Source: Burkholderiaceae bacterium
GTDB lineage: Bacteria > Pseudomonadota > Gammaproteobacteria > Burkholderiales > Burkholderiaceae_E
Length of the DNA stretch: 64,000 bases
Direction of reading: 5' to 3'
NCBI GenBank assembly: GCA_049680625.1
Contig: JBAUID010000151.1
Location: forward strand, 4,738-68,737
Shown: piece after piece, positions 1 through 64,000 of the stretch
Layout: every line of letters starts with the position of its first letter
Position numbering within the stretch: position 1 is the first letter of the stretch
Translations under genes and position numbers: made by a program
Notes under the pieces: generated by a model
The model's database searches: none
Seen by the model: the letters and a program-made list of their open reading frames with translations, nothing else
What the model was told of the DNA's origin: nothing

Positions 1-1
1 G

Positions 2-223
2 GCACGCGAGCTCGGGCTACTCGAAATTTTATTGCAACGCATGGGCCGGTTGGTCAGCAAAGACCAGATTGTTGAACACCTGTGCGAATGGGGTGAAGAA
101 ATCAGCGCCAACGCGGTTGAGGTGTATATGCACCGACTGCGCAAAAAACTGGATGGTGGTGACGTCCGTATCGCAACTGTAAGAGGCCTTGGCTATTGCC
201 TTGAACGGCCTGCCGGCGCCTGA
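2..223 (+). CDS. OmpR/PhoB-family response regulator, C-terminal winged-helix DNA-binding domain (5' end outside the window)
   Basis: The open frame runs from the window edge. The tail ...VEVYMHRLRKKL...IATVRGLGYCLE is the typical trans_reg_C recognition helix and wing. A histidine kinase gene lies directly downstream. Confidence 0.75.
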   Translation, partial: ARELGLLEILLQRMGRLVSKDQIVEHLCEWGEEISANAVEVYMHRLRKKLDGGDVRIATVRGLGYCLERPAGA

Positions 224-268
224 CTACAAACCAGGCCGCTGAATTCCTTTGCCAATTGCCGATAACAG

Positions 269-1885
269 ATGAATCGACCAGAAAAACTCTCGTCGGTTTC
301 GTCGATTCTGGGCGACTTAATTCATACCCACGAGTCAAGCCCGTTCGAAATAGAGAGTCTCGAAAAAGCACCTACCCTGCCCGGCTCGCAGCCCAAGACT
401 GACAAAGCGTTCGAATCAAAATCACTGTTCGGGGAAATCCTCGACTTCATGCTGGCGCCGCTACTGCTGGTATGGCCACTGACCATCGTCATCACATTAA
501 TTGTTGCCCGCTCTCTGGCCGATGCACCGTATGACAAAGCGCTACACGATAAAACGCTGCTGCTGAGCCAACAGGTACAGTTTCGACACTCCGGGGACAA
601 ACTCGTGCCCTACGTGCCGCCCTCTGCCCATGAGTTGATTGCCAGTGACAATAAAAACCTGCGCTACCAGGTGCGCGATTCAAGCGGTCTGCCGATTTTC
701 GGAGAAGCCAAACTGCCCAGTCCGTCCTTGTACGACTACCCCGACCTCGGACAGGTCAGCTTTCGCACGATCCCGTTTAACGATCAAGACCTGCGAATCG
801 CTTATACCTATGTGCCAAAGGCTGATGCGCTGAGCCAGGGAAATCCCGTTCTGATTCAAATAGCCGAGGGTTTTGAACAACGCAACCAGTTAGCGAACAG
901 CATCATCAAGGGGGTCATCATTCCACAGTTTTTTGTGCTGCCGATCGCCGCCGCCCTGGTGTGGTTCGGACTGGCCAGAGGGTTGCGCCCGTTACGTGGC
1001 CTGAGAGATCGGATTCGCAGTCGCCGTCCTGATGACTTGTCACCTATTGATCCACAAAGTGCCCCACATGAAATTGTGCCGCTGGTCGAATCCTTCAACG
1101 AATTACTTGGCCAGCTGAACAACAATCTGCACAATCAGCGACGCTTTATCGCGGATGCCGCGCACCAAATGAAAACGCCACTGGCTGGTATTCGTATGCA
1201 AGCAGAACTTGCACTGCGCGAGACCGATCAGGACGAACGTAACCGTAGTCTGAAACAACTCGCACGCAGTTCAGAGCGCGCATCACATTTGATCAATCAA
1301 ATGCTGGCACTGGCCCGAACAGAAAATCTGACCGAAACAACCCGGTTCGAACGAACCGATTTAAACGACGTAGTGCGCGAGATAATAACCGAACTGGCCC
1401 CAATGGCAGTCAATGCCGATCTTGACCTCGGATTTGAAGCCAGCCCGAGCCCGGCCTGGATTCGTGCCAATTCGATTCTACTGGGTGAGCTGACTCAGAA
1501 TCTGACGACCAATGCCATTCGATACACACCAGCGGGTGGTGTTATCAACGTGGTTGTCAGCCAGGCAATGGATATCGTTTCACTGACTGTTGAAGACAAT
1601 GGCCCGGGCATCCCGGTGGCGGCGCGCGAAGAAGTTTTCTCGCGCTTTTATCGTCTCCGGGACCGCCTGGACAACAATGAAGAAGAGGCCCGGGGCAGTG
1701 GCCTCGGACTGGCAATCGTTCGTGAAATTGCCCGTTTACACCAGGCCAGAATCAATGTCTCGGACGGGCTTGCCTGGCCACGGGGTCGGGGAGCGGGGGT
1801 TGGTGCCGCCTTTGTGGTGCATTTTGATCGAATTGACCCTCAATCGCTAAAAATGGGCTTTGACAGTGCGCGATCGCATCGCTAG
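269..1885 (+). CDS. Two-component sensor histidine kinase (periplasmic sensor, HAMP, HisKA, HATPase_c; TctE/QseC-like)
   Basis: ATG at 269. Two TM segments flank a roughly 150-aa periplasmic region. H-box FIADAAHQMKTPL, N-box LTTNAIRYTP, G-boxes VEDNGPGIP and GSGLGLAIV. Confidence 0.85.
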   Translation: MNRPEKLSSVSSILGDLIHTHESSPFEIESLEKAPTLPGSQPKTDKAFESKSLFGEILDFMLAPLLLVWPLTIVITLIVARSLADAPYDKALHDKTLLLSQQVQFRHSGDKLVPYVPPSAHELIASDNKNLRYQVRDSSGLPIFGEAKLPSPSLYDYPDLGQVSFRTIPFNDQDLRIAYTYVPKADALSQGNPVLIQIAEGFEQRNQLANSIIKGVIIPQFFVLPIAAALVWFGLARGLRPLRGLRDRIRSRRPDDLSPIDPQSAPHEIVPLVESFNELLGQLNNNLHNQRRFIADAAHQMKTPLAGIRMQAELALRETDQDERNRSLKQLARSSERASHLINQMLALARTENLTETTRFERTDLNDVVREIITELAPMAVNADLDLGFEASPSPAWIRANSILLGELTQNLTTNAIRYTPAGGVINVVVSQAMDIVSLTVEDNGPGIPVAAREEVFSRFYRLRDRLDNNEEEARGSGLGLAIVREIARLHQARINVSDGLAWPRGRGAGVGAAFVVHFDRIDPQSLKMGFDSARSHR

Positions 1886-1888
1886 TAT
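1860..1888 (+). promoter_or_regulatory. Sigma70-type promoter for the downstream tRNA (TTGACA, 17-bp spacer, TAGTAT), embedded in the 3' end of the kinase gene
   Basis: TTGACA at 1860-1865, exact 17-bp spacer, TAGTAT at 1883-1888 (this includes the kinase stop TAG). The tRNA 5' end lies 11 nt downstream. Confidence 0.55.
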
Positions 1889-1898
1889 TTCGCCCTTC

Positions 1899-1975
<77 letters not shown>

Positions 1976-2205
1976 ATATTTTCCAGCTATTTCTGGCTGC
2001 GCCTGGCATCGGCGGGCCCGCATAGGCTGAATCGGCCGCACCGGCCGGCCCGGTAACCCTGCAACCTGGGAAAGTCAGCTTTTGTTGCCTGACAGTCCAG
2101 CGACCAACCGATTGATATCATCAGTCGGTACAGTGGCAACCGAAATTTCCCGGAACTCCGGGCCGGAAAGCCTGAAGTCGAACCCGCTTGCGGTATCCTC
2201 TCGTC

Positions 2206-2553
2206 ATGAAATATCCCCTGATTGTGATCCGGCTTACCCAGTTCCTGTTGGTCGGCCTAATTTCGCTGGCTATCCCGGCAGGCTATGCCCTTGCCCAGGC
2301 CAGGGCTCTGCCGGCTGAAGCCAGAACCGGCAACCTGACCATGGGCGTTTTTCCGGTTGCTGCGGTTAATGGCAAACCTGTCCGCTTCTCTCCTGGCGCC
2401 CGCATACTGAACCAAGCCAATCAGCTGGTCCTGCCCGCGAGCGTTACCGGCAAAGTGCCGATAGCCTACATTCTTGATTTTCAGGGTCAGATCAAGCAAG
2501 CGTGGTTAGTATCAAATGCGGAAATCACCGCGCTCAATCGACGCAAGCGATAG
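2206..2553 (+). CDS. Hypothetical secreted protein (about 115 aa)
   Basis: ATG at 2206 gives [32 protein letters not shown], a signal-peptide-like N-terminus. The ORF ends 9 nt before miaB. I recognise no family. Confidence 0.45.
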
Positions 2554-2561
2554 GCCCGACA

Positions 2562-3896
2562 ATGGCACGCAAGTTATATATCAAGACATTCGGTTGTCAG
2601 ATGAATGAATACGATTCTGACAAAATGGCCGATGTTCTCAATGACGATGAAGGTATTGTCTCCGTTGAAAAAATGGAAGATGCTGACATCGTGCTCTACA
2701 ACACGTGTTCGGTTCGGGAAAAAGCTCAGGAAAAAGTATTTTCCGACCTCGGCAGGGCCCGCGCACTAAAAGAGAAAAATCCCAGCCTGGTAATTGGTGT
2801 GGGTGGCTGTGTTGCGAGCCAGGAAGGTGAATCAATCATCAGCCGTGCACCGTTTGTCGACCTCGTGTTTGGCCCCCAAACATTGCATCGCCTGCCCGCT
2901 ATGATTTCAACGGCAAAACGAACCGGCAAAGCTCAGGTTGATATCAGTTTTCCTGAAATCGAAAAATTTGATCACCTGCCTCCGGCGCGAGTCGATGGAT
3001 GTAAAGCGTTTGTATCCATCATGGAAGGATGCAGTAAATACTGCAGCTTTTGTGTTGTCCCTTACACCCGCGGCGAAGAGGTCTCGCGGCCTCTGGCAGA
3101 TATCCTGACCGACGTCGCAGAACTGGCCGACCAGGGAGTCCGGGAAGTCACTTTGCTCGGGCAAAATGTCAACGCCTGGGTTGGTCCTTTTGAGGGTAGT
3201 TCCGATGTCACCGAGGCGGATTTTGCCACCCTGCTTGAATTTGTCTGTGATATTCCCGGGATCGAGCGCATTCGTTATACAACGTCTCACCCGCGCGAGT
3301 TTGGTAACCGCCTGATCCAGGCACACGCCCACCTGGACAAACTACCGCAACATGTTCACCTGCCGGTACAAGCTGGTTCGGATCGAATTTTGTCAGCAAT
3401 GAAGCGCGGCTATACCAGCCTGGAATTCAAGTCGATTGTGCGCCGCCTGCGAAACGCCTGCCCCGACATCGCGATTTCATCAGATTTCATTGTTGGCTTT
3501 CCTGGCGAAACTGAAGCTGATTTCGAGCAAACAATGAATCTGGTTCGTTCAGTTGGCTTTGATTCTTCGTTCAGTTTTATCTACAGCCCCCGCCCTGGCA
3601 CACCGGCGGCTAACCTACCCGATGACACGCCCCATTCGGTCAAACTGGAGCGTCTGCAACGCCTGCAAGCCGAAATTACTGCGAACGCCGCCGCCATCAG
3701 CGATGCCATGGTTGGCAGTATTCAACCGGTTCTGGTGGATGGTTTGTCAAAAAAGAGCAACGCCCAGGTCAGCGGCAGGACCGGAAACAATCGCATTGTT
3801 AATTTTGACGGTGACCCATCTCTCATCGGGTCAATGGTCAATATCAAAATTACCGAAGCCCTGCCTCATTCGTTGCGTGGTGTTCCATGCGAATGA
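2562..3896 (+). CDS. miaB: tRNA-2-methylthio-N6-dimethylallyladenosine synthase (radical SAM methylthiotransferase)
   Basis: N-terminus [19 protein letters not shown], radical SAM motif [16 protein letters not shown]-terminal TRAM domain. The ATG at 2562 fits the family N-terminus better than the longer ORF start at 2502. Confidence 0.95.
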
Positions 3897-5314
3897 ACGG
3901 GATACGGCCAGCGACGAATAAGTTTTTTGTCGCTGCCTTCCTGACCCTGGTCATTGGCCTGCCAGTTCAGGCCTCCTCGTTTTTCAAAAACGAATCGGTT
4001 GCCCAGCTTTCTATCGACAAAAAGAATGCACCGACAAGCCAGGTGGAAAAAACAGCTTACGAATCGCCATTCGCCCAACTACTCCGTTCAGCGCGGCGGC
4101 TGATAGAAATTCGGCAATACGATCTGGCCTACGAGGCCCTCAACGAACGGATCAATTTCTATGCCGGCGATGTTGAGTACGACTACCTGCTTGGCATTGC
4201 CGCTCTGGAAAATGACCGCCCGTCCGAGGCAATTCTCGCGCTTGAGCGAGTATTGATCAATGACCCGCAGCATCTTCAGGCCCGGGCCGAAATTGCCCGC
4301 GCCTACTTGCAGGTACGTGAAAACACGACGGCGCGACGCGAATTCGAGGCGGTTGCAGCGCAAAACTTACCACCCGAAGTCGACGCAGTTGTTGCCCGAT
4401 ATATCGACGCACTGTCGCGAGTAAAAAATCAACCGGATTCACGCATCACTTACACCATAGTTTTGCAATCGGGTTATGACAACAACGTCAATATCGGCAG
4501 TGCGCAAAATAGCTGGCTATTGTCTGACGGCACCCAGGTTCTGCCACTTGGGCAAAATCGTCCACGTAAGTCGGCCCTTTTGGGCGTTGGAGGCGGTATT
4601 GATATAGCCACTCCGATCAACGGCAGGCTGCAGTGGATAACTGGTCTGCACGGTATGCTCCACAGATACCCGAGCGCGCATACACTGGACCAAGAGCAGG
4701 TCGACATCTCGACCGGACTCGCCTATCGGAAAGATTGTCACCAATTTAAAATGCTTGGCCAGATGCAAACACTTCGTGTAGACGGCGGCTCGTTTCGAAA
4801 CGCAGCCGGCGTTGTCGGGCAATGGCAGTGCGATTTAAGCGCGCGCCAACAGCTCGGCGGTTTCGCTCAGCGCTTTGAACTCCGGTTTCCGGATGCCCAG
4901 GCGCGCGATGCATCACGCCAGTCACTGGGTGTTTCATTTGCCCAGAAATTGCCGACAAGCGCCATCTTCCTGAGCACTGTGCATTTGGGCAGAGAGTATT
5001 CCCGGGCGGGCCTCGACAACCTCAGTTTTGATTTCACGGGTATCCGCATGTTGCTGTCCGCTCCAATCTTTGCAGATTGGACCGGTTCATTAGGCTTCAA
5101 TTGGGAAGAGCGCCGTTTCGACGGCGCCGAACCGCTATTCGGGGTTACGCGCCACGACTGGCAAACGGAATTAACACTGGGCCTAGAAAGCGCCCTCGAT
5201 GAGAACTGGACTTTGCAACCAGAATTAGTCCTGACTCGAAATCGATCGACGCTCGCACCCAGCGACTACCGCCGAACCCGGGCTCAACTCGTCGCACGCT
5301 ACCGACTTCAGTAG
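3887..5314 (+). CDS. Outer-membrane protein with N-terminal TPR region and C-terminal beta-barrel (architecture of Slam / DUF560 type 11 secretion translocators)
   Basis: Signal peptide ...LPVQA/SS. TPR-like helices at about aa 60-165 ([43 protein letters not shown]...). Then about 290 aa of alternating amphipathic strands beginning [18 protein letters not shown]. The start overlaps the miaB stop. Confidence 0.6.
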
Positions 5315-5325
5315 GTCGCGGCGCC

Positions 5326-7269
5326 GTGGTCAGCCACGCACAGGGCTTCCTGCAACGGATGGCCCGACAATCTGTCGTTGGGCGAACCTATAGCCAGATC
5401 TCTGGCGTGCTTTTCAGCCTGCTGCTGGCATTTCCGACGCTTTGTCTTGCTCAGGCTGGCGCAATCGTCGCCACTGCGGGTGACAATTCTGTCGTTCGTG
5501 CGCAAGCAGTAATTACCCCGCTTAAACCCGGTATTGCCGTACAACAAGGCGACAGTATTGTTACTGCCCCTGCCGGCCGCCTACAGGTTCGATTCGCAGA
5601 CGGCGCTTTTCTCTCGATGCAGCCCAATACCCGGTTTCAGATTGATGAGCACCGCTTTAGCAATAACGAGGAGCGCAGCTTTTTATCGTTATTACGCGGT
5701 GCAATCCGTATGGCCAGCGGCTTGATTGGCAAACGCACAAACGAAGACTTCAAGCTCAACACGCCGTCGGCCACCATTGGTATTCGTGGAACACATTTTG
5801 TAGTTGAACACACTGTTTGTGATCCGTTGTGCTCTCCAGGCACCAGTCCGGGCACAAGAATCGCAGTGACCGAAGGGCGAGTTATCGTGTCAAACGACAG
5901 CGGAACAATCGAACTGGGCCAAAACGAATCGGCCCTGATCGAAAACCATAGCAGCCTGCCCCAGTTTATCCAATGGAAGCCACAACTCACGCCACGTTCA
6001 ATTGAACTACCCGCCGGACCACCCGGACAGCCCTCGGCCCCGGCAGCCCCGGGCAGGACTGAGTTGAACATTCCTGCGACCAGCTCTCCAACCGATCAAC
6101 CCATTGATAGCCGCACCCCATTCTCACGCTGGGTAGATGACCCTCCGCGTGTTGCCCGCGACCGGCAACGCGCCGAGAATCCCGTGGGTTCACCACGGCT
6201 GGGTTTCGAACTTGACCGCCCGCTGCCGCTACCCAACCCGGCCGAAAGTGCCCGGCGTGATGCAAACGGACAGTTCCCCGAACTGGCAACACTAGCACCA
6301 AACGATCCGGACACCGATGACAGCGATCATAGGGGTGACAACACCGGCGACAACGGTAGCAACAGCGGAAGCGGTAGCAACAGCGGTAGCAATAGCGGCG
6401 GCGACTACGACAACGGAAATTCGGGTGGTGATGACAGCGGCCGCAACGACAGCGGCGAAGAACCAATTGATGATATTGCCAGCCCGACACCGCCACCGTC
6501 GAACCCCGGGCCGTCATCCGGCCCAACCGATGCAAGCGGCTGGCTGATCAGTTTGCAACCGATTCCCGGCACGATTCACAACGGATTAATTGCCGGCGAT
6601 AACCTGCTGACCTTTGACGACAACCTCGGCCTGCAGTCGATTGGACACTGTGACGCTGGCATTTGCCTGTCACGCGGCAGCGCTAAGCTGGCTGAAGCAG
6701 GGCATGATGATTACGCAGCCTGGGGCCGATGGACCAATGGCAATATGGATGTTGTCGTGTTTGGACTGCGAACCGCCGTGGCACTAAGTGCCAACGAAGG
6801 AATGCATTACATCACCGGCGCGCCGGCGCTGAGTTTGCCGGCAAGTGGCGCATTTACCTATAACCTGACTGCCGCGACCGCACCGACGATGTCGCATGAC
6901 TGGTATACCCCGGGTAGCTTTAGTGGCCGCGCCGCGGTGCAATTTGCGCCTGGTGTTGCCCCAAGAGTCGGGCTATCTGGCCAGGTTAACCTGGCCGGTG
7001 ACCAGTTTCAATTCAGCACTGCTGGCGGAGCCGAGAATCCAGCCGCAAGCCAGCTGAGCCTGAATAACAATCAACAGTTCAGCGGTCTTGTAACTGCAAC
7101 CGGCAGTGGCACCAATCTGCCGTGGATGTGTGGTTCTCATGGGTGCAGCACCCAGATTCGGGGCGCATTATTCGGTCCAACCGGCGAGCGTCTCGGCTTG
7201 TCGTACACAATCCGCAGCGAAAGCGCCTCGACTACAATTGACGGTGTCAGTATATTTAGCCGTCCCTAA
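5326..7269 (+). CDS. Secreted FecR-domain protein with low-complexity linker and TbpB/fHbp-like C-terminal beta-barrel domain (candidate Slam cargo)
   Basis: GTG at 5326 or ATG at 5359. Signal peptide ...LAFPTLCLAQA. FecR-like block RLQVRFADGAFLSMQPNTRFQIDEHRF...LLRGAIRMASG...IGIRGTHFVV. P/S/G/N/D-rich linker. C-terminal pattern AWGRWTNG, GAFTYNL, GRAAVQF, LSGQVNL, IRGALFGPTGERLGLSY. Confidence 0.6.
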   Translation: MVSHAQGFLQRMARQSVVGRTYSQISGVLFSLLLAFPTLCLAQAGAIVATAGDNSVVRAQAVITPLKPGIAVQQGDSIVTAPAGRLQVRFADGAFLSMQPNTRFQIDEHRFSNNEERSFLSLLRGAIRMASGLIGKRTNEDFKLNTPSATIGIRGTHFVVEHTVCDPLCSPGTSPGTRIAVTEGRVIVSNDSGTIELGQNESALIENHSSLPQFIQWKPQLTPRSIELPAGPPGQPSAPAAPGRTELNIPATSSPTDQPIDSRTPFSRWVDDPPRVARDRQRAENPVGSPRLGFELDRPLPLPNPAESARRDANGQFPELATLAPNDPDTDDSDHRGDNTGDNGSNSGSGSNSGSNSGGDYDNGNSGGDDSGRNDSGEEPIDDIASPTPPPSNPGPSSGPTDASGWLISLQPIPGTIHNGLIAGDNLLTFDDNLGLQSIGHCDAGICLSRGSAKLAEAGHDDYAAWGRWTNGNMDVVVFGLRTAVALSANEGMHYITGAPALSLPASGAFTYNLTAATAPTMSHDWYTPGSFSGRAAVQFAPGVAPRVGLSGQVNLAGDQFQFSTAGGAENPAASQLSLNNNQQFSGLVTATGSGTNLPWMCGSHGCSTQIRGALFGPTGERLGLSYTIRSESASTTIDGVSIFSRP

Positions 7270-7304
7270 GCCTGCACAGCCCAGGCCAACCAACCGGGTT
7301 ATTA

Positions 7305-8327
7305 GTGAACAACCAGAATATCGTAGTGAAGAACCAAACGATCGCATTTTCTCCGGAACCACTCGATAACAAGCGCCTGGCCAACCTGTGTGGCGCTCTG
7401 GATGCCAATATCAGGCAAATCGCCGAAACCCTGGAAGTCAAGATTGGACGACGTGCCAATAAGTTCTCGATTCAGGGAGATCCAGTTAAGGCTGAGCGGG
7501 CCCGCCAGGCTCTGGATCGGTTTTATCAACAGGCAAGCGATCCTCTGAACAGTGAAGATATCCAGCTCGAGTTAATCGACCTGACTCACAGCCCGGCTCA
7601 AGCGGAGAATGACGCCGGTGGCGCAAAAAGCGCCAGAGACGCCAGTGACGAATCACCCACCCTGCACACGCGACGAACCGATCTGCAAGGTCGCACCCCC
7701 AAACAGCGTGAATACCTGCGCAACATCGTCTCACACGATGTAACTATCGGTATTGGGCCAGCCGGTACCGGCAAAACCTATCTGGCCGTTGCCTGTGCCG
7801 TAGACGCACTCGAGCGCGAATCCGTCAAACGCATCGTATTGACCCGGCCTGCCGTCGAAGCCGGTGAGCGCCTGGGATTCCTGCCCGGCGATCTGGCGCA
7901 AAAAGTTGATCCGTATTTGCGACCGCTATACGACGCTTTGTACGACTTGATGGGAGTCGAAAAAACTCAACGGATGTTTGAGAAACAAGTCATCGAAATT
8001 GCCCCGCTTGCTTATATGCGTGGCCGCACGCTGAATCACGCTTTTATCATCCTTGATGAAGCGCAGAACACCACACCAGAACAAATGAAAATGTTCCTGA
8101 CCCGACTGGGCTTTGGCTCGCGCGCAGTAGTAACCGGTGATACCTCGCAAATTGATTTACCGCGCGGTCAACCCTCGGGTCTGATTCAAGCCTGTCGGAT
8201 ACTGCAATCCGTGCCGGGGATAGCGCAGACTGAATTTTCATCCAGAGATGTTGTCCGCCACCCATTGGTTGCCCGTATTGTTGATGCCTATGCCCGCGAA
8301 GAAACTGGCCTGCGAGAAAGAGGTTAA
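7305..8327 (+). CDS. ybeZ: PhoH-like ATPase (YbeZ)
   Basis: GTG start. DNKRLANLCG...NIRQIAE N-terminal motif, Walker A GPAGTGKTYLA, Walker B FIILDEAQN, and VVTGDTSQIDLP. Confidence 0.9.
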   Translation: MNNQNIVVKNQTIAFSPEPLDNKRLANLCGALDANIRQIAETLEVKIGRRANKFSIQGDPVKAERARQALDRFYQQASDPLNSEDIQLELIDLTHSPAQAENDAGGAKSARDASDESPTLHTRRTDLQGRTPKQREYLRNIVSHDVTIGIGPAGTGKTYLAVACAVDALERESVKRIVLTRPAVEAGERLGFLPGDLAQKVDPYLRPLYDALYDLMGVEKTQRMFEKQVIEIAPLAYMRGRTLNHAFIILDEAQNTTPEQMKMFLTRLGFGSRAVVTGDTSQIDLPRGQPSGLIQACRILQSVPGIAQTEFSSRDVVRHPLVARIVDAYAREETGLRERG

Positions 8328-8772
8328 TCAATCGTATCGCCTGAAGCTGAGCATTCAGTACGCAGGCTCAGTGCGGATCGCACCGTTGACCGAACGCGGT
8401 CTGCGAGCCATAGCCAAAGCAAGCCTGGAATCGAACTTCGATGTCACGATTCGCTTTGTTCCGCGTGCTGAAGCACAGGCCCTGAATCACAGTTACCGGG
8501 CCCGCTCGTATACGCCGAATGTCCTGACTTTTTCGTACCTCCCGCAAGCCAGCGCAGACATTGTCATCTGTACCCCGGTGGTACGTGAGCAGGCAAAAGA
8601 GCAAGGGAAAACCTTTGCCGGGCACCTGGCTCACTTAGTTGTTCACGGCATGTTGCACGCTCAGGGCTATGACCATCAATCCGATTGCCAGGCCAGAGCC
8701 ATGGAAAGCCGGGAACAGGCGATTTTGGCTGGATTTGGCATTGCCGACCCCTACCGGGTAGCACCCAAGTGA
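8284..8772 (+). CDS. ybeY: rRNA maturation endoribonuclease YbeY
   Basis: Zinc motif HLVVHGMLHAQGYDH, plus NHSYRARSYTPNVLTF. The only canonical in-frame starts are ATG 8284 and ATG 8290, which overlap the phoH 3' end by about 40 nt. Confidence 0.85.
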   Translation: MPMPAKKLACEKEVNQSYRLKLSIQYAGSVRIAPLTERGLRAIAKASLESNFDVTIRFVPRAEAQALNHSYRARSYTPNVLTFSYLPQASADIVICTPVVREQAKEQGKTFAGHLAHLVVHGMLHAQGYDHQSDCQARAMESREQAILAGFGIADPYRVAPK

Positions 8773-8785
8773 GCCGCCACCGAGG

Positions 8786-8845
8786 CTGCCGGCCGGGCCG
8801 CCAAAGGAACTGCCGGCCGGGCCGCCAAAGGAACTGCCGGCCGGG
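8786..8845. repeat. 24-bp perfect tandem repeat, about 2.5 copies (CTGCCGGCCGGGCCGCCAAAGGAA)
   Basis: Copy 1 at 8786-8809, copy 2 at 8810-8833, partial copy at 8834-8845 running into a G7 tract. It lies in the ybeY-corC intergenic spacer. Confidence 0.85.
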
Positions 8846-8933
8846 GGGGCAATCGGTTGATTTCTTACAGGGCTGGTGCGTTTGGCCGGTCTTGGGTTAT
8901 CCTGACGCCTGTCGCAGCCGATCAACATGCTAG

Positions 8934-9809
8934 ATGTCTGACCCTCCGCAAGGGACGGAAACCCGAAAACCCTTAATCGAACGCCTTAGTGCCATGTTTA
9001 TGGCCGAGCCTGAAGACCGGGGGCAACTGCTCGAAATCCTTCGAAGTGCGCAGGCGCGCGAGCTTATTGACGCCGAAGCCTTATCGATGATCGAAGGGGT
9101 CATGCAGGTTTCGGAACTGGCGGTTCGCGACATCATGGTGCCGCGCTCACAAATGGACGTGATTGATATCAGTGTTCCGGCTGATTCTTTCATGCCCCAT
9201 GTGATCCAGACCGCGCATTCGCGTTTTCCGGTCGTCGAGAACGATCGCGACAACGTGCTGGGTATCCTGCACGCGAAAGAGCTATTACGTCTCGGGCAAG
9301 ACCCGAATGTTGACGTCCGAGACCTGCTCCGACCCGCGGTGTTTGTCCCGGAATCGAAACGGCTCGATGTCTTGCTAAAAGACTTTCGCCTGAATCGGAA
9401 CCATCTGGCCATTGTGGTCGATGAATACGGCGGCGTATCCGGATTGGTCACGATCGAAGACGTTCTGGAACAGATTGTTGGCGAAATCGAAGACGAATTC
9501 GATTTTGACGAAGAAAGTGATCATATCGTCGCCATCGAAGATAACGGCATCGAACGCCGCTACCGGGTATCGGCGATCACCGAAATCGACCGCTTTAACG
9601 ATGAATTTGGCACCAGCTTCCCGGATGATGAATTTGATACGATCGGCGGATTAATCACAGACCAGTTTGGCCGCGTTCCCCGACGCGGCGAAACTGCCGA
9701 ACTCGAAGGGCTTCGCTTCGAAGTGTTGCGTGCTGATCCGCGCCAGCTCCAAATGCTGTTGGTTGAGCGCGTTTTAAGCAAACCCCCGAATTCCGGAGCA
9801 CCAGGCTGA
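8934..9809 (+). CDS. corC: CorC/YbeX-family magnesium/cobalt efflux-associated protein (CBS pair plus CorC_HlyC domain)
   Basis: Tandem CBS domains (VRDIMVPRSQMDVI..., HLAIVVDEYGGVSGLVTIEDVLEQIVGEIEDEFD) and a transporter-associated C-terminal domain. It holds the expected position in the ybeZYX-lnt block. Confidence 0.85.
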   Translation: MSDPPQGTETRKPLIERLSAMFMAEPEDRGQLLEILRSAQARELIDAEALSMIEGVMQVSELAVRDIMVPRSQMDVIDISVPADSFMPHVIQTAHSRFPVVENDRDNVLGILHAKELLRLGQDPNVDVRDLLRPAVFVPESKRLDVLLKDFRLNRNHLAIVVDEYGGVSGLVTIEDVLEQIVGEIEDEFDFDEESDHIVAIEDNGIERRYRVSAITEIDRFNDEFGTSFPDDEFDTIGGLITDQFGRVPRRGETAELEGLRFEVLRADPRQLQMLLVERVLSKPPNSGAPG

Positions 9810-9826
9810 AAAAAAAGCGCGATGAG

Positions 9827-11503
9827 TTGCCGGGACAACCGGCCCGCTCCGAGCTCAGCTTTAATCTGGCAGCATTGTTTCTCGGCCTATTGCAGGCATT
9901 GAGTTTTGCTCCGCTTGCCCTGGGTTTGCTTCAGACCCTGTCATTCAGCGGCCTGTGCCTGTTAATCTTGTTTCGCCCGGACCGGGCTGGCATGCTCGCA
10001 TGGTTGTTCGGTCTGGCAACGTTTTCAGCTGGACTAAGCTGGATGTTTATCAGCATGCATCGCTTTGGCGGCATGCCGTCCCCAATGGCAGCCTTGGCCG
10101 TGGTTCTGCTGTCGTCTTACCTCGCCTTGTTTGGCGCCGTCGCATGGCGCCTGGCGATCTCAGCCGGTGGTATCACTGGCAACCACGGCAACGGTGCCGC
10201 CGGTTTCTATTCGTTGCCCCTGATCATCGCCGCCTTTTGGGTGCTCGGCGAAATGGCCCGCGGCATTTTACTCACCGGCTTCCCATGGTTATCAATTGGT
10301 TACGCCCATGTTGACAACCCGCTTAGCGGCACAGCTGCATGGGCCGGGGTCTACGGCATCAGTGGCATTGCCGTCCTGATCAGTGCTCTGCTCGCCCGGC
10401 TGATTCACCACCTCATACAGCAGCGGATGCAAAAAAAACAACCCGATGTGGCAATACCGGAAACATCGCTTCGCCAGGAGGTCGGACCCACGACATTCGG
10501 GTCAACGTCGCTAACGACGCGACTGACCCGATCGACGATGATGCCCGCATTGACGATCTTAATGGCGATTCTGATGATCATCGGGGTGTCGGTATTAGCA
10601 GGTCAACAAGCGTTTTCAACAAATGACGGTAAACCTGTTTCCGTTCGACTATTGCAGGGGAACGTCGAACAACAACTGAAGTTCGATCCAGGCCGCACAC
10701 TTCGTGCGATGCGCGATTACATCGCCCTGGTTCGCCAGGCACCGGCACAACTCTATGTGCTACCAGAAACTGCGTGGACAGTTGGCCTGGCACAAACGCC
10801 GCCCCAAATACTGTCCAGCTTAAGCGCATATTTACGGAAAAACGGGGGGCTCTTTGCAACCGGTATCCCGGTACGCGAGCCAAGCCCACAGGGACAAAAT
10901 CCGTACCGCCTGACCAACAGTGTCGTCACCCTTGACGCCAATCTTGAGATCACGGCCCGTTATAACAAGCGCCACCTGGTTCCGTTTGGCGAATTTATTC
11001 CCCCTGGGTTTCGATGGTTCGTCGACATGATGCATATACCCTTGGGCGACTTTGACAGGGGTGGTCGTCAACAGCCCCCGTTGGTTCTAGATGGCCGACG
11101 GGTCGCGTTTAATATCTGCTACGAAGACTTATTTGGTGAAGAGCTCGCTGTACAGGTTCGTGACGGCGCCAATCTGTTGATCAACGTTAGCAACATTGGA
11201 TGGTTTGGTCAGTCCCATGCGCTACCCCAGCACCTGAACATCTCCCGATTGCGGGCCATGGAATTTCAACGCCCGATGTTGCGCTCAACAAATACCGGGG
11301 TCACAGCCCACATCGGGCCAAGTGGCCGGGTCCTGGCACAATTGCCCGTCTACCAACACGGTGCTCTGGACGTGAATGTCCAGCCGATGACGGGCCTGAC
11401 CCCGTTTGCGCGATACGGGCTGTGGCTACCCACCACACTGGCGGTGATACTGCTGCTTACGGGCACAATGATGCAATTGATCGGCCCCCGCAAAACCGAC
11501 TGA
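9827..11503 (+). CDS. lnt: Apolipoprotein N-acyltransferase
   Basis: TTG start. Multi-TM N-terminal half, then a CN-hydrolase domain with VLPETAW, KRHLVPFGEFIP, NICYEDLFGEE. Conserved position after corC. Confidence 0.9.
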   Translation: MPGQPARSELSFNLAALFLGLLQALSFAPLALGLLQTLSFSGLCLLILFRPDRAGMLAWLFGLATFSAGLSWMFISMHRFGGMPSPMAALAVVLLSSYLALFGAVAWRLAISAGGITGNHGNGAAGFYSLPLIIAAFWVLGEMARGILLTGFPWLSIGYAHVDNPLSGTAAWAGVYGISGIAVLISALLARLIHHLIQQRMQKKQPDVAIPETSLRQEVGPTTFGSTSLTTRLTRSTMMPALTILMAILMIIGVSVLAGQQAFSTNDGKPVSVRLLQGNVEQQLKFDPGRTLRAMRDYIALVRQAPAQLYVLPETAWTVGLAQTPPQILSSLSAYLRKNGGLFATGIPVREPSPQGQNPYRLTNSVVTLDANLEITARYNKRHLVPFGEFIPPGFRWFVDMMHIPLGDFDRGGRQQPPLVLDGRRVAFNICYEDLFGEELAVQVRDGANLLINVSNIGWFGQSHALPQHLNISRLRAMEFQRPMLRSTNTGVTAHIGPSGRVLAQLPVYQHGALDVNVQPMTGLTPFARYGLWLPTTLAVILLLTGTMMQLIGPRKTD

Positions 11504-11730
11504 AAACCCCACAAGCGGGCGGGTCGCGTAGAATCGCTGGTTCAATTTTCATCGGCAGCCTGAGGCCGTCCGAGGGCGGGATTAACGAGTCTGGTCACAA
11601 ACTGTGCCCAGAACGAATCCAATCTGTCGAGACTGCCCAGAAAACAGGATCGGCAACAATGGCCACTATAGTGATAGCACCTGGGCGATAGCATCACAGC
11701 AATGACTTCCACGGCAATAACACCACAGCA

Positions 11731-12663
11731 ATGACCACAACGGCGACAAAATCCAGATCGGGCGTAAGAACCCGCACACCAAGCTTTCAGCAAACCATCC
11801 TGCAACTGCAGGATTACTGGAATGGGCACGGCTGCGCCTTGCTCCAGCCTTATGATATGGAAGTTGGCGCGGGCACCTTTCATACCGCCACCTTCCTGCG
11901 ATCAATCGGGCCCGAACCGTGGCGTGCCGCTTATGTTCAACCGTCGCGGCGACCAAAAGATGGCCGCTATGGGGACAACCCGAATCGCCTGCAACACTAC
12001 TACCAATTCCAGGTCGTGCTGAAACCGTCACCACCCGAGATTCTTGATTTGTATCTGGGTTCACTCAAAGCCATTGGGATCAACTCGCAGACCAACGACA
12101 TTCGCTTTGTTGAAGATGACTGGGAGTCCCCAACTCTGGGTGCATGGGGTCTTGGCTGGGAAGTGTGGCTTAACGGCATGGAAGTGACCCAGTTTACTTA
12201 TTTCCAGGAAGTCGGATCGCTTCGCTGCGAACCGGTTACTGGCGAAATCACTTATGGACTTGAGCGTCTTGCCATGTATTTGCAGGGAGTCGAAAGCGTT
12301 TACGACCTGCAGTGGACAGACAATATGACATACCGGGATGTCTTTCATCAGAATGAAGTTGAACAGTCGACGTACAACTTCGAGATAGCCGATACAGCGA
12401 TGCTGTTCCGTCACTTTGATGAATACGAAACCCAGTTTGGCGCATTAATTGAAAAACAACTCGCCCTACCCGCTTACGAAATGGTTATGAAGTGCTCACA
12501 CACGTTTAATTTACTGGATGCACGCGGCGCAATTTCGGTTACCGAAAGAGCCGCTTACATTGGCCGGGTTCGAGCGATGTCACGAGCTGTTGCCCAAGCC
12601 TATTATGATTCCCGCGAACGTCTCGGTTTTCCGATGCTTGTCGATCAGACCAAAGCCGGCTGA
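11731..12663 (+). CDS. glyQ: Glycine--tRNA ligase alpha subunit
   Basis: [61 protein letters not shown]. Confidence 0.95.
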
Positions 12664-12700
12664 TTGATATGACTAATACAAACATTTCAAGTCACCTCTT

Positions 12701-14830
12701 ATGACAGCGCAACCGCTTCTGATCGAACTGTCAACCGAAGAACTGCCGCCCAAGGCCTTGCAACGCCTTGGCGCCGCATGGGCAACAGCATTGGTCAAAG
12801 AACTGAGCCGTCATCACCTGGTCAGCGCGGATGCCAGGTACCAGGTTTTTGCATCACCCCGCCACCTGGGTGCACGAATAGAAGCAGTCAGCCCCGAGGG
12901 AGCACAACGCGAAGTCCGCCTCAAAGGACCATCTGTCAACGTGGGGCTGGACACCAACGGGGAGCCAACGGTTGCTCTTAACAAATGGGCCGAAAAACAA
13001 GGGGTTGCCCTAGCCGACCTTCAGCGCGAAAAATCAGGCAAACAAGAGAATTTTTTTGCTGTCAAGACAGTCGCCGGCGCGCAGCTGTCAAAAGTCATTA
13101 ATGAGGTGATTGAAACTGCAATCAATGCTCTGCCCATTCCCAAGTTAATGCAATACCAACTGTCCGACGGACACACGACAATCAGTTTTGTCCGCCCGGC
13201 TCATCACCTGATTGCTCTGCACGGAAGCGACGTCATTAACGCCAGCGCGCTTGGCCTGAAGGCCGGGCGCCACACGTACGGGCATCGCTTTACCGGCGCA
13301 ACCGTCAGCGACGACGCACCGGACCGGCCCATCCAGGTAGAAATTGACCACGCTGCCAATTACGAATCGGCTATGCGCGAAGCCCGGGTACTCGTAGATT
13401 TTAATGAACGTCGAACCCTTATTGAGACCCAGTTGCACAAACAAGCTGACAGCCTTGGATTTAACCTTGGCAATCAGCAGGAAAGCGCTCAGTTGCTTGA
13501 CGAAGTCACTGCCCTGGTTGAATGGCCCGCCGTATACGTGGGCACCTTCGAGGAAAAATACCTGCAAGTACCGCCGGAATGCCTGATTCTGACGATGCGT
13601 ACTAACCAGAAATACTTCCCGCTGTTCGACGGCAACGGTAGGCTGACAAATAAATTCCTGATTTGCTCGAACCTGCAGGTTGATGACCCATCGCTAATTA
13701 TTGATGGGAACGAACGGGTTGTCCGGCCAAGGCTTGCTGACGCCGAATTCTTTTTCAACCAGGATCGAAAGACCACGCTGAGCGATCGCTGTGATCGTCT
13801 GAATGCCGTTGTTTACCACGCAAAGCTCGGGTCGCAGGCGCAGCGCAGCGAACGGGTCAGCCAGCTGGCCACTCAGATTGCGACGATGCTGGGGCTGAGC
13901 GATCAGGACAAAGCAATGTGCAAAACTGCCGCGCTTTTGGCGAAAACAGATTTGCTAACCGATATGGTCGGTGAGTTTCCCGAGTTACAGGGAATTATGG
14001 GCACTTACTACGCCAGAAACGACGGCGAACCCGATGCAGTTGCCAGGGCGATGACGGAACAATATCAGCCACGCTTTGCCGGTGATGAATTGCCGCAAAC
14101 CCAGGTTGGTACTGTTTTGGCGCTGGCGGACAAACTGGAAACCCTGGCTGGTTTATTCTCTATCGGCCAGCGCCCAACCGGAGATAAAGACCCGTTTGCC
14201 CTGAGGCGCCACGCGCTTGGCGTGCTTCGCATGCTAACCGAAAAGAAGCTGCCCGTATCGTTAACTGAGATGCTTCAAAATGCGGGCAAGTTGTTCAGCA
14301 TGGACGCGGACAGCATGCGTGCACTAACCGACTTTGTGTACGAACGCCTGATCGGCTACCTGCGCGAGGCCGGCCATGTACCGGGGCAAATACAGGCCGT
14401 CGTGGAACAGAGACCAGATAAGATGGACCAGATAAACGAACGCCTGGCCGCTGTAGCCGAGTTCAGTCGGATGCCCGAATCGCAAGCCTTGGCATCTGCC
14501 AACAAACGTATCGGAAATATCCTTCGCAAATCTGACGACAAGCTGTCTGCGCAACCTGACCCGACTTTATTTGAGTTGGATGCTGAAAGAGCATTGTTTG
14601 ACACTATTAATAAACTCAGCGGACAGGTTGAAGAAGCCGTCTGTCATGGCAAATTCACCGAAGCCATGTCGCTCATGGCGCAGGCTCGCGAACCGGTCGA
14701 TCGATTCTTCGACGATGTTATGGTGATGGCTGAGGATAAAGCTGTCCGTGAGAATCGACTTCTGATGCTGCGATCAATGCACCAGATGATGAACCGGGTT
14801 GCTGACATCTCAAGGCTGGCAGGCAATTGA
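12701..14830 (+). CDS. glyS: Glycine--tRNA ligase beta subunit
   Basis: LLIELSTEELPPKAL N-terminus, 709 aa, immediately after glyQ. Confidence 0.95.
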   Translation: MTAQPLLIELSTEELPPKALQRLGAAWATALVKELSRHHLVSADARYQVFASPRHLGARIEAVSPEGAQREVRLKGPSVNVGLDTNGEPTVALNKWAEKQGVALADLQREKSGKQENFFAVKTVAGAQLSKVINEVIETAINALPIPKLMQYQLSDGHTTISFVRPAHHLIALHGSDVINASALGLKAGRHTYGHRFTGATVSDDAPDRPIQVEIDHAANYESAMREARVLVDFNERRTLIETQLHKQADSLGFNLGNQQESAQLLDEVTALVEWPAVYVGTFEEKYLQVPPECLILTMRTNQKYFPLFDGNGRLTNKFLICSNLQVDDPSLIIDGNERVVRPRLADAEFFFNQDRKTTLSDRCDRLNAVVYHAKLGSQAQRSERVSQLATQIATMLGLSDQDKAMCKTAALLAKTDLLTDMVGEFPELQGIMGTYYARNDGEPDAVARAMTEQYQPRFAGDELPQTQVGTVLALADKLETLAGLFSIGQRPTGDKDPFALRRHALGVLRMLTEKKLPVSLTEMLQNAGKLFSMDADSMRALTDFVYERLIGYLREAGHVPGQIQAVVEQRPDKMDQINERLAAVAEFSRMPESQALASANKRIGNILRKSDDKLSAQPDPTLFELDAERALFDTINKLSGQVEEAVCHGKFTEAMSLMAQAREPVDRFFDDVMVMAEDKAVRENRLLMLRSMHQMMNRVADISRLAGN

Positions 14831-15360
14831 AACTACTCATACTCGACCGGGACGGCGTCATTAACTACGACAGTGACGCGCATATTAAATCACCCGATGA
14901 ATGGCAGCCGATTGAAGGCAGCCTTGAGGCAATCGCCCGCTTCACCAAAGCAGGAATAAAAGTTGTTATCGCCACCAACCAGTCCGGCATTGGCCGCGGC
15001 TTGTTCGACCTGGACACCCTTGGGGCAATCCACCGTAAGATGCACAAGGCCGTACAAGATGCCGGCGGTCAGATCTCGGCCGTCTTCTTTTGCCCGCATC
15101 CGGCGGCATCAAATTGTGCCTGCAGAAAACCGTCGCCCGGCATGCTGACCGACATTCTTGAACGCACGCGAATTAATGCGTCAGATGCCATTATGGTTGG
15201 TGATTCGCTTCGCGATCTTCAGGCTGGCCATGCGGCGGGATGTCGCACAATCCTGGTTCTGACTGGCAACGGTCGCCAGACCATGGATAGCGAAGAACTT
15301 CCACCCGGCACCACGGTTCGCGTTGACCTGGCTGCAGTCGCTGCAGAAATGCTTACCTGA
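14827..15360 (+). CDS. gmhB: D-glycero-beta-D-manno-heptose-1,7-bisphosphate 7-phosphatase (HAD family)
   Basis: TTG start overlapping the glyS stop. HAD motif I LILDRDGVIN, ATNQSGIGRG, zinc-binding cysteines CPHP...CACRKP, and GDSLRD. Confidence 0.85.
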   Translation: MKLLILDRDGVINYDSDAHIKSPDEWQPIEGSLEAIARFTKAGIKVVIATNQSGIGRGLFDLDTLGAIHRKMHKAVQDAGGQISAVFFCPHPAASNCACRKPSPGMLTDILERTRINASDAIMVGDSLRDLQAGHAAGCRTILVLTGNGRQTMDSEELPPGTTVRVDLAAVAAEMLT

Positions 15361-15377
15361 TAAACGACGCCCGACCG

Positions 15378-16142
15378 ATGCTCGCAATCCGCTCTGCCCT
15401 TTTTTTACTGTTCCAGGTCACTACCGTGATTCCGTGGAGTTTTGTATGTATTTTGAGTGCGCTACTGCCATTGTCCAAGCGCTACGCAATCACCATGAAA
15501 TGGGTCAAAGCCTGTATCTGGGGAGCAGAACATATCTGCGGAATTCGATGGCAGATTAAGGGTGCAAAAAATATTCCGGACACCCCGGTCGTTTTTCTTT
15601 CCAAGCACCAGTCAACCTGGGAAACACTGTTTTACCCGTCCTACCTGCCCCACGAATTATGTTACGTATTTAAGCGCGAACTACTTTTCCTACCTTTTTT
15701 TGGCTGGGGAATCGGGCTTTTGGAAATGATTCATATCAATCGGAAAAAAGGTAACCGGGCATTTGACGACATGGTTCGTCAGGGTTCCGAAAAAATCGCC
15801 GAGGGGCGATCGATCATTATGTTTCCGGAGGGAACAAGAATTCCACCCGGGCAAATCGGGCGTTACAAAACTGGCGGCTCCCGCTTTGCGGTCAGAACAG
15901 GGGCGCCGGTGATACCTATCGCTGTTAACTCTGGTGAGTACTGGCCTAAAAAGGCGTTCATTAAAAGGCCCGGCCTGGTCACCGTCTCATTTGGTCCGGC
16001 GATCGAGACAGCGGGTCGCAATCCAGAGGAGCTCAATACAGAAGTCATGAATTGGATTGAAGCCGAAATGCAAGTGATCAGCCCGCATTTGTATCAGAAT
16101 GATACGCAGCAAATCCCTGGTTTTGCTGGTACCGGGCGATGA
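15378..16142 (+). CDS. plsC: 1-acyl-sn-glycerol-3-phosphate acyltransferase
   Basis: Acyltransferase motifs SKHQSTWET and MFPEGTR, with an N-terminal TM anchor. Confidence 0.8.
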   Translation: MLAIRSALFLLFQVTTVIPWSFVCILSALLPLSKRYAITMKWVKACIWGAEHICGIRWQIKGAKNIPDTPVVFLSKHQSTWETLFYPSYLPHELCYVFKRELLFLPFFGWGIGLLEMIHINRKKGNRAFDDMVRQGSEKIAEGRSIIMFPEGTRIPPGQIGRYKTGGSRFAVRTGAPVIPIAVNSGEYWPKKAFIKRPGLVTVSFGPAIETAGRNPEELNTEVMNWIEAEMQVISPHLYQNDTQQIPGFAGTGR

Positions 16143-16176
16143 AACGTATTGCACAGCCAACCCGAATGATCAGTTG

Positions 16177-17127
16177 ATGTCTGAATTGCGCGGCTGGGAT
16201 AAAATAATGTCATCCTCTTTCGGGCCGGGCAAAACACTCGGTGCAATACGCTTTGCTATGCAGCTAGTACTACCTTTATTTTCTCCGGCGGAACGCACTG
16301 CCAATCTGAAACCGGTGGTTAATCCAGCGATAAAGCCGGAGGCTAAACCGCCATCGAATCCAGCGACTAACCCTCGACCCGCAAGCGTCAACGGCGATGG
16401 AGTCTTGCGTCAAACACTTGTTCGCGGCGAGCCTATTCCGTACTTATTCAAGCGCAGACGCAGAAAAAGTATTGGCTTCACCATTGATCAGCGCGGGCTT
16501 ATCATTTCTGCACCGCGCTGGGTAACAATGTCTGAGGTTGACGAAGCCGTGGTTGAGAAAAGCGATTGGATCAACCGCAAACTCCTCGAATGGGAAGCAT
16601 TCGAGGAGCGACGGGCCAGTCTGGATACTGCCTGGGAAAATGGCGGATCAATTCGCTATCTTGGTGAAACGGTGTGCCTGCGGGTAGAAGCAACCGGTGA
16701 ATATGAGCCCTGGCTGGACGAGCAGAGCGGGCAGTGGCGGTTACATCTTGGCCTGGCGCCTGAAGCAGCAGATCCGAAAAACGTACAAATAATTGTCGAA
16801 AGCTGGTGCCAGTCTCAGGCCCGGGAAATTCTCGGCCAGCGTTTGACTCATTTTTCCGAACGACTTGGCCAGGCGCCAAAACGCTGGCATTTATCCAGTG
16901 CCCGAACCCAGTGGGGCAGCTGCAACGCTGACGGCGTTATTCGGCTAAATTGGCGGCTTATTCATTTGCCAACAGATTTGCTGGACTACGTAGTTGCCCA
17001 CGAAGTCGCCCACCTGCGCGAATTGAATCATTCCGCATCCTTCTGGCTCGTAGTCGGCCAGCTGATGCCCGACTACGAGAACGCCCGAAAAAGCTTAAGC
17101 GCTATGCCGGAACATCTCGCGCTTTAA
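16177..17127 (+). CDS. YgjP/DUF45-type (M48-like) metal-dependent hydrolase
   Basis: C-terminal HExxH block DYVVAHEVAHLRELNHS, with WGSCNADGVIRLNWRL upstream of it. The start is uncertain: ATG at 16177, 16207 or 16258. The longest ORF (16099) would overlap plsC. Confidence 0.7.
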   Translation: MSELRGWDKIMSSSFGPGKTLGAIRFAMQLVLPLFSPAERTANLKPVVNPAIKPEAKPPSNPATNPRPASVNGDGVLRQTLVRGEPIPYLFKRRRRKSIGFTIDQRGLIISAPRWVTMSEVDEAVVEKSDWINRKLLEWEAFEERRASLDTAWENGGSIRYLGETVCLRVEATGEYEPWLDEQSGQWRLHLGLAPEAADPKNVQIIVESWCQSQAREILGQRLTHFSERLGQAPKRWHLSSARTQWGSCNADGVIRLNWRLIHLPTDLLDYVVAHEVAHLRELNHSASFWLVVGQLMPDYENARKSLSAMPEHLAL

Positions 17128-17177
17128 GTTTAAGCCACAAGAGGCAGCCACAAGACCCGCTCGGCCAGGTCGTCGCA

Positions 17178-17573
17178 CTACTCGTGGTCGCGCTGAATCA
17201 GCTCGATTTTGTAGCCATCAGGGTCTTCGACGAACGCGATAAAAGTTGACCCGCCTTTCACTGGCCCGGGTTCACGCGTTATTTTTCCGCCAGCCGAACG
17301 AATATTCTCGCAAGTGGCCGCGACGTCGGGTAAACCCAGCGCGATATGGCCGTAGGCTGTTCCGGTTTCATACTGGGCAACCCCATGGTTGTGAGTCAAC
17401 TCGATTTCAGCATCGCCACTCTTATTGCCTTCGCCGAATGCGACAAAAGCCAATGAGTAGCCCTGGTCGGGGCGATCAGTGGTGCGCACCAGGTTCATAC
17501 CGAGAACCCGGGTGTAAAAATCGATTGATTTTTCCATGTCGCCAACCCGCAGCATGGTGTGAAGTAATTTCAT
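17178..17573 (-). CDS. gloA: Lactoylglutathione lyase (glyoxalase I)
   Basis: [26 protein letters not shown]..., 131 aa, two VOC half-domains. Confidence 0.9.
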
Positions 17574-17609
17574 CTTGCCTCCGTGATACTGAACAATAGT
17601 CTGACAATC

Positions 17610-18566
17610 CTAACCCGAATTGCCGGCCGGCAATGCCTTTGCATCGGTCAGGCGTTGAGCCATCAAAAAATAGAGTTCGGCCGGAATTTGTTCGGCCCGC
17701 AACGTAGGCTCGATCTCGTCATGGACCACCGCCCTGGACCTGAGCCAGGGCAACAAGGTTGTGCGCAACATCTTGCGGCGCTGACTAAAAGCGACCGCCA
17801 GCAATGCCTGCAGATCACTGGCATCGGTTACAAGAGGCTGAGCGCGGGTGCGCATTCGAACCACGGCAGATTCAACCCGCGGCGGTGGCGTAAAAACATG
17901 AGCAGGCACGTCAAGAACTGAGTCACATCGGTAAAACGCCTGCAACAAGATGCCCAGCCGGCCAAAATCAGCCCCCCGGCTCGCGACGATTCGGTTGACC
18001 ACTTCCTTTTGCAGCATGAAATGCTGGTCCAGAACCTGTTCCCGACACTCAATCAGCCGGACCAACAACGGTGTCGATATGTTATATGGAAGGTTACCGA
18101 CAAGCCGCGCCTGGCCTGGCATCGTGAGGCTGACCCAATCCGCCTTGAGGGCATCTTCTTGAATCAGGTGCAGCCGCTGCGGCGGGTGCCTCTCGCGCAG
18201 CCGGGCAGCAAGGTCGCGGTCTAATTCCACAGCGGTGAGCCTGGAAACCCGGTCGATGAGCTCATCAGTCAATGCGCCAAGCCCAGGGCCAATTTCGATT
18301 AAGTACTCTCCTGATTGCGGGTTTATCTGATCAATCAGGTCACCAATCAGCTGACGGTCAGTAAGAAAGTGTTGTCCAAATCGCTTGCGGGCACGATGCC
18401 CTGACAGCGTGGCTTTTCCCGATGATTGATTATTCAGGCCGCAATTCCACGTAAGTTCGATCGCGCAATTCAGCCCGCCACTCCTGGAAGGCGTCAGCGA
18501 TACGTTTTTTGGCAATTTCCTGGCGTGCCATAAGGCGCTGACGTTCTTCGGAAGCGCCATCTTCAC
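17610..18566 (-). CDS. rsmA: 16S rRNA (adenine1518/1519-N6)-dimethyltransferase
   Basis: RKRFGQHFL, SAM motif IEIGPGLGALT, GNLPYNIST. The conserved core begins near 18410. The only canonical in-frame starts (ATG 18566 and 18560) overlap surA by about 135 nt, so the true start is unresolved. Confidence 0.85.
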   Translation of the reverse strand: MKMALPKNVSALWHARKLPKNVSLTPSRSGGLNCAIELTWNCGLNNQSSGKATLSGHRARKRFGQHFLTDRQLIGDLIDQINPQSGEYLIEIGPGLGALTDELIDRVSRLTAVELDRDLAARLRERHPPQRLHLIQEDALKADWVSLTMPGQARLVGNLPYNISTPLLVRLIECREQVLDQHFMLQKEVVNRIVASRGADFGRLGILLQAFYRCDSVLDVPAHVFTPPPRVESAVVRMRTRAQPLVTDASDLQALLAVAFSQRRKMLRTTLLPWLRSRAVVHDEIEPTLRAEQIPAELYFLMAQRLTDAKALPAGNSG

Positions 18567-19791
18567 GCCGCTCGATTAACTGAATCAGGTGAAAGCCAAA
18601 CTGAGTTCGAACCGGCTGACTCATTTCGCCAGGCGATAGGGCATTCATTGCACGCTCAAATGCCGGTACGGTGTCACCGGGGTATACCCAACCGAGGTTC
18701 CCCCCGCGACCAGCACTACCATCAGATGAGTACTGGCGCGCCATATCTTCGAACTTGGCATTGCCCGCTTCGATTCGATCGCGAATCCCCTCAAGACGAC
18801 GCACAATCTCTGCCTCACCTACCCCGTCTTCAGGTCGAATCAAAATATGCCGAACCTGTGACTGCACCACCGGCGGGCCGCTCGGCACCCCGGCACCCTT
18901 GCGCACTTCGATAAGGTTAAGAATATGAAACCCTGCCGGACTCCGAATCAGGTCAGATAACTCACCAGCCTGCAACTTGCGAACTTCAGTGGCAAAAATC
19001 TCAGGCAGATCTTTCATGACTCGCCAGCCCAGCTGGCCACCAGGTACCGGTGATCCGTCAGCCACCACGGCCGCAAAGTCTTCGCCTGCCTTCGCTCGGG
19101 ATAGCAAGGCCGTTATCTGTGATTTTTTTTCTGCCACAACATCGTCACCGGACTGCTCCGGAACCCGGACAAATATCTGTTGAACGTTGTATTGGGGCTG
19201 CAAACCATCGCTACCGGACTGAGCCAGCAAATACGCATCAATATCGGCATCACTAACACTGATACGCGGTTGAATTATCGTTTCTCGAAGTCGCGCCCGC
19301 ACTATCTGGTTTCGAATATCAGCCCGGAAGGCATCGATACCAATGCCTTCGGAAGAAAGCCGCTCCACCATCTGGGAAGTGGTCAGTTTGTTGTCCCTGG
19401 CAATCGAATCGATCGCCTGCTCCACTTGTTGATCAGTGACCTTAATGCCGATTTCCCGTGCATGTTGGTTTTCAGCGCGCTCGAGAATAAGCACTTCCAT
19501 CATTTCGCGCCGCAAGCTGGCATCATTGCCAACCGGCTGGTTTCGCGCTTTGAGCTGGTTCACCGCCATATCAAGCCGCCCGTTAAGCTCACCCTCTGTA
19601 ATGACTTCGTCGTTCACAACGGCTATTACCCGGTCGACAGGTCGAACACCGTCAGCATAAGACGGTGTTATCAGTACATCCCAGCCGGCCGGAACTGCCA
19701 GGGACACTGCAATCATTGCAGCAATCAAAATTGCCGGCCGAAAACTCTGGGCAAGGCGGCTCAAGGAAAAAACTGGCTTATTGGTAAACAC
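18430..19791 (-). CDS. surA: Periplasmic chaperone / peptidyl-prolyl isomerase SurA
   Basis: Signal peptide, SurA N-domain (DRVIAVVNDEVITEGEL), two parvulin domains (...GGQLGW..., ...GGNLGWVYPGD...). Confidence 0.9.
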   Translation of the reverse strand: MFTNKPVFSLSRLAQSFRPAILIAAMIAVSLAVPAGWDVLITPSYADGVRPVDRVIAVVNDEVITEGELNGRLDMAVNQLKARNQPVGNDASLRREMMEVLILERAENQHAREIGIKVTDQQVEQAIDSIARDNKLTTSQMVERLSSEGIGIDAFRADIRNQIVRARLRETIIQPRISVSDADIDAYLLAQSGSDGLQPQYNVQQIFVRVPEQSGDDVVAEKKSQITALLSRAKAGEDFAAVVADGSPVPGGQLGWRVMKDLPEIFATEVRKLQAGELSDLIRSPAGFHILNLIEVRKGAGVPSGPPVVQSQVRHILIRPEDGVGEAEIVRRLEGIRDRIEAGNAKFEDMARQYSSDGSAGRGGNLGWVYPGDTVPAFERAMNALSPGEMSQPVRTQFGFHLIQLIERREDGASEERQRLMARQEIAKKRIADAFQEWRAELRDRTYVELRPE

Positions 19792-22174
19792 TGAATCGAT
19801 CCAAAGGTTGCGACTGGGTGCTTAACTCCTGAAATCCAGGAATATTTCTGCGCAATATAGTAAATGGATCGGTTCCGATACGGGCCAATCCATTAAGCTC
19901 AAGTTGTATGAAAAAAGCAGTTGTGTTGGTATCCGCTGCGGTCGCAAAACGCTGAACAACAAACCGGGTCGCCCAGCAACAAGTGCCATATTGGACGCCA
20001 AGCACACTCTCAATAACACCTGGGCGGGTTGGCTCCAACTGACCTGCATCGTTGATCTGGCGATCCAACCAGGAGTAGTTTAGCCGTCCCAGCGCAGTCC
20101 ATCGTCGGCCCAATGGCCACTGAAACGAGGTGTCAACCTGACCCAGGGAATCGCGCCGGAACCGAACGCCCAAGTTCAACACCTTACCGGGTTCGGGCCA
20201 GTAGCGCCACGCAAGGTTGAATCGCGGTATTTTTGAGTCACCCAGACTCAGCTGAACCCCGCTGTCAAAACTGATACCGCGGCCCAGGTTTCCTGCCGCT
20301 GCCAGCAAAATATCGGAACGCCGGTCAGTCTGGGTTTCAAGGCCCGGAATTGTCACCAGGCGACGATTAAAATAGAGCCGCTGCGCCACCGCGAAACGCA
20401 ATTGCTCGGAACCGTCTTTTGGCGAGATTACCCGTGACAACAACGCTGCGGTTACCTGATTGATATCGGCGATACGGTCGTCGCCAACAAAAGTATTGGG
20501 CGAGAACAATTGCCCAAAGCCAAACTCAGAAACCCCGGTGTCAAAAATCGGAATATTGCTTTGATCCCGATATGGCGTCAGCGAATAGTACAAACGCGGC
20601 TCCAGTGTCTGGGTTACCTGGCGCCCCAGGAAACGGGTCGGGCGTTCAAACACCAGGCCGGCATCCAGGGCAAACGTTGGCACCACGCGATGAATACTCT
20701 TTTGCTGTGCAAATTCGTTGAGGCGATAAGTACTCGCATGCAAGCTGACCTGGGGCACCACAAACCAGCCGGGGCGCACAATCGGATAACTCACTTTCGG
20801 ATTCGCCACCAGTCGAAACCCTTCGGTGCTGCCAGCCAGGCGGCGGGTAAAGTAAATGGAATCAAACGCCATCGACAGATCGAAGCCTTCGTAGTTGCGC
20901 ACCTGTCGCGTTACGCGCAACTGTGGTGCCCGCTGATAAGGCGGCGCATCGCGGGCATCAAGAATGCTTCGATACTGGGTAGCGCGAAACAAGATATTCC
21001 AGTTATTCAGTTCACGTGAAAGCCAGAACTCGCGAGGCAGGTTGCGTTCGGATGTCGCAACGATTGATCGGCCATAATCGACAAAATAATTGTCGTCTGA
21101 AATACCATTGAAATTCAAACCACCGCGCCACTTACCGAGGCGGCGGATATTGTGTTGCCATGACCACTGGAATCGATCAGTGCCGCTGAGACGGTCGTTT
21201 GGGTTGTATTCGGTTCGAATACCGCCGTCGTAGTCGGGCTCGAGGTACCGAAAGTCAGCGCCCACTTGGAGGCCCCGGCGGGACATAAACCTTGGTGACC
21301 AGGTCAGATCGCGATTGGGCGCGATATTCCAATAGTAGGGTACGACAACTTCAGCACCAGTACGTGAAGTCAGCGCGAGGCTCGGTGTGAGAAAACCGGA
21401 TTGCCGGTCATTAGACAACGGAAACCAGAACTTAGGTAAAGTAAACAGCTTCAACCCCTTGAAGTGCAAACTGGTTCGGGTGGCCTCCCCGACCCGGTTC
21501 TCACGGTTCAAAGTCAGTGATTCCGCCTTAAGGAACCAGTCGGGCTCGGCACAATCACATGCGCTGTAGGTGGCATCTTTCAGGGTGACTTTGTCGGGCC
21601 CATCGAAGTTCACACTAGCTGCTTTGCCATGACCACCGTTGGTTAGCAATTCATAGTTCGGACTGAGAAAAACACCGGTGCTGGAACCCAGGTTTAACTT
21701 AAGCGACGGCCCGGAAAAAATTGTCCCTGCCCGACTGATTTGTACATCGCCTTGCGCTTCGAGTTCTTCAGTTGCCTGATCGTAGGAAATGGAATCGGCG
21801 AGCACCCGGGTACCCGCGCGTCGCACTTGCGCATCCCCTTTGATAACAGTTTTGCCGTCGGGGCTGCCGGCAATTGAGTCGCCACTGGCGAAAACCGGTC
21901 GATTCGACTCATCACCGTCAGCGCCGGCACCAAACTGCGTCTCCAGGTTTAGCCGTAACGGGCGATCTGGCCCCGGGGGGTTGGGTGCCGCCGAACTGTT
22001 AACCCGAACACCAGTCTGTGTGACCGATTGAGCATGAGTTTCGGTCGGCCCTGCGCAAAAGATCAGGCTGGCGAACAAGCACCAGCCCAGGCTCCGGCAC
22101 CGCTCCAGCGTGCCGGTTTGATACCAGGGCTCATCGGTGAGCATCGGTTGAGCTGATGACGGGAAAGTTTTCAA
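19778..22174 (-). CDS. lptD: LPS-assembly outer-membrane protein LptD
   Basis: 798 aa. OstA-like N-domain (VIKGDAQVRRAGTRVLADSISYDQ), a large C-terminal barrel, upstream of surA as in most proteobacteria. Confidence 0.9.
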   Translation of the reverse strand: MKTFPSSAQPMLTDEPWYQTGTLERCRSLGWCLFASLIFCAGPTETHAQSVTQTGVRVNSSAAPNPPGPDRPLRLNLETQFGAGADGDESNRPVFASGDSIAGSPDGKTVIKGDAQVRRAGTRVLADSISYDQATEELEAQGDVQISRAGTIFSGPSLKLNLGSSTGVFLSPNYELLTNGGHGKAASVNFDGPDKVTLKDATYSACDCAEPDWFLKAESLTLNRENRVGEATRTSLHFKGLKLFTLPKFWFPLSNDRQSGFLTPSLALTSRTGAEVVVPYYWNIAPNRDLTWSPRFMSRRGLQVGADFRYLEPDYDGGIRTEYNPNDRLSGTDRFQWSWQHNIRRLGKWRGGLNFNGISDDNYFVDYGRSIVATSERNLPREFWLSRELNNWNILFRATQYRSILDARDAPPYQRAPQLRVTRQVRNYEGFDLSMAFDSIYFTRRLAGSTEGFRLVANPKVSYPIVRPGWFVVPQVSLHASTYRLNEFAQQKSIHRVVPTFALDAGLVFERPTRFLGRQVTQTLEPRLYYSLTPYRDQSNIPIFDTGVSEFGFGQLFSPNTFVGDDRIADINQVTAALLSRVISPKDGSEQLRFAVAQRLYFNRRLVTIPGLETQTDRRSDILLAAAGNLGRGISFDSGVQLSLGDSKIPRFNLAWRYWPEPGKVLNLGVRFRRDSLGQVDTSFQWPLGRRWTALGRLNYSWLDRQINDAGQLEPTRPGVIESVLGVQYGTCCWATRFVVQRFATAADTNTTAFFIQLELNGLARIGTDPFTILRRNIPGFQELSTQSQPLDRFSVYQ

Positions 22175-22440
22175 CGGCCTGATGGCGCTCTTAGTGGCAT
22201 CCGTGAAGGCATCCCTGTGGCATTGGTGACAGCATTCTTAGCGGTATTTGTTCTGGCTTGATAAAGACTTGGAAACGACTTAGAAATGACTCAAAAAAAC
22301 TTTTCCTGCTGCCACGTGCTGGCGATTCAGACGGCAGAGCAGGCTGGACCGGAATCAATTACCTGCACATCAACAAAGCTTACCCCTGTCGGAAGGCGTC
22401 AATCGGGCAGTTGGCGCTTATTATAAGAACAGGAGCCGAA

Positions 22441-23490
22441 ATGACCGAATCAGACAATTCCTCGCCGTCCCAACAAGCAAGAGTAGCCCAAATGCTTTCC
22501 TGGCTGGACGGTCTGGATCTACCCTTTCAGTGTCAGCCACAAAGCCTGCGTGCGGCCTCCAGTGACGCCAGCTTCCGGCGATATTTTCGAATCGCGACAA
22601 GCCGAGCTGACACCGTTATCCTGATGGACGCACCGCCGCCGCAGGAAAACTGTCAGCCCTTTGTCCATGCTGCACGAATCCTGGCTGACGCTGGTTTGAG
22701 AGTCCCGACCGTTTACGCAAGCGATCTGGACAACGGTTTCTTGCTATTGTCCGATCTGGGCTGCCAGACCTTACTGGACGAACTGAACCGAAACCCAGCC
22801 CACGCTGACCAGCGCTACCGGCAAGCAAGCGCCGAACTAGTGAAGTTACAAAAAGCAACCCGAACAGGCGTTTTCCCATCCTACAACCGCGAGCGCCTGA
22901 CCCAGGAGCTCAGGTTGTTTGATGAGTGGTATGTCACCCGGCACAAAGGATTCAAGCTCAACACTAACGACAAACACATCGTCAACAAGGCCTACGCCAC
23001 CATTGTTGACGCAAATCTTGCCCAAGCCCAGGTTTATGTCCATCGTGATTTTCATTCGCGTAACCTGATGACCAGTGAACCTGATAAAATCCCCGGCGTC
23101 CTCGACTTTCAAGACGCGGTGACTGGCCCTATCAGCTACGACCTGGTTTCACTGCTTCGGGATGCATATATCAGCTGGCCGGAAGAGCAGGTTCTTGACT
23201 GGACGATTCGTTACTGGGAGGCGGCTCGTGAGACGCAACTGCCGGTTCCGGAAGACTTCGGCGAATTCTGGCGCGACTTCGAGTTTATGGGTCTACAACG
23301 CCATCTCAAAGTGCTTGGCATTTTCTGCCGCCTGAATTACCGGGACGGCAAAAGCAATTACCTCGCCGATTTACCCCTGGTACTTAGCTATACCCAGGCA
23401 GCCCTGGCACGATACGAAAGCCTGCAGGCTTTTGCGAGCTTGTTGCAACGCATAGAAGGCGTTGATCAACACGCGGGCTACACTTTTTAG
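22441..23490 (+). CDS. Aminoglycoside-phosphotransferase-fold kinase, AmgK-like (N-acetylmuramate/N-acetylglucosamine kinase)
   Basis: ATG at 22441 preceded by AGGAG. ASSDASFRRYFRI, catalytic loop VHRDFHSRNLM, LDFQDA. It pairs with a MurU-like nucleotidyltransferase and is divergent from lptD, as described for the Pseudomonas amgK-murU locus. Confidence 0.7.
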   Translation: MTESDNSSPSQQARVAQMLSWLDGLDLPFQCQPQSLRAASSDASFRRYFRIATSRADTVILMDAPPPQENCQPFVHAARILADAGLRVPTVYASDLDNGFLLLSDLGCQTLLDELNRNPAHADQRYRQASAELVKLQKATRTGVFPSYNRERLTQELRLFDEWYVTRHKGFKLNTNDKHIVNKAYATIVDANLAQAQVYVHRDFHSRNLMTSEPDKIPGVLDFQDAVTGPISYDLVSLLRDAYISWPEEQVLDWTIRYWEAARETQLPVPEDFGEFWRDFEFMGLQRHLKVLGIFCRLNYRDGKSNYLADLPLVLSYTQAALARYESLQAFASLLQRIEGVDQHAGYTF

Positions 23491-23498
23491 ATCGCTTG

Positions 23499-24194
23499 AT
23501 GAAAGTCATGATTCTTGCCGCAGGCCGGGGCGCACGTATGCGCGAGCTGACCGCTCAAAAGCCGAAACCATTGCTGGAAATCGGTGGCCAACCAATGATT
23601 GTCCGCTTACTGAAGCAATTGCGAAACAGCGGCTTCACTGACTTTGTGATTAACCATGCGTGGCAAGGGCAAAAACTCGTGACAGCCCTCGGCGACGGCA
23701 GCCAATGGGGCGTCAGCATCCGGTGGTCGGCCGAACGAGTGGCGCTGGAAACCGCAGGCGGTATTGCTCACGCGCTTCCCTTGCTGGGAGACAATTTCTT
23801 TGCCGTGGTGAACGGCGATATCTTCACGGATTTCAACTTTGCCGGGTTGAACGCATTAGAACAGCAAATTAGCCGTCAGCAAGCGGTCGGCGGTTGTATT
23901 CTGGTACCGAATCCGGTACACCATCCGGCGGGTGACTTCACCCTGACCAACAACGGATTTCTGCACCCGGAAGGCAACAACCAGCTAACCTATTCAGGAA
24001 TCGGTGTTTTCAAGCCGAGCATGTTTGCAGGTATAGCGCCGGGCACAGCAGCACCACTTGGCCCGCTGATTCGTCAGTTCGCCGCTAATCAGAAAATTCT
24101 CGCCAGGCTTCACGATGGTTTATGGTCCGATGTTGGCACACCGGAAAGGCTCAACGAAGTGAATCAACTACTGAAAAACGGAACGTCAGGATGA
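23499..24194 (+). CDS. Sugar-1-phosphate nucleotidyltransferase, MurU-like (N-acetylmuramate alpha-1-phosphate uridylyltransferase)
   Basis: MKVMILAAGRGARMRELTAQKPKPLLEIGG nucleotidyltransferase signature, immediately downstream of the AmgK-like kinase. Confidence 0.7.
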   Translation: MKVMILAAGRGARMRELTAQKPKPLLEIGGQPMIVRLLKQLRNSGFTDFVINHAWQGQKLVTALGDGSQWGVSIRWSAERVALETAGGIAHALPLLGDNFFAVVNGDIFTDFNFAGLNALEQQISRQQAVGGCILVPNPVHHPAGDFTLTNNGFLHPEGNNQLTYSGIGVFKPSMFAGIAPGTAAPLGPLIRQFAANQKILARLHDGLWSDVGTPERLNEVNQLLKNGTSG

Positions 24195-25549
24195 CAACAA
24201 AAAGTGAGGTGTTTGCCACACGACGCACGCAGGTGATTAAAAAAATGCAGGCGGCCGGTGGTGGGGTTGCCGTATTGTTCAGCGGTCGCGAAATCATGAG
24301 AAACCGTGACGCGGATTATCCGTTCCGCTGGGACAGTTACTTTTACTATCTGACCGGCTTCACCGAACCGGAAGCTGCCCTTGTCATTGAATCGGGCCAG
24401 CCCGGTACGGACGGAAAATCAACGTTGTATTGCCGTGAGAAAAACCCAGAGCGAGAAACCTGGGACGGATTTCGCTGGGGCCCTGAGGCCGCTTGCCTCG
24501 AATTTGGCATGAATGAGGCGCAGCCAATTGGCAATCTGGATGAATCAATGCCGACGGCGATGGCGAACCAGACCGCCATTTACTATCCGCTCGGTTCAGA
24601 CCCGGCAACCGATCAGAGAGTGCGCGGTTGGCTTGAAGCCGTACGTGGACAAGCTCGTTCGGGAATTACCGTGCCGGGACAGGCCACCGATCTGCATGCC
24701 ATTCTCGATGAAATGCGTCTGATCAAAGACTCTGCCGAACTGTCCATCATGCGAAAAGCGGCACAAATATCAGCCGGCGCACATTGTCGTGCAATGCAAA
24801 CCTGCCAACCCGGGCAGTTTGAATACCAGGTGGAAGCGGAACTCCTGCATGAGTTTCGTCGTCACGGTTCACAATTCCCTGCTTACGGATCTATTGTCGC
24901 ATCGGGTGCCAACGCCTGTGTATTGCACTACCGCGCAAACAATCAAAAAATGCGAAGCGGTGATTTACTGCTTATTGACGCTGGCTGCGAGCTGGACAGC
25001 TACGCCTCTGACATTACGCGCACGTTTCCGGTTAATGGAACATTCACTTCTGCTCAACAGGAGTTATACGAAATAGTTCTGGCAGCGCAGTCGGCAGCAG
25101 TTGACAAAACCCGACCAGGCAACACTTTTAACGACCCACACCTGGCAGCCTTGCGAGTACTTGCCCAGGGCATGCTAGACACCGGGCTGCTGGCCGGAGG
25201 ATTAGATGAAATTATAGAATCCGGCGCTTACCGCCGCTTCTACATGCACAGAACGAGCCATTGGTTAGGCATGGACGTGCATGATTGTGGTGATTATCGG
25301 GATCGATCATCACCGCGGCAATCGGCAGGCACAGAAAACACTGAGCCCGATTGGCGCCCGCTAGTCGCCGGCATGGTGATAACCATCGAACCGGGAATCT
25401 ACGTAAATGCGGCCAGTGACGTGCCAGAACGTTATCACGATATTGGTATTCGCGTCGAAGACGATGCCGTCCTGACCACATCGGGATGCGAGATAATAAC
25501 CGACGGCGTTCCAAAAACTACGCAGGATATCCAATCCCTGATGGCCTAA
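24191..25549 (+). CDS. pepP: Xaa-Pro aminopeptidase (M24B)
   Basis: The ATG at 24191 overlaps the upstream stop (ATGA). Metal-ligand blocks LIDAGCELDSYASDITRTFPVNG, HWLGMDVHD, VITIEPGIY, IGIRVEDD. Confidence 0.85.
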   Translation: MTTKSEVFATRRTQVIKKMQAAGGGVAVLFSGREIMRNRDADYPFRWDSYFYYLTGFTEPEAALVIESGQPGTDGKSTLYCREKNPERETWDGFRWGPEAACLEFGMNEAQPIGNLDESMPTAMANQTAIYYPLGSDPATDQRVRGWLEAVRGQARSGITVPGQATDLHAILDEMRLIKDSAELSIMRKAAQISAGAHCRAMQTCQPGQFEYQVEAELLHEFRRHGSQFPAYGSIVASGANACVLHYRANNQKMRSGDLLLIDAGCELDSYASDITRTFPVNGTFTSAQQELYEIVLAAQSAAVDKTRPGNTFNDPHLAALRVLAQGMLDTGLLAGGLDEIIESGAYRRFYMHRTSHWLGMDVHDCGDYRDRSSPRQSAGTENTEPDWRPLVAGMVITIEPGIYVNAASDVPERYHDIGIRVEDDAVLTTSGCEIITDGVPKTTQDIQSLMA

Positions 25550-25986
25550 TACGTGCAACAAAACCCGCAGGAGAATGTCAAGCCATAATGCAGGTCAAGC
25601 GTTCCGAAGCGGCACAAGCACAGCAGATATACGTGCAGAAAAAAATTTGCGAAAAATGTAAGTGCAAAACTTAGTCTCGACCGCTGACAAGCTGGCGCTC
25701 GTGGGTAACACTCCTGCGCCAATGGGCTAACTCTGTGTCAAGGAGCTGAATTGCAACGACGCTGAACCGCAAAACTGCTAGCCGATTTTGAACGCGAACT
25801 CAATCGAAACATACTTCAGCATGAGCAGTCAGAACCTGGAAGTTCCACTTTATCGATTGATAGAAAATGAAGAGTGAAATTTGGGCTTTCATTGCAGCCA
25901 CGAATGCGATTAGAATCGACCTCCGCCCTTAAATGCAGCTAGATTCTCCAGCAATAGAACCTACTTGAGCGCATCAACTATAAATA

Positions 25987-26991
25987 ATGAAAATCGGGCC
26001 CTACGAATTACACAATCGCGTTATCGTTGCGCCCATGGCGGGGGTCACTGATCGACCGTTTCGCCAGTTGTGTAAGCGCCTTGGTGCCGGGTACGCCGTC
26101 TCTGAAATGGCAGCGTCAAACCCAGCCCTTTGGCAGTCGGTAAAAACTGCGCGGCGCATCAATCACGACGGCGAATCTGAACCGCGTTCGGTTCAGATTG
26201 CCGGCGGCGACGCAGACATGATGGCACAAGCCGCCGCGTTCAACGTGAGTCGGGGTGCGCAAATTATTGATATCAATATGGGCTGCCCCGCAAAAAAAGT
26301 CTGCAATATCGCGGCGGGTTCAGCCTTGATGAGCAATCCAGATCATGCTGTACGAATTATCGAAGCCGTGGTTGGCGCCGTAAATGTTCCGGTAACACTC
26401 AAGATCAGAACCGGACCAAGCCGTTCGCAAACCAACGCCTTGCAAATTGCATTGGCCGCAGAACAAGCGGGCATTCAAATGATCGCGGTTCATGGTCGGT
26501 CGCGGGCCTGCGGTTTTAAAGGGCAGGCAGAGCACAACACGGTAACCGAAATAAAAAGCCGATTGCGTATTCCGGTGGTCGCCAACGGTGACATCAATAC
26601 GCCGCAACAAGCCAAAGCGGTGCTTGACCAAACCGGTGCCGACGCGGTAATGATTGGTCGTGCCGCACAGGGACGACCGTGGATTTTCCGCGAGATCAGT
26701 TACTTTCTTGAAACTGGCAAAGTATTACCACCCCCTGATGCTGACGAAGTACGTAATGTGCTTCATGCACATCTGCTTGATCACTACGCGTTTCACGGTG
26801 AATTCACCGGCGTACGGACAGCGAGAAAACACGTGGGATGGTATGTGGCCAGTCTGGATAATGCAAAAGAATTTCTGGCGAGTTTCTACACAATTGAAAC
26901 CGCAGCCGAACAACTCGCATCACTCGATGCACTACTAAAAAGAGTCGCAGCGAACGACTCAAACACAAACAACGGGAGAATTGCCGCATGA
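25987..26991 (+). CDS. dusB: tRNA-dihydrouridine synthase B
   Basis: VIVAPMAGVTDRPFRQLC, IDINMGCPAKKV, followed by fis with overlapping stop and start. Confidence 0.9.
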   Translation: MKIGPYELHNRVIVAPMAGVTDRPFRQLCKRLGAGYAVSEMAASNPALWQSVKTARRINHDGESEPRSVQIAGGDADMMAQAAAFNVSRGAQIIDINMGCPAKKVCNIAAGSALMSNPDHAVRIIEAVVGAVNVPVTLKIRTGPSRSQTNALQIALAAEQAGIQMIAVHGRSRACGFKGQAEHNTVTEIKSRLRIPVVANGDINTPQQAKAVLDQTGADAVMIGRAAQGRPWIFREISYFLETGKVLPPPDADEVRNVLHAHLLDHYAFHGEFTGVRTARKHVGWYVASLDNAKEFLASFYTIETAAEQLASLDALLKRVAANDSNTNNGRIAA

Positions 26992-27251
26992 ACAATAATG
27001 AATCTGAGTCATCGTCACTGGACACAGTTGTCAAAACAAACCTTGAAAGCTATCTGAGCGATCTGAATGGCTCTAATCCTCAGAGAATTTACGACATGGT
27101 GATCAGCGCGGTTGAACGCCCAATGCTGGAAGTTGTTATGCGCCACGCGGAGAACAATCAAGTTCGTGCCAGCGAGATGCTGGGGATCAACCGAAATACT
27201 TTACGCAAAAAGTTGCAATCCCACGGCATTCACCGAATGATTCGCAACTAA
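26988..27251 (+). CDS. fis: Nucleoid-associated DNA-binding protein Fis
   Basis: 87 aa, C-terminal HTH ...ASEMLGINRNTLRKKL, in the canonical dusB-fis operon. Confidence 0.85.
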   Translation: MNNNESESSSLDTVVKTNLESYLSDLNGSNPQRIYDMVISAVERPMLEVVMRHAENNQVRASEMLGINRNTLRKKLQSHGIHRMIRN

Positions 27252-27328
27252 GTTCCTGCTGGCGGCGCGATTAGCGGCCACTGAGAATCAATAGTTGTCC
27301 CTAACCTGATGTAATTCACGGAACCATT

Positions 27329-28936
27329 TTGAAAGTTCAACGCGCGCTGATTAGTGTCTCTGACAAAACCGGCATTGTCGAACTTGGCAAAGCCCTGGCA
27401 GCCAGGGGTGTTCAAATTCTGTCAACCGGGGGCACTGCAAAGCTGCTGATTGATAGCGGCATCGAAGTCACTGAAGTGGCTGAACACACCGGCTTTCCAG
27501 AAATGCTTGATGGCCGGGTAAAGACCCTTCACCCGGCCATCCACGGTGGTTTGCTGGCGCGACGCGATCTGGGCACCCACATGGACGCCATCAGTGCGCA
27601 TCAGATTGACCCGATCGACCTGCTGGTCGTCAACCTTTACCCATTTGAGCAAACCGTTGCAAAACCGGATTGCTCACTGGATGACGCAATCGAGAACATT
27701 GATATTGGTGGCCCGGCAATGGTCCGTTCTGCGGCAAAAAACTGGCGCGGCGTTGCTGTTGTTACCGACCCCGGTCAGTATGCGGCTGTCGTTGAACAGC
27801 TCACGGGCAACGGTGAAATCAACGATTCAACCCGGTTTTCGCTCGCCGTTGCCGCGTTCGGTCGAATCGCCGATTACGATGCGGCCATTGCCGAATACCT
27901 CAGCGGCTTAAATACTGGCGCCGACGGCCTGCCCGACGGTACTCACGCCAACCATCCGGAACGGATTTATGGGCGTTTTGCCAAACTGATGGACTTACGC
28001 TACGGCGAGAACCCCCATCAAAACGCTGCTTTTTATCGAGACTTGTACCCAGCTCCCGGATCTATTGTCAGCGGGAAGCAACTACAAGGCAAAGAACTCT
28101 CATACAACAACATTGCGGACGGCGATGCCGCCTGGGAATGCGTAAAAAGCTTTGCGCAACCCACTTGCGTCATTGTTAAACATGCAAACCCTTGTGGCGT
28201 TGCGACAGGCAATTCGACACTTGAGGCATACCAGAAAGCGTTCGCCACCGATCCAACGTCGGCATTTGGCGGCATCATTGCCTTTAACCGGCCAGTTGAC
28301 GGCCCAACCGCACAGGCAATTAGCCAGCAGTTTGTTGAAGTGCTGATGGCGCCGGCGTTTGACGCTGACGCGCGCGAAATTTTTTCGGGTAAAGTAAACG
28401 TGCGTTTGATGGAAATTGCGCTCGACACTATTAACCCCGAGGCTGCTGATGCCTGGCACCAGGGGCGTAATGCGAATGATGCGAAACGCGTCGGCTCAGG
28501 AATACTGATCCAGAGTTCGGATAATAAAATCATCACCGCAACCGAACTGACAACCGTAACAAGAACCAAACCCTCAGAGCAGCAGATAGCCGACTTGCTG
28601 TTTGCCTGGCGAGTAGCGAAATACGTCAAGTCCAATGCCATCGTGTTTTGCGCAAACGGTGCAACCGTTGGCGTTGGTGCCGGGCAAATGAGCCGGCTCG
28701 ACTCTGCTCGAATCGCATCAATCAAAGCTGAGGCGGCCGGCTTGAGCCTGGTCGGTAGTGTGGCTGCATCTGATGCCTTCTTTCCGTTCCGGGACGGTCT
28801 GGACGTTCTCGCCAAAGCCGGGGCATCAGCAATAATTCAGCCGGGTGGCTCAATGCGCGATGACGAAGTCATCAAAGCAGCCGACGAACACGGAATTGCC
28901 ATGGTTCTGACCGGGGTTCGGCATTTCCGGCACTGA
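27329..28936 (+). CDS. purH: Bifunctional AICAR transformylase / IMP cyclohydrolase
   Basis: TTG start. [34 protein letters not shown]-terminal ...[10 protein letters not shown]. Confidence 0.95.
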
Positions 28937-28964
28937 CATATCGGGCGTCAGGCGCCAGGTTATA

Positions 28965-29480
28965 TTGGGTATAGACCCTGGGCTGCGCCGCACCGGATTT
29001 GGCCTGATCGCCTGCACAGGCCAGCGCCTCGAATACATCGCCAGTGGGGTTATTGTTACCGGAAACGAAGCCTTGCCCACCCGACTTGGCACTATTTCAG
29101 CTGGCATCACCGAAGTTCTGCAAACCTATCAGCCCGACGTCGCTGCAATCGAAAAAGTCTTTGTCAACATCAATCCGCAATCCACCCTGCTGCTGGGTCA
29201 GGCTCGAGGCGCGGCAATATCTGCCCTGGTTATTGGTGGGGCCAGTGTCCACGAATACACCGCACTGCAGCTGAAAAAGGCGGTTACCGGTCATGGCCAT
29301 GCCGACAAAAAGCAGATTCAGGCCATGATCACGCGACTGTTGAACCTGCCCGGGAAACCCTCCACTGATGCAGCCGATGCCCTGGCGTGCGCGATTTGCC
29401 ATGTGAATTCGGCCGGTCTGACGGCCCGCCTGCAGGATGACGGAAGACCGCTGCGGGTCCGGGGCGGTCGACTGGTGTAA
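28965..29480 (+). CDS. ruvC: Crossover junction endodeoxyribonuclease RuvC
   Basis: [14 protein letters not shown] at the N-terminus (TTG at 28965 is the first canonical start), AIEKVFVN, and [10 protein letters not shown]. Confidence 0.9.
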
Positions 29481-29489
29481 ATTGACACC

Positions 29490-30065
29490 ATGATTGGTCG
29501 AATCTCCGGAACCCTTGTTGAAAAACGCCCGCCAGCTGTCTTAGTTGATACCGGCGGGGTTGGCTATGAAATTGATGTGCCGATGAGTACGTTTTATGAG
29601 CTGCCGCCCGAAGGTAGCCAGGTCACCCTGCTGACACATTTGCTGGTGCGTGAAGACGCGCAGCTGTTGTACGGGTTTCTCAGCGAACTCGAGCGGGCGA
29701 CTTTCAAACAACTGATTAAGATCTCAGGCGTTGGCGCGCGTATTGCTCTGGCCATATTATCGGGCCTGTCGGTGACAGAACTGCGCATGGCGGTCAATGA
29801 ACAAGAACCCGGTCGGCTCACCCGGGTACCAGGCATCGGCAAGAAAACCGCCGAGCGATTGCTGCTTGAGCTGAAAGGCAAACTTGACGACTTACCCGGC
29901 GGTGCCAGCCTGCCACAAAGTGACAACAATGCTTCTGACATCGTTCATGCCTTGCTCGCGTTGGGGTATTCCGACAAAGAGTCCCGTGCAGCAGCAGCCA
30001 GACTGCCGGCAGATGCGAATGTGGCTGACGGCATCCGCCTGGCCTTAAAACAGCTTGCCAAATGA
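29490..30065 (+). CDS. ruvA: Holliday junction DNA helicase subunit RuvA
   Basis: [39 protein letters not shown], HhH motifs [14 protein letters not shown] and [12 protein letters not shown]. Confidence 0.95.
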
Positions 30066-31141
30066 TTGAACACGATAACCTGGAGTCTGGCCGGATAATA
30101 TCCGCCACGGCGTCAACCCCCAACGAAGAACAAGTTGAACGGGCGCTGCGGCCGCGGACGCTGGCCGACTACGTTGGCCAACCTAAAGTCTGCGAACAAC
30201 TCGATATTTTTATACAGGCAGCTCGCGCGCGACAAGACGCCCTGGATCACATCTTGTTATTTGGGCCACCGGGCCTTGGCAAAACTACCCTGGCCCATAT
30301 TGTTGCAGCCGAAATGGGGGTTAGTCTGAAACAAACCTCCGGACCGGTTCTTGAAAAACCCGGTGACCTTGCTGCCATGCTCACCAACCTTGAGCGCAAC
30401 GATGTTTTGTTCATTGATGAAATACATCGCCTGTCACCCGTCGTTGAAGAAATCCTGTATCCGGCTCTCGAAGATTTCCAAATAGACATCTTGATCGGCG
30501 AAGGCCCGGCCGCGCGCAGTATTAAGCTGGACTTACAACCGTTTACTCTCGTTGGTGCAACCACACGCGCCGGCATGCTGACCAACCCTTTACGCGACCG
30601 CTTCGGTATCGTGTCACGGCTGGAGTTCTACAGCGTGCCCGACCTGACAACAATTGTGCGGCGTTCCGGGCGATTACTAAAGGTCAATCTACATGATGAC
30701 GGTGCCGCTGAAATCGCGCGCCGTTCGCGCGGCACTCCGCGAATCGCCAATCGCTTGCTGCGCCGGGTTCGCGACTATGCCGAAGTTCGTAACAACGGGG
30801 TTATTGACCTGGACAGTACCCACGCCGCCCTAAAGATGCTGGACGTAGACCCCGCCGGCTTCGATCTAATGGATCGCAAACTCCTCGAAACCATCATCGA
30901 CCGCTTCAACGGCGGCCCGGTTGGTCTGGACAATGTGGCCGCGGCCATTGGTGAAGAACGCGATACGATTGAAGACGTCATTGAGCCTTACCTGATTCAG
31001 CAGGGCTTTTTGCAACGCACGCCACGCGGCCGCATAGCCACCAATCATGCGTATAAACATTTTGGTCTTACCGAGCCCGGCAACCGGCAAAACAACGTCG
31101 GCGATATTTTCTCTGGCAGCGCGCCAGACGAGTCGGCCTGA
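30062..31141 (+). CDS. ruvB: Holliday junction DNA helicase RuvB
   Basis: Walker [12 protein letters not shown], Walker [11 protein letters not shown], and [16 protein letters not shown]. Confidence 0.95.
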
Positions 31142-31150
31142 CCACGGGTT

Positions 31151-31873
31151 GTGACCACCAGCTTCTTTGATCGCCTGCATGCGGCGACCCCCCGAATCGG
31201 CGTGACCTACGTCATCATTGTGATCAATGTCGTTGTGTACCTGGCAACCTGGCTCAACGGCGCCGACCCGTTTACCCCATCTCCCAGCCAGATGTTAACT
31301 GCCGGCGGAAACTTCCTCCCGTACACATCAGAGCAGCCCTGGCGTCTGATGAGCTCTACAGTCGTGCACGCCGGATTGTTTCATCTGGCTGTGAATATGT
31401 GGGTATTACTCCAAATGGGCAAAATTGCAGAGCGCTTCTACGGCAGTGTGCAATTTGCCGTTATCTATCTGCTCTCCGGCTTGTTCGGGTCATTGTGCAG
31501 CCTTTTCTTTACCGCCGAAAGCGCGGTATCGGTCGGGGCGTCGGGTGCTGTCTACGGGATTGCCGGCGCAATTATCGCCGCCGTACTGACAAAGTCAGGG
31601 CAACTGCCACCCGCGGTTGTCCGACACTTGCGATTGCCATTCGTGGCATTCGTGGTCATCTCTTTTGGCCTCGGACTGATCACCGACTGGATCGATAATT
31701 CGTCCCATCTCGGTGGTCTGGTGGCAGGATTTATGCTGGCGGCGCTGATGGTGGCCCGATTTGACTGGGATAACTTTCGCACCAGGGGGATGCAGCGGGC
31801 AATGCTCGCACTGTTCTGCGCAGCAACTGGCGGCGCAACACTATGGAAGCTAGTTCCTGTTCCGTCTCCCTAG
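31151..31873 (+). CDS. Rhomboid-family intramembrane serine protease
   Basis: GTG start. Multi-TM protein with catalytic GASGAVYG and the downstream SHLGGLVAGF histidine motif. Confidence 0.75.
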   Translation: MTTSFFDRLHAATPRIGVTYVIIVINVVVYLATWLNGADPFTPSPSQMLTAGGNFLPYTSEQPWRLMSSTVVHAGLFHLAVNMWVLLQMGKIAERFYGSVQFAVIYLLSGLFGSLCSLFFTAESAVSVGASGAVYGIAGAIIAAVLTKSGQLPPAVVRHLRLPFVAFVVISFGLGLITDWIDNSSHLGGLVAGFMLAALMVARFDWDNFRTRGMQRAMLALFCAATGGATLWKLVPVPSP

Positions 31874-32209
31874 CTGGCTGGGGATGTAAAGAGTTTGTAA
31901 ATGGTCACTCGAATTGCGGGCCGTGCAGGGAAAGCTATCGTTTAATCAGCCCGATGCTCAAAGAAGCAGCAGAAAAAGGCAGAAAAATGGTCGATCCACC
32001 GCCACCAAAGTCATTCACTCAGGCATTCACACGGAAATTCACATGGACAACACCCAAAACAACCGGCCAATCCGTGCAATCGCCGGCCAATTGCCCGCGA
32101 TCAGCCGAGTTTGCCCCGTCATTGTAGAATCCCCGGATAATTCTCGGCGGGCACCTTCGCGCCGACATCGGCCTGCGACTATCACGCAGCGGAGTCGGCT
32201 AAAAAACCC

Positions 32210-32629
32210 ATGACGAGCAAAAAACAATCACATTTCGACTGGCGCGTACGCGTCTACTACGAGGACACCGATGCTGGCGGAATTGTCTATTACGCCAATT
32301 ACCTGCGCTTTTTCGAGCGAGCGCGGACCGAGTGGTTACGCGCCGTGGGCGTGTCCCACCGGGATTTGGCTCGCGAAGAAGGCCTGCAATTTGTGGTCCG
32401 TTCGCTGGTTGTCGACTACCGGCTGCCGGCCCGGCTGGATGACGATTTGATGCTTAGCTTAACCAATCTGAAAACCCGCGGGGCTTCTCTGCTAATTGAG
32501 CAAAACGCTTGTCGCGCGGGCTCAGAGGATATTTTAGTCAGTGCGCAGGTGCGAATTGCATCTGTACGCTGTGCGGATGGCAGCCCAGTCGGGATGCCCA
32601 AATGGCTTGTGAAAAGAGTAACCGAATGA
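32210..32629 (+). CDS. ybgC: Tol-Pal-associated acyl-CoA thioesterase YbgC (4HBT fold)
   Basis: RVYYEDTDAGGIVYYANYLRFFERARTEWLR, first gene of the tol cluster. Confidence 0.85.
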   Translation: MTSKKQSHFDWRVRVYYEDTDAGGIVYYANYLRFFERARTEWLRAVGVSHRDLAREEGLQFVVRSLVVDYRLPARLDDDLMLSLTNLKTRGASLLIEQNACRAGSEDILVSAQVRIASVRCADGSPVGMPKWLVKRVTE

Positions 32630-33300
32630 ATACTGATCTTTCAATCCTGTCACTAATTGCCGAAGCCAGCCTGCTGGTCAAAATTGTCATGGGCTTACTA
32701 GTGCTTATTTCACTGGCATCCTGGGCTATTATTTTTCGCAAAATATTCAGCCTGAGTGCGGCGCGTCGATCGACCGAGAAGTTCGAAACCGATTTCTGGA
32801 AAGACCGCGACCTTGGGTCTCTTTATCAACAAGTTCGCGAAGGCAGGCGCGGCAACGGGGCGCTGGCGCGAATCTTCGAAGCCGGCATGGGCGAATACCT
32901 GAAAAGCCGGCAACAGAAAGAAAAGCTTGAACACTCCATTATGGTCGATGGCACCCGGCGCGCAATGAAAGCCACGCTGAACCGCGAGCTTGACAACATG
33001 GAATCGAATCTCGGTTTTCTCGCGACGGTTGGTTCGGTCAGCCCGTACATCGGTTTGTTTGGTACTGTCTGGGGCATCATGAACGCGTTTCGTGGACTCG
33101 CCAACGTCGAGCAGGCAACGCTTGCGTCGGTCGCGCCGGGCATTGCCGAGGCGTTAGTGGCAACGGCAATTGGCCTGTTTGCCGCGATTCCAGCGGTAAT
33201 TGCCTATAACCGCTTTGCCAGCGGCATTGACCGCCTGGCGACGCGTTTTGATGGCTTTATGGAAGAGTTCTCAAATATCCTGCAGCGCCAGGCGAGATAA
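32626..33300 (+). CDS. tolQ: Tol-Pal system protein TolQ (MotA/ExbB family)
   Basis: The ATG at 32626 overlaps the ybgC stop. ...SPYIGLFGTVWGIMNAF...APGIAEALVATAIGLFAAIPAVIAYN. Confidence 0.9.
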   Translation: MNTDLSILSLIAEASLLVKIVMGLLVLISLASWAIIFRKIFSLSAARRSTEKFETDFWKDRDLGSLYQQVREGRRGNGALARIFEAGMGEYLKSRQQKEKLEHSIMVDGTRRAMKATLNRELDNMESNLGFLATVGSVSPYIGLFGTVWGIMNAFRGLANVEQATLASVAPGIAEALVATAIGLFAAIPAVIAYNRFASGIDRLATRFDGFMEEFSNILQRQAR

Positions 33301-33302
33301 AC

Positions 33303-33743
33303 ATGGCGACCGTCACATCACGATCTGGCCGCAATCGGCGGGTAATGAACGAGATAAACGTTGTACCGTATATCGACGTCATGCTCGTCTTGCTGGTTAT
33401 TTTTATGGTGACCGCCCCGCTGCTGTCACCTGGGGTTGTTGATCTGCCAACAGTTGGCAGTAGCAGGGTAAAAAAAGACACCTATGTTGAGGTTCAGATT
33501 CCGAACGCAGGCGACATGGTGATTCAACTTAAAAATGCCGACTCCGATTCGGGCGAAATCCCGGTTCAACTTGATAACCTGGTTGAGAGCGTGCGCACCC
33601 TGACCGAAAACCAGGGCGCAGATACGCCGGTTGTCATTAGTGCGGACAAGACCGTCTTATACGAACAAGTAATGGCTGTAATGGACCGCCTGAAGTCGTC
33701 GGGTACACGCAAGATTGGCTTATTAGTCAAGAAACCCAACTGA
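33303..33743 (+). CDS. tolR: Tol-Pal system protein TolR (ExbD family)
   Basis: EINVVPYIDVMLVLLVIFMVTAPL anchor with the conserved Asp, 146 aa. Confidence 0.9.
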   Translation: MATVTSRSGRNRRVMNEINVVPYIDVMLVLLVIFMVTAPLLSPGVVDLPTVGSSRVKKDTYVEVQIPNAGDMVIQLKNADSDSGEIPVQLDNLVESVRTLTENQGADTPVVISADKTVLYEQVMAVMDRLKSSGTRKIGLLVKKPN

Positions 33744-33762
33744 GTCGCCGGTTAACTTCCTG

Positions 33763-35580
33763 ATGGATTTTGAGCGCCTCAAAAACACCCTTATCGACCG
33801 GTTCGTTGCATCCGATCGAACCTGGGTGCGCTCAATCCTGTTGTCTATGCTTGTTCATACGGCACTGGCCGCCGTATTGTTCTTTGGCATTCAATGGAAA
33901 ATTGAAGAACCACCGCCGGTTATCGCCGAGCTCTGGTCCCCCGAAGAAACCGAACCTATTGTCCAAACACCCGAGCCGGTCGAAGTAACCCCGGTACCAG
34001 ACCCAACCCAGCTGGCCCAAAACGAATTGCAGAATGAAGCGATTCAGCGACGTGACGTTGAAGAAAACCTGCGCGCGTCAGCATTGGCCGAACGTCAGCG
34101 CGAACTCGAGACAGAACGGCTGCGCCGTGAAGCTGAGGAAAAAGCCCGGATCGAAGAAGAAATCCGGATCAAGGAAGAAAAACGGCTCCAAGAAGAGGCA
34201 GAACAAGAGCGCCTTCGCCAGGCGCGGCTGGCCAAGGAGCAAGCCGAACAAAAAGAGCGCGAAGAAGCAGAACTGAAGGCGAAACTTGAGCAGGCCGAGC
34301 GCCAGCAGCTGGAGGACGAGAAAAAGCGGCTGGAAGAACAAGCCCTTCGCCTTGAGCAGGAGCGCCAGACCGCGCTAGAAGAGCAACAACGACTTGAACA
34401 AGAGCGCTTGAAACGCGAGGAACAAGAGAAGCAGCGACTGGAACTAGAACGTCAGCAATTGATAGAGGAGCGTTTAAATCGCGAAGCGGAACTGCAAAAA
34501 CTTGAGCGGGAACGCCTTGAGCGCGAAGCACTGGAGAAACAACGTCTTGAGCAAGAGCGACAGCAGCTGCAAGCGGAGCGCTTAAAACGCGAGGAGGAGC
34601 TGCAAAAGCTCGAACAGGAACGCATCGAGCGGGAAAAGGCGGAAACGAAACGCCTTGAAGAAGAACGCCAGCGGCTCGAAGAAGAAAAGCTTAAGCGTGA
34701 GGCTGAAGTCGAACGGCTTGAACAAGAGCGCTTAAAGCGCGAGGAAGAGCAACGCTTGTTCGAAGCCGAGAAGCAACGGCTGGAGGAAGAACGGAAAAAA
34801 CGGGAAGAACAAGAGAAACTCAAAGCGGATGAAGCGGCCCGCCTGCTTGCGCTCGAACGCGCTCGTCTGCAAGCCGAACGCGAACAGCTTGAGAAAGAAA
34901 AGCTGCTGGCTGAGCAAGCCAGGCAGCAGCAGCTGGAACAAGAACAACAGCGCGCCGCAGAAAAAAAGCGCCTTGAAGAACAGCAACAGGCAGAAGAACA
35001 AAAGCGCGTAAAACGTGAAGAGCAGGAAAAAGCAGCCGCCCTTGCCCGTCAGAAAAAAGCAGAAGAAGAAAAACGCGCCGCTGCGGAAAAGAAAAGGCGC
35101 GCCGCTGAGGATGCAAAAAAAAGCGCGGAGCAAGCCCGTCGCAAAAAGCGCGAAGAGGCAAAGAAACGCGAGGAAGACAAAGCCCGTCAGGAATACCTCG
35201 CGTCGTTACAAGGCTCAGTCGGCGGCAGTAGCAGCGGCGCCGACGGCGGCCGGGCATCCACCGGCGGGTCGAGCGGATCCCGTGGGACTGTTGGTGGCGG
35301 TGGCCGTGGCAACGCTGGATATCAGGCCAAGTTAATTGCCCTGATTCGTGGCAAGGTTAGCTTTGCGCGTCGCGATGTTGGTAACCCGATTGCTGAATTC
35401 CGCGTGAAATTGCTGCCCAACGGGCGAATCCGCTCGGTTCAGCTGACCCGGCCCAGCGGTGTGGCGTCCTGGGATGATGCGGCTGAACGTGCCATCTGGA
35501 AAAACGACCCCTTGCCTTGTGATGATGATGGTCGCTGCCCGGATGACTTGATTATCACCCTGTCGCCGCAAAGCCGATGA
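33763..35580 (+). CDS. tolA: Tol-Pal system protein TolA, with a greatly extended charged coiled-coil domain II (605 aa)
   Basis: N-terminal TM (SILLSMLVHTALAAVLFFGI), about 390 aa of E/K/R/Q/L heptad-like repeats, a Gly/Ser linker, and C-terminal TolA domain III (GYQAKLIALIRGKV...WDDAAERAIWKNDPLP). Confidence 0.9.
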   Translation: MDFERLKNTLIDRFVASDRTWVRSILLSMLVHTALAAVLFFGIQWKIEEPPPVIAELWSPEETEPIVQTPEPVEVTPVPDPTQLAQNELQNEAIQRRDVEENLRASALAERQRELETERLRREAEEKARIEEEIRIKEEKRLQEEAEQERLRQARLAKEQAEQKEREEAELKAKLEQAERQQLEDEKKRLEEQALRLEQERQTALEEQQRLEQERLKREEQEKQRLELERQQLIEERLNREAELQKLERERLEREALEKQRLEQERQQLQAERLKREEELQKLEQERIEREKAETKRLEEERQRLEEEKLKREAEVERLEQERLKREEEQRLFEAEKQRLEEERKKREEQEKLKADEAARLLALERARLQAEREQLEKEKLLAEQARQQQLEQEQQRAAEKKRLEEQQQAEEQKRVKREEQEKAAALARQKKAEEEKRAAAEKKRRAAEDAKKSAEQARRKKREEAKKREEDKARQEYLASLQGSVGGSSSGADGGRASTGGSSGSRGTVGGGGRGNAGYQAKLIALIRGKVSFARRDVGNPIAEFRVKLLPNGRIRSVQLTRPSGVASWDDAAERAIWKNDPLPCDDDGRCPDDLIITLSPQSR

Positions 35581-35680
35581 CAAGTCAGTCTTCGCGGCGT
35601 CAGCCACGGGACCAGAATCAGCTTGTTACATGATGTGCACCGGGTATGCTCCTGCTCAGCGGCCCAAATGGCCCCTCCGA

Positions 35681-35686
35681 TATAAT
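35681..35686 (+). promoter_or_regulatory. Possible internal -10 element (perfect TATAAT) in the 182-bp tolA-tolB spacer
   Basis: Perfect TATAAT hexamer 77 nt upstream of the tolB ATG, but no convincing -35 element. E. coli is known to have an internal tolB-pal promoter. Confidence 0.25.
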
Positions 35687-35762
35687 CTGTTGTTCTGTGA
35701 TGGACTGATCGCAGCAGCGTGGCCACCCGGTTCAGCGGGTAGTTAAACTGCGGCCCAAAAAA

Positions 35763-37058
35763 ATGCCTAAATTCTTAGCGTCAAAAGCCGGTTCCCTGCT
35801 GATTGCCCTCGTAAGCCTGCTATGCCTTCTGCCCGGCGCAGTATCTGCGCAGATGCGTCTTGATGTCACCGGCGTGGGGGCGACGCAATACCCGATTGCT
35901 ATTGGCAATTTTGAAATCAGTGGTGAACCCGCGGAAAACGTGGTTGAAATCTTGCGGGCCGACCTGCGCAGCAGCGGCTTGTTCAAAATAATTGACCCAG
36001 GCTTTACCTTATCGGAATACGGCGCAATAGACTTTGCCACCTTGCGCAGCAAAGGCGCGGATGCCGTCGTTGGCGGATCGATTAACCGACTGGCCAATGG
36101 CCAGTACGATGTCCGCTTTCAGCTCACTGACGCCGTCCGCCAGGAAGTGCTGGGCACGCCAGTGTCGATGATCGCCGCCCCCAGCGATCTGCGTTACGCT
36201 GCCCACCAGATCGCTGACTACGTATACGAAAAGCTCACCGGGCAAAAAGGTGTGTTCACCACCCGAATAGCGTTTATTACCCGCAAGCGTGATGCCTATC
36301 GACTGAACATCTCCGACTGGGATGGCAAAAACATCCGTATCCCGCTGACCTCAAGCGAACCGATTATCTCACCGGCCTGGTCGCCGGATGGCAACCGGAT
36401 CGCCTACGTTTCTTTTGAAACCCGCAAGCCAGTGGTTTACGTGCACACCATCAGCACTGGCAAGCGGATTGCGGTGGCCAACTTTCGAGGCAGCAACAGT
36501 GCGCCGGCATGGTCACCAGACAGCAGTACGCTGGCTGTAGCCCTGACCCGTGACGGCAGCTCCCAGATCTATCTGGTTAGTGCCAGTGGGCAGGCTGAAC
36601 CTAAGCGACTGGTATCGTCCAGCGGAATCGATACCGAGCCGCAATTTGCACCCAATGGCACCGACTTATATTTCAGTTCTGACCGCGGCGGTTCGCCGCA
36701 GATTTACCGTATCAACGTAAACGGCGGTAGCGCCAGCCGCATTACCTTCGGATCCGGCTATAACGTCAGCCCTCGCATCAGCCCGGACGGTACAACACTG
36801 GCTTACGTCACACGCCGCAAGGGGCAACACTTTATTGCCCTGAAAAATCTTGAAAGTGGTGCCGAATCCCTGCTGTCTGACGGCGGCAATGAAGAATCGC
36901 CCAGTTTTTCGCCAAACGGACGCTGGCTGATGTATGCGACCAAATCAGGCGGACGGGACACCTTAATTGCCTCATCTGTTGACGGCCGGGTCCGACAACG
37001 CATGACCACTGATAGTGGTGATATCCGTGAACCGACCTGGGGCCCTTACGGAGGCTAA
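35763..37058 (+). CDS. tolB: Tol-Pal system beta-propeller protein TolB
   Basis: Signal peptide, then repeated PAWSPDG-type blades (SPAWSPDGNRIAYV, APAWSPDSSTLAV, PQFAPNGTDLYF, PRISPDGTTLAYV, PSFSPNGRWLMY). Confidence 0.95.
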   Translation: MPKFLASKAGSLLIALVSLLCLLPGAVSAQMRLDVTGVGATQYPIAIGNFEISGEPAENVVEILRADLRSSGLFKIIDPGFTLSEYGAIDFATLRSKGADAVVGGSINRLANGQYDVRFQLTDAVRQEVLGTPVSMIAAPSDLRYAAHQIADYVYEKLTGQKGVFTTRIAFITRKRDAYRLNISDWDGKNIRIPLTSSEPIISPAWSPDGNRIAYVSFETRKPVVYVHTISTGKRIAVANFRGSNSAPAWSPDSSTLAVALTRDGSSQIYLVSASGQAEPKRLVSSSGIDTEPQFAPNGTDLYFSSDRGGSPQIYRINVNGGSASRITFGSGYNVSPRISPDGTTLAYVTRRKGQHFIALKNLESGAESLLSDGGNEESPSFSPNGRWLMYATKSGGRDTLIASSVDGRVRQRMTTDSGDIREPTWGPYGG

Positions 37059-37094
37059 CCGGGTTTATCGAATCAACGAAACAAGGAAAAAAAC

Positions 37095-37664
37095 ATGAAC
37101 CTGCGTCTTTTGATTTGCAGCGGACTTACCGCCACCTTGATTGGCTGCGGCTCATCAGTGAAACTCGACGACAACCCGGCACGAATCGAAAGCCGGGGTG
37201 GCGCCCAGGCAGGAACAGCCGCGGGTGGTGCGCAGAGTGCCGGCATTGGTGGCGCCGGCTCAACCACCAACCGGGACGTCGCCCAGATACAGGCCGCCAC
37301 CCCAAGCGATCCGCTGGAGGAGCCCAACAGCCTGCTGTCTCAGCGGAGCATTTTCTTCGACTACGACAGTTTCACCATACGCGAAGAATTCCAGGGCCTG
37401 GTTGAAGCCCATGCTCGTTATCTGACCGCCAACCCGGAGCGGCAGGTTGTGCTCCAGGGCAATACCGATGAACGCGGCGCGCGCGAATATAATCTTGCCC
37501 TGGGCCAGAAGCGGGCTGAGGCAGTCCGGCGAGCCATGGCGGTACTCGGGGTCAGTGATAACCAGGTCGAGGCAGTCAGCTTCGGTGAGGAGCGGCCAAG
37601 GAATTTTGGTTCATCAGAGGCTGATATGGCCGAAAACCGTCGCGTAGACATCGTATACAAGTAG
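37095..37664 (+). CDS. pal: Peptidoglycan-associated lipoprotein Pal
   Basis: Lipobox LIGC, Gly/Ala-rich linker, OmpA-like domain FDYDSF...GNTDERGAREYNLALGQKRAEAV. Confidence 0.95.
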   Translation: MNLRLLICSGLTATLIGCGSSVKLDDNPARIESRGGAQAGTAAGGAQSAGIGGAGSTTNRDVAQIQAATPSDPLEEPNSLLSQRSIFFDYDSFTIREEFQGLVEAHARYLTANPERQVVLQGNTDERGAREYNLALGQKRAEAVRRAMAVLGVSDNQVEAVSFGEERPRNFGSSEADMAENRRVDIVYK

Positions 37665-37707
37665 AGAAGTCATCTCGGCGGGGTTCTGGATCGTTATCAT
37701 ACGAATC

Positions 37708-38484
37708 ATGCAAAAAACCCTGAATCTCCCAATTATGAAGACCTTAATTGCCTGTGTGCTGGCGGTGCAACTGTCTTCGGCATGGGCATTGTTTGAAGAT
37801 AGCGACGCCCGCAAGGCCATCCTCGATTTACGTGCCAAGCTCGAGCGCCTGGATATCGACTTTACCAACCGCCTGCGCTCCCTGGAGGCCAAGGTTGACC
37901 AGATCCAGCAACGGGCCGGCGGACAACTCGCGCTGCAGCAAGATCTTGAACGCCTCAGACAGGAAGTTGCTGCTCTGCGCGGGCAGCTCGAAGAACAAAG
38001 CAACGAGCTTTCGAAAACCCAGCAAAAACAACGTACCCAGTTTGAGCGAGTCGACTCCCGCATTCGCCTGGTTGAGCCCGTGCAGGTTCAAATCGATGGA
38101 CAGACCGTTTCTGTTGAACGGGCTGAGCAACGCATGTACGAGGCAGCCCTCAACGAATTTCGCCAGGGGAATTTTGATGCGGCCGAGCGGGCTCTGGATG
38201 CTTTTCTGATCCAGTATCCGGAAAGCCCCTACGCGCCCGAAGCAACCTTCTGGCTTGGCAGCAGCCAATATGCATTGAAAAAATACAAACTGGCTGTCCA
38301 GACTCAGTCCCGGGTTGTCGATTCCTTTCCGAGCAGCGGCCGGGCCCCTGATGCCTTGCTGAATAAGGGTTTTGCCGAACTAGAGCTGAATCGACGCACA
38401 GCCGCCAAGCGTACGTTCAAAGAGGTCCAGGAGCGTTATCCGGACTCATCCGCGGCGCGAACCGCGGAAGCCCGCGCAGATTGA
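37708..38484 (+). CDS. cpoB: Cell division coordinator CpoB (YbgF)
   Basis: Signal peptide (an alternative start is ATG 37735), coiled-coil N-domain, C-terminal TPR (YEAALNEFRQGNFDAAERALDAFLIQYPESPYAPEATFWLG). Last gene of the tol-pal cluster. Confidence 0.85.
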   Translation: MQKTLNLPIMKTLIACVLAVQLSSAWALFEDSDARKAILDLRAKLERLDIDFTNRLRSLEAKVDQIQQRAGGQLALQQDLERLRQEVAALRGQLEEQSNELSKTQQKQRTQFERVDSRIRLVEPVQVQIDGQTVSVERAEQRMYEAALNEFRQGNFDAAERALDAFLIQYPESPYAPEATFWLGSSQYALKKYKLAVQTQSRVVDSFPSSGRAPDALLNKGFAELELNRRTAAKRTFKEVQERYPDSSAARTAEARAD

Positions 38485-38518
38485 TCTACCGCCAAAATCG
38501 AGTATTCTGAACAGGGGT

Positions 38519-38547
38519 TTGACCATCTGGTCAGGCATCGCTAGAAT
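38519..38547 (+). promoter_or_regulatory. Sigma70-type promoter for tRNA-Lys (TTGACC, 17-bp spacer, TAGAAT)
   Basis: TTGACC at 38519-38524, exact 17-bp spacer, TAGAAT at 38542-38547, 22 nt upstream of the tRNA 5' end. Same layout as the promoter at 1860. Confidence 0.55.
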
Positions 38548-38568
38548 CTCGCTTCCCTTGAGGACAGT

Positions 38569-38644
38569 GGGTCGTTAGCTCAGCTGGTAGAGCACCGGAC
38601 TTTTAATCCGATGGTCGCAGGTTCGAACCCTGCACGGCCTACCA
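38569..38644 (+). tRNA. tRNA-Lys (anticodon UUU)
   Basis: Hand-folded: acceptor GGGTCGT/ACGGCCT (two G-U pairs), D arm GCTC..GAGC, anticodon stem CCGGA/TCCGA (one A-A mismatch) with loop CTTTTAA, T arm GCAGGTTCGAACCCTGC, encoded CCA. Confidence 0.9.
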
Positions 38645-38792
38645 TTGTTTCCTCTCTTGTGCCGCACTCAATCGTGTATGGCGCGGTCTGATGGGCCCGG
38701 TCGCGAATCTCATTTGCTTAAACTGCAATCTGTGTCCATTTGCTGACTGATGTGACCCTAAAGATGTGACCCCAGGGATGGTCTAATGCCCT

Positions 38793-39692
38793 ATGAGCAA
38801 GACTACGCTACCCGCCCCCCCAGTTCCAAAGAATGATGCCGAAGGCGTGGAACGCCGCAACCGCTATCGCGATGCGCCGCGCAATGCAGATTACACAATA
38901 GACCAGAACTGGGCCTCGTATTCCGACAGGGAACATGATCGCTGGGACCGGTTGTTTCAAAGGCAACACAAGATCCTTGCCACCCGGGCCTGCGAAGAAT
39001 TCACCAATGCGCTGACCTTGTTGCGCTTATCTGAGGCGGGCATTCCAGACATGGGTCAACTCAGTGACCGCCTGGAGGCAATTACTGGTTGGCGGGTTGT
39101 ACCAGTTGCCGATCTGGTGCCCGACGATATTTTTTTCAATCATCTTGCGCAGCGACGATTTCCTGCCGGCGCTTTCATTCGTCCGGAAAGTGAGTTGGAC
39201 TATTTACAAGAGCCCGATGTTTTCCACGATATCTTCGGTCATGTCCCGCTGTTGGCAAACCCGGTATTTGCAGACTTTATGCAGGCGTATGGAAAAGGCG
39301 GGCAGCGTGCAATCGAACGCGACATGCTGAAGAACCTGGCGCGTTTGTATTGGTATACCGTGGAGTTTGGCCTGATCCGCAGCAGTACCGGCTTGAAATT
39401 GTTTGGCGCCGGCATTCTGTCGTCAGCCGCCGAGAGCCTATTTGCACTGGAAGACCCATCCCCCCACCGTATTAACTTCGATCTGAAGCGGGTAATGCGA
39501 ACCAACTACATCATCGACAATTTTCAACAGTCCTACTTTGTTATTGATAGTTTTCAACAACTGCTTGATGACTGTTATCAGGATTTCGAAGCTGTCTACG
39601 ATTATCTTGAAACAACAGCGGCCATCGAGCCGGATCAGACCGCCCCGGGCGACGCCATCGTTAATCTCGGATCGCTCGCGCACTTCAAGTAG
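38793..39692 (+). CDS. phhA: Phenylalanine-4-hydroxylase (biopterin-dependent aromatic amino acid hydroxylase)
   Basis: Iron-ligand block EPDVFHDIFGHVPLL, YWYTVEFGL, about 300 aa bacterial form. Confidence 0.85.
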   Translation: MSKTTLPAPPVPKNDAEGVERRNRYRDAPRNADYTIDQNWASYSDREHDRWDRLFQRQHKILATRACEEFTNALTLLRLSEAGIPDMGQLSDRLEAITGWRVVPVADLVPDDIFFNHLAQRRFPAGAFIRPESELDYLQEPDVFHDIFGHVPLLANPVFADFMQAYGKGGQRAIERDMLKNLARLYWYTVEFGLIRSSTGLKLFGAGILSSAAESLFALEDPSPHRINFDLKRVMRTNYIIDNFQQSYFVIDSFQQLLDDCYQDFEAVYDYLETTAAIEPDQTAPGDAIVNLGSLAHFK

Positions 39693-39884
39693 TCGTGCGA
39701 CCCGCAAGAACACTATCGCCGCTGATTTGTCGGAATTCATGCCAACCCGGGACGCTGGCGTCATTGGGTGCGTTATCTAAATAGGATTTTGCGGGCGGGC
39801 ATGCCCTTCCCGTCTTATTATTCGCTACCGACCCCGGGCGTAAGGCCCGGAATTACAGCATTCAGATTCAATCAGGAGAGACAT

Positions 39885-40841
39885 ATGAAATTCACTTATC
39901 GTGTTCTGGCTGTTGCCATGGCCTCAGTTGTGACCGCCGGCATTGCTCAGGCAGAAACCCGTATTACTTACAAATCGGCAAAAAGCACCAGTTCTTATTA
40001 TCAGATGGCGGTGCAAATTTCTGAAGCCATGAAGGCCGCATCCAACGGCGATATCGTGTTAACAATAGAAGAGAGTCAGGGTTCGGTACAAAACGTAATG
40101 GAAGTGGCAGCACGGTCTGGCAATTACGTATTCACAACCCCGCCTGCCCTGATTGGACTTGCCCAGGACGGCAAAGCAATGTTCAAGGACAAGAGCAATC
40201 CGAAGTACGCAAATATCCGCGCCTTGTTCCCGATCCCTTCATTGACGATGCATTTTGTTACCCGTGCAGATAAAGGCATCAATACCTTTGCAGACCTTGA
40301 TGGCAAAACCCTGTTAATCGGCAAAGGCAGTTTTGGTGCTAAAGAAGGGGCCAAGTATCTTGATCTGTTTGGGCTGCAAGGCAAGGTCAAGCTGGCTGAT
40401 GTTGAGCTAAGTAACGCCGTTCCCGCGCTCAAGAATGGCCAGATCGATGGTTTTGTGACCGCCGGCTCTTACCCGGCCCCCAACGTTGTTGAAGCGGCGG
40501 CTGGCACCGGGGTAAAAGTTCTGTCACTTAATGAAGAACAGATTGCAAAAACCAAGCGCACCAAGCTGGTTATCCCAGCCGGCACGTACGCGGGACAAAC
40601 AGAAGCCATCAACACCACGTCGTTACCGGTGGTTGCGTACACCACAACCGACATGGACGATGCAACAGCGTATGCGCTGACAAAAGCCTTCTGGGAAAAC
40701 CGCGAGAAGATGGCCAAGTCCGCGCCATGGTGGACCGGGGTTAACAAAGACATGCTGGCCAACATCAGCCGCAAGATTCATCCCGGCGCACTGAAGTACT
40801 ACCAGCAAGCGGGTTACCCGGTAACGGATGCCAACAAGTAG
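39885..40841 (+). CDS. TAXI-family TRAP transporter solute-binding protein
   Basis: ATG at 39885 after AGGAGAG. Signal peptide ...GIAQA. TAXI/TRAP-type immunogenic-protein-like sequence (YYQMAVQISEAMK..., LKNGQIDGFV, AYTTTDMDDATAYALTKAFWEN). Followed by the fused permease. Confidence 0.75.
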   Translation: MKFTYRVLAVAMASVVTAGIAQAETRITYKSAKSTSSYYQMAVQISEAMKAASNGDIVLTIEESQGSVQNVMEVAARSGNYVFTTPPALIGLAQDGKAMFKDKSNPKYANIRALFPIPSLTMHFVTRADKGINTFADLDGKTLLIGKGSFGAKEGAKYLDLFGLQGKVKLADVELSNAVPALKNGQIDGFVTAGSYPAPNVVEAAAGTGVKVLSLNEEQIAKTKRTKLVIPAGTYAGQTEAINTTSLPVVAYTTTDMDDATAYALTKAFWENREKMAKSAPWWTGVNKDMLANISRKIHPGALKYYQQAGYPVTDANK

Positions 40842-42621
40842 TCTGCCGCCAGCCCCGTCATGGGGCTCGAGCCGCGGATGGGTTTTGCTGGGCCTGGTCA
40901 GCATCACTTTCCACTTGTGGCTGGTGTTCAGCGGCCTGGTACCCAACCTGCTGAGTCGGCCTCTGCACATGGCGCTGGCGCTGCCCTGGATCTTCATTGC
41001 CATGGCAAAAACGCCATGGCAACGGCTCTCCGGGCTGGTGCTATGTTCGCTGGGCGTTTTTAGTTGCCTGTGGATCGCCTGGCACGAATCTGCCCTGTCT
41101 GACCAATACGGATCACTTACCAGCCACTGGCAAACCGCAATTGCGACCTGCCTGTTGGTTGTTACCCTCGAGATGGCCCGCCGGGCGATCAGCTGGCCGT
41201 TGCCACTCGTTGCCCTGTCAGCATTGCTATATGGTTTGTTCGGGCAATACATTCCGGGCGAATTTGGTCATGCCGGCACGCCGGTTAGTAGCTTCCTTGG
41301 TACGTTGACCATTGCCGAAGGAGGCCTTTGGGGCACGCTGACCGGGGTATCAGTAAGTATCGTTGCCATCTTCGTTATTTTTGGCGCGGTCTTAAACGCT
41401 GGTGAAGCCGGTCAAGGCTTTATGAACCTGGCCTCGGCGGCAGCCGGGCGACTGCGCGGTGGGGCCGGTAAAGTTTCTGTTGTTTCGTCAGCGTTATTTG
41501 GTTCGATATCCGGCTCCGCTTCCGCCAACGTTGCATCAACCGGTGCGGTCACGCTGCCGGCAATGACCCGACTAGGCTATCCCCCACGCCTGGCAGGTGC
41601 AATTGAAGCAGTCGCCTCGTCCGGCGGCCAGATCATGCCGCCATTGATGGGAGCCGGTGCTTTTGTCATGGTCGAACTAACCGGTGTGCCCTATACCGGC
41701 ATTATGGCAGCAGCCATGTTGCCGGCCCTGCTGTATTTTGTTGCCGTCTGGGTTGGCATTGATGCCTATGCGATGCGCTACCCCCTGGCTGGCCTACCCG
41801 AAGAAGATCGTCCCGGGTTGTCTGCGGTACTGATTACATCGGGGTTTTTCCTGGTGCCTTTTTCGGTATTGCTGTGGGCAATGTTCGCCGCGGGTTACAC
41901 ACCTCAGTATGCGGCCTGTCTGGCCATTCTCGCGGCTGCTCTGCTTTTGTTAACCAATCGATCGCTCACGTTTAATCCACGCCAGACGCTGGCGCGCATT
42001 TGTCAGGCGGCAGTCAGCGCCGGCCAGCAAATTGCGGTTATTGCCGCCATCATTTTGTGCGCCTCAATCATCATTGGTGTACTGGGCATTACCGGACTGG
42101 GTGTGAAGATCACGTCACTGATTCTGTCGGGTGCAGGCGGACAATTGTGGCCGGCCGTCTTGCTCACTGCCCTTGCCTGCCTGATTCTTGGCATGGAAGT
42201 CCCGACCACCGCCGCATACGTCATTTGCGTATCGGTTGCCGGACCAGCCTTAATTGAACTGGGTTTACAACCCTTGCAAGCCCATTTGTTTGTTTTCTGG
42301 TTTGCATTGTTATCGACCATCACCCCACCCGTATGTGGCGCAGTTTTCATTGCCGCTGGCATGGTTGGTGAGAACTGGTTGAAAGTTGCAGTTAACGCAA
42401 TGGCCCTGGGCTTAGGTCTGTATCTGATTCCGCTTGGCATGATTGCAAGCCCTGAACTAATCGAACCCCTGACTCAGCCCCTGGCCGCCCTGGGCGCGGC
42501 TGCGCGCATCGGCTTATCGCTGGCCCTGGTATCGTTTGGGGTCATCGCTCCACTGAATGTGTTGCTGCGGCTTGGCATGGTCGCGGCAGGCCTCACTTTG
42601 CTGCTGTGGCCGGTCTTTTGA
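40828..42621 (+). CDS. TRAP transporter fused permease (TAXI-type, 4TM/12TM fusion)
   Basis: 597-aa polytopic membrane protein overlapping the end of the binding-protein gene. DctM-like segments (SSALFGSISGSASANVASTG). Confidence 0.75.
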   Translation: MPTSSLPPAPSWGSSRGWVLLGLVSITFHLWLVFSGLVPNLLSRPLHMALALPWIFIAMAKTPWQRLSGLVLCSLGVFSCLWIAWHESALSDQYGSLTSHWQTAIATCLLVVTLEMARRAISWPLPLVALSALLYGLFGQYIPGEFGHAGTPVSSFLGTLTIAEGGLWGTLTGVSVSIVAIFVIFGAVLNAGEAGQGFMNLASAAAGRLRGGAGKVSVVSSALFGSISGSASANVASTGAVTLPAMTRLGYPPRLAGAIEAVASSGGQIMPPLMGAGAFVMVELTGVPYTGIMAAAMLPALLYFVAVWVGIDAYAMRYPLAGLPEEDRPGLSAVLITSGFFLVPFSVLLWAMFAAGYTPQYAACLAILAAALLLLTNRSLTFNPRQTLARICQAAVSAGQQIAVIAAIILCASIIIGVLGITGLGVKITSLILSGAGGQLWPAVLLTALACLILGMEVPTTAAYVICVSVAGPALIELGLQPLQAHLFVFWFALLSTITPPVCGAVFIAAGMVGENWLKVAVNAMALGLGLYLIPLGMIASPELIEPLTQPLAALGAAARIGLSLALVSFGVIAPLNVLLRLGMVAAGLTLLLWPVF

Positions 42622-42757
42622 TCTCGACTTAATACCAACTGCGGCAAGAATTACGGGGCCGCCAGGGGCAACCCCGGGTTAAAACAACACCACCGTTGTC
42701 ACTATCCGTCACGCGCCCTAAGATTCCAGTGAATCTAACTAGTCTAGGGGAAACTCC

Positions 42758-43078
42758 ATGCAGTGCCGGTCTGTCTACGTTGCTTTATCTGCAGTGATTA
42801 TCTTGTCGGCCTGCCAGTCGATTGATCTTTCGCAGAAATCTGGCCCGCCAACCTGTGTGGTGGCCGCGTCAGACTACAAACTACTGAGCTACTGGAACGA
42901 TCGCACGGCGGATAAGAAATACCCGCGCATTATTGCGTTGCTGGAAAAAAAGTACGCCTCGGCACCAAAAATTGACGGCCGCAGCGCCGTGGTTGCAGCG
43001 CAGAGCTACGTCCGTGCCAACAGTAAGACTGACCCCCTGGCTATTGAAGCGCAAGTCCAGAAGGCCTGTCAAAAGTAG
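42758..43078 (+). CDS. Small hypothetical lipoprotein (106 aa)
   Basis: Lipobox LSAC after a hydrophobic signal sequence. I recognise no family. Confidence 0.5.
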   Translation: MQCRSVYVALSAVIILSACQSIDLSQKSGPPTCVVAASDYKLLSYWNDRTADKKYPRIIALLEKKYASAPKIDGRSAVVAAQSYVRANSKTDPLAIEAQVQKACQK

Positions 43079-43117
43079 GCCGTACTAGCCTGCAACACCG
43101 ATCAGGAAACCTCTGGC

Positions 43118-43858
43118 CTAGCGTCCACCGGCGCTGCGTCGAACCTGGGCGTCAGACGCCTCGCGAGTCGCGACGAGGCTGACAATTTCAGCCGATCTGG
43201 TTTCCGATTCTGTTTCCAGGCGTCGTTGTTCGCGCAGCCGGCGAAAGCGTGAACGACGCTGGCGCCGAATCCACCAGGTGCGTACCCGCCAGGTCCACAA
43301 CACCAGCACGTATGCCGACATGCCGGCCACCGTGGCCAGGGTCAGCAATCCAACCGCCAACGGCGCGCCTGCCGAAAAAACACTGTCCCACCAACCCGCC
43401 AGCCAGGCGAACAAACCTGGGTCGGGAATGTTCAGCTTGGTGAGATCACTCAGTTCGGTTGATGCCGGTGGTTTGAGTGGTGGCGCGGCCAACCCGTGAT
43501 CGCCAAGGATCAAACTACCCAGCCGGTAGGCAAAAATATAAATCGGGGCAAAAGTGACTGGGTTGGTAATCAAGGTCGAGCACACGGCAACAGGCACGTT
43601 TGCGCGCAACAATACGGCGGCTATTCCAGCCAACGGGATTTGCGCTACCGGAATTAGCAGGCCAAAGAACAAACCTACCGCCAACGCCATGGCAATACCG
43701 CGGCGATTGATATGCCACAACCGCGGATGTGAAAGGCGCGGCCCGAGCCAGGCGAGCCACGGATGGCGCACTACGTCTTTGGGGTCTGGAACCCAGCGTC
43801 GCCAACCCTTTTCAGGTGGTCGGACAATTGTTGGGTCTGTTGGCTTAGTTTTGGGCAC
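43118..43858 (-). CDS. DUF2062-family membrane protein
   Basis: RLWHINRRGIAMALAVGLFFGLLIPVAQIPLAGIAAVLLRANVPVAV...TNPVTFAPIYIFAYRLG matches the DUF2062 pattern as I remember it. Confidence 0.65.
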   Translation of the reverse strand: MPKTKPTDPTIVRPPEKGWRRWVPDPKDVVRHPWLAWLGPRLSHPRLWHINRRGIAMALAVGLFFGLLIPVAQIPLAGIAAVLLRANVPVAVCSTLITNPVTFAPIYIFAYRLGSLILGDHGLAAPPLKPPASTELSDLTKLNIPDPGLFAWLAGWWDSVFSAGAPLAVGLLTLATVAGMSAYVLVLWTWRVRTWWIRRQRRSRFRRLREQRRLETESETRSAEIVSLVATREASDAQVRRSAGGR

Positions 43859-43872
43859 TACCGGCTTCTGAC

Positions 43873-45312
43873 TCAGGTTACTTGCGCAACAACACTCGCC
43901 ACAGCCTGGGTCAGGCGTTTGGCGAAAGGAATATGCAAAAACTCGTTCGGCCCATGGGCATTGGAGCGCGGGCCCAGAACACCGGTGATCAGGAACTGAG
44001 CGTCCGGGAACTTCTCACCCAGCATATTCATAAACGGAATAGTCCCGCCTTCCCCGATCCAGCCAGCAGGACAACCAAATGTCGCCTGCGACGCCTGATT
44101 CAGCGCCTTTTCAAGCCACGGTGCTGTTGGCGGCGCGTTCCAGCCACTGGCTGGAAAGTCAGGCTCAAAACTTACCCTGGCATTGTTGGGAGGATCTCTC
44201 TCAAGAATTTCTTTCAGTGCGGCACTTGCCGAAGCACCGTCAACAGTCGGGGCAATTCGCATACTCAGCTTGAGCCGGGTGCGCGGTCGCAATACGTTGC
44301 CAGCCGCATCAATCGCCGGCAGGCCCGCAGCACCGGTTACCGATAATGCCGGGCGCCAGGTTCGGTTCAGGATCGCCTCAACTGGATCGGTCGTGGTTGG
44401 CATCGCGGACATCCCCGGTTCCGGGCCGTGCGAACAACCGACCCATGGAAATGCTTCCCAGACGGCGTCACCAAGGATCAAACCAGTGGCTTTTGCCTGG
44501 GCAAGTCGATCGGCGGGGATCGGCGCGTGTAATTGTTCGATCAGTACCCGGCCCGTATCGACATCGTCGATCCGGTTTAACAGTTTGCGGGCAAGCCGAA
44601 ACGACGACGGCACAATGCCACTGGCCATGCCGGAGTGAACCCCTTCGTCGAGAATCTGCACCGTCAGGGTGCCACCGATGAGACCGCGTAACGACGTTGT
44701 CACCCAGAACTGATCGTAGTTGCCACAGCCCGAATCCAGGCCCGCTACCAAACGAACATTACCAAGGCGGGCTGATAAGGCGTCGAGATAAGACGGCAGA
44801 TCGGGGCTGCCACTTTCTTCGCTGGTTTCAATCAAGCCGACACAACGGGGGCGGGGTATGCCTTGTTTATCCAGGGCAGCGATAACCGTTAACGCAGCAT
44901 AAATTGCATACCCGTCATCAGCGCCACCCCGGCCATAAAGCTTGTTGTCTTCAATGACAGGCTTCCAGGGGCCGAGGTCATCACGCCAGCCTTCCATTTC
45001 GGGCTGCTTGTCCAGGTGCCCGTAAAACAACACCGAATTGTCGTTGCCAAGACCACCGGTTGCCGGAACGTCGAAGAACAAACAAGGGGTCATGCCGTCG
45101 ATTGCGATAATTTCGAGGTGCAATCCCTGGATTTGCCGCTCGGCCGCCCAGTCGTGGGCAGAGCGAACAACCTGGTCCAGATAGCCGTGCGCGGCCCAGC
45201 TCGGATCAAATGCCGGCGATTTGGCGGGCACCCGAATGTACTCAACCAACCTTGGAATGACTTCATCATCCCACTGCTGGTCAACAAATTGCTCTAGCTC
45301 CGAAAAGTCCAT
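43873..45312 (-). CDS. M20-family metallopeptidase (dipeptidase / deacylase-like)
   Basis: YGHLDKQP, GRGGADDGY, ETSEESGS metal-binding blocks, 479 aa. Confidence 0.8.
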   Translation of the reverse strand: MDFSELEQFVDQQWDDEVIPRLVEYIRVPAKSPAFDPSWAAHGYLDQVVRSAHDWAAERQIQGLHLEIIAIDGMTPCLFFDVPATGGLGNDNSVLFYGHLDKQPEMEGWRDDLGPWKPVIEDNKLYGRGGADDGYAIYAALTVIAALDKQGIPRPRCVGLIETSEESGSPDLPSYLDALSARLGNVRLVAGLDSGCGNYDQFWVTTSLRGLIGGTLTVQILDEGVHSGMASGIVPSSFRLARKLLNRIDDVDTGRVLIEQLHAPIPADRLAQAKATGLILGDAVWEAFPWVGCSHGPEPGMSAMPTTTDPVEAILNRTWRPALSVTGAAGLPAIDAAGNVLRPRTRLKLSMRIAPTVDGASASAALKEILERDPPNNARVSFEPDFPASGWNAPPTAPWLEKALNQASQATFGCPAGWIGEGGTIPFMNMLGEKFPDAQFLITGVLGPRSNAHGPNEFLHIPFAKRLTQAVASVVAQVT

Positions 45313-45926
45313 TACTGCCTTTGGTCATCAACCGCTTACATTAATCGCCCGACAATTGGACATCACTGCAGCCGCTTTGTTGTAACAGATTGATTTTACA
45401 ATATTTTTTTCACCCAATACCCCACATTTCGAGGCTGGACCGTGAAAAACCCGACGTCCGGATCGAAACAGCGGCCGCCAAGTCCGGAGCCGGCTCTAGC
45501 CGCTGCCGACTGTAATAACAGGATTTCGCTGATTTCAAATTCAGCCGGCCTGTCATCGTTTCCCGCCCAAGGGGTTCGATGCCACGTTGTGATGACGGCC
45601 AGCAAGTTCGATTGTTTTTACCTAGTTTAGGGTCAAAAAAGCGGCTTGGCGATGATTCTTCCTTGCCCGTCAAACAGATTGTTTCCAGCCCCAAACCGCC
45701 TGTATCAGTAGAGAAATATCATGCCAGGCCACCTCCCCGAAAAGCCTTCACTTCACTGAACACGGTAGTGCGTGCCCGACAAGCAATGACGTCGGTTCGA
45801 CACCATAAAGCGGAACTCCCGAAAACGCCAACCCGGCCCCGCCCAGTATCGCAGACACCGAACCGCTCGCTATCTCACTGCCAACCGATGGAGACACTGA
45901 GGTTTCAACCGCCACACGAAAGTTGA

Positions 45927-46355
45927 GTGTCCAGACGGACAACAATTCAGGACGCGCGCGTGGAAGATGGTTTTGGGCGCGTAATTGCAATGGACGGCCA
46001 AAGCGCAATGGTTGGTGGTGATCCGGGTATATCGGTAGTTGACGATTACACACAGAAGAACGTCGGTGGTTGGTTCCTAACGCAAACCATTCCTGCTGAA
46101 TTCGTATCAACGCAGGAATCCGCGTCCTTTGGCTCGGCGGTTGCGCTGATAGGTAATGGCAGTTCACAAGCAAACTCACCCCCACCCGACCCCGGGGTTG
46201 GGGTCTACTTTGGCAGTGCTGTTGCGGTTGCCAACGGGCGGATTGCCGTTGGGGCTTATCGCGCCAACTCAATCGAGCAAGTGGATAGCGGTGCGGCATA
46301 CATCTTCGAAAACGGCGATGCAGACAAAGGCGCTGTTTACGTGTTTGGTCCCTGA
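45927..46355 (+). pseudogene. FG-GAP-repeat protein remnant (truncated or frameshifted)
   Basis: About three FG-GAP-like repeats (DGFGRVIAMDGQSAMVGG; SFGSAVALIG; YFGSAVAVANGRIAVGAY...GAAYIF; GAVYVF), with no signal peptide or usable N-terminus. Protein-like sequence continues upstream only in another frame (...PLAISLPTDGDTEVSTATRKLSVQTDNNS). An in-frame TGA sits at 45924. Confidence 0.4.
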
Positions 46356-46723
46356 GCAGCGAGATCGCGCGCCCACCGCACAATTGCCTGCCGGATTTCA
46401 ACCGACTCGGTTAAGGTGCTCGCACAGTCCAGAGTCAGGTCAGGCCAACGCTGGCGTGCGCTGGCTATCAATTCGGGCAGATCGCGCCGGGTATGGCCAC
46501 CAGCTGCCAAAAACAACGGCATTACCTGGATTTTTATTATGCCGTTAGCGGCCATCTCGTCGATGACTGCGGGCAGGCGCGGTTCCATGAGTTCAAGAAA
46601 AGCCAGGCGGGAATCAGCATCCGGCATTGCGAGTTTGAACTGCTGAAGAATGAGCTCAAACGGCTCGCGCCAGCGCGGCTCCCGCGCCCCGTGGCAAAAA
46701 AAGATAAAGCCGGTATCAGACAT
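46337..46723 (-). CDS. cbiX: Small CbiX/SirB-type sirohydrochlorin chelatase
   Basis: 128 aa: FIFFCHGAREPRWREPFE...MPLFLAAGGHTRRDLPELI. It sits in a sulfite reductase/siroheme neighbourhood. Confidence 0.7.
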   Translation of the reverse strand: MSDTGFIFFCHGAREPRWREPFELILQQFKLAMPDADSRLAFLELMEPRLPAVIDEMAANGIIKIQVMPLFLAAGGHTRRDLPELIASARQRWPDLTLDCASTLTESVEIRQAIVRWARDLAAQGPNT

Positions 46724-47618
46724 GGATTCCTACTCCAATCCCTGGAATCATTTCAATAAATTCGCGCACAAAGCCGCGTTGATTACTACCGATTCGTACT
46801 GCCACATAACTGGTCTTGGTGCCAAACAAATGTTCACAATCCTTGGCAACCAAAGGGGCATCTTGTTGTTTGTCGTAGGCCAGCGAAGCCACCAGGCCAA
46901 CGCCCAGGCCGGTTCGCACATAAGTTTTAATCACATCGGCATCCAATGCTGACATGGCAATTTCCGGTTGCAGATTAGCTTCGGCAAATACCCGGTCGAT
47001 TGATGTCCTACCGGCAAACGCCGCATCGTAAGTCAGCAATGGAAATTGCGCGATATCTTCCAGAGTGAGGCGGTCAACTTCTGCCAGCGGATGGTCCGGC
47101 GGGCACAGCAACACGTGGCCCCATTGCAAAAATGCCTGCGCCTTCAACCCCTCAACTTTTGCCAGGACTTCGGTTGCCATCGCAAGATCCGCCTCACTGT
47201 CCAGGGTCAGCCTGGAAGCCTGCACCGGGTCACTTTGTTTAAGAACAATGCTGACATTCGGGTACCGTGCGCGAAACGCCAACACAATCGGTGGCAGCGT
47301 GTAACGCGCCTGGGTATGGGTTGTCGCAATGGTCAGCACACCGCCCGAGCTTTCGTCGTGCTCACTGGCCACTCGCTGCAATTGTTCTATCCGGTCGAGC
47401 GCATCGCTGGCCAGCTTTAGCGCGGTCTGTCCGGCATCGGTCAGCCCTTCAAGGCGGCGTCCACGACGCTGGAATATCTCAATGCCCAGTTCATCTTCCA
47501 ACTCTTTTATGCGCCGAGACATACCCGGCTGAGATGTATGTAAACGTTCGGCAGCCCGGGTAAGGTTTAAGTCGCATCGGACAATTTCCCGCAGATAACG
47601 TAGTTGTTGAATATTCAT
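46716..47618 (-). CDS. LysR-family transcriptional regulator, CysB/Cbl-like
   Basis: N-terminal HTH MNIQQLRYLREIVRCDLNLTRAAERLHTSQPGMSRRIKELEDELGIEIF. Divergent from the sulfite reductase operon. Confidence 0.8.
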   Translation of the reverse strand: MNIQQLRYLREIVRCDLNLTRAAERLHTSQPGMSRRIKELEDELGIEIFQRRGRRLEGLTDAGQTALKLASDALDRIEQLQRVASEHDESSGGVLTIATTHTQARYTLPPIVLAFRARYPNVSIVLKQSDPVQASRLTLDSEADLAMATEVLAKVEGLKAQAFLQWGHVLLCPPDHPLAEVDRLTLEDIAQFPLLTYDAAFAGRTSIDRVFAEANLQPEIAMSALDADVIKTYVRTGLGVGLVASLAYDKQQDAPLVAKDCEHLFGTKTSYVAVRIGSNQRGFVREFIEMIPGIGVGIHV

Positions 47619-47784
47619 TCAGGTGATTATTTGGGGCCAGTGATGGCGATTGAACAAAGTGACACTGTAATCCACCAATCATGCGTCCAGGTAATGAGCT
47701 GAGTACTTCTGATTCGTTCCCAAATCCCAGCCAGCCAATTAGTCTGGCGGCCGTTTCACTTATTTGATAGGCGCTCCGTCCGCT

Positions 47785-49491
47785 ATGTACCAGTACGACT
47801 CATTTGACCAGGCCGTAGTCGATGCCCGGGTTGCCCAGTTTGCCAACCAGACCGAACGTTTCCTTAAGGGTGAGCTTAGCGAAGACGCTTACCGTCCGCT
47901 TCGGTTGCAAAACGGGCTATATCTGCAAAAACATGCGCCGATGCTGCGCATTGCAATTCCCTATGGCACTTTGTCCGCCCTGCAATTAAGCGCCCTGGCC
48001 GACATTGCCAGTGAATTTGACGACGGTTACGGCCACTTCAGCACCCGCCAGAACCTGCAGTTAAACGGGCCCAGGCTTGAACAAGTACCCGCCATCCTGC
48101 GCAGACTGGCTACAGTGCAAATGCACGCCATACAAACCAGCGGTAATTGCATTCGGAATGTCACTGCCGACCATCTCGCCGGTGTGGCTATTGATGAAGT
48201 CGCCGACCCGCGACCGGTTGCTGAGCTGATTCGCCAGTGGTCCAGCCTGCATCCGGAGTTTTTGTTCCTACCCCGTAAGTTCAAGATTGCAATCACCGGC
48301 TCAAGCGCTGACCGGGCGGCAATAGCCGTGCACGATATTGGCCTTGGTCTTCGCACCAGTAACGGCGAACTCGCCTTTGACGTCTTTGTTGGAGGCGGCC
48401 TGGGTCGCACACCGATTATTGGACAGCACATCCGGGCCGCGCTGCCCAAAGCACAACTGCTAAATTATCTTGAAGCAATCCTGCGGGTGTACAACCTGCA
48501 TGGCAGACGCGACAACATGTACAAGGCGCGGATTAAAATTCTTGTTCGCGAGTTAGGCATAAGCCAGTTTACCGACGCGGTAGAAAAAGAATTTTCATCG
48601 ATCCTTGCCGATGCAAAAAAAATCAGTGCAATGGGAACTACCGGCCCGGGCTTGATCCGCGATGAAACCTGGGATTCGTTATTCCAAAATTTCCCGGTTC
48701 CAGCGTGCGAAAATTTTTCCGAATCTGAGATTGCTGCAGCCGAAACCTCGTGTATTACCCATGCGGCTGCCAACCCCGGGTTTTCCCGCTGGCTGCAACG
48801 CAGCCGCCATGACCATCGTCAACCGGGTTATGCGGCCATCAGCATTTCGCTCAAAGATGGCGTACAAGCACCGGGCGACTGTACCAGCGCGCAAATGCAT
48901 GGGGTTGCCAGCATCGCCAGCCGATACAGCTTTGGCGAAATTCGGGTGACCCATCATCAGAACCTGGTCTTACCTTATGTGCGCATTGATGATCTGCCAG
49001 ACGTATATCGGCAATTGCAGGATTTAAAACTGGCGTCCCCCAATATTGGACTACTCACCGACATCATCGCCTGCCCGGGTGGCGACTTTTGCTCACTGGC
49101 AAATGCGGTGTCGATCCCTATTGCCAAGGCGATCCAGAGCAGCTTTGATGATCTCGACGAATTATTCGAAATTGGCCCGCTTGAACTGAATATTTCGGGT
49201 TGTATGAATTCCTGCGGCCACCATCATATCGGCCACATTGGCATCCTCGGTGTTGATAAGAAAGGTGAGTCGTTTTACCAGGTATCAATTGGCGGCAACC
49301 AGGGGCCTGACGCCAGGCTGGCCAAAATTCTCGGTCCGTCATTTGCCGAACACGAAATTCCCGATGTTGTTGAAAGACTGATTCGTTGCTACCTCGGTTT
49401 ACGCGAGTCAAAAACCGAACGTTTTGTCGACGCTGTAACGCGCGTCGGTATTGAACCTTTTAAGGAGGCAGTTTATGTCAGTGCTGATTAA
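47785..49491 (+). CDS. cysI: Sulfite reductase hemoprotein (siroheme/[4Fe-4S] nitrite-sulfite reductase family)
   Basis: Cys cluster CPGGDFCSLA ... SGCMNSCGHHHIGHIGILG. Duplicated NIR_SIR ferredoxin-like halves. The ATG at 47785 is preferred. Confidence 0.85.
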   Translation: MYQYDSFDQAVVDARVAQFANQTERFLKGELSEDAYRPLRLQNGLYLQKHAPMLRIAIPYGTLSALQLSALADIASEFDDGYGHFSTRQNLQLNGPRLEQVPAILRRLATVQMHAIQTSGNCIRNVTADHLAGVAIDEVADPRPVAELIRQWSSLHPEFLFLPRKFKIAITGSSADRAAIAVHDIGLGLRTSNGELAFDVFVGGGLGRTPIIGQHIRAALPKAQLLNYLEAILRVYNLHGRRDNMYKARIKILVRELGISQFTDAVEKEFSSILADAKKISAMGTTGPGLIRDETWDSLFQNFPVPACENFSESEIAAAETSCITHAAANPGFSRWLQRSRHDHRQPGYAAISISLKDGVQAPGDCTSAQMHGVASIASRYSFGEIRVTHHQNLVLPYVRIDDLPDVYRQLQDLKLASPNIGLLTDIIACPGGDFCSLANAVSIPIAKAIQSSFDDLDELFEIGPLELNISGCMNSCGHHHIGHIGILGVDKKGESFYQVSIGGNQGPDARLAKILGPSFAEHEIPDVVERLIRCYLGLRESKTERFVDAVTRVGIEPFKEAVYVSAD

Positions 49492-49990
49492 CACCACAGG
49501 CATCGTCAAAGACAGCTGGAAAATATTCGACGGTGATGCGTCTGGCATCATCGCTGCTGACAAATGCCTGTTACCGGTTGGTGAACTACTTGCGCAAGGT
49601 GGCGTCTGGATAAACCATGCGAAACAAGTCGGCGTAGTACTGACGCCGGTCGATGACCCGACGAGCCTGACACCTTATCTGACCAGGCTGACCCTGGTCG
49701 CGATCCACTTCACGGCACTTACCGACGGACGAGGATACTCGCAAGCCAGGCTGCTTCGTCAGCGGGTCGGGTATACCGGCGATCTCCGGGCCGTTGGCCA
49801 GATCGGTGCAGACCAGGTTCTACCGTTGACGCGGTGCGGGTTTACCGAGTTCGAACTGGCCGACGAGCAGACCGCAGTCACCGCATTGCAACTCATCAAA
49901 TTGCAAACCCCGGTCTACCAGAGTGCGGTCGTTAACACCAATATTGTTCCGCTGCCAGGTATCGATCGTGCACGGGCATTGACTGCTTGA
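49475..49990 (+). CDS. DUF934-family protein (conserved partner of CysI in beta/gamma-proteobacteria)
   Basis: ATG at 49475 after AAGGAGG. ...IHFTALTDGRGYSQARLLRQRVGYTGDLRAVGQIGADQVLPLTRCGFTEFEL. Confidence 0.75.
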   Translation: MSVLINTTGIVKDSWKIFDGDASGIIAADKCLLPVGELLAQGGVWINHAKQVGVVLTPVDDPTSLTPYLTRLTLVAIHFTALTDGRGYSQARLLRQRVGYTGDLRAVGQIGADQVLPLTRCGFTEFELADEQTAVTALQLIKLQTPVYQSAVVNTNIVPLPGIDRARALTA

Positions 49991-50002
49991 AACGGGCTGC
50001 GA

Positions 50003-50812
50003 ATGACCACTGATCAATCCGCCCATGTTGTTTTTGTTGGCGCCGGCCCCGGCGCTGTAGATTTACTCACTGTCCGTGCGGCGCGCGAGCTCGAACGCGC
50101 TGAGGTTGTCCTGCATGATGCCCTGGGCTGTGATGCCGTCCTCGCACTGTGCCTTCAGGCGACTCAGGTGCCAGTTGGAAAACGCGCCGGCGGCGTCAGT
50201 ACTGAACAGGCATTCATCAATCGACGCCTCGTGACCGAAGCGCTAACCGGGCGCCGGATTGTGCGGCTAAAAGGCGGTGATCCGACAATTTTTGGCCGCC
50301 TCGACGAAGAAATTTCTGCCCTGCAAAACGCGGGGGTAACTTACGAGATCGTGCCCGGAATTACCGCGGCCAGTGCGGCTGCGGCCCATGCCGGCGTGCC
50401 ACTGACCAGGCGCGGGATGGCGCGCAGCGTCACCCTGGCGACACCGGCGGTTGAGCGTGGCGCCGACCGATCGGCGCAGTGGCTGAATCAGTGTGATCCA
50501 CTGGGCACCTCGGTAATCTACATGGCCGGGCGCGAACTGCGCGCGACAGCGCTTTCGCTAATAAAACGTGGTTATCCGGGTGACACCGGGGTCAAAATTG
50601 CGCGCGCCGTCAGCACAGCGGCGCAACGCATCGTGAGCACATCATTGGGTGAGCTGGCATTACCCGTTCATCCTGAGCACCATCTGGATCACCATGGTCC
50701 CTGTGTCGTGCTGGTCGGCAATGCCATCGTGGGTGGGTTTTCAGACCCAACAAGTGTTTTGCCCGAACAATTGCCGGCTTGTCACGGGCAAGCAGCGCTG
50801 CCTCTCGTCTGA
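50003..50812 (+). CDS. cobA: Uroporphyrinogen-III C-methyltransferase (SUMT)
   Basis: VVFVGAGPGAVDLLTVRAARELERAEVVLHDAL, RLKGGDPTIFGR, and YEIVPGITAA. Confidence 0.85.
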   Translation: MTTDQSAHVVFVGAGPGAVDLLTVRAARELERAEVVLHDALGCDAVLALCLQATQVPVGKRAGGVSTEQAFINRRLVTEALTGRRIVRLKGGDPTIFGRLDEEISALQNAGVTYEIVPGITAASAAAAHAGVPLTRRGMARSVTLATPAVERGADRSAQWLNQCDPLGTSVIYMAGRELRATALSLIKRGYPGDTGVKIARAVSTAAQRIVSTSLGELALPVHPEHHLDHHGPCVVLVGNAIVGGFSDPTSVLPEQLPACHGQAALPLV

Positions 50813-50826
50813 CCCTCTCGTCTGAC
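50801..50826. repeat. Perfect 13-bp tandem duplication (CCTCTCGTCTGAC x2) spanning the cobA stop codon
   Basis: Copy 1 at 50801-50813 contains the TGA stop (50810-50812). Copy 2 follows at 50814-50826. Confidence 0.85.
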
Positions 50827-50858
50827 ATATCAGCTTGGACCGCAGGTATTTTCTTTGT

Positions 50859-51749
50859 TCACACAATCCGCAACGGTTGCTCATTATCTGGCGGCGGAAA
50901 ATCGATATCCAGCTGTGCGCGGTCTGCCGTGGTTAGTCGAATCTCGCGCGCTCCGGCGTTTTCGGTTACCCGATCCACGCTGGACGACTTTGGGATAACT
51001 GCAACCCCTGGTTGTTCAAGCAGCCAGGCAAGTGCAATCTGTGCACAACTCGCCTGATGGCGCTGTGCAATGGCCAGCAGCGATTCATGCCAGGCCAGTT
51101 CTCCCTGGTCAAGCGGGCAATACGCCATGGTTGCCATGCCGCAATCGCGCATCAATGGCAGTAAATCAAATTCTATCCCCCTGGCACTTAACGAGTAATA
51201 CACCTGGTTGCTGATACACGGACTTGGCAAATCATGGCCCAGCAAATCAGTGATTTGTTCCGAATCAAAATTAGACACACCCCAGGCGCCAACATGGCCA
51301 CGGCTTCGCAAGGTCTCAAATGCATCGATTGTTTGCTGCAATGGAGTTGACGATGCCCAGTGCAGTAAATACAAGTCAATAGTATCGACACCCAATCGCC
51401 GCCGGCTTCGTTCACAAGCCTTCAGCACAGCATCGTAACCAGCGTTCGAGGGCAGGACTTTTGATACCAGGAATACCTCGTCGGCCAGACCGCGGATCGC
51501 TTCACCGACGACGTCTTCTGCGGCGCCATTGCCATACATTTCGGCACTGTCAATCAGTGTCATACCCAACTCGATCCCGGCACGCAGAGCGGCAATTTCT
51601 GCTTTCCTGGCGGACGCCGACTCCCCCATCCGCCATGTGCCCTGGCCGAGCGCTGGTACGGGTTTGTCAGTACGGCTGGTGACTGACCAGATCGGCAGGT
51701 CGACATTTGTATTGAATTTCATGTGTATATCAATCCGGGTTGAGGCCAT
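50859..51749 (-). CDS. Aldo/keto reductase
   Basis: PALGQGTWRMG, IDSAEMYGNG, DLYLLHW, and FDLLPLMRDCGMATMAYCPL. An alternative start is ATG 51722. Confidence 0.8.
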   Translation of the reverse strand: MASTRIDIHMKFNTNVDLPIWSVTSRTDKPVPALGQGTWRMGESASARKAEIAALRAGIELGMTLIDSAEMYGNGAAEDVVGEAIRGLADEVFLVSKVLPSNAGYDAVLKACERSRRRLGVDTIDLYLLHWASSTPLQQTIDAFETLRSRGHVGAWGVSNFDSEQITDLLGHDLPSPCISNQVYYSLSARGIEFDLLPLMRDCGMATMAYCPLDQGELAWHESLLAIAQRHQASCAQIALAWLLEQPGVAVIPKSSSVDRVTENAGAREIRLTTADRAQLDIDFPPPDNEQPLRIV

Positions 51750-51779
51750 ACGGTGAACATTGCGTGTACATTGCAGGCC

Positions 51780-53642
51780 ATGAACTTAGTCAGCATTTTT
51801 AACGCCGAACTCGCCTTCGGTGACATGCCGTTGCTTGACGGCGCCGAATTAGCAATTGAATCTCGTGAACGCGTTGGCCTGATCGGACGTAACGGTACCG
51901 GCAAGTCGTCGCTGTTGTCTATTATTGCGGGTTTGCGTCAACTCGACGACGGCGAAATCCGGACCCCGGTCGGGGTCCGCATCATCTACGTCGAACAAGA
52001 ACCCGTATTACCTGAGGCTGACAGCCTGCGGGACAGCCTCGCCCGGCGGATAGGCCTGGATACAGATTCCGACGATCCGGAAAAATGGACGGCACTGGCC
52101 CGACTGGACGCGGCGGCAGATCGCTTCGGCGTAACCCTGGATGTGGGTATCGACGGTTTATCCGGCGGAGAGCGCAAACGTGCGGCACTGGCGGCGGCGA
52201 TGAGTTGTGAGCCCGACTTGCTGTTACTCGACGAGCCAACCAATCACCTTGATATCGCTGCCATTGAGAAACTGGAAGACATTTTGATCAAAGGCCCCGC
52301 CTTGATCACAATCACCCACGATCGTCGCTTCCTCGACCGCGTCGCCAGCCGCATCGTTGAGCTGGATCGCGGTACGCTGCGCAGCTACCCGGGCAATTTT
52401 GCCGCCTATGAAAAACGCAAAGCAGAACAGCTCGCAGAAGAAGCAGTACACGCCAGCAAGTTCGACAAATTCTGGAAACAGGAAGAGGTCTGGATACGGC
52501 AAGGCGTACAGGCCCGTCGCACCCGCAACGAAGGTCGGGTTCGTCGACTCGAAATGTTGCGCAATGAGCGATCCCAACGCCGCGAACGAAGCGGTACTGT
52601 GGCCATGCAGGTCGACTCAAAAGACCGGTCCGGAAAAATTGTTGCCGAACTGACAGAAGTCACCAAGTCGTATCCGGCAAAAGATACGTCCGGCAACACA
52701 TACAACCGAAAGATCATTCGCAACTTTTCGGCGACTATTCAACGCGGTGACCGGGTAGGCTTTATCGGGCCGAATGGGGCAGGAAAAACAACCCTATTGA
52801 AACTGATTACGGGCGCTGAAGCCCCCGATGAAGGTGAGGTACGCCTCGGAACTAAGCTTCAAGTCGCCTACTTTGACCAGATGCGGGCCCAGCTTGATCC
52901 GGACAAAACCCTGATCGAAACTATTAGCCCCGGTTCGGAGTGGATCGAAATCGGTGATTCCAGAAAACACGTCATTGCCTATCTTGGTGATTTTCTGTTT
53001 TCGCCCAGACGCGCCAACTCCCCGGTCAGCACCTTATCCGGCGGTGAACGTAACCGGCTGCTGTTAGCCCGGCTGTTTGCGCGACCGGCAAACCTGCTGG
53101 TTCTGGATGAACCGACCAACGATCTGGATATTGAATCTCTCGAGGTACTGGAATCGACGCTGCTTGAATATCGCGGCACAATTCTCCTAGTGAGTCACGA
53201 CCGGGCCTTTCTGGATGCTGTGGTCACCCAGACCATTGCGTACGAAGGCGACGGTAACTGGCGCGAATACCCCGGCGGCTACTCCGACTGGTTAGTCCAG
53301 CGTGCCAACTCAACGGCAACCAACAACAACAAAAACGCTGGCGGCAATACCGACAATAGCGGCACCAAAGGCGGCCGCAACAACAATAAACAGACAACAA
53401 CGAAGATCAGCTACAAAGACAAGCGTGCACTGGACCTGATGCCAGCGGCCATTGCAAAACTTGAAGATGAGCAGGCGGCCCTTGTTGAGCGAATGGGCGG
53501 GAGTGATTATTTTCAGCAGTCTGCCGAAGTGTTAAAAGCCGACAGTCAGCGGGCGGAGGCTATTGAGCTCGAATTAATTGAGATGCTTGAACGCTGGGAG
53601 AAACTCGAAGCCGCCGCGTCGGGGAAAAGCTCCACTGAGTAA
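51780..53642 (+). CDS. uup: ABC-F family ATPase Uup
   Basis: Two ABC cassettes (GRNGTGKSS/LSGGERKR/LLLLDEPTNHLD and GPNGAGKTT/LSGGERNR/LLVLDEPTNDLD), an inter-domain linker and a C-terminal coiled coil. The start at ATG 51780 matches the Uup N-terminus. Confidence 0.85.
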   Translation: MNLVSIFNAELAFGDMPLLDGAELAIESRERVGLIGRNGTGKSSLLSIIAGLRQLDDGEIRTPVGVRIIYVEQEPVLPEADSLRDSLARRIGLDTDSDDPEKWTALARLDAAADRFGVTLDVGIDGLSGGERKRAALAAAMSCEPDLLLLDEPTNHLDIAAIEKLEDILIKGPALITITHDRRFLDRVASRIVELDRGTLRSYPGNFAAYEKRKAEQLAEEAVHASKFDKFWKQEEVWIRQGVQARRTRNEGRVRRLEMLRNERSQRRERSGTVAMQVDSKDRSGKIVAELTEVTKSYPAKDTSGNTYNRKIIRNFSATIQRGDRVGFIGPNGAGKTTLLKLITGAEAPDEGEVRLGTKLQVAYFDQMRAQLDPDKTLIETISPGSEWIEIGDSRKHVIAYLGDFLFSPRRANSPVSTLSGGERNRLLLARLFARPANLLVLDEPTNDLDIESLEVLESTLLEYRGTILLVSHDRAFLDAVVTQTIAYEGDGNWREYPGGYSDWLVQRANSTATNNNKNAGGNTDNSGTKGGRNNNKQTTTKISYKDKRALDLMPAAIAKLEDEQAALVERMGGSDYFQQSAEVLKADSQRAEAIELELIEMLERWEKLEAAASGKSSTE

Positions 53643-53719
53643 TCGGTTGCAGTCACCACTGCAGCCCGGGCTGCATTGACCGCCTTGGCAGTCCGGCACA
53701 ATCACATTATTGTGTTGTC

Positions 53720-55066
53720 ATGAGCACTGAAAACTCCGGCTTCCCGACAGGGGATTTGCCCACTTTTGACCCGGCTACCCTGGTGGCACGTGACACCGTT
53801 CATCGCGATGTGTACACCAGCGAGGCAGTTCACCAAATCGAAGTCAGCCGGCTGTTTCGACGGGCCTGGTTATATGCGGGGCACCAGAGTGAACTGCCCA
53901 CCCCTGGTGACTACCTGAGCCTTGATCTCGCGCGGCAACCGGTGGTGATCATTCGTCAGCAAGACGGTAGCCTGGTGGCCCTGCATAACCGTTGTGCGCA
54001 TAAAGGCACGCCAGTTGTTACCGACAGGCAGGGGAGCACAAAGGGCATTTTGCGCTGTGCGTATCATGGGTGGACGTATAAACCCGATGGGTCATTACTG
54101 AATATTCCGTTGCGCAATGCATACGACAAGACCGCGTTCAGCTTTTGCGACGCCGCAATCGGCTTAAAACGCATAACCGCCGTTGAAGAATACCAGGGGT
54201 TTATTTTTGTACGCCTCAGTGACACCGGACCGTCACTGACCGATTACTTTGGCGAAGCCCTAAAAGCCATCGACAACATGGTCAAACGCTCGCCAGTGGG
54301 TCAGTTGCGATTGGTGCAGCCGCCACTACGTCATCGAATCGCCTGTAACTGGAAAATTTATCTGGAAAACATCAATGACGCAGTCCATCCGGTCTCCGCG
54401 CACCAGTCAGCATGGGCCACAGCACGGCAGTTCTGGCAAGGCAAAGCAGCTGAGGTGCCCAAACCGATGGCGATTGAACAAATGCTGCCCTTTGGTGCCG
54501 GTTACGACGTACTCAACAACATGGGGGCTCGAATACTGCCAAACGGCCATAGCTTCTTCGGCACAAAATCCAATATTCATTCTAATTACGCGGCTCTAAG
54601 TGACTATCAGCTCGCCATGCATGCAGCCTACGGCAAACAAGCCAGCGACCAGATTCTTGGTTTTCAGTCGCAGAACACCGTGTTGTATCCAGGCCTGTCG
54701 GTGAAACCGTCACCATTGTCGATGCGGGTTCTCAGACCAGTATCAGCCGGAGAAACCATCCTCGAAGTCTGGGCATTTGAGGCCATTGGTGCACCGCCAG
54801 ATCTTTTGGAGCGTGCGTTGACTTATAACCGGGTTGCCTTCTCACCGATGTCCGTCGTGGCCCACGATGACATCCACATATTTGAAGCCGTTCAACAATG
54901 CCTGGTTTCCGACGCCAATCCGTGGATCAGCTTACACCGTGACGCCTCTCCCGAATTATTGGCTGTTGAAGGCCAGCAACCCATTGACATCAACAGCGCC
55001 AACGAAGGTTTAATGCGCAATCAATTCCGTGCCTGGGCAAACCTGATGTCGGAAAACCCGGCATGA
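53720..55066 (+). CDS. Rieske [2Fe-2S] aromatic ring-hydroxylating oxygenase, alpha subunit
   Basis: Rieske motif CAHKG...(17)...CAYHGW. The catalytic domain follows, containing NDAVHPVSAH. Confidence 0.8.
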   Translation: MSTENSGFPTGDLPTFDPATLVARDTVHRDVYTSEAVHQIEVSRLFRRAWLYAGHQSELPTPGDYLSLDLARQPVVIIRQQDGSLVALHNRCAHKGTPVVTDRQGSTKGILRCAYHGWTYKPDGSLLNIPLRNAYDKTAFSFCDAAIGLKRITAVEEYQGFIFVRLSDTGPSLTDYFGEALKAIDNMVKRSPVGQLRLVQPPLRHRIACNWKIYLENINDAVHPVSAHQSAWATARQFWQGKAAEVPKPMAIEQMLPFGAGYDVLNNMGARILPNGHSFFGTKSNIHSNYAALSDYQLAMHAAYGKQASDQILGFQSQNTVLYPGLSVKPSPLSMRVLRPVSAGETILEVWAFEAIGAPPDLLERALTYNRVAFSPMSVVAHDDIHIFEAVQQCLVSDANPWISLHRDASPELLAVEGQQPIDINSANEGLMRNQFRAWANLMSENPA

Positions 55067-55560
55067 CCTCAACGACCCCTGCCACCGATGCGGGGCTCAT
55101 TGCGCAAGTGAATGAATTTCTCGCGCACGAAGCCGACTTGCTTGATACCCGGCAATGGGACGAATGGTTAGATCTGTTTGACCCCAATGGTCACTACTGG
55201 GTACCTACCAGTGCACAACAAACGGAACCCAACGCTTGTCCGTCACTGGCTTATGAAGATATCCTCTTGCTGAAAATCCGAGTCGAGCGCCTGCGACATC
55301 CACAAGCCCATTCACAACATCCACCAAGCACCAGCCAACATGTGCTGCAAGCCGCGCGGATTGTTTCGAACCAAGCCGAGCTGATTCTCACTAGGCAGCC
55401 GTTTTCCTATGTTGAACATCGGAGCGGGCAACAGACCTGGCTAACCGGTGTGGCCCGACACCGGCTGATTCGGCAAGGCCAGAACCTTCGTATTCAGCTC
55501 AAGCGGATTGACTTGCTCGGTGCGGACCAGGCATTACCCATGATCCAGTTGTTTCTGTAA
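55063..55560 (+). CDS. Aromatic ring-hydroxylating oxygenase, beta subunit (NTF2/SnoaL-like fold)
   Basis: 165 aa, overlaps the alpha-subunit stop. EFLAHEADLLDTRQWDEWLDLF...YWVP is typical of beta subunits. Confidence 0.7.
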   Translation: MTSTTPATDAGLIAQVNEFLAHEADLLDTRQWDEWLDLFDPNGHYWVPTSAQQTEPNACPSLAYEDILLLKIRVERLRHPQAHSQHPPSTSQHVLQAARIVSNQAELILTRQPFSYVEHRSGQQTWLTGVARHRLIRQGQNLRIQLKRIDLLGADQALPMIQLFL

Positions 55561-55830
55561 AGGGATCGTCAATAATTATGCTGCGACGCATCATTTACAG
55601 TCGGATGAATGGCAAAATTCTGACTTATTTCCGCACACTTTGGAATGAAAGCCCGAACCGCCCGCACGTTTTGTTATAGTTGCTCTCGCAAAAACCATGG
55701 TTCGCTATTCCAGACTGTGAGTAGCCATTGCTAATTTTGAAATGGGATCCACCCAAAGACTATTCTGAATAGTGCGAGGTAGTCCGGTTTAGCTGGTCGG
55801 CCGTTGTACAGAAGAAGGAGGAAGACAAAT

Positions 55831-56883
55831 ATGAAAACCCTGAAATATTCTCTACTGAGTGTTGCCATTGGTGCACTGCTCGCGACCGGTCCGGCACTTG
55901 TCACTTCAGACGCGAATGCGGCCGAGGTTGACGGACCCAAGGTTCGCTGGAAAGTAAACACCTGGGGTAAGCGGCGTGCGTTTACCGAAGACCTCGAAAC
56001 TCTGTCGAAGTATGTCAAAGACAAAACTGATGGCAATTTCACGATTAAAGTTTTTTACGGCGATCAGCTCGGTGGCCGTAAGCAAAACCTCGACAACGTC
56101 AAAGCTGGCGTCTTTGAAATGGCCAAGGTTTGCTGGGCTTATCACCCGGGTAAAAACCAGTCGAACACGGTGCTCAACCTGCCCTTCCTGCCCATTACCA
56201 ACTACGACATTCAGCGCAAAGTCTACGAAGCGGTTTACCGCCACCCGATTGTTGGCAAAGAGCTCGCCACTAAATGGGGGGTTTTCGTTTTTTCCAGTTC
56301 GCAATTACCGCAATACGAATTCATGGGTAAAGGCAAGCCGCCAACCAAGCTCGAAGACTGGAACGGTATGACAGTCCGCGCTCTGGGTGGTCTGGCTGAT
56401 GCCATGCGGGCATTGGGCGCAAACAACTCCACCATGACAGCGCCAGAGGTATATCAGGCAATCGAGCGGGGCGCGGTACAAGCCGTGTCCTTCCCGTTCT
56501 CATATGCGCATGCGGCATTCAAGACCGATGAAGTTGCAGACTGGTACACCCTTAACCTGGCACCGGGCTCGAACGATTGCCCGAATATTGTCAGCGCCAG
56601 CGCGTACGAGAAATTACCAGCACAGTACAAGAAACTCATGGAAGAAGGCCGTGACCTGGGCTACGAGTCTCTGCGCAAAGCCTATAAGGCAAAAGACGAT
56701 GAGCTGATTCCGAAATGGCGTAAGACCAAGACCGAAATCGTATACAGCGACGAAGAACTGGCTAAGTTCCGGAAAATTGCCGGTCAGCCGGTGTATGACA
56801 AATGGGTTGCTGACAACAAAGACAAGTTTGATGCAGCCAGCCTGCTTAAGTTTGTCATGGATACTGCCGCAGCCAGTAAGTAG
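55831..56883 (+). CDS. TRAP transporter substrate-binding protein (DctP family)
   Basis: ATG at 55831 after GAAGGAGGA. Signal peptide ...SDANA. About 350 aa, followed by DctQ and DctM genes. Confidence 0.8.
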   Translation: MKTLKYSLLSVAIGALLATGPALVTSDANAAEVDGPKVRWKVNTWGKRRAFTEDLETLSKYVKDKTDGNFTIKVFYGDQLGGRKQNLDNVKAGVFEMAKVCWAYHPGKNQSNTVLNLPFLPITNYDIQRKVYEAVYRHPIVGKELATKWGVFVFSSSQLPQYEFMGKGKPPTKLEDWNGMTVRALGGLADAMRALGANNSTMTAPEVYQAIERGAVQAVSFPFSYAHAAFKTDEVADWYTLNLAPGSNDCPNIVSASAYEKLPAQYKKLMEEGRDLGYESLRKAYKAKDDELIPKWRKTKTEIVYSDEELAKFRKIAGQPVYDKWVADNKDKFDAASLLKFVMDTAAASK

Positions 56884-56928
56884 TATCTCTCTCTGGCCGG
56901 TCTGACGTTTGAAGTCACCGGGCCGGCA

Positions 56929-56968
56929 AAGGCGCACTTCGAGTAACATCGGGTGCGCCTTGTTCGTT
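56929..56968 (+). terminator. Hairpin (9-bp perfect stem AAGGCGCAC/GTGCGCCTT) with a partial T-tract between dctP and dctQ; probable partial terminator or attenuator
   Basis: Stem at 56929-56937 and 56953-56961, 15-nt loop, followed by GTTCGTTTC. A second imperfect GC-rich hairpin lies just upstream, at about 56894-56927. Confidence 0.45.
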
Positions 56969-57110
56969 TCCCGGGGTTTTGTCTTGGGTACATTTCCAGA
57001 CTCTGAGATCCTGAATCCCGGGAAGACGTCGCAGTGTCAACCCCAGTACTTCTGAACATCCGCGAAACACAAACTTAGCACCCGCCTAGCAACCAACTGG
57101 CAGTGAAAAT

Positions 57111-57755
57111 ATGACCCCAGCACCACAGGCCGCGAGCCTACCCCCTAATGCCAGCTTGCTACAGCGGCTCGACTACTACCTGGCAAAGGTCGAAGACGGG
57201 CTGTCAATGGTGGCGGCAATGTTCATTCTTTTGCTGATGCTGCTTGGCGCTGCCAACATCATCGGCCGCAAACTTGGCATACCGGTCTGGGGTTATAACG
57301 ACCTCGTCACCCTCATTATGGTGAGTTTCGCCTTTCTCTCTATATCAGCAATGCAGCGCGTCGGCGGCCATATCCGAATGGAGCTTGTCGTGCGCGCGTT
57401 GAGCGGCCGCACCATGTGGGTGACAGAACTCATTGGTACGCTGGTTGCCATCTTCATCATGAGCATCCTGATGTGGTACAGCTATGAAGCCCTGGGCAGA
57501 GCTTTTTCCCTGGGTGATTCGACTATGGACAGAGAAATACCGACCTGGCCGTCGAAGATGTGGGTGCCTATTTCGTTCGGCGTCTTAATCCTGCGGCTGT
57601 TGCTGCAGCTATGGGGCTATAGCCGCATGATCATCAACCCCGATGCAGAACCTATTGCCATACCACTCTTGCATGAAGTCAAGGAGCTGGCAGAAAAAGA
57701 AATCAGCGACACCTTCGGTGACGCTGCCTCCACCAAAAAATCGGGAGCTGTCTGA
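57111..57755 (+). CDS. TRAP transporter small permease (DctQ family)
   Basis: Four predicted TM segments, 214 aa, stop overlapping the dctM start. Confidence 0.75.
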   Translation: MTPAPQAASLPPNASLLQRLDYYLAKVEDGLSMVAAMFILLLMLLGAANIIGRKLGIPVWGYNDLVTLIMVSFAFLSISAMQRVGGHIRMELVVRALSGRTMWVTELIGTLVAIFIMSILMWYSYEALGRAFSLGDSTMDREIPTWPSKMWVPISFGVLILRLLLQLWGYSRMIINPDAEPIAIPLLHEVKELAEKEISDTFGDAASTKKSGAV

Positions 57756-59113
57756 TGGAGATGTTTTTATCGGTTTTTGGCGCTGGCTTCTTTGAACGTA
57801 TGGCTGAGGGTGACGAAGTCACGCTTGGCGTGGTTGCTTCAATAATCCTGATTGTTCTTGTCTTGCTTGGCGTTCGCGTGGTGTATGCCACCGCCGCCGT
57901 TGGCCTGGTAGGTCTCGTATCTATGCTGGGCTGGACAGGTGGTGCTGGCAACGCCGGCATGGTCCCATACGCAAAAGGCACCATTTATTCGCTTAGCGTG
58001 CTGCCGATGTTCATCCTGATTGGCTTTCTCGCCTATCACGCGGGCATGACTGAAAAGCTCTTTGATGCTGCCAAGAAGTGGTTCGGCTTTGTGCCGGGCG
58101 GTCTGGCCGTAGCAACCGTCTTTGCTACCGCTGGTTTCGCGGCTGTTTCTGGTGCCAGTACCGCCACAGCGGCGGTGTTTGCGAGAGTCGCCATTCCGGA
58201 GATGCTGAAATACAAATACAGTCCGCGACTCGCAGCAGGTGTCGTTGCTGCCGGCGGCACGCTGGCATCGCTTATTCCGCCAAGCGCCATTTTGGTGATT
58301 TACGCGATTATCGTCGAGGAGTCGATTGGGCGACTATTGGTTGCGGGTTTCATCCCGGGCATCGTATCAGCACTCATTTATGCGTTGCTGATTATTTACA
58401 TGGCATGGCGAAATCCGAAACTGGGGCCGGCGATTAAAGGCTTCACCTGGCCCGAACGTATTAAGTCGGTACCAGGCACTTTCCCGGTGGCCTCGGTGAT
58501 CGTGATCATTTTCTTTTCGATGTACACCGGCTGGGCAACACCAACCGAAGCAGGTGCCCTTGGCTCTTTTGTCGTTTTCATCATGGCGCTTGCCGGTGGT
58601 ATGAAATGGCGCACACTCAGAGAGGCCTTGCTCGAGACGGCCCGCCTGACGGTCATGATTTTCTCGCTGATCTGGGGCGTGCTGATCTTTGTTCGCTTTC
58701 TGGGTTTTGTTGAATTGCCCACCATGTTTGCCGAGTGGGTTACTCACCTGCCCATGTCGCCGACAATGATCATGATCTGTATTTTGCTGTTCTACGTGAT
58801 CCTCGGCATGTTCATGGACGCAATCGGCATGTTGTTGCTGACCCTGCCCGTGGTCTACCCCGCTGTGATTGCGCTTGGCTACGATCCGATCTGGTTCGGC
58901 ATTGTCGTGGTTAAAATGTGCGAGGTCTGCCTGATAACGCCACCGATTGGACTGAATTGCTATGTGGTGTCGGGGGTTCGGCCAGATATTCCATTGCAAG
59001 ACGTGTTCCGTGGCATCGGACCCTTCTTTATCGCCGACGTCATTACCCTGGGGGTTTTCCTGGCTTTCCCGGCAGTTATTACCTGGTTGCCTAATCTGAT
59101 GATGAGCGGCTAG
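57755..59113 (+). CDS. TRAP transporter large permease (DctM family)
   Basis: 452-aa polytopic protein with typical DctM segments (ATAGFAAVSGASTATAAVF..., CLITPPIGLNCYVVSG). Confidence 0.85.
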   Translation: MEMFLSVFGAGFFERMAEGDEVTLGVVASIILIVLVLLGVRVVYATAAVGLVGLVSMLGWTGGAGNAGMVPYAKGTIYSLSVLPMFILIGFLAYHAGMTEKLFDAAKKWFGFVPGGLAVATVFATAGFAAVSGASTATAAVFARVAIPEMLKYKYSPRLAAGVVAAGGTLASLIPPSAILVIYAIIVEESIGRLLVAGFIPGIVSALIYALLIIYMAWRNPKLGPAIKGFTWPERIKSVPGTFPVASVIVIIFFSMYTGWATPTEAGALGSFVVFIMALAGGMKWRTLREALLETARLTVMIFSLIWGVLIFVRFLGFVELPTMFAEWVTHLPMSPTMIMICILLFYVILGMFMDAIGMLLLTLPVVYPAVIALGYDPIWFGIVVVKMCEVCLITPPIGLNCYVVSGVRPDIPLQDVFRGIGPFFIADVITLGVFLAFPAVITWLPNLMMSG

Positions 59114-59147
59114 TCAGTGTTACGGTAATAAATTAGTAGTCAGATTT

Positions 59148-59186
59148 ATCGCCCGGAACGTAAAACCTCCGGGCGATTTCTTTTTA
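59148..59186 (+). terminator. Rho-independent terminator after dctM
   Basis: Perfect 10-bp stem ATCGCCCGGA/TCCGGGCGAT (59148-59157 and 59168-59177), 10-nt loop, then TTCTTTTT. Confidence 0.7.
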
Positions 59187-59253
59187 GGCCGCCTGATCCA
59201 CTTGCCCGCGAATACTGGTTACCGCGCCAACCAACAAGCACAACAAGCAAGCA

Positions 59254-59994
59254 CTATTCTGACCAGTCTATCAGTTCGAATGCCATTGTGCCGCCCACCA
59301 TAAACCGAGATGGTGACAACTCTTCGCGCGTCATTTTTACTAACCCAACCCCCGCGCAATACCATTCCTTTTGATTCAGCGGGATATCCCGCCAGCCAAA
59401 TGCCGCGTCCACCCAAAGACGGACCTTGCTGAGCCCGTCAACAACAATACAGTCGCCGAAGTCACCTGCCAGCGTGCTAACCGCTGCGCCGGTTTGCACG
59501 ATCGTATGTTCCATTGGAATTTTCGGATAACGGTGGCTAACCCTGTGTGGGGTCTGGTTGCGCCAGCGGAGCACATGCGAAGTGGTGATCGTTTCCCAGG
59601 AGTTGCCGACTTCGTAGGGCTGTTTCAAGACGTATTGATGCGGCACATCTTCAAGCCGATTACGCTGTAACGCACTTTTGCTGCTAACCCGGAAGATCCC
59701 GGTATCGTCCGCGCGTACCCAGTAGTCCATACCGGTATCGGTATGGCGGCGCCAGGCGATTTCGCCGTCCAGATTGGCTGAACCGAGCGCATCGATACGC
59801 ATTGGCACCTCGTCTGGCGTGGTGCCTTCAAAATGAGTCGAAACGTTATAGAGCCAGCTTCGACCTTTACTGATCGGAAAGTAGCTATCGTTTTCCGGAG
59901 CCTGATCACACGCCACGAGTGGCAGACTCACCAGTAATCCGATGAAGACGCGACCTAACCGTCTACCCGGGTTTGAATTACGACCAGGACTCAT
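59254..59994 (-). CDS. Hypothetical lipoprotein (fourth gene of the MotA/ExbB-like module)
   Basis: The ATG at 59994 gives MSPGRNSNPGRRLGRVFIGLLVSLPLVAC with lipobox LVAC. The mature part looks beta-rich. I recognise no family. Confidence 0.55.
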   Translation of the reverse strand: MSPGRNSNPGRRLGRVFIGLLVSLPLVACDQAPENDSYFPISKGRSWLYNVSTHFEGTTPDEVPMRIDALGSANLDGEIAWRRHTDTGMDYWVRADDTGIFRVSSKSALQRNRLEDVPHQYVLKQPYEVGNSWETITTSHVLRWRNQTPHRVSHRYPKIPMEHTIVQTGAAVSTLAGDFGDCIVVDGLSKVRLWVDAAFGWRDIPLNQKEWYCAGVGLVKMTREELSPSRFMVGGTMAFELIDWSE

Positions 59995-60022
59995 AGTTCG
60001 CAGGGCTACCAGCGCACGCAAT

Positions 60023-60532
60023 CTATTTCTCCGGTAGCTGTGGGTTGGGTAAATCACGGATCAAAATTTCCTGCTCATCCTTGCCCGGCTGCAACCATGA
60101 ACCGCCTTTACCTTTCCCCCGACGAATTTTTACGGTTTTGGCAGTCCCCATTTGCGAGACACCATCGCGGCCGCGCTTGAGAGCCTGTTCGATCTGGCTG
60201 TGTAGTGGGCGTGTGTACGGTAGGCGATAGGCGCGCGGATCGATTGCCCCGTCCAGGTTATCGTTGATTTCACTGACCCACATATACAAGCCGCCAGGGT
60301 TCTTCGCATTGGGTTCGTCGACAAATGCCGCGATCATTATGAAGCGTTCCGGCAGCTTATCGGTGCTCGGTCTGCCCATGATGTCGTGGATCGCAAAGTA
60401 ACCTAGAAAATAGATTCCGGTAGCACCAACAACCAGCATGGCCTTCATCCAGGCAGGCCATCGCGACCACATCAACGATGCGACCGTCAGGAAGACCAGA
60501 ATGCTAAATCCGATAATGATTGCAAGACTCAT
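60023..60532 (-). CDS. Hypothetical two-TM membrane protein with soluble C-terminal domain (third gene of the module)
   Basis: TM1 at aa 3-21 and TM2 at aa 29-48, then about 120 aa of soluble sequence ending in a K/G/R-rich stretch and PNPQLPEK. The start lies 6 nt after the upstream stop. Confidence 0.55.
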   Translation of the reverse strand: MSLAIIIGFSILVFLTVASLMWSRWPAWMKAMLVVGATGIYFLGYFAIHDIMGRPSTDKLPERFIMIAAFVDEPNAKNPGGLYMWVSEINDNLDGAIDPRAYRLPYTRPLHSQIEQALKRGRDGVSQMGTAKTVKIRRGKGKGGSWLQPGKDEQEILIRDLPNPQLPEK

Positions 60533-60538
60533 GTGATT

Positions 60539-61171
60539 TTATTGCCGGGCCGCCAGCGTTTTTTGCAGAGTATTGATGCCGGAAACCGAGCCGTCCTCCT
60601 GAACTGTGAAGCGGACCATTGTCGCCTCTGTACCGCGCTTGGCAAGGACGCGCAGGCCATAAAAAACAACTTCGGCGCGCGGATTCACCTTAACAACGGT
60701 CAGTGCGGCTTCAACTGGTTTGCCGGCGTTCGGATGCTCGACGCCATCTTTGCTTGATTCGTAGTATTGGGCATTAATAACGTATTCGCCTGCCGAGATA
60801 CCGCGAATCGCCACAACTTCCTGATTCAGCGGGTTTACGATTTTCCGGCCGTCGACCAGCACGGTGTCGTTCGACAAGCCACGATCGTCGCGGTCAAGGT
60901 GCATCAGTCCTGCTTCACGAGCTCGAAACCACACCAGCTCTCCGTTAGGCCCCTGGGCCCAGAGATCCAAATCGTTTGGATCATTATCAGGCCAGCTCAG
61001 GGTAACGATGTATTCAGCCTTGGCCTTAACATCACCCGCCTTGAGGGCCTTGGGGTTGATCGAAATCAGCGCGATGATGAAACAAAATACGAAGGCGATC
61101 AACATGTTGAACAACATGTCGTAGAACGGATCAACTTCCGGGTCAGCCATCCGCCGACGACGCCGACTCAT
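60539..61171 (-). CDS. ExbD/TolR-like membrane-anchored protein with an atypical, enlarged periplasmic beta-sandwich-like domain
   Basis: The N-terminus RRRRRMADPEVDPFYDMLFNMLIAFVFCFIIAL parallels the ExbD/TolR anchor (E. coli ExbD INVTPFIDVMLVLLIIF; TolR in this window VVPYIDVMLVLLVIF), including the Asp. The C-terminal 160 aa are unrelated to ExbD (TLSWPDNDPNDLDLWAQGPNGELVWF). ATGA overlap with the upstream gene. Confidence 0.6.
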   Translation of the reverse strand: MSRRRRRMADPEVDPFYDMLFNMLIAFVFCFIIALISINPKALKAGDVKAKAEYIVTLSWPDNDPNDLDLWAQGPNGELVWFRAREAGLMHLDRDDRGLSNDTVLVDGRKIVNPLNQEVVAIRGISAGEYVINAQYYESSKDGVEHPNAGKPVEAALTVVKVNPRAEVVFYGLRVLAKRGTEATMVRFTVQEDGSVSGINTLQKTLAARQ

Positions 61172-61926
61172 TGCGGATTGTCCTGCACAACAACTGCCAG
61201 CGCCGCATCTGGACTGTCGGACAACGACGTCGCCGATAACTGGGTGCCAAATATCTGCGCACGAGTAGAAATATCATCAGCAAACCGATCCAGCCGAGTC
61301 AATTGCAGCCCCAGCAAAATGTTGCCCACCAGACCAACCATTGTTGTCAACAGTGCTACGCCTAATCCTGCCGTCAGGTCTTTTAGCAGCTCTTGCGACT
61401 CAGTCGGGTCGAAACTCTGTATTTCTCCGATTGACAGGGCCAAAATCGAAAATCCGATCACTTTACCGAGTAGCCCCAGCTTCAGTTGAATGCCGTTCAC
61501 CCACCATGCCGTTGTGTGCGGGCCGTGCGCGCGCTCGTAAAGAATGTCGGCCGGAGCACCAGAGTCGGCCGGTGCGCGAGCCAGACCATGCCAATATTCG
61601 ATGGCCCAGCTGTTCGGATCTGCCTGGCGCCAGTCATCAGCCAATGCCAGATCAATGGCACGCCGCTGACGTGCTAACTCGCGTGACCGCTGGCCACACC
61701 AGAACGTTCCCCCGGTGAAGACGACGATGATGATTAGCGTAATCCCGGTGGGGTCGGCGCGAAAGAGTAATGCCCAGACACCCTCGACACCGAGCAGCCA
61801 TACCGCGAATAAAAGCAAACCGGCAAGCGTTAGCCATTCAAGCCATACTGGTTCAGTCGTTGACCGGCGAAGCGGTGTTGCAGCCAACTTACCAACCTGC
61901 GGATCCGAAGGTATCGCGTTCATCAT
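61168..61926 (-). CDS. MotA/TolQ/ExbB-family proton channel protein (orphan, not part of tol, ton or flagellar loci)
   Basis: C-terminal signature LGLLGKVIGFSIL...LTAGLGVALLTTMVGLVGNILLGLQ (compare TolQ in this window: IGLFGTVWGIMNAF...IAEALVATAIGLFAAIP). Four hydrophobic segments. Confidence 0.7.
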   Translation of the reverse strand: MMNAIPSDPQVGKLAATPLRRSTTEPVWLEWLTLAGLLLFAVWLLGVEGVWALLFRADPTGITLIIIVVFTGGTFWCGQRSRELARQRRAIDLALADDWRQADPNSWAIEYWHGLARAPADSGAPADILYERAHGPHTTAWWVNGIQLKLGLLGKVIGFSILALSIGEIQSFDPTESQELLKDLTAGLGVALLTTMVGLVGNILLGLQLTRLDRFADDISTRAQIFGTQLSATSLSDSPDAALAVVVQDNPQ

Positions 61927-61941
61927 GTTGACGATCGCCCG

Positions 61942-63165
61942 CTACAGTTGGATCGTCTTCAGAAACTCAATCACAAGGTTAATATTTTTCTCCGGCATGA
62001 CACCGCCCCATTTAGGCATCCCGTAATCCGGAAGACCGTTATTAATAGTTGTGCGAGTCACTTCGAGCCAGTCGTCGTAATGCCGTTTTCGAATACGGCG
62101 CAGGTCTCGCGCTCGTATTGCACTCGCACCATCTGTTGCATGACAGTGTGCACAAACATCATTAAAAATAACCCGACCAGCAGCAACTGGGTCCAGCGCT
62201 ACGGTCGGCTTTTCCGAGCTGCTCGCTTGATGGCTGGAGGCCTGTGCAGTTGATGGCGTTTGCGCCGCAGCCGGTGATGAAGTGGCGGCGGAATTTGACT
62301 CAGCCGACTTGTCAACAGGCTTGCCAGCTGGCTTGTTAACAGGTTCTTTATTAGTCGACACGGCGGTCACAGTCAGGTGATCAAGATTCACCGCACCACC
62401 CGACGGCATATGATATTTGAGCTTGAGTGCGGCAATTTGTGGTTTTAGTTCAGCCAGTGCATGGCTGATTTTTGCCTTCAGGTCAGGATGATCTTTGCGC
62501 ACGCCGACGGCCAATTCCCCTTGCAGATCTGTCCCTGACAATGGCACCACCTTGAAGCGGCCACCGTGGCGCGTCTGATTGTCATAGCCGGCGACTGGCC
62601 CCCAAAGAAATGCGACATCGACTTCACTCTTGATCAGCGCATCGAACACTTCATCCGACGTTTTGTAAGTAGTCGTGTCATACCCACCTTCGGTTGCCAG
62701 CAGGACTTGGGGAATCGTGCCGAACTGCATACCGATCCGGTAGCTTTTCAGGTCGGTAAGGGCATTGAATTTGAGATCTTTAGGCCCCACAACGGCATAA
62801 GACAAGGTCACGAAGGCCTCGGTTCTGTCCAGCGTCCGATAGCGATAACTCTTACCAGCAGGCACTGCAAATGTCGCATCGCAATGGCCTTTTAACAAGG
62901 TGTTACGCATAGCGCGCTTTTGGTAGTGAGTCAGCCACCAAATTCGCTCGACTGTCATTCCGAGTTTTTCGCCGACCAAATCAGCCAACTCGGTGTACAT
63001 TCCCGGCACATCGCCGTCTTGTTTGCTAAACGGCAGGTTATCCGGATCCAGACACACACGCAGTGTTTCCGCCTGCACCACGGTCGCCCCGGCAAGAGCC
63101 AGAGCAACCGTGATACAGCCAGTCACGTTTGCGCACAGTCGTGTAGAACTGCGCAACAACTTCAT
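61942..63165 (-). CDS. XoxJ/MoxJ-like periplasmic binding protein fused through an S/A/P-rich linker to a C-terminal c-type cytochrome domain
   Basis: ATG at 63165 after AGGAGG. Signal peptide. Family-3 SBP fold (ETLRVCLDPDNLPFS...). Linker ...SAATSSPAAAQTPSTAQASSHQASSSEKP. Heme motif CAHCH with a downstream Met in GMPKW. Confidence 0.7.
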   Translation of the reverse strand: MKLLRSSTRLCANVTGCITVALALAGATVVQAETLRVCLDPDNLPFSKQDGDVPGMYTELADLVGEKLGMTVERIWWLTHYQKRAMRNTLLKGHCDATFAVPAGKSYRYRTLDRTEAFVTLSYAVVGPKDLKFNALTDLKSYRIGMQFGTIPQVLLATEGGYDTTTYKTSDEVFDALIKSEVDVAFLWGPVAGYDNQTRHGGRFKVVPLSGTDLQGELAVGVRKDHPDLKAKISHALAELKPQIAALKLKYHMPSGGAVNLDHLTVTAVSTNKEPVNKPAGKPVDKSAESNSAATSSPAAAQTPSTAQASSHQASSSEKPTVALDPVAAGRVIFNDVCAHCHATDGASAIRARDLRRIRKRHYDDWLEVTRTTINNGLPDYGMPKWGGVMPEKNINLVIEFLKTIQL

Positions 63166-63184
63166 AGTCAAAGTACCTCCTGGC

Positions 63185-64000
63185 TTACTTGACGGTGAAA
63201 ACGTACATCGTGCCACCCTCCGGACTTGCTGCAGTCATCCTCTCGCCAATGGCACCAAAAAAGGCTGGAATCGACAGAGTGCGTCCCGAAACAACAGCAA
63301 CATACTGGACGCCATCAATCGTGTAAGTCATTGGCGCGGCGGTGATACCCGACCCAGTGTTGAAACTCCACAACTCTTTGCCGGTTTTCGCATCAACCGC
63401 ACGGAACATGCCCGAGATGTCACCATGGAACAGCAGGCCGCCCGCAGTCGTCATTGTTCCTCCGGTATAAGGCAGCGGATCCTTGTTAAACCAGACTTCC
63501 TTACCAGCGATCGGGTCCCATGCCTTAACACCACCTAAGTGGTTACCCGGACCAGCCTTACCCAGGTCGAAGTTCACACCGAGGTAGAAAGCACCGCGTT
63601 TGTATTCCGCTTCAATGCCTTCCATGTCCATACACAGATTCATGGTCGGAATATAAACAAGCCCTGTGTCCTTGTTGAAACTCATTGGCATCCAGTTCTT
63701 AGCGCCAATCAGGTTCGGACAAATGTCTGCCGCTTTACGCTTCATGCCCGGCCGCTTCGCATTACCCGGCGCTTCAATTGGCATACCGGTTTTCATGTCG
63801 ACCCCGGTAGCCCAGTTCACACCATCGATATACTGGGTCGCAGACAACAGTTCCCCGGTAGCGCGGTCAAGTACATAAAAGAATCCGTTTCGGTCAGCCT
63901 TCATGATGACCTTTCTGTCTTTGCCGCCCAACTTCAGATCGGCAAAAACCAGTTCGTTAACACCGTCGTAATCCCAGGCGTCATGCGGGGTCGTTTGATA
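63185..64000 (-). CDS. PQQ-dependent dehydrogenase, methanol/ethanol family, C-terminal about 270 aa (5' end outside the window); carries the lanthanide-type WDYDG motif (XoxF/PedH-like)
   Basis: The open frame continues to the window edge: YQTTPHDAWDYDGVNELVF...KADRNGFFYVLDRATGELL...ICPNLIGAKNW...GGTMTTAGGLLFHGD...W-repeat blades. Confidence 0.85.
   Translation of the reverse strand, partial: YQTTPHDAWDYDGVNELVFADLKLGGKDRKVIMKADRNGFFYVLDRATGELLSATQYIDGVNWATGVDMKTGMPIEAPGNAKRPGMKRKAADICPNLIGAKNWMPMSFNKDTGLVYIPTMNLCMDMEGIEAEYKRGAFYLGVNFDLGKAGPGNHLGGVKAWDPIAGKEVWFNKDPLPYTGGTMTTAGGLLFHGDISGMFRAVDAKTGKELWSFNTGSGITAAPMTYTIDGVQYVAVVSGRTLSIPAFFGAIGERMTAASPEGGTMYVFTVK

Follow-up and report, generated by a model that had tools for sequence, protein, structure and literature searches.

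A predicted type 11 secretion pair of environmental Betaproteobacteria with a FecR-type domain in its cargo

Among the described type 11 secretion systems (T11SS), those close to the locus reported here include the pairs of subcluster 1B that secrete soluble hemophilin-type cargo, namely HrpB/HrpC of Xenorhabdus nematophila, Hpl of Haemophilus haemolyticus, and HphA with its Slam. In these pairs, the cargo gene lies next to one for a DUF560 outer-membrane protein composed of TPR helices and a 14-stranded barrel; the cargo itself is non-lipidated, bears a type I signal peptide, and terminates in a handle followed by an 8-stranded barrel. Slam1 and Slam2 of Neisseria, whose cargo consists of the surface lipoproteins TbpB, LbpB, fHbp, and HpuA, represent the same translocator family and cargo barrel. 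Grossman et al. 2025 (PMC12282271) described T11SS cargo as a variable N-terminal effector, then a pedestal of beta-strands, and an 8-stranded barrel at the C-terminus, and the architectures also include disordered N-terminal regions and multi-barrel forms.

A 64,000-nucleotide stretch of DNA from a Burkholderiaceae bacterium (the window) contains two adjacent genes, orfA and orfB, that very probably form a type 11 secretion (Slam-family) translocator-cargo module. The pair shares all the features of subcluster 1B listed above, and the predicted cargo orfB also follows the effector, pedestal, and barrel order of Grossman et al. Unlike the subcluster 1B translocators, orfA belongs to a divergent environmental Betaproteobacteria clade and barely passes the SlipAM threshold, and the locus lacks the TonB/TonB-dependent receptor partner of most characterised T11SS loci. 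In addition, orfB carries a FecR-type N-domain and a disordered linker, each of ~170 aa, and its barrel family is marked by a WGRW...HY signature of its own and is mostly missed by PF01298. Compared with the Neisseria cargo, orfB has no lipobox, a single handle-barrel lobe where those proteins have two, and no known host ligand, and its organism is a free-living marine bacterium.

All features discussed here lie on the + strand. The first-pass annotation had placed two genes between the miaB stop (3896) and the phoH start (7305), and the ORF check of the window located both at these coordinates, orfA (3887..5314, 475 aa) followed by orfB (5326..7269, 647 aa from GTG 5326 or 636 aa from ATG 5359). 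The upstream neighbour miaB (2502..3896) encodes a tRNA methylthiotransferase with Pfam UPF0004, Radical_SAM, and TRAM matches, and the downstream housekeeping block (7305..11503) consists of phoH (7305-8327; PhoH), ybeY (8248-8772; YbeY), corC (8934-9809; CBS/CorC_HlyC), and lnt (9827-11503; LNT_N/CN_hydrolase). The miaB stop overlaps the orfA ATG (ATGCGAATGA), 12-45 nt separate orfA from orfB depending on the choice of orfB start, and 36 nt separate orfB from phoH. Owing to this overlapping or tight spacing, and as terminator-like sites are no commoner than in shuffled sequence, both genes are probably co-transcribed with miaB, phoH, ybeY, corC, and lnt.

The orfA product starts with a signal peptide (aa 1-29, 3887..3973; cleavage between VQA and SS, read from the sequence), continues with a periplasmic TPR domain (aa 61-179, 4067..4423), and ends in a 14-stranded beta-barrel (aa 186-475, 4442..5311; DSSP on the AF2 model). 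The layout proposed earlier was recovered by the Pfam scan, the sequence, and the AF2 model (mean pLDDT 82.5): TPR_16 and TPR_19 matched at aa 100-171, helices were modelled at 61-179 with pLDDT >90, and the 14 strands span 186-474, the first one at the GYDNNVN segment. The TPR_Slam match was weak (14 bits, below its cut-off). SlipAM/DUF560 (PF04575) matched at aa 259-465 with 28.2 bits against a Pfam cut-off of 22 and was found in 20 of 24 orfA homologues (best E = 7.6e-11), whereas the Pfam models of YaiO, the alternative raised beforehand, and of BcsC and PgaA matched neither orfA nor its 23 aligned homologues. The barrel protein therefore falls in DUF560 as first suggested, with a score only modestly over the threshold, which counts against the type 11 secretion reading. 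Some homologues are named 'surface lipoprotein assembly modifier' or 'DUF560 domain-containing protein' in NCBI; one protein (P0121) is 100% identical to orfA, and the NCBI start for the identical protein is the second ATG (3893), giving 473 aa. Since no Slam structure has been solved to our knowledge, the fold search returned only generic barrels, with the 14-stranded OmpG (TMt 0.72), FadL, and CymA at the top of the TM-scores.

A type I signal peptide without lipobox opens the orfB product (aa 1-44, 5326..5457; cleavage between AQA and GA, read from the sequence). Among 34 orfB-family N-termini inspected, four of them N-terminally truncated, 33 lacked a lipobox pattern, and the sole match (P0102, position 12) lies ahead of a site between ALA and QA; most have AxA-type cleavage sites, and a few start without a clear signal peptide. 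Such lipobox-free type I signal peptides match the soluble TbpBBD cargo class of PMC8406197, and by its sequence orfB would be a hemophilin-type passenger lacking a lipid anchor rather than a surface lipoprotein. The N-terminal beta domain (aa 45-215, 5458..5970; folded at 43-215 in the AF2 model) resembles a retention module in its first part, followed by a FecR core, and the expected FecR-type domain behind the signal peptide was identified by PF04773 at aa 76-186 with 55.5 bits. Foldseek related this domain to the cell-surface-signalling domain of PupR (6ovk_R) and to BDI_1681 (4m0n), with an rmsd of ~3.4 Å over ~140 columns. The domain holds a C-x3-C pair, and G152, R154, G155, and T156 are invariant columns in the family alignment A3, of which Gly155-Thr156 in the IGIRGT motif (5788..5793) line up with the corresponding GT in E. 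coli FecR. In some FecR-type proteins this GT is a self-cleavage site.

The following low-complexity linker, rich in Pro/Ser/Gly/Asn/Asp (aa 216-398, 5971..6519; AF2 pLDDT ~33), was present in 179 of 179 family members measured, with G/A/S/T/P making up 59% of linker residues. A disordered linker and a folded C-terminal domain had both been recognised in the first pass at about 200 aa each; both stand, the AF2 model revising the lengths to ~170 aa for the disordered core (aa 223-391) and ~255 aa for the handle plus barrel (392-647). A short 18/12-nt tandem repeat detected by TRF (6354..6398) encodes a GSNSGS run in the linker, and metagenome contigs end at this repeat. The handle or pedestal subdomain (aa 399-498, 6520..6819; AF2 strands, pLDDT ~80-97) carries the WGRW and HY signatures, in which W466, R468, W469, and H494 are invariant and Y495 occurs in at least 90% of the family alignment.

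The remaining part of orfB is predicted by profile and fold to be an 8-stranded TbpB/hemophilin-type barrel (aa 499-647, 6820..7266) in which the Cys pair C602/C607 is conserved. This assignment, also made in the first pass, agrees with the eight AF2 strands at 508-645 (pLDDT ~95), with the family profile of the C-terminal region (A1), whose PDB matches were confined to TbpB and LbpB (3ve1, E = 4.8e-6), and with Foldseek, which returned HphA (8gm3) at the top along with TbpB, hemophilin, NHBA, and fHbp, every barrel-region match within the top 50 being a known Slam/T11SS cargo. The PF01298 model proposed for checking the barrel matched 9 of 31 orfB-family members but not the orfB of the window, whose C-terminal domain matched no Pfam model. 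The protein P0040 bears PF04773 together with PF01298. NF041636 slam_lipo matched 15 of the 31, the orfB of the window among them with E = 0.0015 and 18.8 bits, far under the cut-off of 80 bits; support for the barrel assignment thus comes from the family profile and the fold prediction. The barrel presumably serves as the T11SS targeting domain.

A FecR-domain gene directly follows the translocator gene in 77 of the 80 genomes or loci carrying the latter; of the other three, two are contig ends and one is an insertion. The barrel is complete in 59 of the paired loci and cut by the contig end in 17. The recurrence of this order in 77 of 80 independent genomes indicates that the adjacency of orfA and orfB is not chance. 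The pairing is kept in two unrelated genomic contexts, between miaB and phoH in 37 loci of Limnobacter, Lautropia, Zeimonas, and Quisquiliibacterium and elsewhere in 43 others, and the cargo-side search found it in 7 of 8 distinct places. The order with phoH, ybeY, corC, and lnt downstream also occurs in L001-L003 and L010-L046. As the miaB-pair-phoH order is present in 37 loci of a clade spanning several genera, it is old and fixed, and the earlier description of the pair as inserted in this block was misleading.

In the type 11 secretion reading, both proteins would reach the periplasm via Sec with their type I signal peptides, orfA would form a 14-stranded DUF560 barrel in the outer membrane, its TPR domain facing the periplasm, and orfB would be its dedicated non-lipidated cargo. 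Recognition of the C-terminal handle plus 8-stranded barrel by orfA would move orfB to the cell surface, with the FecR-type beta domain tied to this unit by the flexible ~170 aa linker and forming, on the standard T11SS model, the variable 'effector' end. Secretion by orfA and the targeting role of the barrel are inferred by homology. The translocator-cargo pair put forward in the first-pass annotation thus agrees with the SlipAM match over threshold, the cargo-type barrel, and the 77/80 synteny, and none of the outcomes that it had set against the pair (another family for the barrel protein, no 8-stranded barrel in orfB, no synteny in other genomes) was observed.

A variant of this reading, which we regard as unlikely, holds that orfA exports only the handle-barrel unit, while the periplasm-folded N-domain, possibly locked by a C-x3-C disulfide, cannot pass the pore and acts as a plug. 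The linker would then stay threaded in the Slam barrel, lipid-free orfB would be anchored at the surface as the LapA/MpIBP adhesins are in a TolC-like pore, and the periplasmic FecR-type domain could be a site of regulated release or signalling. The one significant PDB match of the N-domain family profile was 5ix9 (E = 2.5e-4), the N-terminal domain of MpIBP, which has served as template for the retention module of LapA, and NF033682 (retention_LapA, 'retention module-containing protein') matched 19 of 20 family members (best E = 1.2e-9) and not the canonical E. coli FecR; however, all scores were under the curated NCBIfam cut-off of 50 bits, reaching about 33 bits at most (28.7-33.2 bits). 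This likeness may merely mirror the common ancestry of two beta-domains, the nearest Foldseek structures are of FecR type and not 5ix9, and the leptospiral FecR-domain proteins LipL45 and Lsa33 also match yet are annotated as surface proteins. The layout of orfB, with a folded N-terminal plug, an ever-present flexible Gly/Ser/Pro-rich linker, a C-terminal secretion signal, and no lipid anchor, recalls LapA/MpIBP and other retained T1SS adhesins, and family members in which a single FecR-type N-domain precedes 3 to 8 tandem barrels resemble giant adhesins. Some lineages encode a FecR-only paralogue with a signal peptide, which should remain periplasmic because it has no barrel. Unlike the RTX adhesins LapA and MpIBP, which use one-step T1SS, orfB would depend on Sec plus T11SS and lacks RTX repeats, and genes for LapB, LapC, LapE, LapG, or LapD were not identified beside it among the 19 window ORFs scanned.

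It is very improbable that orfA exports a polysaccharide or another non-protein substrate as a TPR-plus-barrel protein like BcsC, PelB, or PgaA, with orfB as a separate periplasmic protein that only accompanies it. Glycosyltransferase genes (GT41; GT1 in L008) flank the pair in sister lineages, but GT41 enzymes are soluble and glycosylate proteins, and are not polysaccharide synthases. The best Foldseek E-values of orfA belong to BcsC and PelBC (2e-12 to 4e-11), with TM-scores of only ~0.3. According to PMC8406197, PF04575 takes in some PgaA homologues, but PgaA homologues are described there as 16-stranded, whereas the orfA model is 14-stranded. The Pfam results for BcsC, PgaA, and YaiO given above also speak against such an exporter, no membrane synthase is adjacent to the pair, and the constant partner orfB bears a barrel known only from Slam cargo.

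That orfB is a FecR-like regulator of cell-surface signalling with the adjoining barrel protein as receptor is scarcely credible, since despite a PF04773 match far over threshold with the conserved GT motif, a fold matching the C-terminal signalling domain of PupR, and the listing of FecR among neighbouring 'regulators' in the T11SS literature, orfB carries, in place of the cytoplasmic domain and transmembrane helix of the FecR/PupR anti-sigma factors, a cleavable signal peptide, matches neither FecR_N nor FecR_C (the STN-like subdomain) in Pfam, and aligns weakly with E. coli FecR in hhalign (E = 0.083), and no ECF sigma factor (FecI) or TonB-dependent receptor or transducer (FecA) was found among the 19 ORFs of the window that were compared with Pfam or annotated next to the pair in L001-L009, in line with the initial view that this is not a classical FecIRA unit.

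Returning to the type 11 secretion pair, FecR and the retention modules of LapA and MpIBP, the homologues of the orfB N-domain, function in the periplasm, which would fit poorly with a surface 'effector' role. Given its likeness to the periplasmic retention module of LapA/MpIBP, the N-domain may remain on the periplasmic side and anchor the protein from there rather than be displayed. A FecR-type domain appears in none of the ~10 architectures catalogued in PMC12282271, where FecR is unmentioned and the scope is OMP clusters 1 and 3 only, the remaining clusters being reported without characterised members. The cargo architecture of orfB is absent from published catalogues and represents a probable passenger of an undescribed kind, in a gene pair that is conserved across many environmental Betaproteobacteria.

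Bioinformatic analysis of the gene run around miaB showed that the two extra genes reported between miaB and phoH are present. ORF listing places the whole run on the plus strand: miaB (2502–3896), orfA encoding the 475-aa Slam/T11SS-type outer-membrane protein (3887–5314), orfB encoding the predicted 647-aa FecR-domain cargo (5326–7269), phoH (7305–8327), ybeY (8248–8772), corC (8934–9809), lnt (9827–11503) and, after lnt, glyQ and glyS, with the identities of the housekeeping genes confirmed by Pfam. The start of orfA overlaps the stop of miaB (ATGCGAATGA), the gap before orfB is 12–45 nt and that before phoH 36 nt, and terminator-like and promoter-like sites in the locus are not commoner than in shuffled sequence. 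Given this tight spacing and the lack of any excess of such sites, orfA and orfB are probably co-transcribed with the housekeeping block. Neither gene has a paralogue elsewhere in the 64-kb window.

Several further features were observed in the surroundings. A 121-aa ORF (2188–2553), with a hydrophobic N-terminus and no Pfam match, precedes miaB closely enough to overlap the GTG annotated as its start; the real miaB start is probably an ATG near 2562. A QseC/PmrB-type sensor histidine kinase (269–1885; 2CSK_N, HAMP, HisKA and HATPase_c) is encoded 2 kb upstream of the pair. Envelope-biogenesis genes share the region with lnt: surA and lptD occupy the minus strand at 18433–22237, and the 617-aa product of 33727–35577 carries a TonB_2 domain at its C-terminus. 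The source organism is marine, having been detected in sediment, macroalgae and seawater metagenomes.

The assignment of OrfA to DUF560, proposed initially from the sequence alone with YaiO and BcsC as the competing families, was borne out by Pfam, in which SlipAM/DUF560 (PF04575) covers aa 259–465, scoring 28.2 bits where the gathering cut-off is 22, and neither a YaiO nor a BcsC model matched. SlipAM was also matched by 20 of the 24 aligned OrfA homologues (best E = 7.6e-11); DUF2860 and Omp85 appeared in the scan of OrfA below their thresholds. At aa 100–171, TPR_19 exceeded its cut-off and TPR_16 fell just under it, and the Slam-specific TPR model PF24575 was weak (14 bits vs 35.2; 4/24 homologues matching). 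Several homologues are named by NCBI as 'surface lipoprotein assembly modifier' or 'DUF560 domain-containing protein', and a 473-aa protein 100% identical to OrfA is recorded from a Burkholderiaceae MAG. The AF2 model of OrfA (mean pLDDT 82.5), which like that of OrfB is a prediction from a shallow alignment (24 and 31 sequences, respectively), comprises a signal peptide, a disordered stretch, helices at 61–179 and a barrel at 186–474, mostly with pLDDT >90, in which DSSP assigned exactly 14 strands. T11SS proteins are predicted to have a 14-stranded barrel with periplasmic TPRs (PMC8406197), a topology that the modelled OrfA matches. Foldseek ranked BcsC and PelBC first by E-value with TM-scores of only ~0.3, the best TM-score fits being the 14-stranded barrels OmpG, FadL and CymA; since the PDB holds no Slam structure, the fold search yields generic barrels only and does not discriminate for Slam membership. 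BcsC, PelB and YaiO as identities for OrfA were ruled out by the strand count and the absent Pfam matches.

The C-terminal unit of OrfB (aa 392–647) is confidently folded in the AF2 model (pLDDT ~95) and consists of a handle or pedestal at 399–498, bearing the family signatures WGRW and HY, followed by eight barrel strands at 508–645. This domain is common to at least 36 of the 120 FecR homologues listed, in some as tandem copies. Neither a Pfam search with the window's own C-terminus nor a single-sequence search of OrfB against the PDB returned a match, and family profiles were required. A profile of 31 such domains (A1) matched 13 PDB sequences, all TbpB or LbpB (best 3ve1, E = 4.8e-6). PF01298 (TbpB_B_D) was matched by 9 of these 31 members and the NCBIfam model slam_lipo ('Slam-dependent surface lipoprotein') by 15, including the window's domain, which remained below the cut-off (E = 0.0015, 18.8 bits); one homologue, P0040, carries precomputed matches to both PF04773 and PF01298. 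The top 50 PDB matches of OrfB in Foldseek fell into two groups, namely T11SS/Slam cargo (HphA, TbpB, hemophilin, NHBA and fHbp) and two FecR-type structures that match the N-terminal domain. The modelled unit is thus a TbpBBD/lipoprotein C-type Slam-cargo barrel of the 8-stranded TbpB/fHbp/hemophilin type that the first-pass annotation had read from motif order, an assignment held at the level of family and fold because the window's own sequence has no Pfam match and reaches only 18.8 bits against slam_lipo. An integral outer-membrane barrel of eight strands (OmpX- or OmpA-like) was rejected, the profile and fold matches being exclusively to soluble TbpB-type barrels.

OrfB begins with a type I signal peptide (AQA|GA site) without a lipobox. 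Signal peptides were judged by eye rather than with a predictor. Most of the 34 homologue N-termini examined have type I sites, and a lipobox pattern is absent from 33; the single match, P0102, has it upstream of an ALA|QA site. With no lipobox in 33/34 N-termini, the OrfB family is predicted to be non-lipidated. The domain at aa 45–215 is FecR (PF04773; 55.5 bits vs a cut-off of 24), and its fold resembles the C-terminal signalling domain of PupR (6ovk_R) and BDI_1681 (4m0n), with an rmsd of ~3.4 Å over ~140 columns in Foldseek. Its IGIRGT motif is invariant in the family and aligns with the GT of E. coli FecR; in some FecR-type proteins, such as FoxR and IutY, this GT is a self-cleavage site, and it may be one in OrfB. 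In this clade the domain also contains a C-x3-C pair. The linker that follows (223–391) is predicted to be disordered (pLDDT ~33). A linker occurs in all 179 family members measured; once the pedestal is taken into account it is at least ~20 residues long, and 59% of its residues are G, A, S, T or P. An 18/12-nt tandem repeat lies within it (window 6354–6398), at which metagenome contigs break, and a seawater population ~97% identical to the window has a 9-nt in-frame insertion after 6013 and divergence across 6089–6480. These observations mark the linker as the fast-evolving part of OrfB.

To what extent the two genes travel together was assessed from both sides. In the cargo-side search, the contigs encoding eight OrfB homologues (L001–L009) placed the pair between miaB and phoH in L001, L002 and L003/L004 (the last two from Lautropia sp.), and in L006, L007 and L008 the cargo directly follows a ~445-aa TPR protein in unrelated contexts, annotated by HMMs as an OrfA homologue. 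An OrfA homologue is missing only at L009, so that the pairing holds in 7/8 distinct places. In the OMP-side search, one genome per species was scanned with the alignment of OrfA-type outer-membrane proteins (A2), which yielded 80 loci. A FecR-domain ORF starts no more than 400 nt after the OMP gene in 77 of them; a complete A1-type barrel is present in 59 of the 77, a contig end cuts 17, and the remaining one, L058, likewise breaks off ~10 nt before its contig does. Exceptions among the 80 are limited to two contig ends and one 5.7-kb insertion. The synteny anticipated in other genomes was therefore found from both directions.

A miaB match lies directly upstream of the pair in 37 loci, 22 of which also reach phoH; in the longer contigs among them, ybeY, corC and lnt come next, just as they do in the window. 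These 37 loci include Burkholderiaceae MAGs, Limnobacter, Lautropia, Zeimonas arvi and Quisquiliibacterium transsilvanicum DSM 29781. In the other 43, including Sideroxyarcus, Gallionella, Azonexus, Dechloromonas, other Rhodocyclaceae and Polaromonas, the pair lies elsewhere; its pairing is therefore independent of genomic context. Recent insertion or horizontal transfer was rejected, as the position is kept in 37 loci of several genera and the base composition of the region is ordinary apart from a G+C rise in the orfB linker. To describe the pair as inserted into the miaB–phoH block is thus misleading, and its position there is an old, fixed trait of one multi-genus clade.

Variations on the layout were also observed. 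The Slam and cargo genes are set ~5.7 kb apart by inserted genes at L005:259–6001 (hydantoinase A and B, a methyltransferase and an HTH regulator) and L032:8392–14066. Two or three tandem FecR-plus-barrel cargo paralogues stand by one Slam-like gene in L062, L063, L073 and L081. In Azonexus, Dechloromonas and Rhodocyclaceae loci, a FecR-only paralogue of ~250 aa is encoded directly upstream of the Slam-like gene (L052:6133–6885, L069:6185–6976 and L071:5800–6891; also L051, L058 and L064); this paralogue starts with a type I signal peptide, shares the ATIGIRGT motif and has a tail rich in Pro and Gln, but lacks a barrel. In lineages where the pair is not beside miaB, the cargo gene is followed on the same strand by a gene for a ~720-aa protein with TPRs and a GT41 glycosyltransferase domain (PF13844, 290–344 bits), as at L008:9366–11537 and in ~26 loci among L047–L089, for instance L047:9691–11847 and L089:9765–11921; no homologue of it is encoded in the 64-kb window. 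This suggests, for the sister loci, a translocator–passenger–glycosyltransferase trio comparable to HMW1ABC.

By homology with characterised pairs, from which the export step is taken, OrfA and OrfB likely form a functional T11SS translocator–cargo pair, in which OrfA would recognise the C-terminal barrel of OrfB and carry the protein through the outer membrane. The C-terminal barrel of T11SS cargo has been proposed as the targeting element (PMC8406197; PMC12282271), and subcluster 1B translocators secrete soluble cargo that carries type I signals, HrpC and hemophilin among them (PMC8406197). A classical role in uptake, of the hemophore or siderophore type, is disfavoured by the lack of a TonB-dependent receptor near the pair. 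OrfB as a classical FecR anti-sigma factor was excluded on architecture: it has neither a cytoplasmic anti-sigma domain nor a transmembrane helix, and the FecR-type domain starts right after the cleavable signal peptide with no FecR_N match. Neither an ECF sigma factor nor a TonB-dependent transducer was present among all ORFs at 269–14830 or ten further large ORFs of the window, in agreement with the earlier view that the locus is not a FecIRA unit.

[quoted passage not shown] It draws on the one significant PDB sequence match of the N-domain family profile (A4), 5ix9 (E = 2.5e-4), the N-terminal domain of the Marinomonas adhesin MpIBP and the template for the LapA 'retention module'; that module is proposed to fold in the periplasm while an unstructured Gly-rich segment holds the adhesin in a TolC-like pore. 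The NCBIfam model of the LapA-type retention module, NF033682, was matched by 19/20 family members and not by E. coli FecR, yet all scores were below the cut-off, with the window protein at 28.7–33.2 bits against a curated 50. The linker found in every member measured, the absence of a lipid anchor from the cargo and, in some Rhodocyclaceae loci, the FecR-only paralogue encoded directly upstream of the OMP gene, which has a signal peptide and no barrel, would fit a plug, but Foldseek favours FecR-type structures for the N-domain, and the matches extend to leptospiral FecR-domain proteins whose annotation places them at the surface. Features of a LapA-type T1SS RTX adhesin, which comes with LapBCE and LapG/LapD, were not found: the signal peptide of OrfB is of the Sec kind, the protein lacks an RTX domain, and no T1SS genes stand beside orfB. 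If true, the plug reading would be the first described case of retention-type anchoring in a type 11 secretion system and would place the FecR-type domain in the periplasm, open to regulated release or transmembrane signalling. Were the likeness to the retention module functional, it would also explain how the cell keeps hold of a secreted protein without a lipid anchor, and would tie the T11SS mechanistically to T1SS adhesins.

The translocator–cargo pair falls outside the catalogued architectures of T11SS cargo, which are hemophilin-like, TbpB-like, fHbp-like, LbpB-like, disordered-N-terminus, Pls-like, Sphingomonas and Psychrobacter (PMC12282271). None of the published architectures has a FecR-type domain, and FecR is unmentioned in that 2025 cargo paper (PMC12282271). 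In the literature searched, no paper combined DUF560 with FecR, and other T11SS papers with FecR treat it solely as a neighbouring regulator. The nine DUF560 clusters outside cluster 1 are reported without characterised members (PMC8406197); they come mostly from bacteria of water and soil, and no cargo is known for them (PMC8406197; PMC12282271). The pairing and the cargo architecture thus appear undescribed, the single genes being already generically named in public annotation.

The WGRW-type barrel family is large and uncharacterised. At E ≤ 1e-3 the A1 profile matched 2,290 cluster representatives (clustering at 50% identity), 435 of them at E ≤ 1e-30, and the best matches are mostly proteins of 1,000–3,350 aa with 3 to 8 tandem barrels. 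Among the 143 newly returned proteins (P0241–P0383), 44 have the FecR-type N-domain and a few are lipoproteins. The giants include P0343 (3,351 aa, 8 barrels), and many of the multi-barrel proteins have another N-terminus, e.g., '...DVLFSSNG...', some with lipoboxes. The module supplies a concrete cargo, co-occurring with its translocator almost without exception, for one uncharacterised clade, and its barrel belongs to a large subfamily that includes giant multi-barrel proteins. The pair, a clean two-gene unit, is suited to transfer into E. coli, and its cultured carriers include Zeimonas arvi and Quisquiliibacterium transsilvanicum DSM 29781.

Follow-up and report, generated by a model that had tools for sequence, protein, structure and literature searches.

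Four minus-strand genes, here called g1 to g4, lie at positions 59254-61926 of the window (the whole stretch of 64,000 nucleotides that was analysed), downstream of a lanthanide-type PQQ alcohol dehydrogenase gene and of a gene that fuses a XoxJ-like periplasmic binding domain to a c-type cytochrome (XoxJ-cytochrome c; 61942..63165, minus strand, directly upstream of g1). Only the 3′ part of the dehydrogenase gene (63185..64000, minus strand) is contained in the window, past whose end it runs; the full gene is found at L001:6305-7987. According to the reverse-strand sequence and the ORF list, 15 nt separate the stop of the XoxJ-cytochrome c gene (61942) from the ATG of g1 at 61926, NCBI placing the g1 start at the next ATG (61923). 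The g1 stop and the g2 start share an ATGA at 61168-61171, 6 nt separate the g2 stop (60539) from the g3 start (60532), and 28 nt separate the g3 stop (60023) from the g4 ATG at 59994 (MSPGR...LVAC). For g4, which stops at 59254, the alternative starts are GTG 60057 (longest ORF) and GTG 59931 (the NCBI call). The products are 252, 210, 169 and 246 aa long, respectively. The tight packing described in an earlier, sequence-only reading of this DNA was thus confirmed. Between the genes, no terminator-like site was found on the minus strand, and promoter-like matches on that strand were at background level only. A GC-rich hairpin predicted by folding (59148-59186, 11-bp stem, no strand assigned) lies between the convergent g4 and dctM genes, 68 nt past the g4 stop. 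Because a T-run follows it on the plus strand only, the hairpin fits dctM and, as was previously noted, lacks a U-tract in the g4 orientation; it is likely to be the end of both convergent transcripts.

The g1 product (61168..61926, minus strand; 251 aa from the second ATG) is a MotA/TolQ/ExbB-family A subunit with about four membrane helices and the signatures GLLGKVIGF and ALLTTMVGLVGN. Its own match to PF01618 (E=0.001, 19.3 bits) falls below the Pfam cut-off of 22.9, yet 32/32 homologues match this profile (best E=2e-5), a phage homologue scores 23.0 bits, and precomputed PF01618 matches are present on the g1-homologous genes in L173 and L176. As judged from these profile matches, the MotA/ExbB assignment made earlier holds at the family level only. 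In hhalign, g1 residues 176-208 (helix 4) pair with residues 162-194 of the TolQ encoded in the window. The Lys of GLLG-K-V (Lys155), invariant in 77/77 bacterial g1 copies, occupies the position of the channel Thr, and canonical proton conduction by g1 therefore cannot be assumed from its sequence.

The B-subunit-like protein g2 (60539..61171, minus strand) starts within the ATGA shared with the g1 stop. It has an Arg-rich N-terminus, a single membrane helix (EVDPFYDMLFNMLIAFVFCF) carrying Asp14 and Asp18, and a periplasmic part of about 160 aa, a beta-sandwich with an acidic HLDRDDRG loop. The 20-residue anchor is invariant across 32 homologues; among 57 distant representatives, Asp18 is at least 90% conserved and W60, D67, D69, D95, G98 and E118 are invariant. 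Searches of the g2 sequence against Pfam, NCBIfam, PADLOC and the PDB returned no matches, and no fold match was found for its AF2 model, which is all-beta (pLDDT 70). The earlier description of a non-ExbD periplasmic part behind a membrane helix with an Asp was borne out, and this Asp is invariant in the homologues. Of the proposed alignment of the anchor with ExbD/TolR, the motif resemblance, including the Asp, stood, in that hhalign places RRRRxMxxPEVDPFYDM of g2 in register with RNRRVMNEINVVPYIDV of the window TolR; this likeness is at the motif level and is not statistically significant (hhalign E=0.025 for one pair; E=13 for the g2 anchor HMM against 5029 ORFs). The charges in g1 helix 3 and the g2 helix covary across three groups: Thr in g1 with D18/N22 in g2 (general family), Lys155 with D14/D18/N22 (window clade), and Thr with D14/V18/K22 (sister clade). 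Such covariation would be expected if the B helix were held inside the A ring. Because Lys155 replaces the channel Thr and the sister clade lacks Asp18, proton conduction may be altered or lost.

The candidate force-transmitting partner, g3 (60023..60532, minus strand), was characterised by translation and alignment. As previously read from the translation, it is a two-helix membrane protein with a G/K-rich tail: its two N-terminal membrane helices are accompanied by a small conserved domain (GxPS..LPxRF, EP..K..G.lY.W and PRAYxLPY), a G/K-rich linker and a C-terminal peptide, DLPxPQLPEK (motif LPxPxLPEK), conserved in an alignment of 67 bacterial copies. The g3 motifs are shared by 68 phage copies and by those from the Rhizobium phage and Azospirillum, and g3 is directly 3′ of g2 at 76/76 bacterial and 78/80 viral loci. 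Profile searches gave no family match for g3, nor does it have TonB features, with no TonB_C match and two membrane helices, not one. The lipoprotein g4 (59254..59994, minus strand; lipobox LVAC) was correctly recognised as such, its lipobox and Cys182/Cys213 being conserved in 33 homologues. Its AF2 model (pLDDT 89) is an all-beta open barrel resembling LolA/LprG/DUF3108; Foldseek matched it to the putative lipoproteins 4fvs and 3fzx (E ~1e-5, TM ~0.4) and more weakly to LprG, LolA3 and DUF1329. The g4 sequence profile matches 4fvs at E=0.0099, and PF21347, which has precomputed matches on some homologues, matches the window g4 at E=0.031. The g4 gene is confined to the window's bacterial clade; 80/80 viral loci lack it, as does L176. 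The suggestion that g4 is an outer-membrane partner was not supported, in that nothing was found that places it in the outer membrane.

How widely is this arrangement distributed? The four genes occur always together and in the same order in 80 species genomes; at evaluable loci (one genome per species), g1 stands beside g2 in 72/72, with corresponding counts of 76/76 for g3 and 69/69 for g4. This arrangement is far beyond chance and extends well outside the source genome; culturable carriers include Ramlibacter, Variovorax sp. YR752, Ideonella sp. A 288 and Sphaerotilus hippei. The g1-g2-g3 core, annotated as "hypothetical" throughout, has at least 382 viral contig matches and is also present in cultured Rhizobium phages and in Azospirillum, where the copies are accompanied by neither PQQ genes nor a dehydrogenase. 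In a neighbour-joining tree, the dehydrogenase-linked clades are nested inside a mostly viral radiation. The trio is thus widespread and mostly phage-borne, and the dehydrogenase link is limited to one derived bacterial clade. Because the trio is common in phages and in Azospirillum without PQQ genes, its basic job would not be lanthanide-specific. The proposed tie to the XoxF-like enzyme accordingly applies to the four-gene bacterial clade, but not to the g1-g2-g3 core. Pfam, NCBIfam, PADLOC, PHROGs and the publications that were searched yielded no described accessory gene set made up in this way, as the sequence-only reading had stated for mxa/xox/ped.

Within the window clade, the module forms an integral component of the gene system around the lanthanide/PQQ alcohol dehydrogenase. 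The dehydrogenase scores 660.7 bits against TIGR03075 (cut-off 480), contains WDYDG and has PedH as its best solved relative (6zcw, E=9e-135); HDAWDYDG is present in 44/44 orthologues. The XoxJ-cytochrome c protein matches SBP_bac_3 and Cytochrome_CBB3 in Pfam and TIGR03871 (E=7e-31), its cytochrome c is PedF-like, and the fusion with CxxCH and DPDNxPF recurs at 38/38 orthologous loci. Among 24 fully flanked loci, 21 contain a close lanthanide-type dehydrogenase (HDAWDYDG), 22 the XoxJ-cytochrome c gene, 10 an adjacent NosR-like gene and 9 ApbE. In a sister clade with 45% identity, the module lies between a lanthanide-type dehydrogenase and pqqABCDE. At 13/63 loci, PedA1A2BC-like genes directly precede g1, the permease gene ending right before it; this set comprises an ATPase (TIGR03864, above cut-off), a YVTN beta-propeller, a binding protein and an ABC-2 permease, sometimes with an embedded receptor. 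All three loci without a close dehydrogenase have the Ped-like permease right before g1. In L013, the order is pedB-pedA2-receptor-binding protein-pedC-g1-g2-g3-g4, followed by nosR-apbE-dehydrogenase-xoxJ/cytochrome-PqqU-like receptor. Ramlibacter has a TonB-dependent receptor gene that stops 2 nt before g1 and, behind the cytochrome gene, another for a PqqU-like receptor (693 bits, E=4e-208). A TonB-dependent receptor is found anywhere in the locus in 13/80 cases and directly upstream of g1 in 5/56; neither such a receptor nor Ped ABC genes were found at the window's own locus. The translations of neighbouring receptors show ordinary TonB boxes, and canonical TonB could serve them. PedA1A2BC is a lanthanide importer required for PedH-dependent growth, and the outer-membrane lanthanide step in P. 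putida is unresolved (PMC12997753); lanthanide-dependent growth of M. extorquens requires a TonB-dependent receptor and a Ped-like ABC transporter (PMC6850437).

The module resembles the Ton system in that three genes in a row specify a channel protein of the MotA/ExbB family, a partner that crosses the membrane once and bears a membrane Asp close to the cytoplasmic end of its helix, and a further membrane-anchored protein that has a flexible linker and a periplasmic part; in several genomes, genes for TonB-dependent receptors and for an ABC importer also adjoin the module or share its operon. It differs in the weak PF01618 match of g1 and its Lys for the channel Thr; in g2, which has no ExbD family match and a domain of about 160 aa that is all-beta, in contrast to the alpha/beta fold of ExbD; in g3, which has two membrane helices and neither a TonB C-terminal domain nor an SxxxH motif; and in its added lipoprotein and the lack of a receptor gene at most loci. 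With Tol-Pal, it shares four kinds of component (channel, single-pass Asp protein, membrane-anchored periplasm-directed protein and lipoprotein) and the hhalign pairings of g1 helix 4 with TolQ and of the g2 N-terminus with TolR. However, g4 is a LolA/LprG-like barrel and not an OmpA-like peptidoglycan-binding domain, TolB is missing, and the module's partners in the genome serve the dehydrogenase and lanthanides, not cell division or the envelope. The canonical set is complete elsewhere in the window, with tolQ-tolR-tolA-tolB-pal at 32623-37664 and with cpoB, so the module is indeed additional to tolQRA. GldLM and ZorAB are likewise MotA/ExbB-type complexes with novel large periplasmic B domains and tasks beyond Ton, Tol and flagella. 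GldLM has an inter-subunit charge pair (Arg-Glu) instead of a lone Asp, to which the Lys155/Asp14 pattern of g1/g2 may be analogous, although no sequence or fold match to GldL/GldM was found. ZorA of PADLOC matches only at E=0.03-0.09, ZorC/ZorD are absent, and the long cytoplasmic tail that ZorA has is missing from g1. The MxaACKL and MoxR-vWA genes are accessory envelope genes beside a PQQ dehydrogenase, needed for its metal cofactor; g1-g4 are likewise kept beside such an enzyme, but lack vWA, MoxR and DUF58-type domains and belong to families entirely different from those serving the MxaFI methanol dehydrogenase. The PedA1A2BC (P. putida) and LutH plus Lut ABC (M. extorquens) systems share the neighbourhood and the presumed pathway, but no MotA/ExbB-, g2-, g3- or g4-like component is described for them (PMC12997753, PMC6850437), and the ped review contains no mention of ExbB.

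We tentatively propose, giving the idea a little less than an even chance, that the module represents a new branch among the proton-driven envelope complexes of Ton/Tol-like type, recruited by bacteria for lanthanide/PQQ cofactor supply. In this proposal, g1-g2-g3 would be the core of an unnamed MotA/ExbB-type ion-driven inner-membrane complex, presumably of 5:2 stoichiometry, with g1 as the channel-forming A subunit and g2 as the single-pass B subunit, whose Asp within the membrane would take up the ion and release it again and whose novel acidic beta-sandwich would be located in the periplasm. The work would be passed to an envelope target by g3 through its putatively periplasmic domain, G/K-rich linker and LPxPxLPEK peptide, and g4 may be a LolA/LprG-like adaptor or cargo holder added in the window's bacterial clade. 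We infer that the proton-motive force most likely powers a step of cofactor supply in the outer membrane or the periplasm. This step might be the import of a lanthanide chelate and/or PQQ, the presumed cargo, through TonB-dependent receptors, from which it would be handed to the PedA1A2BC-like ABC transporter and the dehydrogenase; the module would thus work in a Ton-like manner, but without a TonB-family protein. Overall, the earlier observations were confirmed and their interpretation was supported in part; nothing that had been named as speaking against it emerged where computation could check.

Might the module instead be a periplasmic maturation machine that inserts lanthanide and/or PQQ, or assembles the dehydrogenase with XoxJ-cytochrome c? 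It would then be a lanthanide counterpart of MxaACKL calcium insertion and not a driver of outer-membrane transport. These two genes are its most constant neighbours (21/24 and 22/24), g1-g4 directly follow them in one operon in the window, and most loci have no TonB-dependent receptor; moreover, the invariant acidic cluster of g2, with its DxDDxG-type loop, could bind Ca2+ or Ln3+, and the modelled g4 fold may hold a ligand. However, phage and Azospirillum copies that lack a dehydrogenase have these invariant acidic residues as well, which are thus no adaptation to lanthanides; where a close dehydrogenase is missing (three loci), the module is instead retained behind a Ped ABC transporter; the vWA or MoxR-type domains of Mxa proteins are absent; and we know of no MotA/ExbB-type complex that loads metal cofactors. 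We consider maturation unlikely, if worth keeping in mind.

A static scaffold, with its channel disabled, that anchors or organises a periplasmic electron-transfer chain (dehydrogenase, XoxJ-cytochrome c and NosR-like flavo-FeS protein) at the inner membrane would accommodate the invariant Lys (77/77), the Val at the Asp18 position in the sister clade and the adjacency of NosR-like (10/24) and ApbE (9/24) genes. Nevertheless, the window clade shows no variation at Asp14 or Asp18, and the charges co-vary without decay, so that the pattern looks like a re-wired ion site; GldLM operates with an Arg-Glu pair between subunits; the membrane helices, including the 20-residue g2 anchor, are extremely conserved; and NosR is missing from more than half of the loci. 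This makes a scaffold rather improbable. We give very little credence to a generic envelope-surveillance or phage-related module (superinfection exclusion or Zorya-like damage sensing) that merely sits beside dehydrogenase genes. The abundance of the trio in phage genomes, the nesting within a mostly viral radiation and the faint ZorA matches all point that way, but the gene order relative to the dehydrogenase, Ped ABC and pqq genes persists between clades that share only 45% identity, and many species have operon-like junctions, with gaps of 0-15 nt. Furthermore, ZorC/ZorD-like or nuclease effector genes, a PADLOC system for g2-g4 and mobile-element hallmarks among the genes identified at the loci were not found. 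Read as a proton-driven, Ton/Tol-like complex, the module offers a candidate, open to experimental test, for the energy-coupling step that is missing in lanthanide or PQQ cofactor supply.

The four minus-strand genes at 59254-61926, which belong to a Burkholderiaceae metagenome-assembled genome, form a module that is real and strongly conserved and has as yet no name. They encode a MotA/ExbB-like protein (g1), a B-subunit-like protein with a single membrane helix (g2), a protein with two membrane helices (g3) and a lipoprotein (g4). Reading of the reverse strand bore out both the positions and the tight packing described in the sequence-only reading. The gene encoding a XoxJ-cytochrome c fusion (61942-63165, minus strand), located between the dehydrogenase gene and the module, has its stop at 61942; g1 (61168-61926) starts at 61926, 15 nt past that stop. 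An ATGA at 61168-61171 is common to the stop of g1 and the start of g2 (60539-61171), g3 starts 6 nt past the stop of g2, and g4 (59254-59994) begins with the ATG at 59994, 28 nt past the stop of g3, where a lipoprotein start (MSPGR...LVAC) is read. A consensus scan of the minus strand between the genes yielded no terminator-like site, and promoter-like matches at background level only. A GC-rich hairpin at 59148-59186 lies 68 nt past the end of g4 at 59254, in keeping with the earlier figure of about 70 nt, and the T-run is present in the plus-strand direction only, for the convergent dctM gene, so that the hairpin does lack a U-tract in the orientation of the module. It resembles a dctM terminator and is common to the module and the converging plus-strand genes (53720-59113), which encode the alpha and beta subunits of a Rieske-type ring-hydroxylating oxygenase and the TRAP transporter DctP/Q/M. 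Spurious open reading frames can be ruled out, each of the four genes having hundreds of conserved homologues.

Because a complete canonical cluster (ybgC-tolQ-tolR-tolA-tolB-pal-cpoB) is located elsewhere in the window at 32210-38484, with the part from tolQ to pal at 32623-37664, the module is additional to Tol-Pal, as had been proposed; TolQ and TolR of this cluster were confirmed against solved structures. The module itself was rejected as a Tol-Pal system, having no TolB-like gene and a g4 product that is an open beta-barrel, not OmpA-like. The canonical TolA (33763-35580, plus strand) is unusually long at 605 aa, with about 400 residues of E/K/R/Q/L-rich repeats that show up in the AT skew as a strong peak (0.34) at 34001-36000.

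How widely is the module conserved? In a 90%-clustered protein collection, g2 has 3,200 matches, the best 120 of which are at least 67% identical and are spread over Burkholderiales, Hyphomicrobiaceae and Gammaproteobacteria, and when each species was represented by a single genome, g2 was found in 381 species. Among the best 80 of these 381 species loci, g1 was present in all 72 that could be evaluated for it, g3 in 76 of 76 and g4 in 69 of 69, and the order was kept in all but one (L061), in which g3-g4 lie apart on the other strand. Neighbours were counted in those 24 loci that have 8 kb or more of sequence to either side: a close orthologue of the dehydrogenase, always with the motif HDAWDYDG, occurs in 21/24, the XoxJ-cytochrome c fusion in 22/24, a PedA1A2BC-like ABC transporter in 12/24, a NosR-like gene in 10/24, ApbE in 9/24 and a TonB-dependent receptor in 9/24. 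The order of the blocks depends on the lineage, with the dehydrogenase before or after the module and NosR on either side, and the association persists. The gene-neighbourhood check proposed in the sequence-only reading thus shows the four genes co-occurring outside this genome, often near a PQQ dehydrogenase.

The gene cut by the end of the window encodes a PQQ dehydrogenase of the methanol/ethanol family (660.7 bits with TIGR03075, whose cut-off is 480). Its nearest solved structure is the lanthanide enzyme PedH (6zcw, E=9e-135), to whose WDFDG its WDYDG is aligned, and HDAWDYDG is found in 44 of 44 orthologues. The D-x-D arrangement, a metal-binding Asp two residues past the catalytic Asp, is the signature of lanthanide-dependent enzymes. 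By the criteria of its sequence, the upstream enzyme is a predicted lanthanide-dependent PQQ alcohol dehydrogenase of the PedH/XoxF/ExaF type. In the gene at 61942-63165, a XoxJ-like periplasmic binding domain and a c-type cytochrome are joined in one polypeptide, a fusion that all 38 of 38 orthologous loci share; XoxJ/PedG and XoxG/PedF are encoded separately in the classical xox and ped clusters. Just outside the window there is a divergent NosR-like/ApbE pair (positions 2803-6095 of the extended source contig). The NosR-like gene encodes a flavo-FeS membrane protein that scores 473 bits with NF046105, less than the cut-off, and ApbE is a flavin transferase; genes of the PqqB and PqqC families follow a few kb further. 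NosR and ApbE are known from N2O reductase systems, and serving as electron acceptor for the fusion would be a new role for them. Near the module in Hyphomicrobiaceae, and again in a second dehydrogenase-linked branch, there is also a SoxYZ-like carrier associated with quinoprotein dehydrogenases (234 bits with TIGR04557, above the cut-off; L006:2962-3816 and a JGI contig of P0430).

This second branch, in which g2 is 45% identical (a 516-member cluster), is located between a lanthanide-type dehydrogenase (DYD) and pqqABCDE; genes like g1 and g3 are present and g4 is absent. In a neighbour-joining tree without support values, the two dehydrogenase-linked clades are sisters.

The neighbourhood also includes genes for uptake. 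In 13 of 63 loci, g1 is immediately preceded by the gene of an ABC-2 permease. This permease belongs with an ATPase, a beta-propeller of the YVTN type and a periplasmic binding protein, the ATPase matching TIGR03864 ("PQQ-dependent alcohol dehydrogenase system") above the cut-off. The same make-up of ATPase, beta-propeller, binding protein and permease is that of PedA1A2BC (PMC12997753). All three loci without a close dehydrogenase (Methylibium L045, Hydrogenophaga L077 and Sphaerotilus L084) have the Ped-like transporter directly upstream; at L045:5154-9120, the order is pqqC-pqqE-ABC-g1-g4, with no dehydrogenase within 10 kb. In L013, the order is pedB-pedA2-TonB-dependent receptor-binding protein-pedC-g1-g2-g3-g4-nosR-apbE-dehydrogenase-xoxJ/cytochrome-receptor, the first receptor being inserted within the Ped-like transporter set upstream of g1 (L013:3207-9287). 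In Ramlibacter, a receptor gene ends 2 nt upstream of g1, and the receptor after the cytochrome gene (L008:13034-15166) resembles PqqU (693 bits and E=4e-208, short of the 1200 bits set for equivalogs). Receptors similar to the latter occur in L013 and L023, downstream of the dehydrogenase-cytochrome pair. PqqU is a PQQ importer, and the sequence similarity of these receptors hints at PQQ scavenging in these Burkholderiales. Receptors are not a general feature of the loci: some TonB-dependent receptor is present in 13/80, and one lies directly upstream of g1 in 5/56; the window contains neither such a receptor nor Ped genes.

The assignment of g1 to the MotA/TolQ/ExbB proteins held for the family, and less clearly for the protein itself. 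Against PF01618, the window g1 scores 19.3 bits (E=0.001), below the gathering cut-off of 22.9, and its channel Thr is replaced by Lys. However, each of the 32 close homologues gives a match with E<0.01 (2e-5 in the best case), some of them above the threshold, precomputed matches exist for three homologues and for the g1-like genes of L173, L174 and L176, and the homologue from Rhizobium phage RHph_N34 reaches the cut-off with 23.0 bits. Membership in PF01618 thus appears valid at the family level and is borderline for the window sequence. The last two membrane helices of the family carry the motifs G-L-(L/F)-G-T-V-x-G and A-L-x-x-T-x-x-G-L, with the channel Thr. In g1 the corresponding stretches are GLLGKVIGF and ALLTTMVGLVGN, neither of which varies among homologues, and the region of the latter aligns with helix 4 of the window TolQ. 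A sequence-profile search with g1 against all PDB chains gave no match even at E=10.

For g2, the sequence-only reading had described an Arg-rich N-terminus, a membrane anchor and a beta-rich periplasmic part unlike that of ExbD, and sequence and AF2 model (pLDDT 70) agree with this. The Arg-rich N-terminus is followed by an invariant helix, EVDPFYDMLFNMLIAFVFCF, which in the model is single and N-terminal (residues 15-38) and carries Asp18, at least 90% conserved in 57 representatives; past residue 38 the model has about 11 strands and no helix. An acidic cluster (D67, D69, D95 and E118) and an HLDRDDRG loop are invariant. Thus g2 shares the layout of ExbD/TolR, namely one N-terminal helix, an Asp near its cytoplasmic end and a gene position right after an ExbB/TolQ-like gene. 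The claimed alignment of the anchor with ExbD/TolR stood in part: hhalign places it in register with TolR RNRRVMNEINVVPYIDV and the Asp is conserved, but the similarity is without statistical significance, and an HMM of the g2 anchor fails to separate TolR from noise. Neither g2 nor any of its homologues, 32 of them close and 57 distant, matched PF02472 (ExbD), with E values of up to 5 allowed; no ExbD/TolR match was found in the PDB at E up to 10, nor a match to any PDB chain, and g2 has none in Pfam, NCBIfam or PADLOC. In Pfam scans of the 32 and 57 members, there were scattered matches to beta-sandwich families (DUF2135, PPC, Y_Y_Y and Allantoicase; 3-9 members each), so that the labels "YfaP/DUF2135" (JGI) and "ExbD" (UniRef) are unsupported as memberships; the profile check proposed earlier likewise places g2 in neither PPC (PF04151), with its scattered matches, nor ExbD. 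A fold search against the PDB and BFVD returned nothing better than E=0.02 and TM 0.3, a weak negative because the pLDDT of the model is only 70. With the profile absent, and the alpha/beta periplasmic domain absent from this moderate-confidence model, g2 was rejected as a member of the ExbD/TolR family.

The two-helix character of g3 and its G/K-rich tail were confirmed by sequence and alignment: after two N-terminal membrane helices come a small domain of conserved sequence, a linker rich in G and K, and the peptide DLPxPQLPEK, conserved at the C-terminus. No TonB_C or other Pfam/NCBIfam match was found. A TonB-family identity was rejected, considering the two hydrophobic helices where TonB has a single one (SxxxH), the absence of TonB_C and a linker that is G/K-rich, not Pro-rich; the likeness to TonB is one of general layout only (membrane anchor, periplasmic part and linker). 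The lipoprotein character of g4 is upheld by its homologues, among which the lipobox L-(V/A)-A-C and two Cys are conserved. Its AF2 model (pLDDT 89) is an open beta-barrel, for which Foldseek retrieved two putative lipoproteins, 4fvs and 3fzx (E=6e-6 to 2e-5, probability 1.0, TM 0.38-0.44) and, more weakly, LprG, LolA3 and DUF1329; the sequence profile matches 4fvs at E=0.0099, and the PF21347 match of the window protein is below the cut-off. By its lipobox and modelled open (half) barrel, g4 is a putative LolA/LprG/DUF3108-like lipoprotein, the relation being distant because the TM-scores are low. The Asp at +2 of the lipobox was considered as an inner-membrane retention signal, and no conclusion is drawn from it because this position varies among homologues.

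A profile search of 1.84 billion representatives extended the family well beyond these bacteria, with 1,901 g2-related clusters, 314 of them below 1e-30; the pattern of the wide family is F-x-D-L-L-F-N...LINP...KAEF-I-T..W....D-x-D-L-W-V..P-x-G....HLDRDDLG..ND...N-x-E..T-I-R-G..PGEY. When viral contigs (IMG/VR) were scanned with distant g2 members, at least 382 matches were confirmed. The best 80 of these at least 382 viral loci (L092-L171) have a GC content of about 36%, with a g1-like gene upstream in 77 and a g3-like gene downstream in 78, and g4 is absent from them. Contigs bearing the trio g1-g2-g3 encode terminase, portal, head protease, primase and PhoH. The trio is also found in 23 GenBank records of T4-like Rhizobium phages, annotated as "hypothetical proteins" (in RHph_N34, EVC06_145-147 at L172:4438-5927), and PHROGs has no family for it. 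Phages have a minimal A subunit, of about 150-190 aa and with hardly any cytoplasmic loop. In RHph_N34, a 42-aa open reading frame with a lipobox (LSSC; L172:5924-6052) overlaps the end of the g3-like gene and, judged from this sequence, may encode a small partner lipoprotein or be spanin-like. The immediate neighbours in 66 viral loci are heterogeneous (GDP-mannose dehydratase/epimerase in 11, ClpS in 6 and Hsp20 in 5), and the trio is not consistently accompanied by the T4-like core genes seen in the Rhizobium phage; phage neighbours were therefore discarded as a clue to function. In the chromids of Azospirillum brasilense and A. baldaniorum, the trio lies beside BON-domain, TPR and regulator genes with no dehydrogenase, and is "hypothetical" in RefSeq. 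The g2- and g3-like proteins of A. baldaniorum Sp245 are CCD01206 and CCD01207; on chromid p1 of A. brasilense Sp7 (L177:7142-9085), g2 is 26% identical and the neighbours are a BON/OsmY-like gene, a TPR gene, purU and a response regulator. Motifs of g3, including the C-terminal LPxPxLPEK, are common to phage and bacterial copies. Because the phage and Azospirillum copies keep the trio and the viral loci are without g4, g1-g2-g3 is the conserved unit, with the bacterial clade linked to the dehydrogenase as a derived branch in which g4 was gained.

The membrane helices of g1 and g2 differ between these branches in their charged residues. In the general family, the channel position of the first g1 motif (G-L-(L/F)-G-T-V-x-G) is Thr (59/59 phage copies), and positions 14, 18 and 22 of g2 are uncharged, Asp and Asn. 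In the dehydrogenase-linked clade of the window, the channel position is Lys155 (77/77 bacterial copies) and the g2 positions are Asp, Asp and Asn; in the sister clade (for example, L176:5056-6469), Thr is retained and the g2 positions are Asp, Val and Lys. A Lys is thus located on helix 3 of g1 or on the helix of g2, each time together with Asp14 of g2, as close packing of these two helices would predict, in a co-variation that comprises two lineages only. This looks like a re-wired intramembrane charge pair and suggests an ion site of the salt-bridge type in the dehydrogenase-linked clades, for which GldLM is a precedent.

What might such a module do? We propose that g1 and g2 would form an ion-driven inner-membrane complex, its assembly, 5:2 ring-and-axle stoichiometry and use of ions being predicted, with the charge co-variation between helix 3 of g1 and the helix of g2 as indirect support; that g3, in its predicted topology, would pass work into the periplasm; and that g4 would help at the target, in this clade only. 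The job would be one step in supplying lanthanide and/or PQQ, the presumed cargo, to the dehydrogenase system. As a whole, this statement of a Ton/Tol-like ion-driven complex is put forward tentatively, at somewhat less than an even chance. The layout is alike in the module and in Ton/Tol, whereas g2 and g3 fall outside the ExbD and TonB families by profile and fold tests, and g1 is the only member placed in PF01618, borderline to clear. A bolder form, in which the trio is a third, TonB-independent class of proton-driven trans-envelope energiser with its own transducer, g3, largely spread by phages, dedicated in bacteria to the import of rare earths and/or PQQ for lanthanide enzymes, and using the re-wired Lys/Asp pair for a variant ion coupling, seems to us unlikely as a complete proposition.

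Other readings of the same neighbourhood were weighed. The module may serve periplasmic cofactor insertion, which the recurrence of the dehydrogenase as a neighbour would favour; the Ped-like transporter stands next to g1 where no dehydrogenase is close, and this reading is improbable in our estimate. A scaffold for electron-transfer proteins, with g1 as a disabled channel, would bring together the Lys at the channel position and the cytochrome and NosR-like neighbours; the Lys is paired with an Asp in g2, and we consider this reading more improbable still. That a phage-related surveillance module came to lie beside the dehydrogenase by accident is very unlikely; the trio is indeed widespread in phages, and the association with the dehydrogenase extends over many loci. 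Zorya ZorAB was rejected as an identity, with PADLOC ZorA models matching g1 at E=0.03-0.09 only and nothing for g2-g4. The claim that no mxa, xox or ped accessory set of this composition has been described agrees with the literature searched, in which the gene set is absent from the described ped, lut, xox and mxa accessory sets (PMC12997753, PMC6850437, PMC10875860, 10.1101/2023.07.25.550467) and goes unmentioned in a recent survey of MotAB homologues (PMC12505986), an absence that is no proof.

The passage of rare-earth ions and PQQ through the envelope to periplasmic dehydrogenases is known in part only. For PedH-type organisms, the outer-membrane step for lanthanides has been called unresolved (PMC12997753). 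A strictly conserved ExbB-like module linked in operons with the enzyme, a lanthanide ABC importer and TonB-dependent receptors offers a concrete gene set for knock-outs in culturable bacteria, the carriers including Ramlibacter sp. AN1133, Variovorax sp. YR752, Ideonella sp. A 288 and Sphaerotilus hippei DSM 566. The link to lanthanide-dependent metabolism is testable, and the copy in A. brasilense, a model organism, would be useful for genetics. With respect to ion-driven motors, the family provides a new B-subunit architecture, a minimal phage-borne A subunit, a third partner of a new kind, whose C-terminal peptide is conserved, and a natural Thr-to-Lys/Asp re-wiring of the ion site. For phage biology, it is an uncharacterised membrane trio in hundreds of phage genomes, an unexpected reservoir. 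No family covers g2, g3 or g4 in Pfam, NCBIfam, PHROGs or PADLOC, and RefSeq calls them "hypothetical"; the definition of these families alone would improve the annotation of several thousand genes.
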